A DNA stretch of 64,000 nucleotides from the NCBI GenBank assembly GCA_016192845.1, contig JACPTI010000015.1, positions 17,022-81,021 of the forward strand, read 5' to 3'. A program made the position numbers and the translations under genes. Below, in pieces: positions 1 through 64,000 of this stretch (its first letter is position 1; every line of letters begins with the position of its first letter). Below the pieces are notes generated by a model, which saw only the letters and a list, made by a program, of their open reading frames with translations, was not told the DNA's origin and did not search any database. The DNA is from Acidobacteriota bacterium (lineage in GTDB: Bacteria; Acidobacteriota; Vicinamibacteria; Vicinamibacterales; UBA2999).

Positions 1-239
1 AGCCGGTACTGCCGCTCCGTCAGGTGCTGGATCGTCGGCAGCAGACGGGCGACGTCGCGCTCCTGCTGCCGGCGGACGACGGCCGCCGGGTGCTCGCGCG
101 CGACGGCGAGATACGCGCAGTCGTTCGGACAGCGGATCTCGACCAGACGCTTCGTTCCACAGCAGACCGTGCAGATGGTTCGGCCGAGCGCGGGACACTC
201 GCGGCGTCCCTTCCGCCGGCCGCAACTGGCGCAGAGCAT
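1..239 (-). CDS. Cysteine-rich hypothetical protein, N-terminal part (gene runs off the window start)
   Basis: Hand translation from ATG at 239 gives MLCASCGRRKGRRECPALGRTICTVCCGTKRLVEIRCPNDCAYLAVAREHPAAVVRRQQERDVARLLPTIQHLTERQYR, open to position 1. It is absent from the ORF track because no stop lies in the window. The CxxC/CC/CPxxC spacing suggests metal binding. Confidence 0.5.
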   Translation of the reverse strand, partial: MLCASCGRRKGRRECPALGRTICTVCCGTKRLVEIRCPNDCAYLAVAREHPAAVVRRQQERDVARLLPTIQHLTERQYR

Positions 240-259
240 CCCTCAGCTTCGCACATACT

Positions 260-285
260 CCGGCGGGTCCGAAAGGACCCGCCGG
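260..285. other. Perfect 11-bp stem-loop with GAAA tetraloop (CCGGCGGGTCC-GAAA-GGACCCGCCGG)
   Basis: Read directly from the sequence. It lies 20 nt upstream of the minus-strand ATG at 239, in a divergent intergenic region. Confidence 0.5.
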
Positions 286-329
286 CGGTGTGCAGGGCCG
301 GATCCTGTCGGACCCTTGGCGCACCTTGA

Positions 330-358
330 TTGTGAGAACGGGCGAAGGTCCGTATAAT
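330..358 (+). promoter_or_regulatory. Candidate sigma70-type promoter: TTGTGA, 17 nt spacer, TATAAT
   Basis: TTGTGA at 330-335 and TATAAT at 353-358. This would give a leader of about 110 nt for the CDS at 476. Confidence 0.45.
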
Positions 359-428
359 CCGGCCAAATCCCTGCAGTTTCTGCGGAATAGGCTTTGCACG
401 GTCCGCAGGGTGTCCTGTGGCCGAGGAA

Positions 429-460
429 GTCCCCAACGCGCGGTTTGTGCGCGTTGGGGC
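429..460 (+). repeat. REP-A palindromic element (GTCCCCAACGCGCGG-TTTGT-GCGCGTTGGGGC)
   Basis: Arms CCCCAACGCGC (431-441) and GCGCGTTGGGG (449-459). The same element recurs at 14013, 26097, 30979 and 59060-59265. Confidence 0.85.
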
Positions 461-475
461 GGGATGCGGAGGACT

Positions 476-1063
476 ATGGCCGAAGCGCTTGTCCGCAACG
501 AATCGCCAGTCGAATATTTTCGTGAGCTCGTTGAATCGGCCTTGAAGCGGCAGCACCTTGCCGCGCGGGAACTGACCTCGTTCTATCTGGTGAATCTGCT
601 CGCGGGGTTCGTCCACTTCGATCGATCGGCCACCGTGGCCGAAGACGAAGCGCTCGGCATCCGATTCGTCAGAGCGCTGCAGTCGGCGGGTGTGCGCCAG
701 CGCGACGAACTGCGTCAGGTGGGCGATTTCTCCCTGTTCATCTCCGGGTTCTTCGCCGACAGCCTGGTGCGCAGCCTCGTCGACATCGACTACTACATCT
801 ACCTCGGTGAGTACGCCTATGGATCGCTCGCGCGCCAGGGCGATGAAACCTTCGGCGACGTCTTCGATGAACTCGCGGGCAACTTCGCTGCATTCGTCGA
901 CGTTCTAGGCGAGGTCAGTGAGCGCAGCGCGCTTTCCTCGAACGCGGACCTGCTCCGACTCTACGAACGGTGGCTCCGGACCCGCAGCCGCCGCAGTGGC
1001 GAGCTGCTTGCGGCGCGGGGCATCGTGCCCAACGCCTCCGTCGGAAATCGATTCATCCAGTAA
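476..1063 (+). CDS. Hypothetical protein (195 aa)
   Basis: ORF 290-1063. The in-frame ATG at 476 is preceded by GGAGGA. MAEALVRNESPVEYFRELVESALKRQ... has coding-like composition. I recognise no family. Confidence 0.7.
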   Translation: MAEALVRNESPVEYFRELVESALKRQHLAARELTSFYLVNLLAGFVHFDRSATVAEDEALGIRFVRALQSAGVRQRDELRQVGDFSLFISGFFADSLVRSLVDIDYYIYLGEYAYGSLARQGDETFGDVFDELAGNFAAFVDVLGEVSERSALSSNADLLRLYERWLRTRSRRSGELLAARGIVPNASVGNRFIQ

Positions 1064-1164
1064 ACCAGCCAAGGGCTTCGCCCTTGATATCCCGTACTCG
1101 TGAGGGAGAAGATGCAAGCCCTGGCTGGTTGGCCAGTATCTGCTTGGCGCGCTTCGCGCGCCTA

Positions 1165-1226
1165 GGACCGCTATACGGCTTGTCACGGCGGGTACAAAAT
1201 TCTCGCGTGGAGCCGTATAGCGGTCC
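1165..1226. repeat. 15-bp perfect inverted repeat GGACCGCTATACGGC / GCCGTATAGCGGTCC with 32-nt spacer
   Basis: Arms at 1165-1179 and 1212-1226, read directly. It lies inside the 725-bp non-coding gap 1064-1787. Confidence 0.8.
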
Positions 1227-1290
1227 AATCGTCCGATAAGCAGGGCAACGCTCCGGAGTCAGCTCCTCGGCTGCTAGAGATGCTCGAAAG

Positions 1291-1305
1291 TAGACAGATT
1301 GTCTA
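1291..1305. promoter_or_regulatory. AT-rich palindrome TAGACA-GAT-TGTCTA (operator-like)
   Basis: Perfect 6+3+6 palindrome. The surrounding 60-nt line hand-counts to 43% G+C. Confidence 0.4.
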
Positions 1306-1713
1306 TTTATGTTCAATTGGCCACCGGCGTGGCCGCAGGCCGCGGGATATCCGGTGAGGCGGGCGCTTGCATCTCCCGCCTCTACGACGTAACATGTGCA
1401 ACCACTGGCACTTACGTCGACACCGTGGATCCGGAATCAGTAGCGGCTAGCTCATCAGGCCGGTGTCGAGCTGGGGCATTTTCACCACAGGGGAGGGATT
1501 TCCGTCCTCGTTTTGCGACAGGGACGTGCGGCAACCTAAACGGACCGCCGTGCGTCTAATGGCATGAGCGCAGGATGCAGGCGAGGAACGGGGGCGAGGA
1601 GCGATGCCCTAAGTGCTGGTGGGTGAGAATTTGCAGCCTGACGTCTGGGATCGATCGCGTCAGGCGCTCTGCTCGGCCCTGTGCTCGGGCGGGCACCAGG
1701 TTCGACGAGGCAT

Positions 1714-1719
1714 TATAAT
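1714..1719 (+). promoter_or_regulatory. TATAAT -10 candidate for dksA
   Basis: TATAAT lies 69 nt upstream of ATG 1788. GAAGGAG Shine-Dalgarno at about 1769-1775. No good -35 element. Confidence 0.35.
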
Positions 1720-1787
1720 TGCATATTGGGCGCACGCATGACGGACCCACCCGTGGAGGGTGGGCGTAAGAAGGAGCGGCAGGCATC

Positions 1788-2237
1788 ATGGCCACGACCA
1801 AACAAGCGAAGGGCTCGGCGCGAACGAGCCGGTACACCGAACTGAAGAAGATGCTTGAGAACCGCCGCCGCGAGCTGATGGACGAGGTGCAGGGCCGGAT
1901 TCGCGATGTGCGCGCCGACGGGAGCAAGGATCGCGAAGTGTTCGACCAGGGCGAGAGTTCCGAGGTCGACATCCAGGACGACATCGAGTTTGCGCTCATT
2001 CAGATGAAGTCGGAGACGCTGAACAAGATCAACGAGGCGCTCCGCCGGCTGGACGAGGAGACCTACGGCAACTGTTTCGAGTGCGGCGAAGAGATTGCCG
2101 AGGCGCGCCTCCGGGCGCTGCCGTTCGCGGTGCGCTGCAAGGACTGCGAGGAGGCGCGCGAGACGGCCGAACAGCGCGAGCGGATGCTCGCACAGAAGCG
2201 GGGTTCGACGCCGCTCTTCTTCGACGTGTCGAGCTGA
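1788..2237 (+). CDS. dksA: DksA/TraR-family C4 zinc-finger transcription factor
   Basis: 149-aa ORF with a coiled-coil N-terminal region followed by CFECGEEI...CKDCEE (CxxC-x17-CxxC). Confidence 0.85.
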
Positions 2238-2283
2238 GTTTCGTTCGGATCGTTCGAGCCGTTCGATTCGCTCGAATCGTTCA
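2238..2283 (+). repeat. Degenerate 9-nt tandem repeat (TCGTTCGGA-type), about 5 units
   Basis: The sequence gtttcgttcggatcgttcgagccgttcgattcgctcgaatcgttca follows the dksA stop directly. It shares the 16-mer TCGTTCGGATCGTTCG with 17635-17678, in the same transcript orientation. Confidence 0.8.
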
Positions 2284-2314
2284 GGGCGGCCCCTCAAAGG
2301 CCGCCCTTTATTTT
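2284..2314 (+). terminator. Rho-independent terminator (GGGCGGCC-CCTCAAA-GGCCGCCC + TTTATTTT)
   Basis: 8-bp GC stem, 7-nt loop and a T-rich tail. It ends 12 nt before the lon ATG. Confidence 0.8.
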
Positions 2315-2325
2315 GCGGGCAACCA

Positions 2326-4767
<2,442 letters not shown>

Positions 4768-4769
4768 GA

Positions 4770-4791
4770 CGCGGCGGCTGAAGCCGCCGCG
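4770..4791. repeat. REP-B-like hairpin (CGCGGCGGC-TGAA-GCCGCCGCG)
   Basis: Lies just after the lon stop and carries the GCTGAAGC core seen in the REP-B copies. Confidence 0.6.
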
Positions 4792-4840
4792 CGACAGGTC
4801 CCGGGCGCTGCAGAACCCGAGCGCCCGAAGAGCGCACGCT

Positions 4841-5389
4841 TCAGCGTGTGCGGTTCTCGATCAAGAGCAGCCCCGCAACCGTTTTCAGGTCGACAATCTC
4901 GCCCGACGTGATCATGGCGCGGATCGCGTCGGGCGGGAACGCCCTGGCTTCGATATCCTCGTCTTCATCCTGATGCGCCGCGGGATCATCGTCGGTCGGA
5001 GGCCGCAGGCCGGTAGCCCGATAGAAGTGCATCTCCTCATCGCAGTAGCCCGGCGTCGGGAAGAAGGCTCCCAGATGCGCAACGGCCGCCGGAATCAGCC
5101 CTGTCTCCTCGTGGCATTCCCGGATCGCCGCCCGGTCCGGCGCCTCGCCGTGTTTGAGGCTGCCCGCGGGCAGCTCCCACGATGACCGGCCGATTGCCGG
5201 CCGATACTGCCGAACGAGCACGATCTCGCCGCGGTCGGTCACCGGGATGAGCACGACGGAGCCAGGGTGCCGGATGATCTCCGCCTCAAGCCGGCCGCCG
5301 CGCGGCAGCGGGATCGACTCGACGGTCACGCTGAAGACGCGTCCGTCGAAGACCTTGCGAATCTGGGTAGGGACGATCGGCCTAGTCAT
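4841..5389 (-). CDS. NUDIX hydrolase (ADP-ribose pyrophosphatase-like)
   Basis: 182 aa with the NUDIX box [23 protein letters not shown]. Confidence 0.85.
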
Positions 5390-6347
5390 CTTCGTTCCAT
5401 CCCGGCAGCTCTTCCAGGATCCTCCTGAGATCGTCGGGGAGCGGCGCAGTGAACTCCATCCGCCGGCCGTCGCGGGGGTGCGTGAAGACCAGCCGCTCGG
5501 CGTGCAGGAACGGGCGGTCGAGGCGCTGCAGCGCGCGCAGGTCGCCCGGGACGCGCCGGCGCGCGCCGCCGTACAAGGCGTCGCCGACGATCGGATGTCC
5601 GATCGCGCTGAGGTGCACCCGGATCTGGTGGGTCCGTCCCGTGTGGATCGCCACCTGGCATAGCGTTACGCCGCGCAGGTGGCGGGCGCGCGTGATGCGA
5701 GTGACCGCTTCGCGCGCGCGGCGCGCCCGCGCCGACATCTTCTGCCGGTGCACCGAATCGCGGCCGATCGCCGCGTCGATTCGGCGTCCGGCCTGCACGA
5801 CCCCCCAGACGAGCGCGACGTATTCCTTCTCGACCTCCCGATCGTGAAACTGCCGCGAAAGCTCCTGATGCGCGGCGTCGTTCTTCGCCACGACCATGAC
5901 GCCCGACGTGCCGCGGTCGAGGCGGTGAACGATCCCGGGGCGCAGCTCGCCGCCGATCCCGCTGAGGTCCGGCATGTGGTGCAGCAGTGCGTTGACGAGC
6001 GTGCCCGACGCATGGCCGGCGCCGGGGTGCACCACCATGCCGGCCGGCTTGTTGACCACCGCCAGATCGGCGTCCTGGTACAGGACGTCGAGCGGGAGCG
6101 GTTCCGGCGCGACTCCGGTCGGCTCCACGGCGGGCAGGTCGATCGTGATGCGGTCGCCCTCGCGAACCGGGAGGTTCGCTCTGGCGGCCGCGGGCGGCCC
6201 GGCGGGGCCGCCGCGCCATACGCGGACGCGGCCGTCCTCGATCAGGTGCTGAATCTGCGACCGGGAGCGCCCTTCGACGACCGAGACGAGAAAGCGATCG
6301 AGCCGCTGGCCGTCGAAGTCCGACGGCACGGTGAACTCGCTCTCCAC
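5382..6347 (-). CDS. rluD: RluA/RluD-family 23S rRNA pseudouridine synthase
   Basis: Lies within ORF 5382-6815. A GTG at 6347 sits right after the lgt stop. S4-like N-terminus, HRLDRGTSG catalytic motif. The longer ORF overlaps lgt out of frame. Confidence 0.85.
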   Translation of the reverse strand: MESEFTVPSDFDGQRLDRFLVSVVEGRSRSQIQHLIEDGRVRVWRGGPAGPPAAARANLPVREGDRITIDLPAVEPTGVAPEPLPLDVLYQDADLAVVNKPAGMVVHPGAGHASGTLVNALLHHMPDLSGIGGELRPGIVHRLDRGTSGVMVVAKNDAAHQELSRQFHDREVEKEYVALVWGVVQAGRRIDAAIGRDSVHRQKMSARARRAREAVTRITRARHLRGVTLCQVAIHTGRTHQIRVHLSAIGHPIVGDALYGGARRRVPGDLRALQRLDRPFLHAERLVFTHPRDGRRMEFTAPLPDDLRRILEELPGWNEDD

Positions 6348-6349
6348 AG

Positions 6350-7156
6350 CTACGCCGCGAGCGAGCGGCGCGCCTCCTGCGGTGTCTCCGGCGAGCTTCT
6401 CGCGAGCCACACCAGCATGACGATGCTCAGCGGCGCGAGCACGAGCGAGATGAACTGCGAGGTCGAAAAGCCGAGAATCTCGCCGCGCGGGTCGCCGCGG
6501 TACATCTCGATGATGTAGCGCGAGACGGCGTACAGGAACATGTAACCCCAGAACGTACGGCCGGCGAACGGCCGCCCGCGGTGCTCGGTCGCGAGCAGGA
6601 CGCCCAGAATGAGCAGCTCGGCGCCCGCCTCGTAGATCTGCGTGGGATGCAGCGGGATGCCGAGCGGCGTCCCGACGTTGGCGGCCGCGAGCGGATTGGT
6701 GAACGTGATGGCCCACGGCACGTCCGTGGGCCGGCCGTAGCAGCAGCCCGCCGCCAGGCACCCGAGCCGTCCGGTGACGTGCCCGAGCGCGATCGCCGGC
6801 GCGAACACGTCGCACGTGGTCCAGAGCGGCAGCCCGTGCCGCCCCACGTACCAGAACCCCACGAGGACCGACAGAATCAGCCCGCCGTAGAAGACCCCCC
6901 CCGATCGCGCGAGCGACAGCAGATCCGACCAGGACCTGCTGAACTGATCGAAGTCGACGACCAGCAGGAGGAGCTTAGCGCCGATCAGGGCGGCGATGAT
7001 GATGTAGATCCCGAGGTCGAGGATGCGGCTCGAGTCGAGGCCCCACCGCCTGGCGCGGCGCATCGCCAGCCAAAGTCCCAGCAGATACGAGACCGCCAGC
7101 AGCACGCCGTACGAGTAAATCGTGATTGGGCCGATGCTAAACAGTTCTGGATACAC
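6350..7156 (-). CDS. lgt: Prolipoprotein diacylglyceryl transferase
   Basis: 268 aa, polytopic membrane protein. MYPELFSIGPITIYSYG N-terminus and the HPTQIYE motif. Confidence 0.9.
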   Translation of the reverse strand: MYPELFSIGPITIYSYGVLLAVSYLLGLWLAMRRARRWGLDSSRILDLGIYIIIAALIGAKLLLLVVDFDQFSRSWSDLLSLARSGGVFYGGLILSVLVGFWYVGRHGLPLWTTCDVFAPAIALGHVTGRLGCLAAGCCYGRPTDVPWAITFTNPLAAANVGTPLGIPLHPTQIYEAGAELLILGVLLATEHRGRPFAGRTFWGYMFLYAVSRYIIEMYRGDPRGEILGFSTSQFISLVLAPLSIVMLVWLARSSPETPQEARRSLAA

Positions 7157-7640
7157 GGCGTCTCCCTATCTCCAGCATATCGAGAATCATGAGCGAGACG
7201 CCCACCGTGATGGCCGCGTCCGCCACATTGAACGCCCAGAAGTGCCACCCGCGCCAGTAGAGATCGACGAAGTCCATGACGTACCCGGTTCCCAGCCGAT
7301 CGATGAGGTTGCCCGCGGCGCCGCCGACGACGAGCGCCAGGCCGGCGCGCGCCAGCCGCTGTTCGGCGGGCAGGCTCGCTCCGTACCACGTGAGCGCCGC
7401 GAGCGCGAGCGCGGCGACCACCGAGAGGAGCACGGTCTTGAACGGGAAGTCGACCGCGTTCATCAGGCCGAACGCCGCTCCGTAATTGTGCACCCGCGTG
7501 AGGCTGAAGAAGAGCGGAATCACCTCTACGCTCTCGTGCAGCTCCAGGCTCGACCGTACGGCGGCCTTGGCCAGCTGATCGAGCGCCACCACGACGCCGG
7601 CGGTCCAGAGCTCGGCGCGCAGTGGTCCTGACAGCCCCAT
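7137..7640 (-). CDS. lspA: Lipoprotein signal peptidase II
   Basis: 167 aa with NYGAAFG and FNVADAAI motifs. Its ATG shares 1 nt with the ileS stop (TGATG). Confidence 0.9.
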   Translation of the reverse strand: MGLSGPLRAELWTAGVVVALDQLAKAAVRSSLELHESVEVIPLFFSLTRVHNYGAAFGLMNAVDFPFKTVLLSVVAALALAALTWYGASLPAEQRLARAGLALVVGGAAGNLIDRLGTGYVMDFVDLYWRGWHFWAFNVADAAITVGVSLMILDMLEIGRRRVSRTV

Positions 7641-10447
7641 CAGCGGTTGACGGGCTCCGCCAGGGCGTCGACGCAGCGGTCGCAGATGCCTTCAGCGGTC
7701 ACCTTCGGCACGATGCGCCAGCAGCGCTCGCACTTCACCCCATCGGCCTTGCGCACGCGCGGGGCGCTCGGCGCGAGGACCGGCACTCCACCCTCGCCTG
7801 CAAACCCCGCACTGGAGCGAGGCGGCGCTATGTGCACCTCGGAGACGCCAAACAGCGTCGGCAGAAAATCTTCGTACTGCCTCAACAGGGCGCCCGAACC
7901 GTCCTCGACCTCGAGCTCGACAACTGCCGACAGATTCGAGGTGATGGTTTTCGCCTGCCTCGCATTTTCGAGCTCCACGTTCACCGCGTCTCTCAGCGAT
8001 CGAAGCTCCTCCCAGCGGCGCAGCAGCGGCTCGTCGTGCCACCGCTCCACGTCCGACGGAAACAGCGCGAGGTGAACCGACGGCTCCCGCTGTCCGGGCA
8101 GATTGCGCCAAATCTCGTCCATGGTGAACGGCAGGATGGGAGCGAGCAGCCGCGCGAGGCCATCGACCATCAGGAACATGGCCGTCTGCCCGGAGCGGCG
8201 CGCTTCCGACTTCGCGCCGAACGTGTACATGCGGTCTTTCGTGATGTCCACGTGAAAGGCACTGAGATCGACGGTAATGAATGCGTTCAGAGCCTGGTAG
8301 ATCGCAGGGTAGTCGTACTCGTCGTACGCCTTGACCGTCCTGGCGACAACGGCCGCATACCGCGCCATCGCCCAGCGATCGATCTCCAGCATGCGCCCCT
8401 TGGAAACGGTATCTCTCTCCGGATCGAAGTCGAACAGGTTCGCCAGCAGCACGCGAAGGACGTTTCGGAACTTGCGGTACGCTTCGATGACCCGCTTCAG
8501 AATCTCGGGACCGAGGCGCACCTCCTCGCCGTAGTCGACCATCGCGACCCAGAGACGCAGGATTTCGGCGCCGCTTTCTTTGATGACGTCCTGGGGCGCC
8601 ACGGTGTTGCCGAGCGACTTCGACATCTTGCGGCCCTGCTCGTCGACGACGAAGCCGTGCGTGAGCACCTGCCGGAACGGAGCCGCCCCGCGGGTGCCGA
8701 GGCCAATCAGGAGCGAGCTGTGGAACCACCCGCGGTGTTGGTCGCTCCCTTCCAGATACATGTCCGCAGGCCATGTGAGCTCCGCGTAAGCCGGAAGGAC
8801 CGCTTCATGACTCGATCCGGAATCGAACCACACGTCGAGGATGTTGTTCTCCCGCTCGAACGTCGTGGTGCCGCAGGTGGAGCAGGTCAGCCCCTCGGGA
8901 ACGAACTCCGCGAGGGGCCGCTCGTACCACGCGTCGGCGCCGTGCTGCGCGAACACCCGCGCGGCGCGTTCGACGAGCGACGTCGTCAGCACCGGCGTCT
9001 GGCACGCCGTGCACGTCAGGGCGGGAATCGGCACGCCCCACGACCGCTGCCGCGAGATACACCAGTCGGGCCTGGCCGCAATCATGTTGTAGATGCGATC
9101 ACGGCCCCAGGATGGAATCCAGCGCACCTGATCGATGGCGGCAAGCGCCTGCTGACGCAGGCCCGCCGCCTCCATCGAGATGAACCACTGGGAGGTAGCC
9201 AGAAAGATCACCGGGTTGCGGCAGCGCCAGCAGTGCGGGTACGAGTGCTCGACGTTTTCGCGATGCCACAGGCGGCCGCGCTCCTGGAGCGCCGCCTCAA
9301 TCTTCGGGTTGGCATCGAACACCCGCTGGCCACCGAACTGCTCCACGGTGTCGTGGAACCGGCCGCCCGCGTCGACCGGCGCGTAGATGTCGAGTCCGTA
9401 CTTCACGCCGGTGTGGAAGTCGTCGCTGCCGTGCCCCGGCGCGGTGTGCACGACGCCCGTGCCCTGCTCGAGCGTCACATAGTCGCCGAGCACCCCCACC
9501 GACTCACGCCGATAGAGCGGATGCCTGAACACGAGCCGCTCCATCACGGCGCCGGGGAACTGCGCCACGGGAGGCCCGAACGGGCGCCCGATCGCCTGGC
9601 TGACCCGCTGGGCCAGCGCCTCCGCCACGATGACGTGGGTGTCGCCGGACGGATAGGCGGCGTAGGTGAACTCGGGGTGGAACGCCAGCGCGAGGTTCGA
9701 CGGAATCGTCCAGGGCGTCGTCGTCCAGATCAGCGCTGAGACCCGGAGTCCGGCGAGCGCCGGCACACGCGCGGCGAGTTCACCGGCGTGCTCTGCTGCG
9801 ACCGGAAACTCGACATAGATCGACGGCGAGGTATGCGGCTCGTAGTCGACCTCGGCCTCGGCCAGCGCCGTGCGGCAGTGAATACACCAATGCACCGGCT
9901 TCTTGCCCTTGTACACCATGCCCTGTTCGACGAACTTCCCGAGCCCACGCACGATCGCCGCCTGGTACGCGTAGTTCATCGTCAGGTACGGCGCCGACCA
10001 GAGCCCCACGACGCCGAGCCGCTCGAACTCGTCGCGCTGGATGGCGACGTATTTCTCCGCATAGCGGCGGCACGCGCGGCGGAAGTCCGCCACGCGCATC
10101 TCGCGCTTCTTCGGCCCGAGCTCGCGATCGACCTTCAGCTCGATCGGCAGTCCGTGACAGTCCCATCCCGGCACGTACGGCGCGTCGAAGCCGGCCATCG
10201 TGCGCGAACGAACGACGAAGTCCTTGAGCACCTTGTTGAGTGCGTGGCCGATGTGGATGTGCCCGTTGGCGTACGGCGGTCCGTCGTGCAGGACGAACTT
10301 CGGACGCCCTGCACGGTTCTTGCGGATCTGCCCGTACAGATCCATTTCGCGCCAGCGTGCGAGCGCCTCCGGCTCGGCCGTTTGCAGGTTTGCCTTCATC
10401 GGAAAACCTGTACGCGGCAGGTTGACCGTGTCTTTCCACTCGGGCAT
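7640..10447 (-). CDS. ileS: Isoleucyl-tRNA synthetase
   Basis: 935 aa. HIGH motif ([11 protein letters not shown]), KMSKS motif, and C-terminal CxxC zinc-finger pairs. Confidence 0.95.
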
Positions 10448-10469
10448 ATGAAAGTACGCAGTAAACAGC

Positions 10470-10525
10470 GGGCAGTAGGCAGTAAGAACGCCATCCCTGT
10501 GAACTGCCTACCGCCTACTGCCTAC
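10470..10525. repeat. Imperfect hairpin built from CTGCCTAC/GGCAGTAG simple repeats
   Basis: GGCAGTAGGCAGT (10471-10483) faces ACTGCCTACCGCCTACTGCC (10503-10522). It lies in the predicted ileS leader. Confidence 0.6.
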
Positions 10526-10533
10526 AGCTAAAT

Positions 10534-10541
10534 TCTATAAT
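10534..10541. promoter_or_regulatory. Overlapping face-to-face -10 boxes: TATAAT (+, 10536-10541) and TATAGA (-, 10539-10534)
   Basis: The plus-strand box ends 6 nt before ATG 10548, a leaderless geometry. The minus-strand box would drive the ileS leader. Confidence 0.45.
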
Positions 10542-10547
10542 GCAGAG

Positions 10548-11945
10548 ATGGCCACGCTCGAACGGTCTGCCACGGTCGACGTCAACGTCTCCGAAGAAGT
10601 CCTCGACAACGGCCTTCGGGTCCTCATCCAGGAAATGCACACGGCGCCGCTGGCGTCGGTCTGGTGCTGGTACCGCGTCGGCTCGAAGGACGAGCCGACG
10701 GGTCAGACCGGCGTGTCGCACTGGGTCGAGCACATGAACTTCAAGGGAACGACGAACATCCCGCGCGACAAGGTGAAGGGGATCATCGAGCAGTTCGGCG
10801 GCTACTGGAACGGCTACACGTGGATCGACCAGACGACGTACACGGAGACGGCGATTCGCGACGCGCTCGACCGCATGCTGTTCATCGAGGCCGAGCGGAT
10901 GGCCAACTGCCTGTACAACCCGGCCGACTGCGAGTCGGAGCGCACCGTCATCATCTCGGAGCTCCAGGGCGGGGAAAACGATCCCGACACGCTGCTCGAC
11001 CAGGAGCTCACCGCGATCGCCTTCAAGGCGCACCCGTACCGGCATCCGACGATCGGCTGGCTCTCGGATCTGCAGGCGATGACGCGCGAGGATCTGTACG
11101 CGTACTATCGCCGGTTCTACGTGCCGAACAACGCCACGCTCGTCATCGTCGGCGACGTGGATACGAAGGAGGCGATGCGCGGGGTGGCTCGCCACTTCGG
11201 GGGCATTGCGCCCGGAGAAGTGGTGCGGCGGCCGCACACGCGCGAGCCCGAGCAGCTCGGCGAGCGTCGCGTGACGCTCTCGCGCGAAGCCACCACCGCG
11301 TATCTGAAGCTCGGGTACCACGCCCCGGCCGTCGGCGACCCGGACTTCTTCCCGATGCTGGTGCTCGACGCCGTGCTCACCGGAGCCAAAGGGATCAACC
11401 TCTGGGCGAGCTTCCGCACGCCGCCGCCGCAGCGGAGCGCCAGGCTCTATCGTGCGCTGGTCGATACCGGGCTCGCCTCGTCTGTGATGGGCGGTCTCGT
11501 GCCCACGGCGGAGCCGTTCCTCTACACGATTTCCTGCACGGCCACGGCCGGCACGCCGCTCGCGAAACTCGAGGAGGCGGCGCTCGCCGACCTCGACGCG
11601 GTGCGGCGACACGGGATTACCGCCGCCGAGCGGGACAAAGCCGTGCACCAGCTGCGCGCGCGGCTCGTGTTCGAGAACGACAGCGTGACCAACATCGCGC
11701 ACCAGCTCGGCTATTTCGAGACGATCGCCAGCTGGCGGCTGCTGCCGACGCTGCAGGAGCGAATCGAGTCGGTCACGCTCGACGAGGTCGCCGCAACCGC
11801 CGCCGCGCGGCTGACGGCGCTCAACCGCACCGTCGGCAGGTTCGAGCCGCTGGCCGCCGGCGCCGGCGCGGGCGCCCCGGTCGGGCAGGGCGCGGGGGCT
11901 GGCCCGATCTCAATTGGCCACGGAGGCACAGAGACACAGAGTTGA
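10548..11945 (+). CDS. M16 (pitrilysin/insulinase) family zinc peptidase, catalytic-type subunit
   Basis: 465 aa with the inverted zinc motif HWVEH (HxxEH). No signal peptide. Confidence 0.9.
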   Translation: MATLERSATVDVNVSEEVLDNGLRVLIQEMHTAPLASVWCWYRVGSKDEPTGQTGVSHWVEHMNFKGTTNIPRDKVKGIIEQFGGYWNGYTWIDQTTYTETAIRDALDRMLFIEAERMANCLYNPADCESERTVIISELQGGENDPDTLLDQELTAIAFKAHPYRHPTIGWLSDLQAMTREDLYAYYRRFYVPNNATLVIVGDVDTKEAMRGVARHFGGIAPGEVVRRPHTREPEQLGERRVTLSREATTAYLKLGYHAPAVGDPDFFPMLVLDAVLTGAKGINLWASFRTPPPQRSARLYRALVDTGLASSVMGGLVPTAEPFLYTISCTATAGTPLAKLEEAALADLDAVRRHGITAAERDKAVHQLRARLVFENDSVTNIAHQLGYFETIASWRLLPTLQERIESVTLDEVAATAAARLTALNRTVGRFEPLAAGAGAGAPVGQGAGAGPISIGHGGTETQS

Positions 11946-11973
11946 ATCATGGAAAGCAGTCCTCTGTGTCTCT
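11930..11973 (+). other. 12-bp hairpin AGAGACACAGAG / CTCTGTGTCTCT spanning the stop of the first M16 gene
   Basis: Arms at 11930-11941 and 11962-11973, with a 20-nt loop. Lies between the two M16 genes. Confidence 0.6.
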
Positions 11974-12004
11974 CCGTCTCTTTGGCCCGCATGAGCGAAC
12001 ATCG

Positions 12005-13285
12005 ATGACGACCGCGACTCACCGCGGGATCGCGCCGGTGCGGGCCCTCCTCGACAACGGCGCGGTGGTCATCGCAAAGCGGTCGCAGACGACGCCGGCC
12101 GTCACGATCCATGCCTCGTTCGCCGCCGGAACGGCGTTCGATCCGCCCGAGCTGCCCGGCCTGGCGCACTTCGTCTCCCGCACGATCGATCGCGGCACGC
12201 CGACGCGCCGGGCCGACGCGATCGCCGAGGAGTTCGACCGCCGCGGCGTCTCGCTTGCGGCGACGGTCAACCGGCACGCGCTGTCGCTGGTGTGCACCTG
12301 TCTCGTCGATGACCTCCAGGCGATCCTTGCGCTGCTGGCCGACATCGTGATGCATCCGGCATTTCCGCCGGACGAGGTCGGCAGGCGACGAGGCGAGATC
12401 GTCACGCTCATCCGCCAGGACGAAGACAATCCGGCCGTCATGGCGAGCGAGGGGCTGCTCACCGATCTGTACGGCTCGACGCACGGCTACGGGCGCCGGC
12501 CGCGCGGGTCGGTGGCGAGCGTGGAGGCGATCGATCGCGCGGCGCTCGAGCGGTTTCACGCGGAGCGCTTCGCTCCCGGGTCGTTCTCCCTCGTGATGGT
12601 CGGCGACGTCGAGCCGAATGCCGCCATCGCCGCTGCCGCCGCCGCGTTGTCCCCCTGGCGGGCCGCCGCGCCGCCGCCGCTGCGGCTCGACGCCGTAATC
12701 CCGCGGCCCGGACGGCGCCTGCGCGTCATCCCGATGATGAACAAAGCGCAGGCCGACATTGCGTACGGCTTCACGAGCATCCGCAGGTCGGATCCGGCCT
12801 ACTACGCGTACTGGCTGATGAACAACATCCTCGGGCAGTACTCGCTGGGCGGCCGGTTGGGGGACAGCATCCGGGAGCGTCAGGGGATGGCGTATTACGT
12901 GTTCAGCGCGCTCGATGCCAACGTGATTCCGGGGCCGCTGACGATCCGTGCCGGCGTGAGCCCGGCCAATGTCGACCGCGCCGTCCTTTCGATTGACGAG
13001 GAGCTGGCGAGGCTGGCGGCGGACGGCCCGACCGACGCCGAGATGGCCGAGTCGAAGCAGTATCTGGTTGGCTCGATGCCGCGCAATCTCGAGACGAACA
13101 TCGGGATTGCCAGCTTCCTGCAGACGGTGGAGTTCTTCGGCCTCGGCCTCGACTACGACCTGCGGGTGCCGGAGCTGCTCCAGGCCGTTTCGCGCGACGA
13201 GGTGCACGAAGCGGCGCGCCGGACGCTGGTGCCGGCACACGCGACGGTGGTGGTCGCGGGACCCTACGCCGGACAGCCAGCATGA
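12005..13285 (+). CDS. M16 family peptidase, non-catalytic-type subunit
   Basis: In-frame ATG at 12005 inside ORF 10664-13285. MTTATHRGIAPVRALLDNGAVV... follows the M16 fold pattern but has HFVSR in place of HxxEH. Confidence 0.85.
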   Translation: MTTATHRGIAPVRALLDNGAVVIAKRSQTTPAVTIHASFAAGTAFDPPELPGLAHFVSRTIDRGTPTRRADAIAEEFDRRGVSLAATVNRHALSLVCTCLVDDLQAILALLADIVMHPAFPPDEVGRRRGEIVTLIRQDEDNPAVMASEGLLTDLYGSTHGYGRRPRGSVASVEAIDRAALERFHAERFAPGSFSLVMVGDVEPNAAIAAAAAALSPWRAAAPPPLRLDAVIPRPGRRLRVIPMMNKAQADIAYGFTSIRRSDPAYYAYWLMNNILGQYSLGGRLGDSIRERQGMAYYVFSALDANVIPGPLTIRAGVSPANVDRAVLSIDEELARLAADGPTDAEMAESKQYLVGSMPRNLETNIGIASFLQTVEFFGLGLDYDLRVPELLQAVSRDEVHEAARRTLVPAHATVVVAGPYAGQPA

Positions 13286-13980
13286 GCATCACGGCGGTCA
13301 AGGCGGTCTGCTTCGACGTCGACTTCACCCTGATCTACCCGGGTCCGACGTTTCAGGGCGAGGGGTACGCGCGCTTCTGCGGGCGCCACGGCGTCACCGT
13401 CGATCCCGCGCGGTTTTCGGACGGCGTCCGAGCGGCGTCCGCGATTCTCGACGACGTGCAGGACCATATCTACAGCCCGGACATCTTCGTGCGGTACACG
13501 CGCCGGATCATCGAGGCGATGGGCGGAACGGGTGAGCGGATCGAGGCGGCGGCCCGCGAAATCTATGAAGAGTGGGCCGCGTGCCAGCACTTCATCCTGT
13601 ACGACGACGTGACGCCGGCGCTGCGCGAGCTGGCGGCGCGCGGGCTCAGGGTGGGGCTCATCTCCAACTCGCATCGCTGCCTTGCGTCGTTCCAGCAGCA
13701 CTTCGAGCTGCGCGGGCTCGTGGCCGCGGCGATTTCCTCGTCGGAGCACGGCTACCTCAAGCCGCACCCGAGCATCTTCGAGTCGGCGCTCAAGCTCCTG
13801 GGTGTGACGGCGGGGGAGGCAGTGATGGTCGGCGACAGCCTGCCGCACGACGTCGAAGGGGCCAGGCGCGTGGGGATGCGGGCCGTGCTGGTGCAGCGCG
13901 CTCCTCAGCGGCCGGGCGACGTGCCTCTGGACGTTCCGGTCATCCGCGACCTTTCCGAGCTGCCGCCGCTGTTGATATAA
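13282..13980 (+). CDS. HAD-superfamily hydrolase
   Basis: 232 aa with the DxDxT motif (FDVDFTL) and the C-terminal GDSLPHDVEG motif. ATGA overlap with the upstream gene. Confidence 0.8.
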   Translation: MSITAVKAVCFDVDFTLIYPGPTFQGEGYARFCGRHGVTVDPARFSDGVRAASAILDDVQDHIYSPDIFVRYTRRIIEAMGGTGERIEAAAREIYEEWAACQHFILYDDVTPALRELAARGLRVGLISNSHRCLASFQQHFELRGLVAAAISSSEHGYLKPHPSIFESALKLLGVTAGEAVMVGDSLPHDVEGARRVGMRAVLVQRAPQRPGDVPLDVPVIRDLSELPPLLI

Positions 13981-14012
13981 ATACCCCCTGCAATCTGACT
14001 GTCTCTGAAATA

Positions 14013-14052
14013 GCGGGGTCCCCAACGCGCGGGTTTTGCGCGTTGGGGTGCC
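14013..14052 (+). repeat. REP-A element (GCGGGGTCCCCAACGCGCGGGTTTTGCGCGTTGGGGTGCC)
   Basis: Arms at 14020-14030 and 14038-14048. Confidence 0.85.
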
Positions 14053-14065
14053 CTAGGGAGGACCT

Positions 14066-14587
14066 ATGCTCAGACATCTGACCGCGCTGTCGCTGTGCGC
14101 GCTGTGTGTCGGGGCGAGCATTGCAGCGGCCCAGGCGCCCAAACCCGCGCAACCTGCGCAGCCCAGGAGCGGCGAAACCTATCTATGGCACGGCGAGCTG
14201 GTCTCGCTCGACGGTGCCACGCGGGCGCTGACCGTCAAGGCACGCGTCCTGAGCGAGGCGGCTACCGAGGCTGGGCGCTTCAACGCGGGCGATCGCATTC
14301 TGGTGACGTGGTCGGGGCTCGACATTCATGCTGGCGCGGTGCGGCGCGTCACCAAGTACGACGCCGGTCAGCAGATCCTCGACTTCTTCGCGCTTCCGGT
14401 GGAGCTCGCCTCGCGCGACGTGCAAAACGACCTCGTGACGCTCCGGATCCGGATTCCGGAGCCGTCGATCGCGGCGGTCAAGGCCCTCAAGCCGGGCGAG
14501 TGGCTCACGATCATGGCGCGCCACCGTCCGAAGGCCGACGCCGACGCCATCGTCGCCGTCACCCCGTACGTGAAGGCGCAGACGTAG
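14066..14587 (+). CDS. Secreted hypothetical protein
   Basis: 173 aa. GGGAGGA Shine-Dalgarno, signal peptide MLRHLTALSLCALCVGASIAAAQA. Confidence 0.65.
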   Translation: MLRHLTALSLCALCVGASIAAAQAPKPAQPAQPRSGETYLWHGELVSLDGATRALTVKARVLSEAATEAGRFNAGDRILVTWSGLDIHAGAVRRVTKYDAGQQILDFFALPVELASRDVQNDLVTLRIRIPEPSIAAVKALKPGEWLTIMARHRPKADADAIVAVTPYVKAQT

Positions 14588-14589
14588 AA

Positions 14590-14943
14590 CTACCCCGGCG
14601 GCCAGGTCAGCGCCCGTCCCGCGAGCAGGTGCAGGTGGATGTGGAAGACGCTCTGCCCTGCCTCGCGGCTCGTGTTGAACACCGTCCGGTAGCCGCGCTC
14701 GTGGTAGCCGCTCTCCTTCGCCAGCGCGGCGGCCCTCCGGAACATCGTTCCCACCAGCGCATCGTCGGCCGGTGACAGATCGTTCAGCGTGGGAATGTGC
14801 GTCCGGGGAATGATCAACACGTGGAGCGGCGCCTGCGGATTGATGTCCTTGATCACGACGAGAGTTTCGTCCTGGTAGACGATCGACGCAGGAACCTGCC
14901 CCGCGATGATCTTGCAGAACAGACAGTCGCTCATGCGCGCCAT
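14590..14943 (-). CDS. HIT-family (histidine triad) protein
   Basis: In-frame ATG at 14943 in ORF 14590-15657. [13 protein letters not shown]... and the HIHLHLL histidine triad. Confidence 0.9.
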   Translation of the reverse strand: MARMSDCLFCKIIAGQVPASIVYQDETLVVIKDINPQAPLHVLIIPRTHIPTLNDLSPADDALVGTMFRRAAALAKESGYHERGYRTVFNTSREAGQSVFHIHLHLLAGRALTWPPG

Positions 14944-15839
14944 CACCCCAGCGCGCGGGCGCGCTGGGGACCCCGCCGAATGATAGCCGTTCGCGGGATT
15001 CCTTGCAGGTCCTCGCGCACGCGGGCGATCTCGAGGCCGGGCCGCGCGGCGACGAGCGCCTCGACGTGCTCCTGCTGGCCGTAGCCGAACTCCATCACGA
15101 GCCAGCCCCCCGAGTCGAGCCCGCCGAGCGCCGCATCGAGCACGCCGGCGATATCGCGGAGCCCCTCGGCGCCCCCGAAGAGCGCCACGTCCGGCTCGTA
15201 GCGGACGTCGGCGGCGAGCACCGGCTTGTCGCCGTCCCTGACGTACGGGGGATTGGCGGCGATCACGTCGAAGCGCCCTGCAATACCGTCCAGGTACCTC
15301 GCGGCCACGAAGCCGATGCGGTCGGCGACACCGTGGCGGGCGGCGTTGGCGCGGGCGACCGCGAGCGCTTCGGTGGAGATATCGGTCGCCACGAGGCGGC
15401 ACGCACGACACTCGTGCGCGATCGCCACCGCCACGCAGCCGCTCCCGGTGCCGATGTCGGCGACCCGGGGACCGTCGTGGCAGCCGGAAGCCTTTAGGCC
15501 CCCGGCACGCAGCAGCCCGAGCACCTCCTCGACGATGAACTCCGTCTCCGGCCGGGGAATCAGCACGGCCGGCGTGACCATGAATGCGAGGCCCCAGAAC
15601 TCCCGGACGCCGGTGATGTAGGCGCTCGGCTCCCGGCGCTCGCGCCGCGCGATCCATTCCGAGAACCGCGGCTCCAGCTGCAGGGGGACCGGCTCGTGCT
15701 GCGCGGCCAGCAGCCGGGCGCGATCCCAGCCGAGAATCCTGCGCGCGTAGAGGTCGACGTCGAGGGCCGCTTCGGCCGGACGGATGCCGGAGGCGACGAG
15801 CCGTGCACGCGCATCTGCCAGCCGTTCGTGCAGCGTCAA
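14943..15839 (-). CDS. prmC: Release-factor glutamine N5-methyltransferase (HemK/PrmC)
   Basis: Lies within ORF 14943-16487. IGTGSG SAM-binding motif and NPPY motif. The proposed TTG start at 15839 overlaps the prfA stop (TTGA); the start is uncertain. Confidence 0.8.
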
Positions 15840-16909
15840 TTGACCGTGGTGGCTTCCTTGAGCTTCTCGGCGGTGTAGTGCGCGATCACCTGCTCGAGGA
15901 TCTCGCTCGGGTCGCCTTCGAGCACCTCGTGCAGGCGGTGTGTCGTGTAGTTGATGCGGTGGTCGGTAATCCGGCTCTGCGGGAAGTTGTATGTCCGGAT
16001 CTTCTCCGAGCGCTCGCCGGTTCCCACCTGGCCGCGCCGCTCTTTCGCGATCGCCTCGTGCTGCTTCCGCATCTCCATTTCGTAGAGCCGCGCCCGGAGC
16101 ACCTTCATCGCCTTCGCCCGGTTCTTGATCTGCGACTTTTCGTCCTGCTGCGATACGACCAGTCCGGTGGGGATGTGGGTGATGCGCACCGCCGAATACG
16201 TGGTGTTGACGCTCTGGCCGCCCGGTCCGCTCGAGCAGAACGTGTCGATGCGGAGGTCCTTCTCGTTGATCTGGACGTCGACGTCCTCGGCTTCGGGGAG
16301 GACCGCAACGGTGGCGGTGGAGGTATGAATGCGCCCGCTCGCCTCCGTCGTCGGCACGCGCTGGACGCGGTGCACGCCGCTCTCGTACTTCAGCCGGCTG
16401 TACACGCCCCTGCCCTCGATCGACGCGATGACCTCCTTCAAGCCGCCGGAGGCGCTCTCGCTCGTCGACATCACCTCGAGCTTCCATCCCTGGCGCTCGG
16501 CAAAGCGGCTGTACATGCGGAACAGCTCCGCCGCAAAGAGCGCCGCCTCGTCGCCTCCCGTGCCGGCGCGAATCTCGAGGATGACGTTCTTCTCGTCGTT
16601 CGGGTCCTTGGGCACCAGCAGCCGCTTCAGGTCGGCGAGAATGACGTCGCGGCGCTCGTGAAGCCCCTTGAGCTCCTCCTGCGCCAGCTCGCGCATCTCG
16701 GCATCCGAGCCGCGCGCCAGCTCCTCGGCGCCGTCGATGTCCTTCTGCACGGCCTTGTATTCGCGGTATTTGTCGACGAGCGGCTCGAGATCCGCCAGCG
16801 CCTTCGCCGCCTTCCGGTACTCGGCGGGATCCGACTGCACCTCGACCGTGCCGAGGCGCGTCATCAGCTCCTCGTACTGCGTTTCCACGGCGCTGAGCTT
16901 GTCGAACAC
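15836..16909 (-). CDS. prfA: Peptide chain release factor 1
   Basis: 357 aa with the GGQ motif (SGPGGQSVN) and typical RF1 domain order. Confidence 0.95.
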
Positions 16910-17155
16910 TTATCCCCCTGACACCGGCGGCAGGAACGCCACCTCGTCGCCGTCGTGCACCGCAGCGGCCATGCGCGAGTAATCGGCGTTGACCGCCACC
17001 GACATCGTACGCTCGTACTCGCGCAGCGACGGCATCTCTGTCGTCAGCACGTTCCAGACGGTCTGGACCGTCGCTTGCTCGGGCACGTCCCGCACCAGCT
17101 CGCCGGCGCCGGCGAGATCGCGCAGCCGCGCGAACAACCGGACCGTTACGCGCAT
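16910..17155 (-). CDS. moaD: MoaD/ThiS-family sulfur carrier (molybdopterin synthase small subunit)
   Basis: In-frame ATG at 17155. 81 aa ending in ...PPVSGG (C-terminal Gly-Gly). Confidence 0.8.
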   Translation of the reverse strand: MRVTVRLFARLRDLAGAGELVRDVPEQATVQTVWNVLTTEMPSLREYERTMSVAVNADYSRMAAAVHDGDEVAFLPPVSGG

Positions 17156-17622
17156 GCGATCCTTTCGGCAGCCAGCCGCGACGCCTCGTCGTCTGGGTCG
17201 GCGGTGGCGCCCTCCAGCCACACCTCGCCTCCCTCGAAGTGCTCCCGCTTCCAGATCGGCACGATCTGCTTCACACGCTCGATGGCGTAGCGGCATGCGG
17301 CAAACGCATCGGCCCGATGCGGCGATACCGCAACGATGATGATGCTCGCCTCGCCGATCTCGAGCCGCCCGATCCGGTGGCGGAGGCCGAGCCGGACGTC
17401 CGGCCACGTCGCGCCAACCTCGTCGACGATCCGCCGCAGCGCGCGGACGGCGAGCGGCTCGTACGCCTCGTACTCGAGGAATCGCACCTTCCGGCCCTGG
17501 TTGTGATCGCGCACGAGACCGGTGAACGTCGCCACGGCGCCGTCGCCCGCGGCGCCGGCGGTCATGTCCCTGGTCAGCGCGTCGAGATCGAGCGGGTCGG
17601 CGGTCACAGCCACCTGGGCCAT
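17146..17622 (-). CDS. moaE: Molybdopterin synthase catalytic subunit
   Basis: 158 aa with MoaE-like sequence (FTGLVRDHNQGRKV...IWKRE). 10-nt overlap with moaD. Confidence 0.9.
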   Translation of the reverse strand: MAQVAVTADPLDLDALTRDMTAGAAGDGAVATFTGLVRDHNQGRKVRFLEYEAYEPLAVRALRRIVDEVGATWPDVRLGLRHRIGRLEIGEASIIIVAVSPHRADAFAACRYAIERVKQIVPIWKREHFEGGEVWLEGATADPDDEASRLAAERIACA

Positions 17623-17628
17623 GCATCC

Positions 17629-17634
17629 AGTATA
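17629..17634 (-). promoter_or_regulatory. TATACT -10 box 6 nt upstream of the moaE ATG
   Basis: The minus strand reads TATACT-GGATGC-ATG inside the 24-nt thiD-moaE gap. Confidence 0.4.
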
Positions 17635-17678
17635 ACGACCCGAACGTCACGAACGATCCGAACGATCCGAACGAGTCC
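17635..17678 (-). repeat. 9-nt tandem repeat (CGAACGATC on the plus strand), about 4-5 units, spanning the thiD stop
   Basis: The sequence acgacccgaacgtcacgaacgatccgaacgatccgaacgagtcc encodes the thiD tail ...TRSDRSDRS. Confidence 0.85.
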
Positions 17679-18465
17679 AGAAGTGATCCATCGGCCCGTT
17701 GCCGCGGCCGACGCCCGGAGCGGCCCTGATCGCGCCCGCGATGTATCGCTGGACGAGCGGCACCGCCTCTTCGAGCGAGCTGCCGAGCGCAAGCCGGGCC
17801 GCGAGCGCGGCGGCAAACGTGCAGCCGGTGCCGTGGGTGCCGCGGCCGGCGACGCGCTTGGCGCGGAACTCGACGAACCGGTCCCCGTCGTACAGCAGGT
17901 CGACGATGTCGGGCGACGCGAAGTGCCCGCCTTTCACGATCACGGCCGACGCGCCGAGCGCAGCAATGCGCCGCGCCGCCGTGCGGCGGTCCTCCTCGGT
18001 GGCAATCGTTATTTCGGCCAGCGCCTCGGCTTCGGGGATGTTCGGCGTCACGACGAACGCCCGCCGGACCAGCTCGGCTTTGATCGCCGCCAGCGCTTCC
18101 TCGTCGATGAGACGGTCGCCGCTCTTGGCCGCCATTACCGGGTCGACGACGAGCAGCGGAATCTCGAGATCCACGACCGCGGCCGCGACGGCTTCGACGA
18201 TCGCCGCAGTCGGGAGCATGCCGGTCTTGGCGGCGTGCACGCCAAGGTCAGAGACGACCGCCTCGATTTGCGCGGTGACGAGGTCTGCGGACAGCGCCTC
18301 GAATCCCGTGACGCCGAGGGTGTTCTGAGCGGTGACCGCGGTGATCGCGCTGACGCCGTACACGCCGTGGGCGGCAAACGTCTTGAGGTCGGCCTGAATG
18401 CCGGCTCCGCCGCTCGAGTCGCTGCCGGCGATGGTTAGCGCGACGCGCGGCCGAGCAATGTCCAC
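17647..18465 (-). CDS. thiD: Hydroxymethylpyrimidine/phosphomethylpyrimidine kinase
   Basis: Lies within ORF 17647-18603. Motif GSDSSGGAGIQADLKT. The proposed GTG start at 18465 overlaps the bioY 3' end; the start is uncertain. Confidence 0.85.
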   Translation of the reverse strand: MDIARPRVALTIAGSDSSGGAGIQADLKTFAAHGVYGVSAITAVTAQNTLGVTGFEALSADLVTAQIEAVVSDLGVHAAKTGMLPTAAIVEAVAAAVVDLEIPLLVVDPVMAAKSGDRLIDEEALAAIKAELVRRAFVVTPNIPEAEALAEITIATEEDRRTAARRIAALGASAVIVKGGHFASPDIVDLLYDGDRFVEFRAKRVAGRGTHGTGCTFAAALAARLALGSSLEEAVPLVQRYIAGAIRAAPGVGRGNGPMDHFWTRSDRSDRS

Positions 18466-19049
18466 AGTCCGGGGAGAATGCCGGCGGCCGCGAGCAGCTT
18501 GACCACGTCGGCCGCGACGAACGGATACACGCCGGCGGCCAGCGCCGCCTGCAGCCCGATCGGCGCGCCACCCGCGATCGGCCGGGTGAAATAGGCGAGC
18601 CACGCCACTCCACAGCCGTACACGACGAGGAGCCCCATCAGCATGGCCAGCACCGAGGTGAGGTAGCGTCGGTCGAAGCCGCGCTCTGCGAGACAGCCGA
18701 CCAGGAAGGCCGCGATCGGATATGACAGCAGGTAGCCACCAGTCGGCCCGATCAGCCGGAGTGCTCCCGGCGCGAGCGTGGCGGACGCGGCAAAAACCGG
18801 CAGCCCCGCGATCCCCGCCGTCAGGTATGCGACCTGGCTGGCCAGTCCAAGTCTCGGGCCGAGCGCCAGGCCGCCAAGCAGCACGGCCATCGGCTGGAAC
18901 GTCAGCGGCACGGCGGTGAAGGGAAGCGGCACGCTGACCTGCGCGGCGGCCGCCGTCAGTGCGGCGACGAATAGTACCGCGGCCGCGCGCACCACGCCCT
19001 GCGGCGCCTCGCGGCGCGCCACGAGCGCGTCGACGAATGTGGGATGCAT
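18435..19049 (-). CDS. bioY: BioY-family biotin transporter (ECF S component)
   Basis: 204 aa, multi-pass membrane protein with BioY-like motifs (VPLTFQPMAVLLGG, GGYLLSYP). Confidence 0.85.
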   Translation of the reverse strand: MHPTFVDALVARREAPQGVVRAAAVLFVAALTAAAAQVSVPLPFTAVPLTFQPMAVLLGGLALGPRLGLASQVAYLTAGIAGLPVFAASATLAPGALRLIGPTGGYLLSYPIAAFLVGCLAERGFDRRYLTSVLAMLMGLLVVYGCGVAWLAYFTRPIAGGAPIGLQAALAAGVYPFVAADVVKLLAAAGILPGLWTLLGRASR

Positions 19050-19069
19050 CAGGCGCGATTGTACCGTAT

Positions 19070-19117
19070 GGGGTCAGACCCCGGTGATAAGTCGTGCCGG
19101 GGTCAGACCCCGGTGAT
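19070..19117. repeat. Two identical 19-nt direct repeats GGGGTCAGACCCCGGTGAT (period 29 nt)
   Basis: Copies at 19070-19088 and 19099-19117. Each contains the palindrome GGGGTC-A-GACCCC. They lie just upstream of the bioY -10 box (TACAAT, minus strand, 19063-19058). Confidence 0.85.
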
Positions 19118-19125
19118 GGATCGAC

Positions 19126-19731
19126 TCAAGGTTGTCGCCCGAGTACCAGTAAGTACTGGTACGGCAGATTCTGCCGCGCGAGGACGCGCAGACCGGCCGC
19201 GAGCGCGTCGGTTTCCACGCTCTCAGTGTCGACGCGGATGCCTTCGGACGGCGCGGGCCCGGGGCCGCCACGGCCGGGCTTGTAATTGACGATCCCGATG
19301 CGGCCGCCCGGCTTCAGTGCTGCCGCCAGGTTGCGGAGGAACGTCACGCGGTCGTCGACTTCCGGATAGACGTCGACGACGAGCACGGCGTCGAGCGTAC
19401 GCGCCGGCAGGTTGGGCATGCTGCCCGAGCCGAGCCGGGTCTCCACGTTCCGCAGCCCTTCGTGCGCGACGCGCCGGCGGATCGCGTCGAGCATCTGCCG
19501 CTGCACGTCCTGCGCATAGACGACGCCGTTCGGCCCGACGCGTCGTGCAAGACGGATCGTGAACCAGCCGGCGCCGGCGCCGATGTCCGCGACGGCCGAG
19601 CCGTCGGCGATCCCGAGCGCGTCCATGATCCCGTCGGGCTTCTGCCAGGCCTCACGGTCGGGTCCTTCGAGCAGCCCGAGGTCGTGCGGCGGAAACAGCC
19701 GTCCCGACCGGCCGGCCGACGACGTTTGCAA
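19126..19731 (-). CDS. Class I SAM-dependent methyltransferase
   Basis: Lies within ORF 19126-20235. Motif VADIGAGAGWFT. The proposed TTG start at 19731 is uncertain. Confidence 0.7.
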   Translation of the reverse strand: MQTSSAGRSGRLFPPHDLGLLEGPDREAWQKPDGIMDALGIADGSAVADIGAGAGWFTIRLARRVGPNGVVYAQDVQRQMLDAIRRRVAHEGLRNVETRLGSGSMPNLPARTLDAVLVVDVYPEVDDRVTFLRNLAAALKPGGRIGIVNYKPGRGGPGPAPSEGIRVDTESVETDALAAGLRVLARQNLPYQYLLVLGRQP

Positions 19732-19741
19732 CTCCCAACGC

Positions 19742-19786
19742 CCAACTCCCAAGGCCCAAGTGTGGGAGTGGAAGATTGGGAGTTGG
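19742..19786. other. 11-bp hairpin CCAACTCCCAA / TTGGGAGTTGG built from simple repeats
   Basis: Arms at 19742-19752 and 19776-19786, between the aspA stop and the methyltransferase start. Confidence 0.6.
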
Positions 19787-19829
19787 AGGTTGACCGCGCT
19801 CAGCGCGAGCGTCAGCGCTATTGGCGCGG

Positions 19830-21236
19830 TCACCGCTTCACCTCGCCGGCGATGCCGGGCCGTGTCATGTTCTCCACCGAGAGAATCCGCGCCAGCTGGC
19901 GCTCGTCCAGCAGTCCGCGCTCGATGACGATCTGCCGAATCGGCTTGCCGGTCGTCACCGCTTCCTTCGCAATCTCCGCGGTCTGCGCGTACCCGAGGTA
20001 CGGACTGAGTGCGGTGGCCACGGCCGTGCTCCGATCGAGCAGCTCGCGGCACCGGGCGGCGTCGACCTCGATGCCGTCCACACACCGCACGCGCAGCGCG
20101 GTCATCGCCTCCCGCAGGATCGTCGACATGTGTATGGCGTTCCAGGCGATGACCGGCATCATGACATTCAGCTCGAGCTGTCCGGCTTCGGCGGCCGCCG
20201 CAATCGTCACGTCGCAGCCTGTCACCTGATAGCACACCTGGTTGACCATTTCCGGAATCGACGGGTTCACCTTGCCCGGCATGATGGACGATCCCGGCTG
20301 GACGGCCGGGAGGATCACCTCGCCGATGCCGGCGCGCGGGCCCATGCCGAGGAGCCGCAGGTCGCTCGCGATCTTGCCGAGCTCCACCGAGAGCCGCCGC
20401 AGCGCGCCGGCGTACGTCACGACGTCGCCCATGCTCTGCGTCACCCGGAAACGGTTCGCGGCCGGCTTGAGCGGCAGGCCAGTGTACCGGCTCAGGTGGC
20501 GGATCGCCAGTGCCGCGTACTCCTCGCCCGCATTCAGGCCGGTGCCGACCGCGGTTGCGCCGAGATTGAGCTCGTGGAGCGCCTTTGCCGCGTGCTCGAT
20601 CTCGTCGGCCGCCCGGCGCAGGCAGTCTGCATAGCCGCCGAACTCCTGTCCGACCGTCATCGGCACCGCGTCCTGCAGATGCGTGCGTCCCACCTTGAGC
20701 ACGGCGTCGAACGCGTGGGCCTTCTGCGCGAACGAGTCGGCCAGCGCGCGCGCCGCCGCGACGAGCGCGCCGTGCATGATGAGCAGGGCCAGACGCGTGG
20801 CCGTCGGGAACACGTCGTTCGTCGACTGGCCCATGTTGACGTGGTCGTTCGGATGGACGACGCGGTACTCGCCGCGGGCGGCGCCCAGGAGCTCCGCCGC
20901 ACGGTTGGCGAGCACCTCGTTCGCATTCATGTTGTGGGAGGTGCCCGCCCCGGCCTGGTACACGTCGACGACGAACTGATCGCGCAGCCCGCCGCCGAGC
21001 ACCTCGTCCGCGGCGCGGACGATGGCGTCGCCCACGCGCCCGTCCAGCCGCCCCAGCGAAACGTTCGCCTGCGCCGCGGCCTTCTTGACGAGCACGGTAG
21101 CCGTCACCAGCTCGGTCGGCGCGCGCAGCCCGCTGATGGGGAAGTTCTCGACGGCTCTGGCGGTCTGGATTCCGTAGTACGCGTCCGCGGGAACCGGATG
21201 TTCACCGAGGGGATCGCGCTCGGTTCGGAATTCCAT
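19830..21236 (-). CDS. aspA: Aspartate ammonia-lyase (fumarase/aspartase family)
   Basis: 468 aa with the GSSIMPGKVNP signature. The N-terminus YYGIQTARAVENFPISG looks more like aspartase than FumC. Confidence 0.75.
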   Translation of the reverse strand: MEFRTERDPLGEHPVPADAYYGIQTARAVENFPISGLRAPTELVTATVLVKKAAAQANVSLGRLDGRVGDAIVRAADEVLGGGLRDQFVVDVYQAGAGTSHNMNANEVLANRAAELLGAARGEYRVVHPNDHVNMGQSTNDVFPTATRLALLIMHGALVAAARALADSFAQKAHAFDAVLKVGRTHLQDAVPMTVGQEFGGYADCLRRAADEIEHAAKALHELNLGATAVGTGLNAGEEYAALAIRHLSRYTGLPLKPAANRFRVTQSMGDVVTYAGALRRLSVELGKIASDLRLLGMGPRAGIGEVILPAVQPGSSIMPGKVNPSIPEMVNQVCYQVTGCDVTIAAAAEAGQLELNVMMPVIAWNAIHMSTILREAMTALRVRCVDGIEVDAARCRELLDRSTAVATALSPYLGYAQTAEIAKEAVTTGKPIRQIVIERGLLDERQLARILSVENMTRPGIAGEVKR

Positions 21237-21253
21237 GGAGAAACTGCACCTAA

Positions 21254-21261
21254 ATTATACT
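21254..21261. promoter_or_regulatory. Overlapping face-to-face -10 boxes: TATACT (+, 21256-21261) and TATAAT (-, 21259-21254)
   Basis: The plus-strand box ends 6 nt before ATG 21268. The minus-strand box lies 17 nt before the aspA ATG at 21236. Confidence 0.45.
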
Positions 21262-21267
21262 GCTCGC

Positions 21268-22809
21268 ATGCTCCCTGCCTTTTTCGACAGCATGCTGGCG
21301 CTCATCGTGAGAACCTCGACCGATCTGCCGCCCGACGTCCGGGCGGCGATGAAGGTGGCGATGGCGGTGGAGCCGGCGGGTACCCGGTCGGCGCAGGCGT
21401 TGTCGATCATCGCGCAGAACATCGATCAGGCGGCCGACGGTGAGGGGGCGATCTGCCAGGACACCGGCATGCCGACGTTCGAGCTCACGGTGCCGGTCGG
21501 AGCCAACCAGATCGCCATGACGAAGCAGATCCGGGACGCCGTGGCCGAGGCGACGCGCCGCGGGAAGCTCCGGCCCAACTCCGTCGATTCGATCACCGGC
21601 GAGAACTCCGGCACGAACCTCGGGCCTGGAACGCCGATCATCCACTTCGAGCAGTGGGAGCGCGACGACATCGAGGTGCGGCTGATCCTGAAAGGCGGCG
21701 GCTGCGAGAACATGAACGCCCAGTACTCGCTCCCCACGGAGCTGCAGGGACTCGGGCGGGCCGACCGTGATCTCGAAGGCGTCCGGAAGTGCATCCTCCA
21801 CGCGGTCTGGCACGCCCAGGGCAAGGGATGTGCGCCGGGCGCCGTGGGCGTCTGCATCGGCGGCGACCGGACCTCCGGCTACGTACACGCCAAGGAGCAG
21901 CTGTTCCGGACGCTCGACGACATCAATCCGGATCCACGACTCGCCCGCCTCGAGGCGTCGATCATGGGCGAGGTGAACAGGCTCGGGATCGGCACGATGG
22001 GGTTCGGCGGACGAACGTCGCTCATCGGGTGCAAGGTCGGCGCGCTCAATCGGCTCCCGGCCAGCTTCTTCGTCTCGGTCGCGTACGACTGCTGGGCGTT
22101 CCGCCGCCTCGGCGTGGTGCTCGACGGTCGCACCGGCGAGATCGCCCGATGGCTCTACCGCGACCCGGCGACGCCCGTCGCCGCCATGGCGGATCAGGCG
22201 GGCTTCCCCCGGACGGGGCGGGAGGTGCGCCTCCTGACGCCGCTCACCGAGGAGCAGGTGCGCGCGCTCACGGTGGGCGACGTGGTGCTCGTCTCGGGCC
22301 GCGTCAACACCGGTCGCGATGCGGTGCATGCGCACCTGATGAAGCACGAGCCGCCGGTGGATCTCAACGGTTCCGTCCTGTACCACTGCGGGCCCGTGGT
22401 GGTGAAGGAAGGCGGCGGGTGGAAGGTCACCGCCGCCGGGCCGACGACGAGCATCCGCGAGGAGCCGTATCAGGCTGACATCATCCGGCGCTACGGCGTG
22501 CGCGCCGTCATCGGCAAGGGCGGCATGGGCGCGAAGACGCTCGCCGCGTTGAAGGAGGCCGGCGCCGTCTACCTCAACGCCATCGGCGGCGCAGCGCAGT
22601 TCTACGCGCGCACCATCGATCGCGTGGAAGGCGTGTCGCTGATCGAGTTCGGCACGCCGGAAGCGATGTGGCACCTGCGGGTGACCGATTTCCCGGCCAT
22701 CGTCACCATGGACGCCCACGGCAACAGCCTGCACAAGGACGTCGAGCAGGCGTCGCTCGGGGAGCTGGCGGCGGTGGGCGCGGGGGCATCGGCCCCGGAA
22801 GGGCGATAA
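21268..22809 (+). CDS. fumA: Class I (Fe-S dependent) fumarate hydratase, fused alpha+beta domains
   Basis: ORF 21235-22809. The second in-frame ATG at 21268 is preferred because the first overlaps the aspA start codon. CQDTGMP motif. 513 aa. Confidence 0.8.
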   Translation: MLPAFFDSMLALIVRTSTDLPPDVRAAMKVAMAVEPAGTRSAQALSIIAQNIDQAADGEGAICQDTGMPTFELTVPVGANQIAMTKQIRDAVAEATRRGKLRPNSVDSITGENSGTNLGPGTPIIHFEQWERDDIEVRLILKGGGCENMNAQYSLPTELQGLGRADRDLEGVRKCILHAVWHAQGKGCAPGAVGVCIGGDRTSGYVHAKEQLFRTLDDINPDPRLARLEASIMGEVNRLGIGTMGFGGRTSLIGCKVGALNRLPASFFVSVAYDCWAFRRLGVVLDGRTGEIARWLYRDPATPVAAMADQAGFPRTGREVRLLTPLTEEQVRALTVGDVVLVSGRVNTGRDAVHAHLMKHEPPVDLNGSVLYHCGPVVVKEGGGWKVTAAGPTTSIREEPYQADIIRRYGVRAVIGKGGMGAKTLAALKEAGAVYLNAIGGAAQFYARTIDRVEGVSLIEFGTPEAMWHLRVTDFPAIVTMDAHGNSLHKDVEQASLGELAAVGAGASAPEGR

Positions 22810-22847
22810 CCCATGTCTGTAGACCGGGTTACAGGCGGCGGCCGGGC

Positions 22848-22877
22848 TTGTTCGGCCCGGATGCCGGAGCTTATAAT
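22848..22877 (+). promoter_or_regulatory. Candidate promoter TTGTTC, 18 nt spacer, TATAAT for erpA
   Basis: TATAAT at 22872-22877, TTGTTC at 22848-22853. GAGGAG Shine-Dalgarno precedes ATG 22910. Confidence 0.45.
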
Positions 22878-22909
22878 TGGGATCCGCGGTTTCGAGGAGA
22901 ATTCACACA

Positions 22910-23233
22910 ATGATCAACGTGTCCCCGACGGCTGCGTCGAAGATCAACGAACTGCTTGCCGAGGAAGGCAAGACGGGCAGCGGCCTGCGCGTGTTCGTGC
23001 AGGGCGGCGGCTGCTCCGGATTTCAGTACGGGCTGATGATCGAGGAGAACGGCGGCGCTGGCGATCAGGTGTTCGAGTCCAACGGCGTGAGGCTCTTCGT
23101 CGACCCGATCAGCATCAGCTATCTGAAGGGTGCCGAAGTCGATTTCGTCGATACCGTGACGGGCGGGGGCTTTACGATCAAGAACCCGAACGCGGTGTCG
23201 ACCTGCGGGTGCGGCCAGTCCTTCACCGTGTAG
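22910..23233 (+). CDS. erpA: Iron-sulfur cluster insertion protein (HesB/IscA/ErpA family)
   Basis: In-frame ATG at 22910. MINVSPTAASKINELL..., conserved Cys in GGGCSGFQY, and C-terminal CGCGQSF. Confidence 0.9.
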   Translation: MINVSPTAASKINELLAEEGKTGSGLRVFVQGGGCSGFQYGLMIEENGGAGDQVFESNGVRLFVDPISISYLKGAEVDFVDTVTGGGFTIKNPNAVSTCGCGQSFTV

Positions 23234-23251
23234 GCCCGCGTAGGACGGTCG

Positions 23252-24232
23252 GTGACCGCCACCCTTCCTGACCTGACCCGTCTGAAGCCGACCGGCGGCA
23301 AACGGTCGAGCAAACGGGAGCAGATCGTCAACGTCTTCCTGCGGCAGGAGGGGCACCTCAGCGCCGACGATCTCGTCGACCTCATTCGCCGCGAAGACCA
23401 CCGGATCAGCCGAGCCACCGTCTACCGCACGCTGCAGTGGATGGTCGACGCCGGCATCGCGCGGAAGGTCGATTTCGGCGAGGGGCGCTTCCGCTTCGAA
23501 CACTCGTACCGGCAGCCGCGCCACTTTCATCTCATCTGCAAGAGCTGTAACCGCTCGTCCGAGTTTCTCAGCTCCGACATCGAGGCGCTCATCGAGGAGG
23601 TGGCGGCGGCGCGCAGCTTTGCGGCCACACAGAGCGTGGTCCAGATCTACGGCACGTGCGAGGAGTGCCGGACCGGCCGGCATTCCACGGCGGACGAGGG
23701 TCACAAGGCGCTGCTGTTCGCTCGCGACGCGCTGCGCATCGCAATTGCGACCGAGCGCAGCGGCCTCGAGTTCTACACCCGCGCGGCGCGGCTGACGCGC
23801 GACGCGCGCGGACACAGGGTCTTCGAGGACCTCGCGGCGTCGGAGAAGGAGCATCTCGGCAAGCTCGAGGCGCGTTACAACGAGCTGCTCCAGCGCGACC
23901 CGCAGCTCGAGTCACGGCCGACGTTCCTCTTCTTCAAGGGTGCCGCAAACGGCCTCTTCGCCGAAGGGGCCGAACGCCTGCGCACGGGGGTCAACGACCA
24001 GCAGGCCCTCATGATCGGCATCCGCTGCGAGCGCGGGTCGCACCGCTTTTTCAAGAAATATGGGGAGCGGTTCGAGGACTCCGAAGGCAAGCAGATCTTC
24101 CTGGAGTTCGCCGACGAGGAGCGCCAGCACCTGGAGCTGCTGATTCGCGAGTACCGCGCGCTGGTCAAGCGCCAGGGACGCACGCGACGGCCCGCGCGGC
24201 AAGGGTCACCGGCAGCGCGCGCTGCGCGGTGA
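23252..24232 (+). CDS. Fur-family regulator fused to a rubrerythrin/ferritin-like diiron domain
   Basis: 326 aa, GTG start. N-terminal winged helix plus HFHLICKSC and CEEC motifs (Fur family). The C-terminal part has paired E...ExxH motifs (ERSGLEFY/EKEH and ERGSHRFF/EERQH). Confidence 0.8.
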   Translation: MTATLPDLTRLKPTGGKRSSKREQIVNVFLRQEGHLSADDLVDLIRREDHRISRATVYRTLQWMVDAGIARKVDFGEGRFRFEHSYRQPRHFHLICKSCNRSSEFLSSDIEALIEEVAAARSFAATQSVVQIYGTCEECRTGRHSTADEGHKALLFARDALRIAIATERSGLEFYTRAARLTRDARGHRVFEDLAASEKEHLGKLEARYNELLQRDPQLESRPTFLFFKGAANGLFAEGAERLRTGVNDQQALMIGIRCERGSHRFFKKYGERFEDSEGKQIFLEFADEERQHLELLIREYRALVKRQGRTRRPARQGSPAARAAR

Positions 24233-25056
24233 TCGATCTCCACCTCCACACCACCGCCTCCGACGGTCGGTGCACGCCACTGGAGGTCGTCGAACGGTCG
24301 TCACGCGCCGGCCTGACGGTCATCGCAGTCACGGATCACGACACGACGGCCGCGTCCGACGACGTCCGCCGGCTCGCGGCGGAGTACGGGATCGAGGCGG
24401 TCAGCGGCATTGAAATCACCGCGATCGCGGATGGGCGCGACGTTCACATGCTCGGCTATTTCCTGGACCCGCGGCATGCAGGGCTTGGCCGCTTTCTTGC
24501 GGCGCAGCGCGAGGTGAGGCTGGCGCGTCTCGAAGCGATCGGCGAGCGGCTGGCCGCGCTCGGCATGCCGGTGGACCTCGAGCCGGTGTTCGCGCGCGCC
24601 GCGGCCGATCGCCGCCGTTCCGTCGGCCGCCCGCTGATCGCCCGCGCCATGGTCGAGGCGGGCTACGTCGCCGACACGCAGGAGGCATTCGACCGCTGGC
24701 TCGGTGCCGGCTGCCCCGTGTTCGTGCCCCGCAGCGGGGCGTCGCCGGAGGGCGTCATCGAGATCATCCACGAGGCCGGCGGCCTCGCCTCGCTCGCGCA
24801 TCCCGGCAAGCTGCGCGTCGAGCCGCGGATCGCCCCGCTCACGGAGGCCGGGCTCGACGCGATCGAGGCGTTCCATCCCGACCACGACGCGCTCCTCGTC
24901 GAGAAGTACATTCTGGCGGCGCGGGAGCTCGGGTTGCTGGTGACGGGCGGCTCCGACTTCCACGGCGATCCGGCGCATGGACTCGAGCCGGGGTCGGTGA
25001 CGCTGCCGGCCGCCGAGTTCGATCGTCTCCGCGCGCGCGTCCATGGACGATCGTGA
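24229..25056 (+). CDS. PHP-domain metal-dependent phosphoesterase (TrpH/YciV-like)
   Basis: GTG at 24229 overlaps the upstream stop (GTGA). Motifs DLHLHTTASDG and GGSDFHG. Confidence 0.85.
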   Translation: MIDLHLHTTASDGRCTPLEVVERSSRAGLTVIAVTDHDTTAASDDVRRLAAEYGIEAVSGIEITAIADGRDVHMLGYFLDPRHAGLGRFLAAQREVRLARLEAIGERLAALGMPVDLEPVFARAAADRRRSVGRPLIARAMVEAGYVADTQEAFDRWLGAGCPVFVPRSGASPEGVIEIIHEAGGLASLAHPGKLRVEPRIAPLTEAGLDAIEAFHPDHDALLVEKYILAARELGLLVTGGSDFHGDPAHGLEPGSVTLPAAEFDRLRARVHGRS

Positions 25057-25768
25057 GCTCCTGGTGGCGCTGCGCGGCATCCGCAAGGACTACCACGGCC
25101 TGCGGCCGCTCCGGGTCGAGCGCTTCGAGCTTCGTGCCGCCAACACGGTGGCGCTTCTCGGCGTCGATCGCGCCGCCGCCGAGGTGCTCGTCAACCTGAT
25201 GACCGGCGCCACGCTGCCCGATGCGGGCGATGTCGAGGTGTTCGGCGCCCCGACCCGGGAGATCGCCGACGTGCAGGCGTGGTTCCGTCTGCTCGATCGC
25301 ATCGGCATTCTCAGCGAACGAGTCGTGCTGCTGGACGAGCTGACGGTGGAGCAGAACCTCGCGTTGCCGCTCTCGCTCGACGTCGCGGCGATGGCGCAAG
25401 ACGTGCGCGCGCACGTCTTGCGCCTGGGTGCCGAGGTCGGTCTGGGTGGCGACGCCATGCGCCAGCGGCTGACCGACGCCGGTCCCGACGTCCGCGCGCG
25501 CGTGCGCCTGGGCAAGGCCCTGGCGCTCGATCCCCGCGTGCTCCTGGCCGAGCATCCGAACGCGGCGCTTCCGCCGCCGGAGGTGCCTCGTTTTGCTGCC
25601 GATCTGTCCGGTATCGCTGCGCGGCGCGGGCTGGCGATGCTCGTGCTGACGGCGGACGCGGCGTTCGCGGCGGCCGCCTGTCGTCAAGTGCTGAGCTTGC
25701 GCCCCGCCACCGGGGCGCTGGAAGCGGCCTCCGGATGGTGGAGCTGGCTCACAAGACGCGTCCGGTGA
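25043..25768 (+). CDS. ABC-ATPase-like protein with degenerate catalytic motifs
   Basis: 241 aa that aligns by eye to the ABC NBD layout. Walker A is replaced by LLGVDRAAAEV, the signature by LTDAGPDV, Walker B by VLLAEHP, and the H-loop by LTAD. Confidence 0.6.
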   Translation: MDDRELLVALRGIRKDYHGLRPLRVERFELRAANTVALLGVDRAAAEVLVNLMTGATLPDAGDVEVFGAPTREIADVQAWFRLLDRIGILSERVVLLDELTVEQNLALPLSLDVAAMAQDVRAHVLRLGAEVGLGGDAMRQRLTDAGPDVRARVRLGKALALDPRVLLAEHPNAALPPPEVPRFAADLSGIAARRGLAMLVLTADAAFAAAACRQVLSLRPATGALEAASGWWSWLTRRVR

Positions 25769-25880
25769 GGGTGGGCGCCCGCCAGGTGCGGGGCTACCCG
25801 TGGCGGCCGACCCGCTGGAACAGAACTTGGATTCCGCCCCGCAAGGGGCATCAGGAGATGGCCTGCGGAGGTTAGTCGAC

Positions 25881-26096
25881 GTGGCGAACGGGATGATTAA
25901 GCGGCTGGTGCGAGACCGCGGCTTCGGGTTCATTCGCGATGACGGTGGCCAGGAGTGGTTCTTCCATCGGAGCGCCGTCAGGACAGGGACGTTCGAGCAG
26001 TTGAACGAAGGCCAGCGGGTCAGCTTCGACGAAGAGCCGTCGGCCAAAGGGCCGCGGGCCGGGAACATCCGATCCGAGGGCTCGACGGCCGCATAG
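25881..26096 (+). CDS. Cold-shock domain protein
   Basis: GGAGG lies 9 nt before the GTG at 25881; an ATG at 25893 is an alternative start. Motifs GFGFIRDDGG and FFHRSAV. Confidence 0.85.
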   Translation: MANGMIKRLVRDRGFGFIRDDGGQEWFFHRSAVRTGTFEQLNEGQRVSFDEEPSAKGPRAGNIRSEGSTAA

Positions 26097-26147
26097 CGGG
26101 GTCCCCAACGCGGGTAGCGTCGCGCGGATTGTGCGCGTTGGGGTGCC
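26097..26147 (+). repeat. REP-A element (long-spacer variant)
   Basis: GCGGGGTCCCCAACGCGGGTAGCGTCGCGCGGATTGTGCGCGTTGGGGTGCC, starting 1 nt after the cold-shock gene stop. Confidence 0.85.
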
Positions 26148-26208
26148 ATAGGCGACCACCCACACGTTTTCTTAGCGTTCGTGCGGCGAACCGTTGACTG
26201 AGGGACTG

Positions 26209-26856
26209 CTACGCCCCGAGGCCGAGCACGTAGGCGATGAGCTTCGGCACCTCCGGAAAGACGTCGCGGAGATCGCTCCGGCGCTGCCACCACCGCTCCG
26301 GGTCTGCCGTATCGTAGCGGCTCCCGCGCATCACCACCCCGACCCCGGTGCCGCGCAACTCGCGCCGGAACGCAAATCCCGCGCGCCGCAGGTGGTATTT
26401 CGACGAGACCACGATCACCCGGCGCCACCCCCGGGCGGCGCTCAGCTCACGCAGCGTGATCGCTTCTGCCGCCGTGCTGTTGTGAATGCGGTCTGGAATG
26501 ATGATCGACTCGTTTGGGATTCCGAGCTCCAGAAACACAGCGCGCACGCGCTCCACGGTGGGCGTGAAGTGAATGCCGCGCCTTTCCAGCGCGAGCTCCC
26601 CGCCGTCGGATGGTTCCCGCGACAGCACGATGTGCCGGGTGTATCCGGCCAGATAGAGATCGGCGGCTTCGAGCTGGCGGGTCATCGTGGTGCCCGCCAG
26701 CGCCAGAATCGCGTCGCCCTTCTGGAGCGGATCCTCGGCGGCCAGGAACGCGCCGAGCTCGACGAACCCGTACCCGCCGAGCACGAGTACGACCACGAAC
26801 GCGGCGATCAGAACGCGACGGAGCGAGCCGCGGGAGGTGGGTGCGCGTGGCGGCAT
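26209..26856 (-). CDS. YdcF/DUF218-family protein with N-terminal membrane anchor
   Basis: 215 aa with an N-terminal TM helix and a DUF218-like core (ILALAG...VVSSKYHLRRA). Confidence 0.75.
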   Translation of the reverse strand: MPPRAPTSRGSLRRVLIAAFVVVLVLGGYGFVELGAFLAAEDPLQKGDAILALAGTTMTRQLEAADLYLAGYTRHIVLSREPSDGGELALERRGIHFTPTVERVRAVFLELGIPNESIIIPDRIHNSTAAEAITLRELSAARGWRRVIVVSSKYHLRRAGFAFRRELRGTGVGVVMRGSRYDTADPERWWQRRSDLRDVFPEVPKLIAYVLGLGA

Positions 26857-26905
26857 CAGGGTGCCGGTGTGGTCCCGGCCCCGGCCGGGGCCGGGCGAGA
26901 CGGGT

Positions 26906-27112
26906 CTAGCTTTCGATCAGGCGAACGTCGCCCGCCCGAGGTCCCTTCGTCGATTCCTCCGGTGTGAACTCCACGCGCTGGCCTTCGCGCAGCAGCTCGA
27001 AAACCGCGCCACGGACGGCACTGCGGTGGAAGAAATGCTCGATGCCGCCTTCATCGCGAATGAATCCGAATCCCTTGTCGATGAGAAGGCGTGCGATAGT
27101 CCCCGTTGGCAT
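26906..27112 (-). CDS. Cold-shock domain protein (paralog of 25881-26096)
   Basis: 68 aa. GGAGGA Shine-Dalgarno. Motifs KGFGFIRDEGG and FFHRSAV. Confidence 0.9.
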   Translation of the reverse strand: MPTGTIARLLIDKGFGFIRDEGGIEHFFHRSAVRGAVFELLREGQRVEFTPEESTKGPRAGDVRLIES

Positions 27113-27285
27113 GGACGTATCCTCCGATGCGCGTCAAGCCTGGGTGAAAATCCCAGACGCTCCACGGACCGCTGGTGAGCGAACTATGAAGCCACGGTGG
27201 AACGTAGCGGTCCAGCGCACCGGCGCCTAAAAGCTGGGCCAGTGTAGGGAGTCCCGTCGGGGAAGTCAAGGAGCGCCCGAACTCC

Positions 27286-27307
27286 TTTGCACCGTGCAAA
27301 TTGCACG
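27286..27307. promoter_or_regulatory. Three alternating half-sites TTGCAC / GTGCAA / TTGCAC (two overlapping 15-bp palindromes)
   Basis: TTTGCAC-C-GTGCAAA (27286-27300) and CGTGCAA-A-TTGCACG (27293-27307), 30 nt upstream of ATG 27337. Confidence 0.5.
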
Positions 27308-27336
27308 TGTGCGACCGTCCCGGTACGATGTGCCGG

Positions 27337-27945
27337 ATGGTTGTCGCCATTATCCTGGCGGCCGGCGAGTCGACGCGCATGGGGCGCCCCAAGGCGCTGC
27401 TGCCGGACCCGGACGGCCGGCCGTTCGTGGCGCGCCTGGCGCGGACGTTCGCCGAGGCGGGCGTCCGCGACCTCGTCGTCGTGACCGGGCGCGACCATGC
27501 CCCCGTTGCCGACGCGCTCGCCTCCGATCGCCTTCCGGTCCGGCCTGTGGTGGTCAATAATCCAGACCCGTCGCGCGGGCAGCTTTCGTCGCTCTGGGCG
27601 GGTCTCGACGCGGCGAGCGCGCCGACGGTCGACGCGGTCCTGGTCGCGCTCGTCGACGTGCCGATGGTCAGTCCGTCGACGATTCGGGCGATCATCGACG
27701 CATGGGAGCGAAGCCGCGCGCCGATCGTACGGCCCGCAATCGGCGACCGGCACGGACACCCGGTGCTGTTCGATCGCGCGGTGTTCGACGAGCTGCGGCG
27801 GGCGCCGTTTGCAGAGGGCGCGAAGGCCGTCGTCCGCGCGCATGCCGACCGGGTCGTCAATGTGCCGGTCGATGACGAAGGATGCCTCGTCGACGTGGAT
27901 ACGCCCGCCGACTACGAGGCGATGAGGAGAGGAAGGTTGAGATGA
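27337..27945 (+). CDS. MobA/MocA-like nucleotidyltransferase (molybdenum cofactor cytidylyl/guanylyl-transferase family)
   Basis: In-frame ATG at 27337. MVVAIILAAGESTRMGRPKALL is the N-terminal NTP-transferase motif. Confidence 0.8.
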   Translation: MVVAIILAAGESTRMGRPKALLPDPDGRPFVARLARTFAEAGVRDLVVVTGRDHAPVADALASDRLPVRPVVVNNPDPSRGQLSSLWAGLDAASAPTVDAVLVALVDVPMVSPSTIRAIIDAWERSRAPIVRPAIGDRHGHPVLFDRAVFDELRRAPFAEGAKAVVRAHADRVVNVPVDDEGCLVDVDTPADYEAMRRGRLR

Positions 27946-29468
27946 CGAGGACCGCCATTGGCGTGGCTGCGCTGCTGCTCGCGACGCTGGCCGTGGAAGC
28001 GCAGTTGACCGATCCGATTCCCGCGCCGGTGACAACGCGCGGGCTGCGCCTCGAGATCAGGGACGTGGCGCGCCTGCCGGACACGCGCTCGCTGAGGCCG
28101 GCGAGCGAAGACATCGCGCCGGTCGCGTGGGCGCGCGTCAGCTTCGTCCGCGAGCTGCCGGACGGCCGGCGGTTCGCCAACGACTCGCGCGGCCGGCTGT
28201 ACCTGCTCGAAGGCGGCACCCAGCCGCGGCTGTACCTCGACCTGGCCGCTGCATTCCCGCTCGGCTTCTACCGCAGCCTGCAGAGCGGCTTCATCGGCTT
28301 CACGTTCCACCCCGAGTTTGATCGGAACGGCCTCCTCTACACCGTGCACGGCGAAAAGGCCGAGGGGAATCCAGGCGTGCCGCATTTCATACCGCCGGGA
28401 TTCACGCCGGCGGACCTCACGTATCACACGGTGATCACGGAGTGGCGCGCCTCGAATCCTCGGGCCGCTGCGTTCGCGGGACCGCGCCGCGAGCTGCTGC
28501 GTGTGGCGCACGTCGTCAACAACTACTTCCACCCGCTCGGCTCGCTCGAGTTCAACCCGACCGCGAAGCCCGGCGCGCCCGATTATGGGCTGCTGTACAT
28601 CGGCGGCACCGACTTCGGGTTCAGCAACGGTGGCGGCTCGCGGGCCAACAATCCCGCCCAGACGCAACGGCTCGACACGCTCGTGAGCACCATGCTGCGG
28701 ATCGATCCGCGCAGCCCGAGCGTGTCGAAAGGCGTGAAGGGGGTCGGCGACTATACGATTCCGTCCATCAATACATTCGCCGCCGACGGCGATCCGAAGA
28801 CGATGGGCGAGATCTACGCCTACGGCTTCCGCAACGCGCACCGCATGTCGTGGGACCTCTCGGACGGCACGATGTTCGCCGTCGACATCGGCAACAGCCA
28901 GATCGAGGAGATCAACATCATCCGCGAGGGGAACAACTACGGCTGGATGCGCCGGGAGGGAACCTTTGAGAACGGCGTCCACGTGCCGGGCGGAAACATG
29001 GCGGTGGTATTTCCGCTGCCGGCTGACATCCTCGACGGCACCACGAAGGACGGCTTCACCTACCCGGTGGCGATGTACGACCACGGTGAGGGCGTGTCGA
29101 TCACGGGCGGATTCGTCTACACGGGCCGCATTCCCGCGCTGCGCGGCAAGTTTGTCTTCGGCGACATCAACCGCGGGCGCGTGTTCGCCGCCGACGTGGC
29201 CGCGCTGAAGGCGGCCGACGACGGCATCCCGCGGACGGTGGCGCCGATCGAGGAGATTCAGCTGTTCGTGCGCGAAGCGAACGGCACGGCGCGCGACCTC
29301 ACGTTCAAGGAGCTGGTGGAGCGCACGATGGGCGGGGCGCCGCTCGTGCGCGCCGATCTCCACATGGGCGTGGCGCGTAACGGCGAGTTCTTCCTCACCT
29401 CGCGGCAGGACGGCATGATTCGCACGCTCGCCGCCGCCGACGGGCCGGCGCGGACGGCGCAGCGGTAG
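27942..29468 (+). CDS. Secreted soluble glucose/sorbosone dehydrogenase-like beta-propeller protein
   Basis: ATG at 27942 (ATGA overlap with the upstream gene). Signal peptide MTRTAIGVAALLLATLAVEA. Motifs FHPEF, YAYGFRNAHRMSWD and NYGW, typical of the SGDH family. Confidence 0.75.
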   Translation: MTRTAIGVAALLLATLAVEAQLTDPIPAPVTTRGLRLEIRDVARLPDTRSLRPASEDIAPVAWARVSFVRELPDGRRFANDSRGRLYLLEGGTQPRLYLDLAAAFPLGFYRSLQSGFIGFTFHPEFDRNGLLYTVHGEKAEGNPGVPHFIPPGFTPADLTYHTVITEWRASNPRAAAFAGPRRELLRVAHVVNNYFHPLGSLEFNPTAKPGAPDYGLLYIGGTDFGFSNGGGSRANNPAQTQRLDTLVSTMLRIDPRSPSVSKGVKGVGDYTIPSINTFAADGDPKTMGEIYAYGFRNAHRMSWDLSDGTMFAVDIGNSQIEEINIIREGNNYGWMRREGTFENGVHVPGGNMAVVFPLPADILDGTTKDGFTYPVAMYDHGEGVSITGGFVYTGRIPALRGKFVFGDINRGRVFAADVAALKAADDGIPRTVAPIEEIQLFVREANGTARDLTFKELVERTMGGAPLVRADLHMGVARNGEFFLTSRQDGMIRTLAAADGPARTAQR

Positions 29469-29478
29469 CTGCGTGGAT

Positions 29479-29505
29479 GTACGTAGCGTCCGGCTTCAGC
29501 CGGAC
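29479..29505 (+). repeat. REP-B element GTACGTAGCGTCCGGCTTCAGCCGGAC
   Basis: Hairpin GTCCGGC-TTCA-GCCGGAC at 29488-29505. The same element recurs at 52798-52907. Confidence 0.85.
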
Positions 29506-29507
29506 CT

Positions 29508-29542
29508 GAAAAAAGGGCACGGGGAGGTGTTTCCCCGTGCCC
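29508..29542 (-). terminator. Rho-independent terminator for the minus-strand cytochrome c/propeller gene
   Basis: 11-bp stem GGGCACGGGGA / TCCCCGTGCCC (29515-29525 and 29532-29542). On the minus strand it is followed by TTTTTT (29514-29509). Confidence 0.8.
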
Positions 29543-29562
29543 GCGTGCAAGAACGTCGGCGT

Positions 29563-30825
29563 CTATCTCGCCGCAGTGCTCCGGCCGGTCCGGACCTCGA
29601 CGAGCGCGACACGGTTGATGCCGCTGTTGGCGAGCACCAGACTCCCTTCGCGGGTCGCCATCATATTCCTGACGACGTGGCCGCCCGAGGGGATCGTCCA
29701 CGTCTGGAACCGCTCGGTCCTGGTATCGAAGCGCACCAACGTGTTCGGCTTCACGCCCGACTCGCTGTACCAGATCACGTCGCCGACCGCCGCGATGCCG
29801 TACGGGCGCGAGTCCTTCCCGCCCGGCGACGGCCACTCCTTGACCTGTCCGTTCCTCGGATCGAAGCGGCCGAGATAGCCGCGGGCGTAGTCGGCATACC
29901 AGACCACGTCGTCCGGGGTGAGCGCGATGCGCCGCGGGCGCGCATCCGGACTCGGCAGCGTATATTCCTTGATTTCCATCGTCACCGGGTCGACGCTTCC
30001 GACGCGGTTGCCGCGGAAGTCGACGTACCAGGGAATGCCCTTCGAGTTGATCTGGATGCCGTAGGGATAGGTGCCGTCGGTCGGGGTCTTGGCGATGCGG
30101 AACTCACCGGTGCGCGTGTTCAGGCGGCCGACGTGACCCGACTGCGTCGTGAAGAACAGCATCCCCGTCGCGTCGTTGATGATCGGCGTGTGCGGATTGC
30201 GCGCCGGTTCCGGGACCTTGTATTCGGTCACCGCGCCGGTCTTCGGATCCACCTTGCCGATCTCGTGCACGTTGATTCCGGTGTACCAGACGTTCCCGTC
30301 GGCATCCTCGTCCAGACCGTGCGGGCCGGAGTTCGGCGTATCGAGCGGGAACTCCTTCATCGCGCCGGTGCGCGGGTCGAGGCGTCCGAGCCGGCTGGCG
30401 TACTGGCCCGTCCACCAGATCGAGCCGTCGCGCGCCGCGAGCGGGTCGTGCGGCCGCTGGCCGAGCGTCGGCGCCAGCCACTCCTTGATGTTGACGCTGA
30501 CCGGCCCCGGGACGATCACGGCCTTCGAGATGTTCGGCTTCTCGGGGAAATGCTTCGCCAGGTAATCGGCGATGGCGTCCGACTCGGTCTTCGGCGGCAC
30601 CACCATGGAGCTGAACAGGGTGACCCATTCGTCGCGCGAAAAGCCGAACGAGTTGGTGATGAAGTTCAACCCGTGGCACTTGGTGCACGTCGCCTGGACC
30701 ATGTCCTTGCCGGGCCCGTCCGGCAATTGCACCTGCTGGCCGCCCCGCTGCCCCTGCGTGGTAGCAGGGAAAATCAGCGCGACAAACGCCACGGCCACCA
30801 ATGCTAGGAATGCTCGCTGTCGCAT
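29563..30825 (-). CDS. c-type cytochrome domain fused to a Vgb/SMP-30-like six-to-seven-bladed beta-propeller
   Basis: In-frame ATG at 30825 with GAGGTGA Shine-Dalgarno. Signal peptide and heme motif CTKCH. Repeated blades of the type DG.vWyT......iGrlDP.TG...E. Confidence 0.8.
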   Translation of the reverse strand: MRQRAFLALVAVAFVALIFPATTQGQRGGQQVQLPDGPGKDMVQATCTKCHGLNFITNSFGFSRDEWVTLFSSMVVPPKTESDAIADYLAKHFPEKPNISKAVIVPGPVSVNIKEWLAPTLGQRPHDPLAARDGSIWWTGQYASRLGRLDPRTGAMKEFPLDTPNSGPHGLDEDADGNVWYTGINVHEIGKVDPKTGAVTEYKVPEPARNPHTPIINDATGMLFFTTQSGHVGRLNTRTGEFRIAKTPTDGTYPYGIQINSKGIPWYVDFRGNRVGSVDPVTMEIKEYTLPSPDARPRRIALTPDDVVWYADYARGYLGRFDPRNGQVKEWPSPGGKDSRPYGIAAVGDVIWYSESGVKPNTLVRFDTRTERFQTWTIPSGGHVVRNMMATREGSLVLANSGINRVALVEVRTGRSTAAR

Positions 30826-30894
30826 GATTCTCACCTCGAAAGGAAGAAACGGACGCTTTCGCGTGCTGCAGCCGCGTACTCTATCACAGGGAGA

Positions 30895-30970
30895 TGGTGG
30901 ACCTGACCGGGATCGAACCGGTGACCTCCTGAATGCCATTCAGGCGCGCTCCCAACTGCGCTACAGGCCC
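30895..30970 (-). tRNA. tRNA-Ala (anticodon GGC), CCA encoded
   Basis: Manual cloverleaf: GGGCCTG-TA-GCGC-AGTTGGGA-GCGC-G-CCTGA-ATGGCAT-TCAGG-AGGTC-ACCGG-TTCGATC-CCGGT-CAGGTCC-ACCA. G3:U70 identity pair is present. 76 nt. Confidence 0.95.
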
Positions 30971-30978
30971 ATTTCTCT

Positions 30979-31030
30979 GGCGGGGTCCCCAACGCGCGGA
31001 CTTTGCGCGGACTTTGCGCGTTGCGGTGCT
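30979..31030 (+). repeat. REP-A element with internal duplication (GCGCGGACTTT x2), abutting tRNA-Ala
   Basis: GGCGGGGTCCCCAACGCGCGGACTTTGCGCGGACTTTGCGCGTTGCGGTGC. The right arm has one mismatch. Confidence 0.8.
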
Positions 31031-31122
31031 CCAGCGGACCGCCGAACACTCAATGCTAACACGGCGAGTGGGGCGGGTCGGGCCAGTCGCCCTACTGTGA
31101 CCCGGGCTGTCACCTCTCCCGG

Positions 31123-31359
31123 CTAAAGTGCCTTCGAGGTCGTCTCTTTACTAGGTGGACTGTGTCGACGATGAGCGAGCGTGAGCCACGCGGTCAGCTG
31201 GCGGGCGGCCTCGTCGGGAGTGGAGCCGTAGAACGGCATCATGGCGCTGGGGACACCGGGTGCGCGCAGCAGTTGCGCGCGCCAGCGGTCGCTCACCGGG
31301 CGTACCTCGATCAGGTACGCGCGCCCGCCGATGGTTTCTTCGAAGCGATGAACGTCCAC
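31123..31359 (-). CDS. Small hypothetical protein (about 78 aa)
   Basis: C-terminal part of ORF 31123-31719 from the GTG at 31359: VDVHRFEETIGGRAYLIEVRPVSDRWRAQLL...TPDEAARQLTAWL. Composition is coding-like, but I see no RBS. Confidence 0.35.
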   Translation of the reverse strand: MDVHRFEETIGGRAYLIEVRPVSDRWRAQLLRAPGVPSAMMPFYGSTPDEAARQLTAWLTLAHRRHSPPSKETTSKAL

Positions 31360-31651
31360 GTCTGCAATGCTGGGAGTGAGAGGCCTGCACCGCCGCGACG
31401 CGATCGCGCGGCGGCGGCAGCGGTGTCCGATCTTACGAATCGCGCGGCGCGAATCAAGCGAAGCGTGACGCGAAGGCGGCGTCCACACGTCCGTATCCGT
31501 CCTGTGTCGAACCGTTGCGGCGAAAAAAAATTTGCGCGCGCAGGTTCTCAACAGGATTTGCACCGGCCGTCCACAGTTTTTCCACATGCGCGGCGCGAAA
31601 AGGTGTTTCGCTGCGGCGGTGCGAGGGTACAATGAGTCGCACCCGACGTCT

Positions 31652-33025
31652 GTGATCGCCAGACTGAGTCTGCTCGCCGTGTTCTGCCTCGCTGCGCCGG
31701 CTGTCGCCGCGGGTGCCACGGACGCGATGCTCTTCCGGCTCTATCTGGCGGACGGCACGAGCATCGTCAGCTTCGGCGAGTTCGCCCGCGCCGAGGATCG
31801 CGTCGTCTTCTCGATGGTGCTCGGCGGCGGCGACGAGCCGCGCCTCCACGCCGCGACCCTGCCGGCGCGCCTCATCGATTGGACGCGCACCGATGCCCAC
31901 GCCGGTTCCACACGCTACCAGTGGTACGCCCGGACCCGCGGCGAGGAGGACTTCCGGCGGCTGAGCGACGAGGTGGCGTCGGTGCTCAACACGATCCTGC
32001 AGACGAAGGATCGCGCACAGGCGCTCGCCATCGCCGAGCAGGCGCGCGCCACGCTGGCGCACTGGCCGCGGCAGCACTACGGCTACCGGCAGCGCGACGT
32101 TCGCGAGATTCTGGCCGTTCTCGACGAGGCCATTGCGAGCCTGCGCGCGGCGGCGGGTGTCAGCTCGTTCGAGCTGGCCCTGGTGGCGCCCGCGCCGGAC
32201 GTGGCGCTGGAGCCGCTTGCCGCGATGCCGTCCGCGCGGGAGCAGATCGACCAGGCGCTCCGCGTCGCCGAGCGGACGGATCGCCCCGTCGAACGCGTGG
32301 CGCTGCTCCAGGCGGCGCTCGTGGCGCTCGGCGAGGCGTCGCGGGTCATCCCCGTCCGCGAGGCGAGCGTCCTGCGCCGCGGCATCGAGACCCGGCTCCG
32401 CGAAGAGCAGACGATCGACGCGCGGTACGCCGAGTTGGCACGGCGTGTGATGGCCCAGGCGACCCGCCACGCGGCGCGCGCGCGGATCGCCGACGTCCAG
32501 CGGGTGCTCGATCGGATCCCGCGCGAGGACGCCCGCCTGGGCCGCAGGCGCCCGGACGTCGTGTACGCGCTGCGGTCTTCGGTGCAGGCGCAGCTGGACG
32601 CGGCGCGCCATCTGCGCCTGCTGCGCGACCGCTGGATGATCCGGCGCTCGCTCTACAACGACTACCAGCGCGCCGTCGGCACGCAGCTCCTCCAGCTCGT
32701 GAAAGCGCAGCCGGCGCTCGAGGCGATTCGCCGGCTGGACGGACCGCCGCCGGGGCTGCTGGTGTCGCTGCAGGCCCGGCTGCAGGGGGGCGCCGACCGG
32801 CTCGATCGCGTGCGACCCCCGGTCGACCTGCGCGGCGTGCACGATCTGCTCCTCGGCGCGTGGCGCTTCGCGGAGAATGCCGTCTCCGGCCGCTATCAGG
32901 CGGCCCGGGCCGGCAACGTCGGCGCCGCCTGGGAAGCCTCGTCCGCCGCCGCTGGCGCGCTGCTGCTGCTGTCGCGGGCCCAGCAGGAGCTGCGCACGCT
33001 GCTCGAACCGCCTCGCCTGCCGTAA
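31652..33025 (+). CDS. Secreted Ala/Arg-rich helical hypothetical protein
   Basis: Lies within ORF 31532-33025. The GTG at 31652 gives the signal-like VIARLSLLAVFCLAAPAVAAGA. An earlier in-frame start at 31586 is an alternative. Confidence 0.65.
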   Translation: MIARLSLLAVFCLAAPAVAAGATDAMLFRLYLADGTSIVSFGEFARAEDRVVFSMVLGGGDEPRLHAATLPARLIDWTRTDAHAGSTRYQWYARTRGEEDFRRLSDEVASVLNTILQTKDRAQALAIAEQARATLAHWPRQHYGYRQRDVREILAVLDEAIASLRAAAGVSSFELALVAPAPDVALEPLAAMPSAREQIDQALRVAERTDRPVERVALLQAALVALGEASRVIPVREASVLRRGIETRLREEQTIDARYAELARRVMAQATRHAARARIADVQRVLDRIPREDARLGRRRPDVVYALRSSVQAQLDAARHLRLLRDRWMIRRSLYNDYQRAVGTQLLQLVKAQPALEAIRRLDGPPPGLLVSLQARLQGGADRLDRVRPPVDLRGVHDLLLGAWRFAENAVSGRYQAARAGNVGAAWEASSAAAGALLLLSRAQQELRTLLEPPRLP

Positions 33026-33085
33026 TTCGTGATTGGCCATGAGCGATTGGTGATTTCGACATCACAAATCACGAATCACGAATCC
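33024..33085. repeat. REP-C: imperfect long hairpin of ATTCGTGATT / AATCACGAAT units
   Basis: ATTCGTGATTGGC at 33025-33037 is identical to 59509-59521. Inverted copies lie at 33062-33080. Confidence 0.75.
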
Positions 33086-35998
33086 CGACTCCCCGTTACC
33101 GCGCGCACGACCCGGCTCGTGCGAGTGCCGGACCTCCAGGCGTTTCGCCGGGCCGTCGCCGAGCTGGCCTGCGGCGGGACCCCCGTCGACGTCCGTGATC
33201 GTCTGGTGGTGGTGCCGACCCGCGCCGCCGCAGCCTATCTGACCATGTCCATCGAGCGGCGCCTCGGGGGCGATGCCGCCGTCGTGCTACCCGACTTCGT
33301 CACCCGCGGCGATTTGTGCGAACGATTCGGCGAGCGGCTGCCTCGCCACCCGCCGCTGCTCCGAGGGGTGGAGCGGGAAGCGCTGATGGGCCTCGCCTGC
33401 CGCACGGCCACGGGCAGCGGCATCGAGCCGCCGTTTCGGCTGCGCCCAGGCCTGATCGCCGAGATCGTGCGCTTCTACGACACGCTTCAGCTCAACCTGA
33501 AGCAGGTCGACACATTCGAGCGTCTTGCGCTCGGAGTGCTGGAGCCCGGTGCCGCCGACGACCGCGGCGCGGAGCGGCTGGCGCAGCAGACGCGCTTTCT
33601 GGCCGCCGCGTTCCGGGAGTTCGAACGCCTCACGCAGGAATCGCCGGGAATCGACGAGCACCGGCTGCGCCGGCAGCTGATGGCCGAGCCGGCGCCGCGG
33701 CCGTGGCGCCACGTCGTGGTGGCGGTCGGCGACCGCGCATGGGACCTGTACGGCCTGTATCCGGCTGACTGGGACCTGCTGGCCCGTATTCCCGGTCTCG
33801 AGCGGCTCGACATCGTGGCCACCGACGCGACCGTGGCCGGAGCCGTGCATGAGCGCATCCATCAGCTGCTGCCAGGCGTCGAGGAAATCCGTCATGGTCC
33901 GGCGGAGGCGTCCGCGAGACCGCTGTTGCTCGCGCCGCCCGGCGGCGGTCCCGCGCACGTGGCGCGCGATCGCGAGGAAGAGGTCGCGCTCTTTGCGCGA
34001 CTCGTGCGGCGCGATCGGACGGCGCTCGATCGGACGGCGCTGGTCGTGTGCCGCCCGCTGCCGTACGTGTACGTCGCGCGGGAGGTGCTGCGGTCCGCCG
34101 GCATCCCGTCGCAGATGTTCGACGCGCTGCCGCTCGCGGCGGAGCCGTTCGCGGCGGTGCTCGACCTCGTGATCGCTGCCGTGGCGGGCAACTTCGCGCG
34201 CGGGCCGGCGCTGGCGCTGCTGCGCTCACCGCATCTCGAATGCGGCGAGCGGCCGCCGGCGCCGCGCGATCTGGCCGCGCTCGATCGTGCGCTCAGCGAG
34301 GCCGGGTACCTCGGTGGAATCGAGGCGCTGGACCGGCTCATCGCCGCGTGGGATGAGGGGTCCGGGCCGCCGGCCGGGGCAGGTCGTGCCGTGCGCGTGC
34401 TTCGCGGCCTGGCGGGCGAGCTGCAGCCGCTTTGCCGTGCGGCGCCGGCCGCGGAGCATCTCGACCTGCTCCTGACGTTTCTGACGCACCACGAACGGCT
34501 GCCCGGCAACGACGATCCGCTGCGGGCGCGGCTGCTGCGGGGCCGCGCGGCGGTCCTGGATATCCTCACGACGCTTCGCGACGCGCACGCGCGGTTCGAT
34601 TCGACGCCGGTCGACTTCGAAACGGTCGCGGCGGCCGTGAGGCGCTGGATCGACGCGCATACCTTCACGCCATACGCCGGTGACACGGGCGTCCACGTGG
34701 TCGATCCCGAAAGCGCCAGGTTCGGCGAGTTCGACGCCGTGCAGCTCGCCGGGCTGGTCGAGGGCGAGTGGCCGGAGTCGCCGCAGCGCAACATCTTTTA
34801 CCCGCACGTGCTGCTGCGTGAGCTGGGATGGCGGTCGGAAGCCGAGCGGCTCGACGGTGTCCGGGCCGCCTTCCGCGACCTGCTCCGCCTCCCCTCCTGT
34901 CTGCTCGTGGTGTCGACCTTTACGCTCGAGGACGACGCGCTCGTGGCTGCGTCGCCGCTGCTGGAGGACGTCGCCGCGGCCGGTCTGGAAACGGTGGAAC
35001 GAGCCGCGCCGGGGGCTCGCATCTTCGAGTACGAGGCGCTCGCGTTCGAGCCCGGAGAAGCGCGGCATCTGGGCGCCGCCGCCCGTGCGGCGGCGGCCCG
35101 CCGGCGTGACGCGGCGGCGCGCCCGCGCGGGCGGAGCGGCACCACGACCGGCCACGTCCAGCCGGCGTACTCGCTCAGCGCGCTCGAGCGCTACCAGGAC
35201 TGTCCGTTCCGGTTTTTCGCCGCCGACGTGCTGCGGCTCGAGGAACCGCCGGAAGACGAGGCGGCGCGGTCGCCGCGCGCGCGGGGGCGGTTCGTGCACG
35301 AGGTGTTCCAGCGCTTCTTCGAGGCGTGGGACGCCCGCGGCGGCGGCACGATCACCGTAGATTGTCTCGACGAGGCGCGCGCGCTGTTCGAGCACGTGGC
35401 CTCCCCGATGCTGGCGCGCCTGCCGGAGGGCGACGCGGCGCTCGAGCGCGCGCGGCTCTTCGGGTCCGCTGTCTCCACCGGCATCGTGGATGTCGCGCTC
35501 GAGCTCGAAGCCTCGCAGCCGACGGAGGTGCGCGAGCGCTGGATCGAGTACCGGCTGGAAGGAGCGTTCTCGCTCGGCGCGCCCGGCGGGCGGCCCGTGT
35601 CCCTCAAAGGCGTGGCGGACCGGATCGACCTGCTGGCGGGCAACCGGCTGCGGGTGATCGACTACAAGTCCGGGTACCCGCCGGACCCGAAGCGCGCGCT
35701 GCAGGTGCCCGTCTATGCGCTGTGCGCGCAGGAGCGGCTGACGGGGCGCGACGGCGCGCCGTGGGCCGTCGACGAGGCCGCCTACGTCGCGTTTTCGGGA
35801 AAGCGCGCGCTCGTGCCGGTCGTCCGGCAGGGCGCGGAGGCCGACCGGGTGCTGGCGCGCGCGCGCACGCGGCTGCTCGAGGTCGTCGACGGCATCGAGC
35901 GCGGAGACTTTCCGCCGCGGCCGCACGAGCCGCGGATCTGCCGGAGCTGCGCGTTCCCCTCCGTCTGCCGCAAGGACTACGTCGGTGACGGCGAGTAA
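33029..35998 (+). CDS. addB: AddB-type helicase-nuclease subunit (PD-(D/E)XK nuclease with C-terminal Fe-S cysteines)
   Basis: 989-aa ORF. C-terminal region has CPFRFF...RVIDYKSG...CRSCAFPSVC. The true start is uncertain: the first 90 nt are REP-C sequence, and a GTG at 33119 is plausible. Confidence 0.8.
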   Translation: MIGHERLVISTSQITNHESRLPVTARTTRLVRVPDLQAFRRAVAELACGGTPVDVRDRLVVVPTRAAAAYLTMSIERRLGGDAAVVLPDFVTRGDLCERFGERLPRHPPLLRGVEREALMGLACRTATGSGIEPPFRLRPGLIAEIVRFYDTLQLNLKQVDTFERLALGVLEPGAADDRGAERLAQQTRFLAAAFREFERLTQESPGIDEHRLRRQLMAEPAPRPWRHVVVAVGDRAWDLYGLYPADWDLLARIPGLERLDIVATDATVAGAVHERIHQLLPGVEEIRHGPAEASARPLLLAPPGGGPAHVARDREEEVALFARLVRRDRTALDRTALVVCRPLPYVYVAREVLRSAGIPSQMFDALPLAAEPFAAVLDLVIAAVAGNFARGPALALLRSPHLECGERPPAPRDLAALDRALSEAGYLGGIEALDRLIAAWDEGSGPPAGAGRAVRVLRGLAGELQPLCRAAPAAEHLDLLLTFLTHHERLPGNDDPLRARLLRGRAAVLDILTTLRDAHARFDSTPVDFETVAAAVRRWIDAHTFTPYAGDTGVHVVDPESARFGEFDAVQLAGLVEGEWPESPQRNIFYPHVLLRELGWRSEAERLDGVRAAFRDLLRLPSCLLVVSTFTLEDDALVAASPLLEDVAAAGLETVERAAPGARIFEYEALAFEPGEARHLGAAARAAAARRRDAAARPRGRSGTTTGHVQPAYSLSALERYQDCPFRFFAADVLRLEEPPEDEAARSPRARGRFVHEVFQRFFEAWDARGGGTITVDCLDEARALFEHVASPMLARLPEGDAALERARLFGSAVSTGIVDVALELEASQPTEVRERWIEYRLEGAFSLGAPGGRPVSLKGVADRIDLLAGNRLRVIDYKSGYPPDPKRALQVPVYALCAQERLTGRDGAPWAVDEAAYVAFSGKRALVPVVRQGAEADRVLARARTRLLEVVDGIERGDFPPRPHEPRICRSCAFPSVCRKDYVGDGE

Positions 35999-38900
35999 CG
36001 CGACGCTCCCGTTCGGCGACGGCTCGGGGACGATGGACGCCCGGATCGTCGCGCGCGACCACGCCGCGCGGGCACGGGCCGTCGATCCGCGCTACAACGT
36101 GGCGCTCGAGGCGTCGGCCGGCACCGGCAAGACGCGCGTGCTGGTCGACCGCTATCTCAATTTGCTTCGCGCCGGGGTCGATCCGGCCAACATTCTCGCG
36201 ATCACCTTCACGCGGAAGGCAGCGGCCGAGATGCGCGACCGGATCATGGCAACGCTCCGGGCGGCCGCCGCACGCGGCGAAATCCCGCCGGCCCGCTGGC
36301 GCGAGCTGCGCGATCGGACGGCGGACATCGTCATCAGCACGATCGATGCCTTCTGCCTGTCGCTCCTCCGCGAGTTTCCACTCGAGGCCGACGTCGATCC
36401 CGGCTTTGCGGTCGCGGACGACACTGAACTGCCGCGGCTCATCGACGAGGCGCTCGATCGCGCGCTGCGGATCTGCCGCGCGGCTGCGCACCAGACCGGT
36501 GCCGGCGGCGAGGACGTCGCGCTCGTCTTCGCGCACGTCGGCGAGCGGCGCGCTCGCGCCGGACTGGCAACGCTGCTCCAGCGGCGCACATCGGCCCACC
36601 GCGCGCTCGAGGCGTGGCTCGACGGCGGCCCGGCGGGTCTCGATGCCGCGTCCGCGAGCCGCCGCGCAGCCGCCGCGCTGATTGGTGTCTTCGAGTCGAT
36701 GCGCGGCGGCTTCGAGCGCTTCCGGCTCACCGGACCGCTCGAGCCGACGTTCCTGCTGCTCATGCGCAGCGTCGGGGCGGTGCGGGAGGCGCTGCAGCGC
36801 GGGGCGGACGTCCATCCCGCCGCCGTACACACTGCGCTCGCACGGACGCGCGAGTACTTCCTGACGCGAGACGGCCGGCCGCGTAGCCGGTCGCGCTGCC
36901 CGCGCGCCGCGTTTGCGTCCGAGGTCGACTGGCGCGTGCACACCGATCTCGTCGCCGCACACGCTGCGGACGTCTCCGGCGTGCTTGCCGCGTACCGCCG
37001 CGACGTGAACGTGCTGCTCTCGCGTGGGATCCGGCGCATGTTCGCGTCCGCCGAGGCCGAGTACCGCCGCACGCTCGATGCGCACGCGGTGCTCGATTTC
37101 TCCGACCTGCTGCTGCGCGCGCTCGACCTGCTGCGGCGCATGGAGGAGTTCTCGCGCAGCCGCTACCGGCTCGAATCGCGCTACCACCACGTGCTGGTGG
37201 ACGAGTTCCAGGACACCAGCCGCGCCCAGTGGGAGCTCGTGGCGCTCCTGGTGAAGTCGTGGGGCGAGGGCGCCGGCCTCGCCGCCGCCGGCCCGCTGCA
37301 GCCGTCGATCTTCATCGTCGGCGACCGGAAGCAGTCGATTTACGGCTTTCGCGACGCCGACGTCTCGGTGCTGCGCGAGGCGGCGCGGCATCTCGAGCTG
37401 CTCCGCCCTGACGGCGGCGTCCGGCGCTCGATTTCACGCAGCTTCCGGGCGGTGCCGGCGCTCCTCGCGTTCGTCAACGACGTCTGCCACGACATGGACA
37501 AGGTGCCGGGCGACGAGGCGTTCGAGTACGAGGAGGCGGACCGTTTTCCGATTGAGCCTGCGCTATCGGACGGCGGCACTCGAGGCGACACGCTCGGCCT
37601 CGTGGTCGCGCCGACTGCCGAAGAGTGCGCCGAGATCACCGCCGCGGAAATCGCCCGGCTGATCGCGCGCGGCACGCCGGTGCGCGATCGCGACACCGGC
37701 GCCTCCCGGCCGGTGCGTGCGGACGACATCGCCATCCTCTTTCGATCCCGCGAGAGCCACCGCGAGTACGACGAAGCGCTCGTCCGCCGCGGCGTTCGGG
37801 CCTACGTCTACAAGGGGCTGGGCTTCTTCGACGCGGACGAGATCAAGGACGTGCTCGCGCTCGTTCGCTACCTCGCCGACCCTGACTCGAACCTGCAGGC
37901 GGCCGCGCTGCTGCGGTCGCGCTTCTTTGGCGTTTCGGACGAAGGGCTCAGGCGGCTGGCGCCGTGCCTCGCCGAGGTGCTCGGCGCGCCGGCTCCAGAG
38001 GCGGTCGCCTCCCTCGCCGAAGACGACGCGCGCGCGCTCGTCGAGGCGCGCGCGGCGGTAAGCCGGTGGCGCACCCTCGTCGATCGCGTGCCGCCGGCGG
38101 AACTGGTGGACCTCGCGCTCGCCGAGTCGGCGTACGCGTTCGAGCTTCGCGGTCCTCGCTTTCCGCAGGCATGGGAAAACCTGAAGAAGGTCCGCGCGCT
38201 GCTGCGCCGCCTCCAGAATCGCGGCTACGCGACGATGGCGCGCACAGCCGCGCACCTCGACCGGCTCACGGTCGGCGACGAAGGCAACGCGGTGGTCGAC
38301 GCCGCCGACGCGGTGCATCTGATGACCGTTCACGCCGCCAAGGGGCTCGAGTTTCCCGTCGTGTTCCTCGTCAACCTCGGTCGGGGAACGGCCAACCGGC
38401 GGGACGTCGTCGGGGACGTGGAGGATGACGCCGGCGAGGCGCGCGCGGCGCGCGAGCGGGAGGAGACGAAGCGCCTCGTCTACGTGGCCCTGACGCGCGC
38501 GCGCGATCGGCTGTACCTCGCGGCGGTGCTCAAGGACGGGCGCCTCGTGCCGGGACGCGGCAGCCTTGCCGGGGTGCTGCCCTCGTCGCTGCTGCCGACG
38601 TTCACGGCCGTCGGGCGCACGCGCACGGAGTGGCGCGCCTCGTCTGGAACCGTCCATCCGTTCCAGGTGTGCTCGGCGGGACCAAGCGAGGACAGCCGCC
38701 CTGTCGCGGGGCCCGCCGCGTCCGTGGCGGGGCGTTGTTCAGCGGACGCCGATTTCGAGCCGCTGGCGGATGCTACGCTGCCGGCCCATCGCACCGCGGC
38801 GGCGACGGTCGAGGCGCCCGCCGCTGACGCAGACCGCCTCATCGGACGGCTGGTCCATCGAATGCTTCAGCGATTTGGCTTCGACGCGGGCGAGCAGGCC

Positions 38901-39272
38901 ACAGTCGAGGCGGTACTTCGCATGATTCGGCCGGACGAGACGGCGGCAGTGCCGCCGCACCGTGGTGCCGCGGATCTGGCCCGGCGCGCGGCCGACGCGT
39001 ATCGTGCGATCTGCGGCCGGCCGGACCTTCGCGCGATATACGAGGCAGGAGAGCGCCTTCACGAGGTGCCGTTCACGATGCGCGTGGACGGCGCGTTCGT
39101 CCGCGGCACCATCGACTGTCTCGTCCGCTCCGAGGCGGACCGCATGACCGTGCTCGAGTTCAAGACGGGGCGGCCGCGCGACGAGCATCGCCTCCAGCTC
39201 GACATCTATCGACGCGCCGCGGAACGGCTGTTTCCGGGCTGCGCGGTCGACGCGCGGCTCGTCTACGCATGA
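35985..39272 (+). CDS. addA: AddA-type UvrD-family helicase / PD-(D/E)XK nuclease
   Basis: 1095 aa. Walker A ASAGTGKT, UvrD-type helicase motifs, and the C-terminal nuclease motif GTIDCLV...LEFKTG. ATG 36033 is an alternative start. Confidence 0.9.
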   Translation: MTASNATLPFGDGSGTMDARIVARDHAARARAVDPRYNVALEASAGTGKTRVLVDRYLNLLRAGVDPANILAITFTRKAAAEMRDRIMATLRAAAARGEIPPARWRELRDRTADIVISTIDAFCLSLLREFPLEADVDPGFAVADDTELPRLIDEALDRALRICRAAAHQTGAGGEDVALVFAHVGERRARAGLATLLQRRTSAHRALEAWLDGGPAGLDAASASRRAAAALIGVFESMRGGFERFRLTGPLEPTFLLLMRSVGAVREALQRGADVHPAAVHTALARTREYFLTRDGRPRSRSRCPRAAFASEVDWRVHTDLVAAHAADVSGVLAAYRRDVNVLLSRGIRRMFASAEAEYRRTLDAHAVLDFSDLLLRALDLLRRMEEFSRSRYRLESRYHHVLVDEFQDTSRAQWELVALLVKSWGEGAGLAAAGPLQPSIFIVGDRKQSIYGFRDADVSVLREAARHLELLRPDGGVRRSISRSFRAVPALLAFVNDVCHDMDKVPGDEAFEYEEADRFPIEPALSDGGTRGDTLGLVVAPTAEECAEITAAEIARLIARGTPVRDRDTGASRPVRADDIAILFRSRESHREYDEALVRRGVRAYVYKGLGFFDADEIKDVLALVRYLADPDSNLQAAALLRSRFFGVSDEGLRRLAPCLAEVLGAPAPEAVASLAEDDARALVEARAAVSRWRTLVDRVPPAELVDLALAESAYAFELRGPRFPQAWENLKKVRALLRRLQNRGYATMARTAAHLDRLTVGDEGNAVVDAADAVHLMTVHAAKGLEFPVVFLVNLGRGTANRRDVVGDVEDDAGEARAAREREETKRLVYVALTRARDRLYLAAVLKDGRLVPGRGSLAGVLPSSLLPTFTAVGRTRTEWRASSGTVHPFQVCSAGPSEDSRPVAGPAASVAGRCSADADFEPLADATLPAHRTAAATVEAPAADADRLIGRLVHRMLQRFGFDAGEQATVEAVLRMIRPDETAAVPPHRGAADLARRAADAYRAICGRPDLRAIYEAGERLHEVPFTMRVDGAFVRGTIDCLVRSEADRMTVLEFKTGRPRDEHRLQLDIYRRAAERLFPGCAVDARLVYA

Positions 39273-39784
39273 TTTTCACGATCGGGCACTCCACGCGAAC
39301 CGCCGAAACGTTCCTCGAGCTGCTGCAGGCGCACGGTGTGACGGGGGTGGCCGACGTGCGCACCGTACCGCGATCGCGGCGGCGTCCGCACTTCACGCGT
39401 GAGTCGCTGTCCATCTTCCTGCCCGCGCACGGCATCGAGTACGTCCATCTGCCGGGGCTCGGGGGTCTGCGGAAGCCGCGGCGCGGCTCGCCGAACGGCG
39501 GGTGGCGGCACGAGGCGTTCCGCGGCTACGCGGATCACATGGACACGCAGGAGTTCCGCGAGGCGCTCGACGCGCTCGTCGCGTTCGCGCGCGACCGCCG
39601 CGTCGCCGTCATGTGCGCCGAGGCCAGGTGGTGGCAGTGTCATCGGCAGCTCATCGCCGACGCGCTGGTGGCGCGCGGGATCGAGGTCCGTCACGTCATG
39701 TCGGCCCGCGAGGCGCCCCGGCACGAGATCACCCCGTTTGCGCGGGTCACCGGCTCGACAGTGCGGTATCCGGCCCTCGTCTGA
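39269..39784 (+). CDS. DUF488-family protein
   Basis: 171 aa. MIFTIGHSTRT... and the CAEARWWQCHR motif typical of DUF488. ATGA overlap with addA. Confidence 0.85.
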   Translation: MIFTIGHSTRTAETFLELLQAHGVTGVADVRTVPRSRRRPHFTRESLSIFLPAHGIEYVHLPGLGGLRKPRRGSPNGGWRHEAFRGYADHMDTQEFREALDALVAFARDRRVAVMCAEARWWQCHRQLIADALVARGIEVRHVMSAREAPRHEITPFARVTGSTVRYPALV

Positions 39785-39912
39785 CCCAAAAACCCCGGCT
39801 TTTTCGGCGGCCCAGCTTTCCGGGCGAGTTTTGCGACTTTCTGCATTGCGCTGGGTGATCCCATCCCCTACAATCGAACGTTGGAGGACGCGCCCGAGGC
39901 GTTCGGGAGGAG

Positions 39913-40164
39913 TTGCCGTTGACGACAAAAGAGGAGACGCGCGTGGCGCTCACCTGTCCCAATTGTGGGAACGACCAGAATTTCCTTGTGAAAACGCTCC
40001 AGATGCACGTCGTGCACCTGGACGACTCGCGCGTCGAGGTTTCCGAGGAAGGCCGGCCGCAGGTGCTCGAGGTGCTCTGCGACGAGTGTGAGACGGCGCT
40101 GAAGCTCGAGGACATGGACGAAGGGCTCCGCAAGGAGCTGCTGCTGACGCTCGGCGCGCGGTAG
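39913..40164 (+). CDS. Small zinc-ribbon protein
   Basis: Motifs CPNCG...CDEC. Start is ambiguous (TTG 39913 or 39919 after GGAGGAG, or GTG 39943 after GAGGAG). Confidence 0.55.
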   Translation: MPLTTKEETRVALTCPNCGNDQNFLVKTLQMHVVHLDDSRVEVSEEGRPQVLEVLCDECETALKLEDMDEGLRKELLLTLGAR

Positions 40165-40185
40165 GGAGGGCGATCCCCCGCACCC

Positions 40186-40285
40186 TAGCACGTCACGCAG
40201 CCCAGGCACCTCAGGCACCCCAGTCACCCGAGGCACGTCATACACCCCAGGCACGTCAAGTCCTTCCAGTCACCTTCGTCAGGTT
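40186..40285. repeat. Low-complexity repeats (CAGGCAC x3, GCACGTCA x3)
   Basis: CAGGCAC at 40203, 40212 and 40248. GCACGTCA at 40188, 40233 and 40251. Confidence 0.7.
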
Positions 40286-40324
40286 GACTTCTCGTTCGGC
40301 CGCCCATAAGGTACGAGCAGGTCA

Positions 40325-40777
40325 ATGGGGGGCAACACGCACTCGTTTGGCAGGGATCGGTTCGTCGTGCTCGGCACCGCCGAGTGCGCGGCCGAGGCCG
40401 ACTGCTTTGCCGATGAGGTCGTCATCGACTTCCCGTCCGTCGCGCCCGCGGTGGACCGCATTCGCCGGTCGTTTCTCGCCGACGAGCGCGGCGCGGCGTT
40501 GAGCGCGACGATTCAGCTCTCGGTGCGCGAGGCGCGCGAAGGCGCCACGGTCCCGCTCGTCGTCCCGATTCCGTGCACCTGCGGTGCGTGCGGCGGGCGC
40601 GGCGAGTCGTGGACCGAGCCGTGCAGCCGATGTCAGGGCAGCGGTGCCGAGCTGCGCCGCCACCAGCTGCGGGTCGCCGTCCCCGCCGGCGTGCTCGACG
40701 GCACGCGCCTGAAATTCACGCTCGCTCCCCGCCACGACCGGCCGACCCGCGTCGAGCTCCGCGTTCTCGTCGCCTAG
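40325..40777 (+). CDS. DnaJ-like CR zinc-finger / C-terminal-domain protein lacking a J domain
   Basis: 150 aa. CTCGACGGRG and CSRCQGSG (CxxCxGxG x2), then a VAVPAGVLDGTRLKF beta-domain motif. No HPD motif. Confidence 0.6.
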   Translation: MGGNTHSFGRDRFVVLGTAECAAEADCFADEVVIDFPSVAPAVDRIRRSFLADERGAALSATIQLSVREAREGATVPLVVPIPCTCGACGGRGESWTEPCSRCQGSGAELRRHQLRVAVPAGVLDGTRLKFTLAPRHDRPTRVELRVLVA

Positions 40778-41172
40778 TGGAACGTCACGTCCGGCTTCTC
40801 GCCATCCTCGCGAGCCTGTGGGGTGCGCTGGCGACGCTCGTGGGCGTCTCGCTCCTGCTCCTCGCCGGCGGCGCCCTCGCGATTCTGCTCGGCCCCGAAG
40901 GGGACGCGGTCGCGCTGGCCGCGGGGCTGACCGCCACGGTGTTCGCCGCGATCGGCGGTTTCACGCTCGCGTGGGGCCTGGTCCACATCTGGGTGGCCGC
41001 GCGCCTGCGCCGCCGCCACCCGCTCGGGCGCGTCGTCATGCTCGGGCTGGCGGTCGTCAACCTGCTCGTGTTTCCCTTCGGTACGGCCCTCGGTGCCTAC
41101 GCGCTCTGGATTCTGCTCGCCAACGAGGGACGCCGCTTGTTCGAAACCGCGGCGCCCGAGGCGATAAGATAA
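40777..41172 (+). CDS. Small membrane protein (3-4 TM helices)
   Basis: The GTG at 40777 overlaps the upstream stop (TAGTG), inside ORF 40573-41172. Hydrophobic helices LLAILASLWGALATLVGVSLLLLAGG and others. Confidence 0.6.
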   Translation: MERHVRLLAILASLWGALATLVGVSLLLLAGGALAILLGPEGDAVALAAGLTATVFAAIGGFTLAWGLVHIWVAARLRRRHPLGRVVMLGLAVVNLLVFPFGTALGAYALWILLANEGRRLFETAAPEAIR

Positions 41173-41177
41173 GCAGG

Positions 41178-42281
41178 ATGTCCTCAGTGGTCGATCGCGA
41201 CGGCGTGCTGGCGGCCCTCAAAGCGGTCGTCGATCCCGACCTGCGGCGCGACATCGTCTCGCTCGGGTTCGTCAAGAACCTGGCGATCGACGGTGGGCGC
41301 GTGACGTTCACCATCGAGCTGACCACCCCGGCCTGCCCCGTGAAGGATCAGATGCGCGATCAGGCGATCGCCGCGGTGCGCGCGCTTCCCGGCGTCAGGG
41401 ACGTGGACGTCCGGATGACCGCGACCGTGCGCTCGGTCTCCGCGCCCGAAACCGGCCGGACCCCGCTGCCCGGGGTGAAGAACGTGATCGCGGTGGGCGC
41501 CGGCAAAGGGGGCGTCGGCAAGACGACGGTCGCGGTCAATCTGGCGCTGGCGCTTGCCAGGTGCGGCGGCCGGGTCGGCATCCTCGACGGCGACATCTAC
41601 GGGCCGAACGTGCCGATCATGCTGGGGCTGCAGCAGACGCAGTTGACCACCGACGGCAGGCAGATCCTGCCCGCGGAGCGCTACGGCCTGCAGGTCGTCT
41701 CGATCGGGTTCCTGACGGGCGACGACGCGCCGGTGATCTGGCGCGGCCCGATGCTGCACGGCGCCATCCAGCAGTTCTTCCGCGACGTGGCGTGGAAGGA
41801 CCTCGACTACCTGATTGTCGACATGCCACCGGGCACCGGCGACGTGGCGCTCAGTCTCAGCCAGACGGTCCCGGTCGCCGGTGCGATCCTCGTGACGACC
41901 CCGCAGCAGGTGTCGCTGGCGGATACGCGGCGCGCCGTCCGCATGTATCAGAAGCTCAACATCAAGCCGATCGGCGTCATCGAGAACATGAGCTATTACG
42001 CCTGCCCGAACTGCCACCACGAGGCCGACATCTTCGGCTACGGCGGCGGAGAGGAGCTCGCCACGTCCATGGAGGTACCGTTCCTCGGCCGCCTTCCGGT
42101 CTACCAGCCGATTCGGGTCGGGAGCGACACCGGGGTGCCGCTCGTCGTCAGCGAGCCCGAATCGCCGGCGGGGCGGGCGTTCAGGGCGGTGGCCGAGCGG
42201 ACCGCGGCGCAGATCTCGATCGAGGCGCACAAGGTCGCCGAGGCGAACAGGGGCAAGATTCCACTGATTCCGGTGCGATAA
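41178..42281 (+). CDS. apbC: Mrp/ApbC/NBP35-family Fe-S cluster carrier ATPase
   Basis: In-frame ATG at 41178. N-terminal DUF59-like domain, deviant Walker A GKGGVGKT, and CPNC motif. Confidence 0.9.
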   Translation: MSSVVDRDGVLAALKAVVDPDLRRDIVSLGFVKNLAIDGGRVTFTIELTTPACPVKDQMRDQAIAAVRALPGVRDVDVRMTATVRSVSAPETGRTPLPGVKNVIAVGAGKGGVGKTTVAVNLALALARCGGRVGILDGDIYGPNVPIMLGLQQTQLTTDGRQILPAERYGLQVVSIGFLTGDDAPVIWRGPMLHGAIQQFFRDVAWKDLDYLIVDMPPGTGDVALSLSQTVPVAGAILVTTPQQVSLADTRRAVRMYQKLNIKPIGVIENMSYYACPNCHHEADIFGYGGGEELATSMEVPFLGRLPVYQPIRVGSDTGVPLVVSEPESPAGRAFRAVAERTAAQISIEAHKVAEANRGKIPLIPVR

Positions 42282-42345
42282 CTGTCGAGTGCGCCATCCC
42301 AGGGCGATTCCACCGGCGAGCCGTGCCAGCTCCTTCATCGAAGTG

Positions 42346-42558
42346 TCAGTGGTGGCGGACCGTCTCGACGGCGGCGCGCACGCCGAGCCGGACGTACGCG
42401 TCGCCGAGCAGCTCCACCAGCTGCGCGAACTCGCGCAGGGTCAGCGTGACGGTGACGTTCTGGAGCCGCACGTGGATGCACCCGTTGGTGCACTGGTACA
42501 CGGCCCACCGTGACTTCCTCGACAACGTTTCCTCCGACCGTTGAGATGTACCGTCCAT
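42346..42558 (-). CDS. Small hypothetical protein (70 aa)
   Basis: In-frame ATG at 42558 after AAAGGGG. MDGTSQRSEETLSRKSRWAVYQCTNGCIHVRLQ.... Lies 22 nt downstream of the chimeric ORF. Confidence 0.4.
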   Translation of the reverse strand: MDGTSQRSEETLSRKSRWAVYQCTNGCIHVRLQNVTVTLTLREFAQLVELLGDAYVRLGVRAAVETVRHH

Positions 42559-42580
42559 GGAGCAGCCCCTTTCTGTGGCA

Positions 42581-43855
42581 TCAGCGGGCGCCCGCCCTCG
42601 CAAGCACCCAGGTCACCAGGCGGTCGTCGGGCAAGAGCGCGGCGTCCGTGATCGCGTACGTCAAGCCCTCGAGGCGCTCGCGGAGCCCTCGCTCGATTCC
42701 GCCGAACGACACGAGCAGCGGCACGATGAGCACCCGTCGGCCTTCTTGCGAGCGTTTCAGTACCAGGTCGCGCAGTGCGGCGGCTGCCTGGTCCCGGATC
42801 GGCCGCGGGGCGTCGTCGCGAAGCGTGAGGTAGTCAATCGACGCGTACTGCTCGCTACTCCGGAGGCGACCGGTCAATGACGCCATGTCGGCGAGCCAGC
42901 GGCGATTGTCGTCCTCGTCATTCGGTCCGTGCGCCACGATGACGAGCGCTTCGTTGGTCGCGCTGCGGCTGATCGCGCGGGCGCGGCTCGCCAGAATGTC
43001 GGCGACGATCGGATGGTCGTTGAGCGCCGGGGTCATGCGAATCGGCACGCGCGAGACGACCGGAAGCATGCCGTCGGTCTCCGCGTGGGCGTCGTGAGCG
43101 GCGGCGGGGCCTGATCCCGGTTGCGGGTGACTCATCTTCGCGTAGCGGGCCAGGGCCGGTGGCGCGTCGGTGCGCAGCCCCAGCAGGTATTGGTCCAGGT
43201 TGAGGACGCCGCCGCGCTTGATGCCGCGGGCGCCAACCACAGGCTGGCCATCGACGAGCACTAGGACCTGTCGCGAATCGATGCCCTGAATCTGCTCGCC
43301 GGCGGCGCCCGAGGTTTCCGAGCCGCGGCGGGTCACGACGCCCGGCAGCTCGCGCAGAATCTCGCCGACGGTTTCGTGGCCGCCGGTCTCCTCGATGCGG
43401 CTGCGGGTGATCACGTCGACCCGCGAGTTGAGGGTCTCCCGAAGCTCCTGCTGGCGTGACGCAGAGACAACGGTGACCTGCTCGACAATCGGCGCGGGCG
43501 ACAGTGTGAAGGTCAGCGCTGGCGCCCAGGGTAGCGTGGCGACGCTCGTCGCCGGCGCGAACCCCGGAGCCGACACCGTGATCGTGTACTCGCCCGCCGG
43601 GAGTCGCGGCGCGGCAAAGGTGCCGTCCGCACCGCCGGCCATCACGCGTTCGAGGCCGGAGGGCTCCTGACGAATGACTACCGTCGCACGCGGGATCACG
43701 GTGCCGGACCCGTCACGCACGACGCCGGATAGGGTCTGGCTGGCGGGTTCCGAGCCGACGGGCGACCGTACGTCCGCCTGGGCTGCAAACGCCGGACTGG
43801 AGATAATGGCGAAAAGAAGAGCTGTAACGCCCCAGATGTGCAGAATTGGCTTCAT
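42581..43855 (-). CDS. Chimeric ORF: signal peptide + CarboxypepD_reg-like domain + truncated TonB-receptor plug, fused to a CbiX/SirB-like chelatase domain
   Basis: ATG at 43855 after AAGGAAGG. The N-terminal region is TBDR-like up to ...VLVLVDGQPVVGARGIKRGGVLNLDQ, with no barrel. The C-terminal part has ALVIVAHGPNDEDD...VLIVPLLVSFGG (CbiX-like), preceded by what looks like the tail of a first CbiX half. Confidence 0.65.
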   Translation of the reverse strand: MKPILHIWGVTALLFAIISSPAFAAQADVRSPVGSEPASQTLSGVVRDGSGTVIPRATVVIRQEPSGLERVMAGGADGTFAAPRLPAGEYTITVSAPGFAPATSVATLPWAPALTFTLSPAPIVEQVTVVSASRQQELRETLNSRVDVITRSRIEETGGHETVGEILRELPGVVTRRGSETSGAAGEQIQGIDSRQVLVLVDGQPVVGARGIKRGGVLNLDQYLLGLRTDAPPALARYAKMSHPQPGSGPAAAHDAHAETDGMLPVVSRVPIRMTPALNDHPIVADILASRARAISRSATNEALVIVAHGPNDEDDNRRWLADMASLTGRLRSSEQYASIDYLTLRDDAPRPIRDQAAAALRDLVLKRSQEGRRVLIVPLLVSFGGIERGLRERLEGLTYAITDAALLPDDRLVTWVLARAGAR

Positions 43856-43964
43856 GACGCACCTTCCTTGCACGCCATGAAGCGAGGCCGTAGACTAGCA
43901 TCGTCGGGCGCTCCTCATGCGCGCAGCGCGTGAATGGTTCCACCTAGAACCTGCGTTCGACACG

Positions 43965-43992
43965 CCCGCCGGGTGTGTCAGCACCCGGCGGG
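43965..43992 (-). terminator. 11-bp GC hairpin after apbE (CCCGCCGGGTG / CACCCGGCGGG), no U-tract
   Basis: Read directly from the sequence, 42 nt downstream of the apbE stop. Confidence 0.5.
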
Positions 43993-44033
43993 CCCTTTCT
44001 CTCCCTAGCCCTCTACATCAAGAACTTTCACCT

Positions 44034-45020
44034 TCACTGCACCGCTCCGAACCGCTCTCGAAAGGCACGTGAGACCGCGAGGCGCACGGTTCCGCCCTCT
44101 GGAATCAGATAGATGGCAGCGAACCCGTGCGACTCGGCCCACGGCAGCCCTTCCTCCGGTCCCATCACGAACAAGGCGGTCGACAGCGCATCGGCGGCAA
44201 GCCCGCGGCGATGCCACACGGTCACGGATCCGTCGAACGACGCCGGCCAGCCCGTGCGCGGGTCGAAGATGTGCGCGATGCGGACACCGTCGACCGTGAT
44301 GTCGCGCTCGGATCCGCCGCTCGTCGCGAGCGACCCGTCGCGGAGCTGTACGTGCAGGTACGGTTGATCGCGTCGGCGCGGGTGGGCGATGGCCACGGTC
44401 CACCCTTCTGCAGGCCCGGCGCCGCCGACCGAGATCTGACCACCCAGGTCCACCATCCACGACACGTTGCCGAGCGCCGCCTCGACGCGGTCGAGGGCCT
44501 CGCCCTTGCCAAACGCCCCCACATCAACGGCGACGTCGCCGCGCCTCGTCAGGGTGCAGGCGGTACGGTCGAAGGCGAGCAGCGCCAGGCCCGATGCCGC
44601 CGACGCCCGGACCCGCACGTCCGGTGCGGGAATCGCCCCGTCGCCGTGCACATCCCACGCCGCCAGCAGCCGTCCGATGGCGGGATCGAACGCGCCTCCG
44701 GTGGCCGCATGCCAGCGCCATACTTCGTCAAAGGTGCGGCAGAGCGTCGGACCGGCATGCCAGGGCACGCCGACGGGATGACGGTTCAGGCCGGAGATCG
44801 CGCTCGACTCGCGCCACGTACTGAGGTCCTGCTCGGCGCGCTCCAGCACGTCGAGCGCGGTGGCGAGCGTCGCGAGCCCCTGGTCGCGCGTCGGGGCGGC
44901 CGTCGCCAGCCGCGCGCGCGTCCCCATCAGGTATACGTCCCGCGTGACGAGCGTAGATGCTGCGCCGGACGCGGCGGCGGCCGCGCAGCTCGTCAGGAGC
45001 AGCACCGCGACCGCCTTCAT
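44034..45020 (-). CDS. apbE: FAD:protein FMN transferase (ApbE), lipoprotein
   Basis: In-frame ATG at 45020. Lipobox LLTSC. ApbE-like motifs (AFDPAIG, VDLGGQ, ATSGGSER, HIFDPRTG). Confidence 0.9.
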   Translation of the reverse strand: MKAVAVLLLTSCAAAAASGAASTLVTRDVYLMGTRARLATAAPTRDQGLATLATALDVLERAEQDLSTWRESSAISGLNRHPVGVPWHAGPTLCRTFDEVWRWHAATGGAFDPAIGRLLAAWDVHGDGAIPAPDVRVRASAASGLALLAFDRTACTLTRRGDVAVDVGAFGKGEALDRVEAALGNVSWMVDLGGQISVGGAGPAEGWTVAIAHPRRRDQPYLHVQLRDGSLATSGGSERDITVDGVRIAHIFDPRTGWPASFDGSVTVWHRRGLAADALSTALFVMGPEEGLPWAESHGFAAIYLIPEGGTVRLAVSRAFRERFGAVQ

Positions 45021-45487
45021 GCCAGCTCGCCTATCGGGGAGCCGGCACGCGCCTCCTGGCGGGTCCGCGCCAAAGACAGGCTGATCACGAGGTGCGCGGC
45101 GTAGACCAGGGTGAACAAGGCACCGCCAGCGATGTGCACGACGACGAGCGCCTGCAGCCACCAGTCGCTCGTCGTGACCTGGAGCAGATAGCCGGACAAC
45201 ACCATCACGGCGAAGCTGCCGAGCGACACGTACCCCGACAGCCGGTTCGGCAGCCGTGGCGCCCCGAGCTTCCTCATGACGTGGGAGTTGAACGCGATCC
45301 CGAAGACCAGGATGAAGAGCGGCGAGGCAATCACGTGCAGGTTCAGCATCGCCGTTTGCCACGGATGGTTCACCACGGCAAACGGGTCCGGCGGCTCCAT
45401 GAGGTACTTCATCCACAGGTAGACGAAGCCGGTCACCGCCAGGATGAGCGACAGACTATTCAAGCTCCAGCGTTCCCACCGTTTCAC
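45017..45487 (-). CDS. Four-helix His-rich membrane protein (cytochrome-b-like / DUF4405-like candidate)
   Basis: The GTG at 45487 overlaps the upstream stop (GTGA). There are 4 hydrophobic segments, with His in NLHVIASP, NSHV, VVVHIAGG and AAHLV. Confidence 0.6.
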   Translation of the reverse strand: MKRWERWSLNSLSLILAVTGFVYLWMKYLMEPPDPFAVVNHPWQTAMLNLHVIASPLFILVFGIAFNSHVMRKLGAPRLPNRLSGYVSLGSFAVMVLSGYLLQVTTSDWWLQALVVVHIAGGALFTLVYAAHLVISLSLARTRQEARAGSPIGELA

Positions 45488-46017
45488 TGGTCTTCTCCTG
45501 TGAGGACATGATCGATGGCGAGCACGCGGCGCACCGCGGCGTTGGTGGCGCGGGCGGTCAGCGTCGCGCCGGCAATCGGCCGGATGGCGCGGTTGATTCC
45601 GAGGTCGTCGGCCAGTTCCCGCCCGCGGTACTGGCGCAGCCACGGCTCGGACGCGCGGTACTCGGGCGGCTCGAGGAAGGCGGTGACGTCGATGCGCAGC
45701 AGACGGCCGTCCGCGTCGAGCGAAATCAGCAGGCTCTCCTTCTTCGTCCGCACGATGTGCGTGTCGACGTAGGCGCGGCCGACCGGCGTGCCGCCGCGCG
45801 CGGCGAGATACCGGGCTACGAGCGGCGACGGGACATCCGTTCCGGCGGCGGCCGCCGCCTGTTTCATCTGCGCGGCCGTCAGGAACACCTGCTCGGATCG
45901 GATCTGCGCGCCCGAGTAGACGTCCGCGAGCGCCTCCTCGCGGCTGATTCCCTGCGCCTGCAGGGCCGCAGCCGCGGCCCAGAGTCCGATGCCGATCGCG
46001 CAGAGCCGGAGCCGCAT
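45484..46017 (-). CDS. Periplasmic FMN-binding domain protein
   Basis: 177 aa with a signal peptide. The C-terminal motif RPIAGATLTARAT matches the flavinylation consensus (GAT[L/I][T/S]); T152 is the candidate residue. Confidence 0.8.
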   Translation of the reverse strand: MRLRLCAIGIGLWAAAAALQAQGISREEALADVYSGAQIRSEQVFLTAAQMKQAAAAAGTDVPSPLVARYLAARGGTPVGRAYVDTHIVRTKKESLLISLDADGRLLRIDVTAFLEPPEYRASEPWLRQYRGRELADDLGINRAIRPIAGATLTARATNAAVRRVLAIDHVLTGEDQ

Positions 46018-46018
46018 G

Positions 46019-47419
46019 TCAGAAGGCGTATCCGAGGTTGATGTTGAACTGGTTGCGTCCGGTGTCGGCCGCGTTGCGGACCCACTGGTAGTCGGTCTTG
46101 ATGACCACGTTCGGGATCGGCTTCACCTCGACGCCCAGCGTCGTAAACCTGCCGTCGCGGGCGAGATCGCGCGTGAACCCGGCCGGGATGCGATGCTGCG
46201 TGTTCAGGCGCTCGTACCGCACGTACGGCACGACCGCCATCTCCGTGGCGACCTGCGACAGGACGTTGTAGCCCGCCTGCAGGTATCCGCCGCGCATCGT
46301 CTCGGCAATCGGCGCCGTCGCCGGCAGCCGTAGCGCGAGGCTGGCCGCGCCTGCCTCATCGATCGACGCTTCCGCGAAGAGCGCACGCAGATCCCACCCG
46401 CGCAGTTGCGCCTGGCCGTGTACTTCCACGATCGTGGTGCCGACGTCGAGACGTGCGCCGTCGAGCACCACCTGCTCTTGGCCCGAGCCGCCGTTGTAGA
46501 GGCCGATGCCGCCGTACACGCCGGGAATCGGTGTCACGTCGACGCGCCCGGAAAAGGCCAGGTTCGCCGCCAGCGCGTTGCCGCCCTTCTGCCGGCCGCC
46601 GCGAAGGCCCGCCGACGTGAACGCCGCGCCCCGGAACCCGTTCGTGACATACGCGCGGAAGTTCAGCATCCCGGCCGAGCCGAGAATGCCGGCGCCGTTC
46701 TCGCGCCAGGTGCTCGGAATGATCCGCTGCTCTGTTTCGGGGCGCTTGGCACCAATGAAGACCGTCGGCTCGTGGAACTCGTTCGTGAGGCCGAGCGGCA
46801 GCAGGATCATGCCGCCGCGGAGCGTGAGATTGTCGTTGGCCAGGTAGTCGACGTACGCGAACTCAACCGAGATCTCGTTGGAGTGCTCGATCTCAATCTC
46901 GGAGTTGAAGAGGAACTTGTCGCTGAAGCGGTAACCCGCGTAAAGGATGGCCCGCAGGAAGTCGAGGCGCGTGGTCGGCGCGCCGCCCCGGCCCGCCTCG
47001 TTCTCGCTCGCGAAGTTCTCGAGCAGCGTCTCGCCGTAGCCGGCAATCGACACTCCTTCGGTCGCCCGGCGGTAGGTCGCCGCGGCAGAGGGCGCGAGCC
47101 CGAGCGCGCGGCGCCGCTCCTCGGTCAGCTCCACCTGGGGCGTCTCGCCGCTCCGCAGCTTTTCCACTTCCGCCGCGAGGACCTCGATGCGGCGCTGCAG
47201 CTCGTCAATCTGCGCCTGCCCCTGGGCGGGGGCTTCGGCGGCTTCCGATCCGGTCTCCGTGGGCGTCGGAGCGGCGGGTGACGGATCGGCGGCTACGACG
47301 GTGGCAGGCCCCCCGCGGTCAGCGGAAGCGTCGGCCTGCTGAGCGACGGCTGGAGGGCTGGACAAGGCCAGCAGGAACACGACGGCCGGAATGACTGGAA
47401 TGGGGAGGCGGTGCGGCAC
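46019..47419 (-). CDS. Outer-membrane porin-like beta-barrel with N-terminal coiled coil
   Basis: 466 aa, GTG start, signal peptide. Coiled-coil segment QIDELQRRIEVLAAEVEKLR, alternating beta-strand pattern, and a C-terminal ...NLGYAF. Confidence 0.7.
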   Translation of the reverse strand: MPHRLPIPVIPAVVFLLALSSPPAVAQQADASADRGGPATVVAADPSPAAPTPTETGSEAAEAPAQGQAQIDELQRRIEVLAAEVEKLRSGETPQVELTEERRRALGLAPSAAATYRRATEGVSIAGYGETLLENFASENEAGRGGAPTTRLDFLRAILYAGYRFSDKFLFNSEIEIEHSNEISVEFAYVDYLANDNLTLRGGMILLPLGLTNEFHEPTVFIGAKRPETEQRIIPSTWRENGAGILGSAGMLNFRAYVTNGFRGAAFTSAGLRGGRQKGGNALAANLAFSGRVDVTPIPGVYGGIGLYNGGSGQEQVVLDGARLDVGTTIVEVHGQAQLRGWDLRALFAEASIDEAGAASLALRLPATAPIAETMRGGYLQAGYNVLSQVATEMAVVPYVRYERLNTQHRIPAGFTRDLARDGRFTTLGVEVKPIPNVVIKTDYQWVRNAADTGRNQFNINLGYAF

Positions 47420-47463
47420 GGGATGACTCCAAATCCGAAGAATGAGTTAAAATGAGACGAAAC

Positions 47464-47478
47464 TGAGACTGAGTCTCA
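47464..47478. promoter_or_regulatory. 15-bp palindrome TGAGACT-G-AGTCTCA within an AT-rich divergent control region
   Basis: Read directly from the sequence. It is flanked by further GAGAC/GAGTC half-sites at 47454, 47491 and 47514. Confidence 0.5.
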
Positions 47479-47592
47479 CTTTCAGATTCGAGTCTATTAC
47501 CGACTTCTGAGGCGAGTCAAGCAGAAAAACCGCGCTACGACCGCGATACGATCACGACGCTGCCGCGCGCGACACGAAAGGGAGCAACGACT

Positions 47593-48543
47593 ATGACTCA
47601 TCTAACCGGAAGAAAGCGGCATCGTGGCGCGATCGCGGCGGTGCTGGGGGCGGTTCTGGCCGCCGGATGCGGCGGAACCGAGCCTGCCGCGCCCACGCGG
47701 CTGGTGATCGCGGTGCAGCCGACGGCCACGGCCGAACAGCTGGCGGCCGAATCGAAGGAGCTGGAGCAGTTCCTCGAGGCCAGACTGCCGAACGTCGACG
47801 TGGAGCTGCGCGTCCCGACGCTTTTTGCGGGGGTAATCGAGGCGCTGCGCTTCGGTCATGCCGACGCGGCGTTCATGAGCGCGTGGCCGGCGGCCCTCGC
47901 TCAGAAGCACGCCGGTGCCGAGGTGGCGCTCGCCGAGGTGCGGCAGGTGCTCATCGATCGCGAAACCGTCGAACGGCCTTTTTACTACTCCTACTGGGTC
48001 GTAATGCCCGGCAGTCCGTACAAGTCGCTCTCCGATCTCAAGGGACGGCGCGTCGCGTTTCCAAGCCCGCTGTCGACATCCGGCTACGTGATGCCGATGG
48101 CCAAGCTCGTCGAGCTCGGCCACCTGACGCCCGGGGAAGGCGAAGCCGACCCGGAGCAGTTCTTCGGGCAGGTTTTGTTTGCCGGCGGCTACGCGCAGGC
48201 CTGGCAGGCGCTGAAAGCGGGGCAGGTCGATGCGACGATCATCGCCGGCGACGTTCCGGCGGCGTTGTACAACGAGGTGCTCGCCGCCACTCGCGTCGTC
48301 GAGTCGCAGGGGCCGATCCCGTCGCATGCGGTCGTGTTCGCGAAGACGCTGCAGGAGCCGATGCGCTCGCAGCTGCGCGACGCGCTCATGGCGCTTGGCG
48401 ACGAGCAGCACCGGGATCTGATGCGCCGCTTCATTTCGGGCATCTTCGTCCGGTTCCAGCCGGCGACCACGGAGGAGCACCTGGCGTCCCTCCAGCAGTC
48501 GCTCGAGGCGACCAACCTCCGGTTCACCGAGCGGCTGCGGTGA
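47593..48543 (+). CDS. PhnD-family (phosphonate/phosphite-type) ABC substrate-binding lipoprotein
   Basis: 316 aa with lipobox LAAGC. PhnD-like pattern (FGHADAAFMS, STSGYVMP). Confidence 0.8.
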   Translation: MTHLTGRKRHRGAIAAVLGAVLAAGCGGTEPAAPTRLVIAVQPTATAEQLAAESKELEQFLEARLPNVDVELRVPTLFAGVIEALRFGHADAAFMSAWPAALAQKHAGAEVALAEVRQVLIDRETVERPFYYSYWVVMPGSPYKSLSDLKGRRVAFPSPLSTSGYVMPMAKLVELGHLTPGEGEADPEQFFGQVLFAGGYAQAWQALKAGQVDATIIAGDVPAALYNEVLAATRVVESQGPIPSHAVVFAKTLQEPMRSQLRDALMALGDEQHRDLMRRFISGIFVRFQPATTEEHLASLQQSLEATNLRFTERLR

Positions 48544-49319
48544 TTCGCGCCGCCGTTCCGCTGTCGCCGGCGCCGGAGGCCGGGGCCGCCGCCATCGAGG
48601 CGGTCCGCCTCTCGTGCGCGTACGTGCCCGGCCGGCCCGTGCTGCAGGAGATCGATCTCGTCGTCGCGGCGGGATCGATCTCGATGATTCTCGGGCCGAG
48701 CGGCAGCGGCAAGAGCACGCTGTTGAAGGCCGTCAAGGGGCTGGTGCGGCCCCAGTCGGGGACGCTCTCGCTCTTCGGCGAACCGGCTGGCGCCCCGGAC
48801 CGGCGCGCGGATCGTGCGCTGCGATCGGTGGCGTGGATTCCGCAGAACCTCGGACTGGTCCGTAATCTGACCGTCCTCGACAACGTGCTGACCGGCGCGC
48901 TCGGCCGCGTCGGGAGCCTGCGGTCGCTGATTGGCGCGTTTCCGGCCGCGCTGCGGGACGAAGCGCTGGCGACGCTCGAATCGCTCGGCATCCACCAGAA
49001 GGCCGCAGAGAAGGTCTACAGCCTGAGCGGCGGCGAGCGCCAGCGGGTCGCCATAGCGCGGGCGCTGATGCAGCGCCCGAGACTCGTGTTGGCCGACGAG
49101 TTCGTCTCGCAGCTCGATCCCGTCACCACGCGCGAGAGCCTCGACGTCGTCCGGCGCATCGCGGCCACGGGGGTGACGTTCCTCATCACGTCGCACGAGG
49201 TGGAGCTGGTGGCCGAGTACGCCGACCGGGTCGTCGTGCTGCGCGGCGGCCGCAAGATTCACGACGGGGCGGCGGGCTCGTTCACCTGGACGTCCGTGAT
49301 GGGGCTGCTCGGCCGATGA
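48540..49319 (+). CDS. ABC transporter ATP-binding protein (PhnC-like)
   Basis: The GTG at 48540 overlaps the upstream stop (GTGA). Walker A GPSGSGKST, signature LSGGERQ, Walker B LVLADE. Confidence 0.85.
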   Translation: MIRAAVPLSPAPEAGAAAIEAVRLSCAYVPGRPVLQEIDLVVAAGSISMILGPSGSGKSTLLKAVKGLVRPQSGTLSLFGEPAGAPDRRADRALRSVAWIPQNLGLVRNLTVLDNVLTGALGRVGSLRSLIGAFPAALRDEALATLESLGIHQKAAEKVYSLSGGERQRVAIARALMQRPRLVLADEFVSQLDPVTTRESLDVVRRIAATGVTFLITSHEVELVAEYADRVVVLRGGRKIHDGAAGSFTWTSVMGLLGR

Positions 49320-50101
49320 GCGCGCGCCGTCCCTCCGGGCTGTCCGTGACGGCGGCGCTTGCCGCCGCCGTGGCGCTCGTCATGATGGCGGACCTCGGGC
49401 TGCTCGATCGCCGGCAGCTCAGCCTGGCATGGAGCAACACGGTCGTGTTCGTGGGCGAGCTGTTTCCGCCGAGCGCGCAGCCGATGCCAACGCTGCTCGA
49501 CGCGACCGTCGAGACGCTGCAGATTGCCTACGTGGGCACGGTGCTCGGCTTCATCGCGGCGCTTCCGCTGGCGATCCTGGCGACGCGCACGATTTTCGGC
49601 CCGTATGTGGCCGGGCCGGTGCGGCTGCTTCTCGCCGCCGTGCGCACCGTGCCTGCGCTGCTCTGGGCGGTTGTCTTCGTCGTGGCATTCGGTCTCGGGC
49701 CGGCCGCGGGCGCGCTCGGCATCGCCGCCTATACGCTCGGCTACCTCGGGAAGCTCCTGTACGAGGCGTTCGAGGGGGTCGACCACGAAGTCGTCGACGC
49801 CGTGTGGAGCGTCGGCTGCAACCGCGTGCAGCTGACCCGGTTCGCCGTGCTGCCCGAGGCCGCCAACCAGATCCTGAGCCAGCTCCTCTTCGTCTTCGAG
49901 TACAACGTTCGCGCCTCGTCGATCATGGGCTTTGTCGGGGCCGGCGGTATCGGCTTCCACCTGCTCGGCTACCTGCAGCTGCTGCAGTACCGGAATCTGC
50001 TCACTGCGCTGCTGCTGACGCTGGGCCTGGTGCTGCTCATCGATTACGCGAGCAGCCGGGTCCGGCGCCTCGTGCTGCCGCCGCTGGCGCACGGCGCGTG
50101 A
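49316..50101 (+). CDS. ABC transporter permease (PhnE-like)
   Basis: 261 aa, polytopic. ATGA overlap with the ATPase gene. Confidence 0.85.
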   Translation: MSARRPSGLSVTAALAAAVALVMMADLGLLDRRQLSLAWSNTVVFVGELFPPSAQPMPTLLDATVETLQIAYVGTVLGFIAALPLAILATRTIFGPYVAGPVRLLLAAVRTVPALLWAVVFVVAFGLGPAAGALGIAAYTLGYLGKLLYEAFEGVDHEVVDAVWSVGCNRVQLTRFAVLPEAANQILSQLLFVFEYNVRASSIMGFVGAGGIGFHLLGYLQLLQYRNLLTALLLTLGLVLLIDYASSRVRRLVLPPLAHGA

Positions 50102-51420
50102 TGGACTCGGTCTCGCTCCCCTTTGCCAGGCAGACGCTCGCCAACGGTCTCGACGTCATCGTCCACGAGGACCATCACGTGCCGATCGTCGCCGTCAACG
50201 TCTGGTATCACGTCGGTTCCAAGAACGAGCGCCCCGGCCGCACCGGCTTTGCCCATCTGTTCGAGCACCTGATGTTCGAGGGCTCTGCGCACCACAACGC
50301 CGGGTACTTTCCGCCGCTCCAGCGGGCGGGAGCAATGCTGAACGGCTCCACCAATACCGACCGGACCAACTACTGGGAGGTCGTGCCGACCAGCGCCGTC
50401 GATCTCGCCCTCTGGCTGGAATCCGATCGCATGGGGTACCTGCTGCCCGCGCTGACAGAACAGCGCTTCGAGACGCAGCGCGACGTCGTGCTGAACGAGC
50501 GGCGCCAGAACTACGAGAACCGGCCGTACGGGTTCGCGGTGATGGCGATAGCGGCGGCGCTCTATCCCGACGACCACCCGTACCACTGGCTCACGATCGG
50601 CACGGCTGACGACCTGCGCGCGATGCGGCTGGAAGAGGTCCAGGAGTTCTTCCGCACCTACTACCACCCGGCCAACGCGTCGCTGACGCTTGCGGGCGAC
50701 ATCGACCCGGGTCGCGCCTTCGAGCTGGCGGACCGTTACTTCGGCGAACTGCCGGCCGGCGCGCGTCCCGAGCCGGTCCGGCCGGCTTCCGCGGCGGCGC
50801 CCGGCCGGGAAGTGCGCCTCCTGCTGGAGGACCGCGTCGAGCTGCCGCGCCTCTACATGGCCTGGCATTCGCCGGCCATGTTCCACGATGGAGACGCGGA
50901 GCTCGACCTGCTGGCCGACCTGCTCGCCAACGGTAAGGCCTCGCGGCTGTACCGCACGCTGGTCTACGAGCGGCGCATTGCGCTCGATGTCTCGGCGCAC
51001 CAGAATTCACGCGAGCTGTCGAGCTTCTTCCTGCTCGTCGCCACCGCAGCGCCCGGCCAGTCGCTCACCGACATCGCGGCCTTCATCGACCTCGAGCTGC
51101 AGCGGACGGCAGACGAGGGTCCGTCGGAGGCGGAAATGGAACGCGCCCGCGCGCAGATCGAAGCCCAGTTCATGTACCGGCTCCAAACGGTCGGCGGGTT
51201 CGGAGGGAAATCGGACCAGCTGAACGCGTACAACATTTACCGCGGGGACCCCGGATTTTTTGCCGCCGACCTCGCGCGCTATCGCACCGCGACGCGAGAG
51301 TCGGTGCGCGAAGCAACTCACCGGTATCTCGGCGTCGACCGTCGGGTCGTGCTGAGCGTGGTGCCGCGCGGCCAGCCTTCGCTGGCCCTGGCCGGCTCCG
51401 AGCCGGTGTCGGTTGCCTGA
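50101..51420 (+). CDS. M16 family zinc peptidase, catalytic-type subunit
   Basis: ATG at 50101 shares 1 nt with the permease stop (TGATG). HLFEH zinc motif. No signal peptide. Confidence 0.9.
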   Translation: MDSVSLPFARQTLANGLDVIVHEDHHVPIVAVNVWYHVGSKNERPGRTGFAHLFEHLMFEGSAHHNAGYFPPLQRAGAMLNGSTNTDRTNYWEVVPTSAVDLALWLESDRMGYLLPALTEQRFETQRDVVLNERRQNYENRPYGFAVMAIAAALYPDDHPYHWLTIGTADDLRAMRLEEVQEFFRTYYHPANASLTLAGDIDPGRAFELADRYFGELPAGARPEPVRPASAAAPGREVRLLLEDRVELPRLYMAWHSPAMFHDGDAELDLLADLLANGKASRLYRTLVYERRIALDVSAHQNSRELSSFFLLVATAAPGQSLTDIAAFIDLELQRTADEGPSEAEMERARAQIEAQFMYRLQTVGGFGGKSDQLNAYNIYRGDPGFFAADLARYRTATRESVREATHRYLGVDRRVVLSVVPRGQPSLALAGSEPVSVA

Positions 51421-52790
51421 TGCCGGCGGATCGCTCCCGGCTGCCCGAGGTTGGTCCGGATCCACCCTTCAGGTTCCCGGCCATCGTCCGGCACCGGCTC
51501 GCCAACGGTCTCGACGTCCGCACCATCGAGCACCACACGGTGCCGGTGGTGTCGTGCGTCCTCCAGATTCAGGGCGGCGCGGGCGGCGACCCGCCAGGCG
51601 AGGAGGGCCTTGCGGCCATCACCGCCGACATGGTCGACGAGGGCACCGGCCACCTGAGCGCCATCGACGTCTCGGAAGGTTTTGCCCGCCTGGGCGCCGA
51701 ATATGACGTCGAAGTCGGTCCCGACGCCACGCTCTTCAGCCTCACCGTCCTGTCGCGCTTTGCCGAACGCGGTCTGTCGCTGCTCGCCGACATCCTGGCC
51801 CGGCCCAGCCTGCGGGGGCACGATTTCGAACGCGTGCGGAAGCTCCGCCTCGATCGCCTGCGCCAATTGAAGGATCTGCCGCCGGCGGTGGCCGAACGCG
51901 CGTTCCTGCGTCTGGTATATGGCGACCATCCGTACGGACACCTCCCAATCGGCACCGAGGCGGCGCTGCGGGCCTGTCGCGTGGAGCGCGTCGCGGAGTT
52001 TCATGCGGCGGCTTTCAGTCCGGCGCGCGCGACGCTCGTGCTGGCGGGGCCGCTCGCGCACGAGACCCTGCGTGCCCTGGTAGCCGCCGCGTTTTCCCGT
52101 TGGGCGGACGACGGTCCGGACGGAGCCGCCGCGACCGCAGCCGCCATCGATCCGCCGACGCTCCCGCGCCGGCTGGCCATCGTCCCGCGCGCCGGCGCCG
52201 CGCAGTCCGAGCTGCGCATCGGTCATCTGTCGGCGCGGCGCAACACGCCCGACTATGCGGCGCTGCTCCTCATGAATGCCGTGCTGGGCGGCCAGTTCGT
52301 CAGCCGGATCAACCTGCGCCTGCGCGAGGAGAAGGGCTATACCTACGGCGCGCGGACCGGCTTCGACTGGCGCCGCGGCCCGGCTCCGTTCGCGCTCCAG
52401 GCGAGCGTGCACACCGCCGCCACCGCGGACGCCATCCGCGATACGCTCGCCGAGTTCGATGCCATCCGAGGCGCGCGGCCGCCGTCGGACGAGGAGATGG
52501 CGCTGGCGAGGGCATCGCTCACGCGCGGCTACCCGCGCAACTTCGAGACGGCCGAGCAGGTGGCCCGATCGGTCGCGCAGCTTGCGCTCTACGACCTGCC
52601 CGATTCCTACTTCCAAGAGTTCGTTCCGCGCGTCAACGCTGTCGAACGCAGCGACGTCGTCCGCGCCGCCGAGCGGTATGTGGATGCGGCGCGCGCGACG
52701 ACGCTCATCGTCGGTGATTATCAGGCGATCGGCGAATCGCTCCCGCCGCTCGGCTACGGCGAGCCCCAGATCCTGCCGCCGGACGAGTGA
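51420..52790 (+). CDS. M16 family peptidase, non-catalytic-type subunit
   Basis: 456 aa. TGATG overlap with the upstream M16 gene. No HxxEH motif. Confidence 0.85.
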   Translation: MPADRSRLPEVGPDPPFRFPAIVRHRLANGLDVRTIEHHTVPVVSCVLQIQGGAGGDPPGEEGLAAITADMVDEGTGHLSAIDVSEGFARLGAEYDVEVGPDATLFSLTVLSRFAERGLSLLADILARPSLRGHDFERVRKLRLDRLRQLKDLPPAVAERAFLRLVYGDHPYGHLPIGTEAALRACRVERVAEFHAAAFSPARATLVLAGPLAHETLRALVAAAFSRWADDGPDGAAATAAAIDPPTLPRRLAIVPRAGAAQSELRIGHLSARRNTPDYAALLLMNAVLGGQFVSRINLRLREEKGYTYGARTGFDWRRGPAPFALQASVHTAATADAIRDTLAEFDAIRGARPPSDEEMALARASLTRGYPRNFETAEQVARSVAQLALYDLPDSYFQEFVPRVNAVERSDVVRAAERYVDAARATTLIVGDYQAIGESLPPLGYGEPQILPPDE

Positions 52791-52797
52791 CACATCG

Positions 52798-52907
52798 GTC
52801 CAGCTGAAGCCCGACACCACGCGCGCAGAGGAATGGACGGTCCGGCTGAAGCCGGACGCCACGTACGCAGGTGGGCAGTCGTACGTAGCGTCCGCCTTCA
52901 GGCGGAC
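52798..52907. repeat. Cluster of three REP-B elements (two in one orientation, one inverted)
   Basis: Degenerate GTCCAGCTGAAGCCCGAC at 52798-52815, GTCCGGCTGAAGCCGGAC at 52840-52857, and GTACGTAGCGTCCGCCTTCAGGCGGAC at 52881-52907. Confidence 0.85.
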
Positions 52908-52909
52908 CG

Positions 52910-53965
52910 TCAGAGGTTCTTCATCAGGAACCGCGTCAGCACCCAGCCGTCGACGAACTTGAATGGCGCGGTGCCGGTGCTGTAATGGCCGCACGGCAGC
53001 ACGGTCACCTCGTACGGCAGCTCGCGCCGGCGGAACTCCTCGACCAGCCTGCGCGACAGGTCGGCGGGGAACGACAGGTCGTAGCGCGCGTACACGAGCA
53101 GCGTCCGCACGCTTCTCACGCGGTCGAGATAGGAGAACGGGCTGATCGGGCGCCACACATCGCGAAGCTGATTCAGATCGATATGGCCGTCGAGCCCGGC
53201 GCGTACGTGCTGCGTCGAGAGGCCGCGCCAGACCACGTCGGCGAACCACGGCGACACGTGATTGAGCGCCTGAGTCCGGATCCGCGGTTCGTGCGCTGCC
53301 GTGAGCATCGCGAGACAGGATCCGAGGCTCGTTCCCAGAATGCCAATCCGCTCGTACCCCTGCAGCGCCAGCCACGCGATGGCGCGCCTGGCGTCGACCA
53401 CGGCCTGGCGGCACACCTGGACCGTCCGCGCCACGTTCGAGCTGACGATGTAGTCGGCGCGCGTGAGCTCGGGCGGCATGCGGGCGTCGTGGTAGGGGAG
53501 GCTCATCCGCAAGGCACCGATGCCGACACGTGCCAGCACCCGCGCGAGCGCGACGTGCCCTTCCGCATCGGCATTCCATTGCGGCAGGACGAGGAGGGCT
53601 CTGCCGGTCTCGGGGCTTGTCCGCCGTAGCCTTGGCGAAGGCGGAAACCAGCGCGCGCGGACCGTGTTGTTCTCGGCGTGGGGGGTCGTCAGCGCGCTCG
53701 GGAAGCGCAGCGTGCCGGCTTCGCCGTGCCGGCGGCGTTCCCGCGAAGCCGGCTCGAAGACGTAGTCGCGCGTGGGCGGCGCGTCGAAGAAAGCGCTCGT
53801 GTCGCGCATCACCTCGTCGACCCATTCCCGCACGTGCTCGAGCGGCTCGCTCGTGTGCCCGTTGGTCGTGATCCAGTCGAGTCCCCATTCGAACGGCCGG
53901 ACGACCCGGTTGGTCGGGACAGAGGCCAGACGACGTTCCCAGGCGTGAAACAACGACGCAATCAT
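52910..53965 (-). CDS. Alpha/beta-fold hydrolase
   Basis: 351 aa with nucleophile elbow GTSLG. Confidence 0.8.
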   Translation of the reverse strand: MIASLFHAWERRLASVPTNRVVRPFEWGLDWITTNGHTSEPLEHVREWVDEVMRDTSAFFDAPPTRDYVFEPASRERRRHGEAGTLRFPSALTTPHAENNTVRARWFPPSPRLRRTSPETGRALLVLPQWNADAEGHVALARVLARVGIGALRMSLPYHDARMPPELTRADYIVSSNVARTVQVCRQAVVDARRAIAWLALQGYERIGILGTSLGSCLAMLTAAHEPRIRTQALNHVSPWFADVVWRGLSTQHVRAGLDGHIDLNQLRDVWRPISPFSYLDRVRSVRTLLVYARYDLSFPADLSRRLVEEFRRRELPYEVTVLPCGHYSTGTAPFKFVDGWVLTRFLMKNL

Positions 53966-54134
53966 TCAGGCTCGATCATTACAGAACGACGGCTCGTGCA
54001 GGAGCAGCCGAGAAAACCGGACGTGCCGCGGCCGCCCGGCGTACCGGACGTCATCGACCTGCCGCCGCCCGATGTGTCAGCCCGGCGCCGCCCCCCGACA
54101 TCCCGCCGCAGCCGCTCCCGGAGCGCCCCGAGCC

Positions 54135-55490
54135 TCAACGCGACACCCCCGGCCCGAGGTGAGGCTCCAGCGCCCGCGCGGCCGCGAGCAGCTCCGCGTC
54201 CGCACCCCGGCGCCCGACGATTTGCGCGCCGACAGGGAGCCGGTCCGCCGTGGCTCCGCACGGAACGGTGATGGCGGGATGCCCGGTGATGTTGAAGAGC
54301 TGCGTCAGCCGCAGCATGACGTTGCGGACCGGTTCGTCCGCTCCACCGACGCGCACGGTCTCCGCGCCGATTGTCGGCGCCGGAATCGCCAGGGCGGGCA
54401 GCAGCAGGCCGTCGCAGCCGTCGAGCGCCGCGTCGACTTCGGCTGTGAGGACCTCGCGCCCGCGCAGCGCCCGCACGTAGTCCTCTGCAAGGATGTAGCG
54501 CCCCATCTCGAGCCGCAGCCGGACGTTCGGCGTGTAGTCGTCCGCGCGGTGCTCGAGTGTGACGGCGTGGTAGGCCGCCGCCTCCGACAGCACGATGTGG
54601 AGGTAGATGGACGCGATGTCGCCGGCGTGCGGAATCGAGACGTCGACGATATTGGCGCCCGCCTCGCGCAGCCGGGCGCAGGCGGCATCGAACGCGGCGG
54701 CAACCTCCGGATCGAGCAGCGCCACGAAGTACTCGCGCAGCCGGCCGAGCCGCAGCCCGCGGGCGTCGCGTGCCGGCGGCGGCAACGGCGAGGCGCCACG
54801 CAACACGTCGAACACGATTTGCGCGTCTTCGACCGACCGGCACAGCGGTCCGACGTGATCCATCGTCGTGCTGAGGGGCACTACGCCGTCGGTCGGCACC
54901 GCGCCAAGCGTCGGCTTGAAGCCGACGAGACCGCACGCCGCCGAAGGAATCCGAATCGAGCCGCCCGTATCGCTGCCAATCGAGCCGTACGCCATCCGCG
55001 CAAGCACCGACGCCGCCGATCCGCCGGACGAGCCGCCGGGCGACCGGGTCGGATCGAGCGGGTGGCGCGCGGGCCCGAACGCGGAATCCTCGTTCGTCGT
55101 ACCGAGCGCGAACTCGTGCAGGTTCGTCTTGCCGACGAGCACCGCCCCGGCCGCGCGCAGGCGCGCGACGACCGTTGCATCTCTGGCGGCCACGTGCCCC
55201 TCGCGCACGCGCGAGGCGGCGGTCGTCGGCACCCCGCGCACGTCGATGAGGTCTTTCAGCGAGATCGGCACGCCGTGCAGCGGTCCGCGCGACCGGCCCC
55301 GGGCGATCTCCGCGTCGGCCTGGCGGGCCTGTTCGCGCGCCTCGTCGGCGAACACGCGGATGAACGCGTTCAGCGCGCCGTTCTGCGCCGCGATCGCCTG
55401 CAGACACCGTTCGGTGACGAGTTCGGCCGTGACCTCGCGTGCGGCAAGCGCCCGCGACAGTCCGGTAATCGTCTGCGGCTCAGCGCGCAT
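54135..55490 (-). CDS. Amidase-signature family enzyme (GatA/AtzE-like)
   Basis: 451 aa with the GGSSGGSAA amidase signature. Confidence 0.9.
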   Translation of the reverse strand: MRAEPQTITGLSRALAAREVTAELVTERCLQAIAAQNGALNAFIRVFADEAREQARQADAEIARGRSRGPLHGVPISLKDLIDVRGVPTTAASRVREGHVAARDATVVARLRAAGAVLVGKTNLHEFALGTTNEDSAFGPARHPLDPTRSPGGSSGGSAASVLARMAYGSIGSDTGGSIRIPSAACGLVGFKPTLGAVPTDGVVPLSTTMDHVGPLCRSVEDAQIVFDVLRGASPLPPPARDARGLRLGRLREYFVALLDPEVAAAFDAACARLREAGANIVDVSIPHAGDIASIYLHIVLSEAAAYHAVTLEHRADDYTPNVRLRLEMGRYILAEDYVRALRGREVLTAEVDAALDGCDGLLLPALAIPAPTIGAETVRVGGADEPVRNVMLRLTQLFNITGHPAITVPCGATADRLPVGAQIVGRRGADAELLAAARALEPHLGPGVSR

Positions 55491-55644
55491 GCGCGTCGAA
55501 CTGGCCGGTGGCGTCTGGATTCCAGTCGGCGTTCCTCAGGGCGGAGGTCGCGCGCGCGAGCGCCTCGAGCAGCGGCCGCAGCGCCGGAAGGCCGCGCCGG
55601 TCCGCGTCCTGCAGGGCGTGTTCGAGCCAGAGCTTGATGGTCAC
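55480..55644 (-). CDS. Candidate 54-aa ORF translationally coupled to the amidase
   Basis: Hand translation from the GTG at 55644: VTIKLWLEHALQDADRRGLPALRPLLEALARATSALRNADWNPDATGQFDAHAR. Its stop overlaps the amidase start by 11 nt. It is below the ORF-track size cutoff. Confidence 0.3.
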   Translation of the reverse strand: MTIKLWLEHALQDADRRGLPALRPLLEALARATSALRNADWNPDATGQFDAHAR

Positions 55645-55658
55645 GGAGATAGATTACA

Positions 55659-55706
55659 GGGGGCGAGGGGAGAGGGGTTAGGGGCGAGGGGTGAGGGGGG
55701 TAGGGG
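55659..55706 (+). other. G-quadruplex-prone tract: seven G runs of at least 4 in 48 nt
   Basis: G runs at 55659-63, 55667-70, 55674-77, 55681-84, 55688-91, 55695-700 and 55703-06. Confidence 0.7.
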
Positions 55707-55817
55707 CGCGATGAGACGCACCACGATCGTCCGCCGGCTTCGACGGTCGTCCTCATGAGCATCACGCCCGACCTGGCGCGCGGGTCCTCCAACCTCCTCA
55801 AACTCCAGCGCGTGTGA

Positions 55818-56282
55818 TCAGCGCCAACGCTCTTCGAGGTACTTCTTCAGCCCGTGCAGCGCGGTAATCCAGCCGTTCGCCGTGACGTCGTAGTACCGCG
55901 TCCAGCGTTCGTTCGTCTCCTCGTGCCCCGACTGCCGGAGGTGGAGCAGCGTGCCCGCCACTTCCTGGCTGCACCGTGCCTCGAGTGCCATCGGCCCGAT
56001 CGGGTCGCCGTCCGGCGGCTGCCAGTACAGATCCGCGACGAAGAACTCGCGTCCCGGCGTGAACTCGACGACGGTGCCGTGGAGGACGCCGCCGAGGCGG
56101 CCGAGCAGCCCGTCGCGCCATTCGGTCGGCTCCCATTCCACCGCGTAGCTGCCGAACGGCCGCGGCACGCATACGGACCGCGATACCTCCCACCAGGCGG
56201 CCAGCGCCTCGGCGTCGAAAAACGCTTCGAGCACCGCCGCCGGCGGCGCCTTGATGAGCAGACTATGAACGAACTCGCGCAT
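55818..56282 (-). CDS. SRPBCC/AHSA1-like domain protein
   Basis: In-frame ATG at 56282. MREFVHSLLIKAPPAAVLEAFFDAEALAAWW... is typical of the family. Confidence 0.75.
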   Translation of the reverse strand: MREFVHSLLIKAPPAAVLEAFFDAEALAAWWEVSRSVCVPRPFGSYAVEWEPTEWRDGLLGRLGGVLHGTVVEFTPGREFFVADLYWQPPDGDPIGPMALEARCSQEVAGTLLHLRQSGHEETNERWTRYYDVTANGWITALHGLKKYLEERWR

Positions 56283-56325
56283 GGCTGGGTTGGCGGGTAC
56301 TGCATTGTGCCTCGATAATCGGGAC

Positions 56326-57183
56326 ATGCAGCCGCTGGCGTATCTCGATCGTGAATTTCTCGACAGCGAAGAGGCCCGCCCCCTGCGGATCCTCGCCGAA
56401 TACCTGGAGCCGCTGCGCCGCTTCCGGGCGCAGAACATCCAGGACACGGTGGTGTTCTTCGGGTCCGCCCGCGTCCACAGCCGCGAGCACGCCGAGCGGG
56501 CGTTGCAGCGGATCATGCACCGTCTGGCGGGCAAGGAGGCGTCCGTGCCCGACGAGCACCTGACGCGGGGCCGCAAGGCCGTCGAATGGTCGCGCTACTA
56601 CGAGGAGGCCCGCGAGCTGGCAAAGCTGCTGACCGCGTGGTCGCTCGGCCTCGGCGATCCCCACCATCGCTTCGTCGTCGCCTCCGGCGGCGGCGCCGGC
56701 ATCATGGAGGCGGCCAACCGCGGCGCGCAGGAAGCCGGCGGGAAGACGGTCGGTCTCAACATCAGGCTCCCGTTCGAGCAGGAGGCGAACCGGTACATCA
56801 CGAAGGGGCTCCACTTCGAGTTCCACTACTTCTTCATGCGGAAGTTCTGGTTCGCCTACCTCGCCAAGGCCCTCGTGGTGTTTCCCGGCGGGTTCGGCAC
56901 GCTCGACGAGATGTTCGAGATCCTCACGCTGATGCAGACCGAGAAGCTCGCCAAGCAGATTCAAATCATCCTGTACGGCACCGACTACTGGAACCGCATC
57001 CTCGACCTCGAGCCGATGGTGGAGTGGGGCGCCGTCAGCGCGAGCGATCTGCACCTGCTGCAGCGCGCCGACACGCCGGCTGAGGCGTTCGAGCTGCTGA
57101 AGGCGCACCTCACGCACTACCATCTGACGCCAGCCACCCCGCAGGAGGCAAAGGCGCCGGGGATCGCGAAGACGCGGTCGTAG
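56326..57183 (+). CDS. LOG/TIGR00730-family nucleotide-binding protein (PpnN-like)
   Basis: In-frame ATG at 56326. Motifs GGGAGIMEA and PGGFGTLDE. GATAAT at 56314-56319 lies 6 nt upstream of the ATG. Confidence 0.85.
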   Translation: MQPLAYLDREFLDSEEARPLRILAEYLEPLRRFRAQNIQDTVVFFGSARVHSREHAERALQRIMHRLAGKEASVPDEHLTRGRKAVEWSRYYEEARELAKLLTAWSLGLGDPHHRFVVASGGGAGIMEAANRGAQEAGGKTVGLNIRLPFEQEANRYITKGLHFEFHYFFMRKFWFAYLAKALVVFPGGFGTLDEMFEILTLMQTEKLAKQIQIILYGTDYWNRILDLEPMVEWGAVSASDLHLLQRADTPAEAFELLKAHLTHYHLTPATPQEAKAPGIAKTRS

Positions 57184-57241
57184 CCAGCGACTCTCACGAA
57201 ACACAGAGGCACCGAGACGCCGAGGAAAATCAGGAATGGAG

Positions 57242-57874
57242 CTACTGCGGCGGCTTGTACGCGCCGAACGGTGGCTCTGATGAGGGCGGAACGATACCCA
57301 TCAGCCGCATGTAGGTGACAAGATTTCCGTAATGCTCGAACGCGTGCGCCGTGTGAAACGCGAGAACGGTTAATCGCGGCATCTGAACCGGCACTCGTGC
57401 ACCCTCACCACCTGCATCGAATTTCACAATTGGAGTCCCGCCGCTATCCGTCATCGCAGCATACTGCTTATCGCAATATGCGAATGATTCATTGAGTGCC
57501 TTCGTCAGGTCCGCCTTGGTGCGCTTTTCTCTTTCGATTCCGGCGTCCATCGGCGGATCCTGACCGGCCAGGACCGAACACAGTCTGTAATTCGAATCTG
57601 CGAGATGCCCGATGAGTTGAGCGACCGAACGCACTTCGGGTGTTGGCCGGAATGCGTAGTCTCCGTCGGGGATCTTCAGGGCGGCGCGAGTAACGTAGTT
57701 CTTGACGATCGCGTAATGAACTGTCGCGCCAGCCGTGAGGGGGTTTGACGATTGCGCGTGCGCGGCGCCATAAACAGCAAGGAGCGCCTCAATACAGCAA
57801 GTACGGCTTGCGCAGGCGCTCGAAGGCCAGCTCGTCTTCGCGCCAGCTCGCGGCAATCTCGGCGGGCGGGGCAT
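57242..57874 (-). CDS. DinB-family protein (lower-GC gene)
   Basis: DinB-like His motifs (LIGHLADSNY, FHTAHAFEHYGN). The start is uncertain: the ORF start at 57874 would overlap the upstream gene by 86 nt. Confidence 0.65.
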   Translation of the reverse strand: MPRPPRLPRAGAKTSWPSSACASRTCCIEALLAVYGAAHAQSSNPLTAGATVHYAIVKNYVTRAALKIPDGDYAFRPTPEVRSVAQLIGHLADSNYRLCSVLAGQDPPMDAGIEREKRTKADLTKALNESFAYCDKQYAAMTDSGGTPIVKFDAGGEGARVPVQMPRLTVLAFHTAHAFEHYGNLVTYMRLMGIVPPSSEPPFGAYKPPQ

Positions 57875-58979
57875 CGCGCTCGATCTGCCGGCGGAGCGCG
57901 TCCGAGCCGGCCAGGATGTCGATCGGCAGCTTCTCGCGTTCGTACTCGTACGGCGGCTGCCGCCAGGCGAAGCTCGCGGGGGCGAAGCGCCGGAACATCT
58001 GGATCAAGGCCACGCCCGTCAGGACCGGACGGAAATCGTGGCGGTTGAGCACGTGAATCTGACAGCCGCCGCAGCTCCGCTGCGCATGCTTCTGGAACGT
58101 CGGCTCGAACACCGCCGATCTGAAGTACACCCCCGGCAGATCGAGGGCGTTCATCGCGTCCGCGAACCGCTCGGCGTCGATCCACGGCGCTCCAACCAGC
58201 TCGAACGGCCTCGTCGTGCCCCGTCCTTCCGACAGCATCGTTCCTTCGAAGAGCACGGTGCCGGGATAGACGAAGGCCGTGTCGATGGTCGGCATGTTCG
58301 GCGACGGCATCACCCACGGCAGGCCCGTGTGATCGCCGTAGACGCCGCGCCGCCACCGCTCCATCCGGGCGATCTCGAGCGGTGCGCCAATCCCGAACTG
58401 CTCGTTGAAGAGCGCCGCCAGCTCGCCGATCGTCATCCCGTGCCGCATCGGAATCGGGAACTGGCCGACGAACGACTCGAACCCGGGTACGAGCGACATG
58501 CCCTCGACGCGCTGCCCGCCAATCGGGTTCGGCCGATCGCAGACGACGACGGGCACGCCGTGCCGCCGCCCGGCCCGCAGGCAGTTCGCCATCGTGTAGA
58601 TGTAGGTGTAAATCCGGGCGCCAACGTCCTGCAGGTCGACGACGAGCACGTCGACCTCCCGCAGCATCTCCGCGGTGGGTTCACGCGTCTCGCTGTAGAG
58701 CGAATAGACGGGCACGCGCCGCGCCGGGTCCTCCCGGTGCGGCGTTTCCACCATGTTCTCCTGGACGTCGGACGTGAACCCGTGCTGCGGTCCGAAGACC
58801 GCCGTCAGCTGCACGCCGTCCCGGGAGGCGAGGCGGTCGACGATGTGACGAAAGGCGTGGTCGATGGACGCGTGGTTGCAGACCACGCCGACGCGGGCGC
58901 CGCGGAGGCGCTCGGATGCCAGCAGGACGTCGGACCCGAGACGGACGACACCAGGCAGCGTCGCGCGCATCGCTCTCAT
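57789..58979 (-). CDS. DUF1343-family protein (NamZ-like exo-muramidase family)
   Basis: In-frame ATG at 58979 (or 58970). GVVCNHASI...FGPQHGF...VDLQDVGARIYTY is typical of DUF1343. Confidence 0.85.
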   Translation of the reverse strand: MRAMRATLPGVVRLGSDVLLASERLRGARVGVVCNHASIDHAFRHIVDRLASRDGVQLTAVFGPQHGFTSDVQENMVETPHREDPARRVPVYSLYSETREPTAEMLREVDVLVVDLQDVGARIYTYIYTMANCLRAGRRHGVPVVVCDRPNPIGGQRVEGMSLVPGFESFVGQFPIPMRHGMTIGELAALFNEQFGIGAPLEIARMERWRRGVYGDHTGLPWVMPSPNMPTIDTAFVYPGTVLFEGTMLSEGRGTTRPFELVGAPWIDAERFADAMNALDLPGVYFRSAVFEPTFQKHAQRSCGGCQIHVLNRHDFRPVLTGVALIQMFRRFAPASFAWRQPPYEYEREKLPIDILAGSDALRRQIERDAPPAEIAASWREDELAFERLRKPYLLY

Positions 58980-59059
58980 TATTGTTGAGCTACGCGCCTG
59001 CAGACGCGACGTCGATCGACCACAACCTGCGGACCGAGCGCAGGGCCGCGCGCCGGTAG

Positions 59060-59265
59060 GCGGGGTCTCCAGCCCGGGTCCCCATCGCGCCTGCGCGATG
59101 CGGGGTCCCCACCGCGCACGCTTCCACCCCATGACGCAAGTGTGCGCCGTGGGGACCCCGGCCTTGCGCGGTGGGGTGCAGGTGGGGTGGCGTCGCGCGG
59201 AGTGTGCGCGCTGAGGATGCCCGAGAGCACCCCAACGCGCACAAACCGCGCGTTGGGGACCCCGT
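59060..59265. repeat. Cluster of 3-4 REP-A elements, intact and degenerate, in both orientations
   Basis: CCCCATCGCGC/GCGCGATGCGGGG at 59080-59105 and GGGGTCCCCACCGCGCAC...GTGCGCCGTGGGGACCCC at 59102-59159. A degenerate copy lies at about 59180-59222. A perfect inverted-orientation copy, GCACCCCAACGCGCACAAACCGCGCGTTGGGGACCCC, lies at 59227-59263. Confidence 0.85.
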
Positions 59266-59279
59266 TAGAATAGGCGCCA

Positions 59280-59516
59280 GTGTCGATGACCGACGCGCAG
59301 CCCGTCGCCACCCTGTGGCAGCTCGCGTGGAACGACGACCGGCTGTTCTGCAGCGTCTATCGCCAAGGCGACGGCTTCGAGCTGCGCCTGGAATCGCCGA
59401 CGGCCGTCATCCTGAGCGAGCGCTTCGAGCTGCAGCCGCGCATGCTCGCGCGCACCGAGGCGCTGCGCGCCTCGCCCAAGCGACGCGGCTGGCGGGAACC
59501 GGCCTCGGATTCGTGA
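59280..59516 (+). CDS. Small hypothetical protein (76-78 aa)
   Basis: ORF track (GTG 59280 or ATG 59286): MTDAQPVATLWQLAWNDDRLFCSVYRQGDGFELRLESP.... I recognise no family. Confidence 0.4.
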   Translation: MSMTDAQPVATLWQLAWNDDRLFCSVYRQGDGFELRLESPTAVILSERFELQPRMLARTEALRASPKRRGWREPASDS

Positions 59517-59545
59517 TTGGCGATTCGTGATCGATCGCGATCGCC
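59507..59545. repeat. REP-C copy (GGATTCGTGATTGGCGATTCGTGATCGATCGCGATCGCC)
   Basis: The 13-mer ATTCGTGATTGGC at 59509-59521 is identical to 33025-33037. In both loci it sits on the stop codon of a plus-strand gene. Confidence 0.75.
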
Positions 59546-59684
59546 TGCTTGGTCGATCGCGCGCCGTGCTTCCCCTCGCGGACGTGATGCATCTCCTCGC
59601 GGACGAATTCGCCGGCCTGCGTCGACGGCGCCTTGCCCTGACGCTTGCCTGGCGGGCGCGCTCCAACGTCTGTTTCTCAGGCAT
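59530..59684 (-). pseudogene. Frameshifted, 3'-truncated remnant of a small basic protein gene
   Basis: The frame from ATG 59684 gives MPEKQTLERARQ. A -1 shift near 59647 then continues as KRQGKAPSTQAGEFVREEMHHVREGKHGARSTKQAIAI, after which the sequence runs into the REP-C repeat. Confidence 0.5.
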
Positions 59685-59892
59685 CGTGGTGTACCTCGTG
59701 GCCCGCGGTGCACCGATGTGTGCGACTCAACCGTCGGGGGCCAGTGACGCCCATGCGCAAGATCCGCACCGTCGCCTGTCTGCGTCGCGCATCGTGGGCT
59801 ATGCTCATGCTCAGCCACGACAGCCACAAAGACGGTTGAGCCGCTAGGAGCACCGAGAACACAATGGGACGAGTACCAAAAAACACAAAGGT

Positions 59893-59925
59893 GGCGGAAC
59901 GAGCCCTTTGGCGGAACGAGCCCTT
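59893..59925 (+). repeat. Tandem duplication of GGCGGAACGAGCCCTT(T) upstream of panE
   Basis: Copies at 59893-59909 and 59910-59925, 12 nt before the GTG at 59938. Confidence 0.8.
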
Positions 59926-59937
59926 GGGGGAAGCTGC

Positions 59938-60897
59938 GTGAAGATTGCGGTCATGGGATCGGGCGGCCTGGGCGGCCTGTACGGCGGCCGGCTCGCCCAT
60001 GCGGGGTACGACGTTTCGTTCATTGCGCGCGGCGCGCATCTGGCCGCGATGGAGGAGCGCGGGCTGCTCATTGAGAACGAGCTGCACGGCAGCATTCATA
60101 TTCCGCGCGTGCAGGCGACCGACGACCCTTCGACGGTCGGGGTGGTCGATCTCGTGCTGATTGCGGTCAAGCTCTGGGATACGGAGCACGCGGTGCGGGC
60201 GATCCGGCCGATTGTGGGACCGCAGACGACCGTCATCTCCCTGCAGAACGGCGTCGTCAAAGACGACATCCTGCGGCGGGAGTTCGGCAACGCCGCCGCG
60301 ATGGGCGGTGTCGCCTACGTGGCCACGCAGATCGCCCGGCCGGGCGTGATCCGCCAGACCGGGACGATGCAGCGGTTCATCGTTGGCGAGTACGACGGCC
60401 GGCGCTCGGCGCGCGCCGAGCGGCTGCTCGAGGCGCTGGTCCGGGCGGGCATCCAGGCCGAGATCTCGGACGACATCCGGCGGACGCTCTGGGAGAAGTA
60501 CGTATTCCTCGTCGGGCTGTCCGGGACGACCGCGGCGATGCGGTCGACCATCGGACCGATCCGGTCAAACCCGCAGACCCGTGCCTTTCTGTTCGAACTG
60601 CTCCGGGAAACCGTCGCCGTCGGACGCGCGCACGGCGTCAACCTGCCGGAGGACTACGCCGAGCAGCGGCTGGCGTTTCTCGATACCGTTCCGGCCGACA
60701 TGACCTCGTCCATGCACCACGACCTCGAGCGCGGCAACCGCCTCGAGGTCGCATGGCTTTCGGGCGCCGTCGTCCAGCTCGGCCAGGCGGTTGGCGTGCC
60801 GACTCCCGCAAATCGCACGGTATGGGACATCCTCGCGCTCTACGCCGACGGCCGGCCTCCCGCGGGCCGGGTCTCGGACCGGGCATCGGCCCCGTGA
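59938..60897 (+). CDS. panE: 2-dehydropantoate 2-reductase (ketopantoate reductase)
   Basis: In-frame GTG at 59938. VKIAVMGSGGLGG Rossmann motif and an ApbA/PanE-like C-terminal domain. Confidence 0.85.
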   Translation: MKIAVMGSGGLGGLYGGRLAHAGYDVSFIARGAHLAAMEERGLLIENELHGSIHIPRVQATDDPSTVGVVDLVLIAVKLWDTEHAVRAIRPIVGPQTTVISLQNGVVKDDILRREFGNAAAMGGVAYVATQIARPGVIRQTGTMQRFIVGEYDGRRSARAERLLEALVRAGIQAEISDDIRRTLWEKYVFLVGLSGTTAAMRSTIGPIRSNPQTRAFLFELLRETVAVGRAHGVNLPEDYAEQRLAFLDTVPADMTSSMHHDLERGNRLEVAWLSGAVVQLGQAVGVPTPANRTVWDILALYADGRPPAGRVSDRASAP

Positions 60898-61985
60898 CGC
60901 TGCCGCGCCTCACCGTCCGCTGGCTTCGCGCGGTGCCGGTGACGGTGCCCATGAAGCACGCGCTCGGCACGAGCGCTGCGACGGTCCGCACGGCGCCGGT
61001 CCTGCTCGTCGATCTGGAAACGCACCAGGGGGTCACCGGACGGGCGTACCAGTTCTGCTACCGGCCGGCGGCGGCGCCCGCCATTGTGTGCTTTCTCGAC
61101 GACATTCTCGAGGCGATTACCGGCGCGCCGCTCGTGCCCGCGGATCTGTGGAGCGTGCTCTCGAAGCGCTACACGCTCATCGGCGTGCAGGGGATTGTTC
61201 GTATGGCGATGGCGCTTGTCGACGTTGCGAGTTGGGACGCGCTCGCGCAGGCGGCCGGGCTCCCGCTCGTGCGGCTCGTCGGCGGCATTCCGCGACCGGT
61301 TCCCGCGTACAACAGCAACGGCCTGGGGCTGATGCGTGTCGACGCGCTGGCGGACGAGGCGGAGCGGCTGCTCGAGCGGGGCTTCCGCGGCGTGAAGCTG
61401 CGGCTCGGCTACCCGACGCTGGAAGAGGATCTGGCGGCCGTCCGCGCGGTCCGCGGGCGCATCTCTGACGACATCGCGCTGATGGTCGACTACAACCAGG
61501 CGCTCACGATGGCCGAGGCGATCCGCCGCGCGCGCGCCCTTGACGAGGAAGGGGTTTACTGGATTGAGGAGCCGATCCGGCACGACGATTACGCCGGGTG
61601 CGCCCAGATTGCCCACGCGGCGGCGACGCCCGTGCAGATCGGCGAGAACTTCTCTCAGGTGTACGACATGGAAAAGGCGCTGGCGGCCGGCGCCTGCGAC
61701 TACGTGATGCCCGATCTCGAGCGCATTGGCGGCGTCACCGGCTGGCAGCGGGCGAGCGCGCTCGCCGCCGGGGCGGCCGTCCCCCTGTCGTCGCACCTCT
61801 ATCCAGAAGTCAGCGCCCAGCTGCTGGCTGCCACACCCACTGCTCACTGGCTGGAGTATGTCGACTGGATGACGCCGCTGCTCGCCGAGCCGCTCCGGAT
61901 CGTCGACGGCATGGCCGTGATTCCCGACCGTCCGGGCAACGGGCTTCTCTGGAACCCGGGGGCCGTGCGGCGCTACGCCGCCTGA
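60894..61985 (+). CDS. Mandelate racemase/muconate lactonizing enzyme family (enolase superfamily)
   Basis: The GTG at 60894 overlaps the panE stop (GTGA). MVDYNQ, YWIEEP and IGENF motifs are typical of the family. Confidence 0.85.
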   Translation: MTLPRLTVRWLRAVPVTVPMKHALGTSAATVRTAPVLLVDLETHQGVTGRAYQFCYRPAAAPAIVCFLDDILEAITGAPLVPADLWSVLSKRYTLIGVQGIVRMAMALVDVASWDALAQAAGLPLVRLVGGIPRPVPAYNSNGLGLMRVDALADEAERLLERGFRGVKLRLGYPTLEEDLAAVRAVRGRISDDIALMVDYNQALTMAEAIRRARALDEEGVYWIEEPIRHDDYAGCAQIAHAAATPVQIGENFSQVYDMEKALAAGACDYVMPDLERIGGVTGWQRASALAAGAAVPLSSHLYPEVSAQLLAATPTAHWLEYVDWMTPLLAEPLRIVDGMAVIPDRPGNGLLWNPGAVRRYAA

Positions 61986-61998
61986 AGCATTCAGTGCA

Positions 61999-62027
61999 TT
62001 GCCCGATTTCGCCCGTTGCGGTATAAG
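61999..62027 (+). promoter_or_regulatory. Candidate promoter TTGCCC, 17 nt spacer, TATAAG; 7 nt to ATG 62035
   Basis: TTGCCC at 61999-62004 and TATAAG at 62022-62027. Leaderless geometry. Confidence 0.45.
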
Positions 62028-62034
62028 GGCCGCC

Positions 62035-63519
62035 ATGCGTATGGCCCGTGTGATGGCCCTGGTGCTGGTCGCCGGCGTCGCGGTGCTCGCCCAGTCCCCC
62101 ACCGATCCGTTTCCGGCGCCGATCCCGGTCAACGAGGGCGTCATCCGGGTTCGGTTCGTGGAATTTGCGTCCATTCCCGACGTCGGCGGGGAGCCCGCGC
62201 GCATGATGCTCCTGGTCGACGAGCCGGGCACGCGCCGCCTGTTCGTCAACGACATGCGCGGGCCGCTGTACGCCGTCAGCTACGACGGCCGGACCGTCGC
62301 GCCGTACCTCGACATCAACGCGCCGCAGTGGGGCGTCGCCGTGCAGGCAGCCGGCCGCGAGCGCGGCTTCCAGAGTTTTGCGCTTCACCCGCAGTTCGGC
62401 CGCCCGGGAACACCCGGGTTCGGCAAGCTGTATACCTGGACGGATACGAGCAACATGACGCCGCCGCCCGACTTCCGGCCGGGCGGCGGCAACCGCACCC
62501 ACGCGACGGTGCTGCTCGAATGGACCGCGCGCACGCCCACGTCCGCCACCTACGACGGCGGGCCTCCGCGCGAGTTGCTGCGTCTCGAGCAGCCGTTTGC
62601 GAATCACAATGGCGGCCACATGAGCTTCAACCCGCTGGTGGCGCCCGGCAGCGCGGACTTCGGTCTGCTCTACGTCGGCGTCGCCGACGGCGGGAGCGGC
62701 GGCGATCCGCTCAACCTCGCGCAAAACCTCGGCTCGCCGTTCGGCAAGGTGCTGCGCATCGACCCGCTCGGCGGTCCGCACGTCGTGCGGACCGCCGCAA
62801 GCCAGCACTGGCCGGTCGGGTCGCAAAGCGACCCGACCTTGAACAGCACGAATCGCAAGTACGGCATTCCGGCGAGCAATCCGTTCGCCGGCAAGCCGGG
62901 CGTGCTCGGCGAGATCTACGCCTACGGCGTGCGCAACCCGCAACGGTTCGGCTGGGACCAGCGCAACGGGAATCTCTTCCTCGCCGATATCGGCCAGAAC
63001 ATCGTCGAGGAGCTGAGCCTTGTGTCTCGAGGGGCCAACCTCGGATGGAACAAGTGGGAGGGGAGCTTCGGCTACATCAGCCGTGAGGCCGTGGATCTCA
63101 CGCGCCGCCGCGCGGATCCCACCGCCACCTACCCGGTGGTCGAGTACGGGCAGCTCGATCCGCTGCTCCAGGGGAACTCGGCCATCACCGGCGTCCACGT
63201 GTACCGCAGCGGCGCGATCCCACAGCTGATGAACCTGGTGCTGTTCGGCGACTTCCCGAGCGGCGAGATCTTCTACGTCCACGCCGATCGGCTGCCGAAC
63301 GGCGGCCAGGACGCCATCCGCCGCGTGCTGCTCAACGACGGCGGCGAGTCGAAGACGCTGTTGCAGGTGATTCGGGAAAAGAATGTCAAACGGGGCCGGC
63401 CGCCGGCCTCGCGCGCCGACCTGCGGTTCGGCGCGGGGCCCGACGGCCGCGTGTTCCTGCTCAACAAGCACGACGGGACGATTCGCCTGCTGGTGCCCGA
63501 CGGTCAGGCCACACGGTGA
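62035..63519 (+). CDS. Secreted SGDH-like beta-propeller protein (paralog of 27942-29468)
   Basis: In-frame ATG at 62035. Signal peptide MRMARVMALVLVAGVAVLAQS. Motifs LHPQF, YAYGVRNPQRFGWD and NLGWN. Confidence 0.75.
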   Translation: MRMARVMALVLVAGVAVLAQSPTDPFPAPIPVNEGVIRVRFVEFASIPDVGGEPARMMLLVDEPGTRRLFVNDMRGPLYAVSYDGRTVAPYLDINAPQWGVAVQAAGRERGFQSFALHPQFGRPGTPGFGKLYTWTDTSNMTPPPDFRPGGGNRTHATVLLEWTARTPTSATYDGGPPRELLRLEQPFANHNGGHMSFNPLVAPGSADFGLLYVGVADGGSGGDPLNLAQNLGSPFGKVLRIDPLGGPHVVRTAASQHWPVGSQSDPTLNSTNRKYGIPASNPFAGKPGVLGEIYAYGVRNPQRFGWDQRNGNLFLADIGQNIVEELSLVSRGANLGWNKWEGSFGYISREAVDLTRRRADPTATYPVVEYGQLDPLLQGNSAITGVHVYRSGAIPQLMNLVLFGDFPSGEIFYVHADRLPNGGQDAIRRVLLNDGGESKTLLQVIREKNVKRGRPPASRADLRFGAGPDGRVFLLNKHDGTIRLLVPDGQATR

Positions 63520-63564
63520 CCGGTACAACGCCGGCGCCGACGTACATCACGGAGGAGACGTCAC

Positions 63565-64000
63565 ATGCGCTTCATGAACATGCACTCACGTGAAAGGACC
63601 TTCGTCGCGGGCCTGCTCGGCGCGGGCCTGCTATTGGGTGCGGCGTGTTCGGCGCCGCAGACCACGGAGACCTCGCAGGCCGGTGCCGGCGTGACCGCCC
63701 TCGAGGGTGCGCGCGTCATCGTCGGCGACGGCAGCGCGCCGATCGAGAATGCCACGATCCTCGTGCGCAACTCGCAGATCGAGCAGGTCGGCCCCGCCGG
63801 GTCGGTACAAGTGCCCGAGGGCGCGACCCGCGTCGATCTCGCGGGCAAGACGGTGATACCGGGGATCATCGACGCCCACGTGCATCTGCGCTCCCAGTCG
63901 CGCGACATGCTCGTCGAGGACCTGCAGCGCCGCGCGTACTACGGCGTCATTGCCGCGGCGAGCATGGGACAGGACCAGGGCGACATTCCGTACCAGGTGC
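63565..64000 (+). CDS. Amidohydrolase-family lipoprotein, N-terminal part (runs off the window end)
   Basis: GGAGGAG Shine-Dalgarno lies 7 nt before ATG 63565. Hand translation gives MRFMNMHSRERTFVAGLLGAGLLLGAACS...AGKTVIPGIIDAHVHL. Confidence 0.8.
   Translation, partial: MRFMNMHSRERTFVAGLLGAGLLLGAACSAPQTTETSQAGAGVTALEGARVIVGDGSAPIENATILVRNSQIEQVGPAGSVQVPEGATRVDLAGKTVIPGIIDAHVHLRSQSRDMLVEDLQRRAYYGVIAAASMGQDQGDIPYQV

Follow-up and report, generated by a model that had tools for sequence, protein, structure and literature searches.

Iron-linked flavinylation systems have been described in several bacteria. Meheust et al. (2021, PMC8238504) described assimilatory iron-reductase clusters of the PepSY-like/DUF2271/ApbE and MsrQ-like/FMN_bind/ApbE types. 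These flavinylation clusters are tied to iron assimilation and linked to Fur, TonB receptors, and ferrous transporters, and they have been proposed to reduce Fe(III) in the periplasm. In Caulobacter, the iron-regulated ApbE cluster corresponds to CC_3059-3063 and is up-regulated 12- to 51-fold under iron limitation or loss of fur (PMC3751524). Huang et al. (2024, PMC11334425) showed that DUF4405-type cytochromes, which have six transmembrane helices and are found mainly in Proteobacteria and Firmicutes, also occur with apbE.

Here, we analyzed a locus with related components in 64,000 nucleotides of acidobacterial DNA (the window). Our preferred reading, to which we give a probability of about 0.6, is that it holds two independent, modular iron-repressed units in a variable iron-acquisition island of a soil Acidobacterium. 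One unit is a four-gene flavin cassette on the minus strand, and the other is a PhnCDE-like ABC importer on the plus strand. The gene map and module identities given in an earlier note on this DNA agreed with ours, and every gene it described was found.

The cassette begins with a gene for a 466-aa outer-membrane beta-barrel-like protein (46019-47419). It is followed by genes for a secreted FMN_bind protein (45484-46017), a 156-aa four-helix membrane protein (45017-45487), and ApbE (44034-45020; Pfam, 2.2e-56). Start and stop codons overlap inside each operon as GTGA, ATGA or TGATG; the start of the 156-aa protein overlaps the upstream stop codon as GTGA, and the ATG of ApbE likewise overlaps the stop codon of the gene before it. 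The ApbE flavin transferase is probably a lipoprotein, judging from its LLTSC lipobox. The FMN_bind protein has a signal peptide and scores 22.5 bits against the Pfam FMN_bind cut-off of 22 bits. Its AGA[T/S] motif is kept across 74 homologs and reads AGAT in the window, whereas the published flavinylation motif is [S/T]GA[S/T]. We propose that this protein is the flavinylation target of ApbE.

The 156-aa protein, for which NCBI annotates an identical sequence, itself gave no significant Pfam or structural match. Its AF2 model consists of four long helices (pLDDT 75), and His41, 51, 69, 118, and 132 are each at least 95% conserved in 58 sequences. Among 28 homologs, 18 matched cytochrome b561 (PF01292) weakly (best 3.6e-6) and 10 matched DUF4405 weakly. 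The five conserved histidines together with these weak matches point to an electron-conduit role, and we propose that the protein is a di-haem b-type cytochrome carrying electrons across the inner membrane. The barrel protein has a signal peptide, an N-terminal coiled coil, and a C-terminus ending in GYAF. It has no Pfam match and yields just weak OMP matches, and its family has no Pfam model. A relative (P0381) clears the Porin_O_P cut-off, which suggests that the family is distantly related to Porin_O_P. The family comprises 2821 representative clusters, several of them with ApbE fused.

The two operons diverge from a region of exactly 173 bp (47420-47592). Its GC content is 51.4% (41.8% in its core) against 68.8% for the whole window, which bears out the AT-rich divergent region that the earlier note had reported. 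We found a perfect 7-1-7 palindrome of the Fur-family operator type, TGAGACTgAGTCTCA, at 47464-47478, and this is its single occurrence within the window. It starts 13 nt downstream of the -10 element of a sigma-70-like cassette promoter (47491-47520, minus strand; TTGACT, 18 nt, TAGACT), and relatives keep the layout TTGACC...TATAGACT...box. In 1.46 Mb of related loci, 81 of the 88 matches to the box lie beside the start of the barrel gene, in 60 of 80 loci, although these positions make up only 3.3% of the sequence. Divergent lineages have versions of the box that shade into classic Fur boxes, for example TGAGAATGATTCTCA and AATTGATAATCAATT. The box also precedes the TonB receptor and importer in L081 and L083 (related loci are numbered with L). 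Both operons are probably repressed by a Fur-family regulator through this one predicted operator, and the suggestion that one regulatory region serves both is thus plausible.

The plus-strand operon encodes a PhnD-like substrate-binding lipoprotein (47593-48543; PF12974, 1.5e-46), a PhnC-like ABC ATPase (48540-49319; ABC_tran, 8.7e-31), and a PhnE-like ABC permease (49316-50101; BPD_transp_1). The permease scores 240.2 bits against the PhnE equivalog, over the cut-off of 216.7, and the ATPase scores 201.7 bits against the PhnC equivalog, under the cut-off of 266.1. The closest solved relative of the binding protein is PtxB, at only 8e-14. In other genomes, a DtxR-family gene lies just upstream of the importer in 25 of 54 evaluable loci, mostly in divergent orientation; Fur was found in four importer loci and FTR1 in five. 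The order in L084 is Fur and DtxR, divergent from binding protein, ATPase, permease, FTR1, and cupredoxin, and FTR1 also stands alongside the importer in L081. In L081 and L083, a TonB-dependent receptor either shares an operon with the importer or is transcribed divergently from it, so that the importer's adjacent outer-membrane partner is this receptor and not the barrel. The recurrence of TonB receptors, FTR1, Fur, and DtxR beside it suggests that this is a parallel metal-linked importer.

We then estimated how often the two units occur together within 10 kb of each gene. The complete collinear four-gene cassette was found in 69 of 74 evaluable related loci, and its other neighbours differ from locus to locus. 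In 73 loci, 3 kb or more of sequence was available upstream of the barrel gene; among these, the binding protein adjoins the cassette in one, and an ATPase or permease in none. When 83 loci were assembled around the binding protein, cassette genes were found only in L086 and the partial contig L098, both of which match the L001 genes at the same identities. The binding protein is kept beside the cassette in L001, L086, and L098; in L001 and L086 it runs straight into M16a, so that no transporter gene could fit between them. L081, L083, and L084 have the importer but lack the cassette. The four flavin genes are therefore a self-contained cassette, and the expectation that the two operons would co-occur and stay divergent in related genomes failed. 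Because they are found apart in relatives, the locus resembles a patchwork iron-acquisition island and not one fixed uptake pathway.

Two M16B peptidase genes follow the permease: an active-type subunit (50101-51420, plus strand; Peptidase_M16 and M16_C, with HLFEH) and an inactive-type subunit (51420-52790, plus strand; the same domains, HxxEH absent). Neither has a signal peptide. They are translationally coupled to the permease in the window. Of the 24 importer loci that could be evaluated, the window among them, only three have M16 genes 3' of the importer, and these three belong to a single lineage. Fourteen relatives retain M16a, and in nine of them it is oriented divergently to the barrel gene at a distance of no more than 300 bp; in nine close relatives no ABC genes stand between the M16 pair and the barrel gene. 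The same insertion site holds an Fbp-type ABC operon in L003 and an IS1595 transposase in L006. The M16 pair is thus made up of syntenic backbone genes, next to which the ABC genes were inserted. The proposal that these peptidases provide the cytoplasmic proteolysis step of a pathway does not agree with their position as backbone neighbours that are missing from 21 of the 24 importer loci.

Iron links recur around other cassettes, including distant ones. In L166, fur comes before an FTR1 gene that has two REGxE motifs and is joined to the barrel gene; FMN_bind, a 179-aa protein, and ApbE are encoded next, in that order. In L167, fur is followed by an ApbE-barrel fusion, and in L168 a FeoA-domain gene lies upstream of such a fusion. 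TonB receptors stand 3' of ApbE in L001 and L003, and a periplasmic CbiX-family gene and TonB receptors flank the cassette in L003/L001. Immediately upstream of the L003 cassette is the Fbp-type importer (ATPase, binding protein, and a 563-aa double-domain permease), preceded by the same operator.

A similar history is seen on the other flank of the window cassette. The ORF at 42581-43873 (minus strand) has a signal peptide, a CarboxypepD_reg domain, and a match to positions 5-69 of the 107-position Plug profile; a beta-barrel domain was not found in it with Pfam. In comparison with L003, its residues 5-228 match the N-terminal part of an intact 815-aa receptor at 66% identity, and its residues 228-428 match the C-terminal part of the product of a 315-aa CbiX-family gene at 68% identity; about 2 kb are missing relative to these intact genes. 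The ORF is a genuine in-frame deletion product, a chimeric pseudogene in which a TonB receptor is fused to a periplasmic CbiX-family gene. The earlier note had called it a decayed TonB-receptor/CbiX-like gene, and the truncated Plug, the missing barrel, and the CbiX-family C-terminal half show that this was correct; the history of metal acquisition that it read from this flank is also borne out. A small conserved 85-aa ORF 3' of the CbiX-family gene (42346-42603, minus strand) is 63% identical to an equivalently placed ORF in L003, and that L003 ortholog has no Pfam match.

Several other explanations were considered. The cassette may be a periplasmic redox system outside iron assimilation, under a Fur-family regulator other than Fur (PerR, Zur, or Mur), with candidate roles in oxidative-damage repair, copper/manganese redox, or quinone/flavin cycling. 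All Fur-family regulators have the 7-1-7 box in common, so that TGAGACTgAGTCTCA could belong to another member. The window has a single Fur-family gene (23252-24232), whose product has a rubrerythrin-like C-terminal tail, more typical of peroxide regulons, and scores similarly against Fur, Zur, and PerR models. Flavinylated systems also have many redox functions (PMC8238504). However, FTR1 with REGxE joined to the barrel gene in L166, the FeoA-domain gene in L168, and the Fbp-type ABC genes, TonB receptors, and CbiX-family gene around the cassettes of L003 and L001 all argue for iron, and a reductase partner such as MsrP or NosZ was found in or next to none of the cassettes in 80 loci. We consider a non-iron role unlikely. 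Slightly less probable still, in our estimate, is the single outer-membrane-to-cytoplasm pathway of the earlier note, in which the barrel admits the substrate, the flavoprotein reduces it, the PhnD-like system imports it, and the M16 peptidases process it. This is favoured by the operator shared in the 173-bp region, by the metal links of both modules elsewhere, by the coupling of the M16 genes to the permease, and by L003. Since the L003 importer is non-homologous, the cassette has acquired an importer on two or more occasions, and a pairing of cassette and importer could have been selected for. Against it stand the adjacency counts (1/73 and 0/73), the direct abutment of binding protein and M16a in L001/L086, the TonB receptor as the importer's partner in relatives, and the M16 genes, absent from most importer loci and found beside cassettes that have no ABC genes. 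In addition, Fe(II) from ferric reduction is no obvious ligand for a binding protein with an S-T-S motif.

That the barrel and FMN protein form an outer-membrane electron conduit like porin-cytochrome complexes, reducing extracellular Fe(III) minerals for what could be respiration or solubilisation, appears very unlikely. The barrel family is specifically tied to ApbE (at least nine fusions among the top 150 representatives), and the barrel gene is always first and abuts the FMN_bind gene, with a gap of 1 nt in the window. However, the barrel-like domain spans only about 400 residues, the barrel model is of low confidence (pLDDT 48), the flavoprotein has a single FMN domain, multihaem or multi-flavin proteins are absent from the cassette, and Fur-type control points to assimilation rather than respiration. 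We give the least credence, and very little, to phosphorus acquisition through a Porin_O_P-like channel and a PhnCDE-like importer of phosphite, phosphonate, or phosphate. The binding protein has a conserved S-T-S motif that lines up with the STS conserved in PtxB; we take this motif, from work on PhnD and PtxB, to be an oxyanion-binding site. Together with a permease that passes the PhnE equivalog, it makes a phosphorus substrate possible; the binding protein also passes TIGR01098, and a barrel relative passes Porin_O_P. However, the binding protein reaches only 122 bits against the PhnD equivalog model, where 261 are required, and is remote from the solved PhnD, PtxB, and HtxB structures, the neighbouring regulators are DtxR and Fur, and C-P lyase, ptxD, and pho genes were absent from the importer loci examined.

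Under the preferred reading of two independent iron-repressed units, the island would be lodged between backbone genes, namely an Mrp/ApbC-like Fe-S carrier gene and the M16 pair. In the first module, the di-haem cytochrome would take electrons from the quinol pool or the cytoplasm and transfer them across the inner membrane, ApbE would covalently attach FMN to the secreted FMN_bind protein, and this flavoprotein would reduce periplasmic Fe(III), free or chelated. Fe(III) may enter the periplasm through the dedicated barrel or neighbouring TonB receptors, and the uptake of Fe(II) would fall to the inner-membrane transporter available in each genome, which in one distant lineage may be the FTR1 permease joined to the barrel gene. 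The second module, the PhnCDE-like importer, would have come to lie between the cassette promoter and the M16 genes through an insertion in this lineage. It would not be a required downstream step of the first module, and the M16 peptidases may be passengers, now co-transcribed by chance. The fusion ORF would be what is left of a third iron module, one that a relative has kept intact.

Compared with known systems, M16 peptidase genes lie close to TonB-receptor or iron-regulated genes here, as in the protease-associated import systems FusA/FusC and YddB/PqqL. However, proteases of the FusC/PqqL type are large, single-chain, and periplasmic, whereas the window has a cytoplasmic M16B-type pair of backbone neighbours that lack signal peptides. 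P19/FTR1 and EfeUOB/FtrABCD-type iron permease systems have a counterpart in the FTR1 genes with REGxE at the barrel gene in L166 and in those beside the importer in L081 and L084, in L084 together with a cupredoxin; FTR1, P19, and cupredoxin genes are absent from this region of the window. The importer shares its three-gene architecture, Pfam/NCBIfam families, and aligned S-T-S motif with PhnCDE/PtxABC, but its binding protein and ATPase fail the equivalog cut-offs, and its partners are DtxR, Fur, FTR1, and TonB receptors instead of phosphonate catabolism genes. FbpABC/HitABC are represented by the Fbp-type operon that takes the same insertion point in L003 with the same operator in front, whereas the window importer is non-homologous, with a single-domain permease and a PhnD-type binding protein. 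Like the DUF4405-like cytochromes (PMC11334425), the cassette has a small histidine-rich membrane protein beside apbE with paired histidines on two helices, but this protein is acidobacterial, has four helices, and matches DUF4405 at a non-significant E-value of 0.38. The flavinylation-linked iron-reductase clusters are closest, since both combine ApbE with a secreted flavinylation substrate and a haem-type transmembrane electron carrier, the latter two being proposed roles in the cassette. The cassette differs in its carrier (156 aa, four transmembrane helices, no match to PepSY (PF03929/PF16357) or MsrQ (PF01794)), in its FMN_bind substrate with AGAT, and in its dedicated first-gene barrel without a Pfam model; neither of the flavinylation papers, PMC8238504 among them, has the word "porin" in its text. 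The best reading is that the cassette represents a variant of flavinylation-linked ferric reductase systems that has not been seen before.

The gene map was drawn from the ORF listing together with Pfam and NCBIfam scans of the window, which has a GC content of 68.8% and comes from an Acidobacteria MAG. After an Mrp/ApbC-like Fe-S carrier gene (41178-42281, plus strand), the minus strand carries an 85-aa ORF (42346-42603), a chimeric ORF in which a TonB receptor N-terminus is fused to a CbiX-family C-terminus (42581-43873), and the genes for ApbE (44034-45020), a 156-aa membrane protein with four predicted helices (45017-45487), an FMN_bind protein (45484-46017) and a 466-aa barrel-like protein (46019-47419), the last identical to NCBI locus tag HYY76_02475. 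The four genes from barrel to ApbE are called the cassette here. Across a divergent gap of 173 bp (47420-47592), the plus strand encodes the importer, that is, a PhnD-like binding lipoprotein (47593-48543), an ATPase (48540-49319) and a PhnE-like permease (49316-50101), and then two M16 peptidase subunits, M16a (50101-51420) and M16b (51420-52790); alpha/beta hydrolase and amidase genes lie 3' of the M16 pair. The genes inside each operon overlap by GTGA, ATGA or TGATG, and the GC content is 51% in the gap and 42% in its core. Gene map, overlaps and gap composition therefore show that the architecture of the two divergent operons was described accurately in the earlier note. Upstream of this region, an AddAB-like pair on the plus strand (33026-39272; a PD-(D/E)XK nuclease protein and a UvrD-type helicase-nuclease) belongs to the conserved backbone and is found in the importer locus L083 too.

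The barrel homologs were aligned, and the window proteins were located by tblastn in 80 species-representative loci with 10-kb flanks. The barrel relatives are almost all Vicinamibacterales. The order barrel, FMN_bind protein, membrane protein and ApbE was complete and collinear in 69 of the 74 loci with enough downstream sequence. A binding-protein homolog adjoined the cassette in only one of 73 evaluable loci (L001, the closest relative), and ATPase or permease orthologs did so in none of the 73. The binding protein of L001 abuts M16a directly, so that there is no room for a transporter. M16a was divergent from the barrel gene in 14 of the 73 loci, all of them closer relatives; the gap was at most 300 bp in nine of these, which means that the ABC genes are simply absent there. 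The neighbours in the remaining cassette loci were unrelated, clade-specific housekeeping genes. Among the closest relatives, an orphan intact binding-protein gene next to the cassette, directly before M16a and without ATPase or permease, was seen at 8879-9826 of L001 and at 10001-10948 of L086; in L098 the binding-protein gene (6901-7584) is cut by the contig end.

The reverse test used 83 loci centred on the binding protein, eighty of them metagenomic (L086-L165). Conservation within the binding-protein family is 60-85% across Acidobacteria, Chloroflexi/Dehalococcoidia and Binatia. Cassette genes were found only in L086 and on the partial contig L098, with the same identities to the L001 genes, and M16 genes in 3/24 evaluable importer loci, namely the window, L081 and L086, which belong to a single lineage of Acidobacteria. 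L081 shows 85% identity and has the same backbone (Mrp, M16a-M16b, amidase); here a TonB receptor, FTR1 and two small genes are transcribed divergently from the importer. In L083, Mrp, a TonB receptor, the binding protein and the ATPase follow in that order on a single strand, and in L084 FTR1 and a cupredoxin gene come after the importer, which is divergent from fur and a DtxR-family gene. The survey from both sides therefore shows that the two operons occur independently in related genomes. This is the outcome that the earlier note itself had named as contrary to its claim of one outer-membrane-to-cytoplasm reductive uptake pathway, and that claim was not borne out.

Between Mrp and M16a, the window holds the remnant (chimeric) gene, the cassette and the importer; L002, L004, L005 and others hold the cassette only; L001 has the cassette, a TonB receptor and the orphan binding protein; and L081 has a TonB receptor, FTR1 and the importer, without the cassette. 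The corresponding stretch of L003 comprises a Fbp-type ferric ABC operon (ATPase, FbpA-like binding protein and 563-aa double permease), the cassette, an 815-aa TonB receptor, a CbiX-family protein, an 82-aa ORF and a second TonB receptor. An IS1595-family transposase gene (8887-9849 of L006) lies exactly at the M16a/barrel junction, which is the insertion point of the ABC genes in the window, and its position fits an insertion hot spot. The better-supported reading is that the region would be an iron-responsive island of interchangeable modules. The pathway across all compartments is an effect of insertion into the hot spot, and the architecture itself is real. As a lesson of method, a neat reading of divergent operons that covers all compartments can stem from insertion into a recombination hot spot.

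The flank of the cassette had been described as a decayed TonB-receptor/CbiX-like gene, and this was confirmed by an in-frame deletion of about 2 kb; the origin of the gene was identified through L003. Residues 5-228 of the chimeric ORF have 66% identity to the 815-aa receptor of L003, residues 228-428 have 68% identity to the C-terminal half of the L003 CbiX-family protein, and the join falls at ...VLNLDQ|YLLGLR.... The chimeric ORF matches only positions 5-69 of 107 of the Plug domain and has no barrel match, while the intact L003 ortholog has both. The CbiX domain (PF01903) gave no match in the window remnant; the full-length L003 ortholog matches it (1.4 × 10−10) in the N-terminal half, which the window has lost. 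A descent of the remnant from the receptor that accompanies the importer in L081 and L083 was rejected, because identity is 28% to the L083 receptor and no match exists to that of L081, against 66% to the L003 receptor encoded after ApbE. The L003 gene at 15824-16771 encodes a 315-aa CbiX-family (class II chelatase-like) protein with a signal peptide after the TonB receptor, and the C-terminal half of this protein survives in the window at 42581-43270. In an iron island, a periplasmic protein of this chelatase-like kind may have tetrapyrroles or metal chelates as substrates. In both genomes the CbiX-family gene is followed by a small conserved ORF of 82-85 aa (window 42346-42603; L003 16732-16980) with the motif YQC..GC.HVRLQNVT and no known domain.

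We found a perfect 7-1-7 palindrome of the Fur-family operator type, TGAGACTgAGTCTCA, at 47464-47478 of the divergent gap; it is unique in the window, where no further copy exists at up to two mismatches. This box lies 13 nt downstream of the -10 element of a sigma-70-like promoter on the cassette strand (TTGACT, 18 nt, TAGACT; 47520-47491). Among 1.46 Mb of related loci, 81 of 88 box matches (at most one mismatch) fell inside 600-bp windows around the barrel start, which make up 3.3% of the searched sequence, and the matches span 60 of the 80 loci. Several remaining loci have variants nearing the classical Fur box, such as TGAGAATGATTCTCA, TGAAATTGATTTTCA and AATTGATAATCAATT. The layout of -35 element, spacer palindrome CCGAC-N7-GTCGG, -10 element and box is kept in relatives, with or without M16/ABC genes on the opposite side. 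The spacer palindrome was seen in L002, L004, L005, L010, L011, L014 and L076; its window counterpart (about 47497-47514) has a degenerate left arm. This palindrome may serve as a further regulator site. Within the gap, just upstream of the cassette promoter, lies a terminator-like hairpin with a T-run (47529-47547, minus strand), which may be an insulator or an insertion scar.

The same box precedes the TonB receptor and the importer in L081, where it has two copies, as well as the receptor-importer operon of L083 and the Fbp-type operon of L003. Judged from these shared sites, the cassette, the TonB receptors and both kinds of ABC importer appear to belong to one regulon in the lineage, and this supports their co-regulation in the window although the modules are separable. 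The shared box is 115 nt upstream of the ATG of the window importer. No second importer-side 7-1-7 palindrome (at most one arm mismatch) was present in the first 90 nt from the box, and none was seen by eye in the 26 nt adjoining the start codon; L081 has such a second box. Fur binding and an iron response of the box are putative, and their support is the fur genes that adjoin the cassette in the distant loci L166 and L167. Homologs of FTR1, DtxR and the L081-type receptor are absent from the window, which contains only a Fur-family ORF at about 23.3 kb. This 326-aa ORF (23252-24232, plus strand) has a Fur-family domain (residues 15-133) and a rubrerythrin/ferritin-like C-terminus, and may instead be a read-through of two genes. 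It is preceded by an IscA-like Fe-S gene and a class I (Fe-S) fumarase gene, the latter divergent from a class II (iron-free) fumarase gene (grouped genes at 22877-23233, 21235-22809 and 19830-21236). The neighbourhood could form the centre of an iron or peroxide regulon, and the product of the ORF may act on the box at 47464 as its regulator.

The cassette proteins were compared with known families. ApbE matches PF02424 over profile positions 1-265 of 266 (2.2 × 10−56, 191.8 bits), and it is a family member rather than an equivalog because its score against the E. coli-type equivalog model (94 bits) is below the cut-off of 498. Its N-terminus, MKAVAVLLLTSC, has a lipobox-like LTSC as read from the sequence, and an extracytosolic location is predicted. 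The FMN_bind protein matches PF04205 marginally (22.5 bits, gathering cut-off 22); its orthologs in L166 and L168 reach 26.2 and 24.3 bits. The published flavinylation motif is [S/T]GA[S/T] (PMC8238504), whereas the motif conserved here is AGA[T/S], with Ala first in nearly all of the 74 homologs and the GA and acceptor Thr/Ser kept.

Five histidines of the 156-aa protein are at least 95% conserved among 58 sequences, whose identity falls as low as about 41%. Helix 2 carries H51 and H69, helix 4 carries H118 and H132, and H41 is in a loop. Under a topology deduced from the positive-inside rule, the spacing of the four helix histidines would be as expected for two bis-His haems. The AF2 model has four long helices, while six transmembrane helices have been described for DUF4405 (PMC11334425). 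The window protein has no significant match to either DUF4405 (PF14358, E = 0.38) or PF01292, for which there was no match at all. Of 28 homologs, 18 weakly match cytochrome b561 (PF01292; best 3.6 × 10−6) and 10 match DUF4405 (best 0.017). A Foldseek search of the model against the PDB gave nothing at E ≤ 0.001; the top matches were unrelated helical bundles, and the E. coli hydrogenase-1 cytochrome b ranked third (E = 0.76).

The barrel protein has a signal peptide, a coiled coil and a C-terminal ...GYAF, and its matches to outer-membrane proteins are weak. The window protein does not match Porin_O_P (PF07396); one of 25 close homologs scores 0.0087, and a distant relative, P0381, scores 23.1 bits, above the cut-off of 20.9. 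The kinship with Porin_O_P is distant and transitive only. The AF2 model based on the 25 close homologs is unreliable (mean pLDDT 47.8), with strands predicted in the C-terminal half only, and the family profile found nothing meaningful and no solved relative among PDB sequences. The barrel as a DUF3570-like flavinylated protein was also considered and rejected, since none of 25 members matches DUF3570 at E ≤ 1. No [S/T]GA[S/T] motif was seen by eye in the barrel sequence.

The importer is PhnCDE-like. Its permease scores 240.2 bits against the PhnE equivalog TIGR01097 (cut-off 216.7), but the ATPase is below its equivalog cut-off and the binding protein scores 122.1 bits against the PhnD equivalog TIGR03431 (cut-off 261.1), passing only the broad subfamily TIGR01098. 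The solved structure nearest to the binding protein is PtxB (8 × 10−14), and its invariant S-T-S aligns with the conserved STS of PtxB. A three-domain DtxR-family regulator gene lies just upstream of the importer, divergent in most cases, in 25 of 54 evaluable loci; other recurrent neighbours among the 83 loci are Fur (4), FTR1 (5) and TonB receptors, and no phn or ptx catabolic genes were among the recurrent neighbour clusters. Titles and abstracts of the literature mentioning PF12974 hold no link to metal regulons, and a literature search on PhnD with DtxR and iron returned nothing relevant. The label "phosphonate ABC binding protein" beside DtxR genes in several phyla suggests systematic mis-annotation of a metal-linked importer family, and PhnD-like importers beside DtxR/Fur genes across phyla may be an unrecognised iron-linked class of ABC importers. 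Annotated phosphonate transporters in the metal regulons of several phyla affect metagenome counts of phosphorus and iron cycling genes. In the M16 pair, M16a has HLFEH and M16b lacks HxxEH; both have M16 and M16_C domains and no signal peptides, and the pair weakly resembles YfmF/YfmH and PqqF.

A whole-library profile search gave 2821 representative clusters of the barrel family at E ≤ 1 × 10−3. Among the top 150 representatives, at least nine are fusions of an N-terminal ApbE with a C-terminal barrel, and one is FTR1 joined to a barrel. ApbE-barrel proteins of 734-880 aa recur (P0371, P0376, P0377, P0379, P0381, P0388 and P0458; loci L167, L168 and L169), and such a fusion would anchor the flavin transferase at the outer membrane. 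The gene orders of the distant loci are fur, FTR1 joined to barrel, FMN_bind, a 179-aa protein and ApbE in L166; fur and an ApbE-barrel fusion in L167; a FeoA-domain gene, an ApbE-barrel fusion, FMN_bind and a 164-aa membrane protein in L168; and a MacB/FtsX-type ABC system upstream of an ApbE-barrel fusion in L169. FTR1 and barrel were called as a single 687-aa ORF in L166 (2923-4986), with two REGxE motifs and then a signal-peptide-like segment at the junction; the alternatives are a real fusion and an overlooked stop or frameshift.

Iron is the best-supported metal signal for the cassette, because of the distant fur, FTR1 and FeoA-domain neighbours and the TonB, Fbp and CbiX neighbours. Published work fits the iron reading: flavinylation clusters have been linked to the assimilation of iron, to ferrous transporters and TonB receptors, and to Fur (PMC8238504), cytochromes of the DUF4405 type are encoded together with apbE (PMC11334425), and an ApbE cluster of Caulobacter is induced 12- to 51-fold under iron limitation or fur deletion (PMC3751524). 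The conserved core of the island is the putatively Fur-box-controlled cassette (barrel, flavoprotein, mini-cytochrome and ApbE), which would most likely act as a periplasmic ferric reductase. Past homology, synteny and motif conservation, we infer the mechanistic steps of the cassette. Vicinamibacterales and related Acidobacteria are abundant in soils and rarely cultured, and to our knowledge their iron physiology has been little studied. Our analysis yields a testable operon model for these bacteria, which comprises a promoter, an operator and four genes along with predictions of the cofactors and of the acceptor residue.

Pfam-based flavinylation surveys delimit their systems with models from Pfam and KEGG; neither the barrel nor the 156-aa cytochrome-like protein has a Pfam match of its own. 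A predicted outer-membrane component and a predicted minimal four-helix cytochrome would be additions to the catalogue of flavinylation-based extracytosolic electron transfer. Because the barrel is fused to ApbE in several lineages, a bolder proposal, which we consider quite unlikely, is that it would be a dedicated outer-membrane flavinylation partner rather than a passive porin, and would form an envelope-spanning flavin electron conduit with the FMN protein and the mini-cytochrome. If this were true, iron-starved soil Acidobacteria would switch the conduit on and so solubilise minerals or chelates of Fe(III) at the outer membrane or farther out, and the conduit would be the flavoprotein counterpart of porin-cytochrome complexes.
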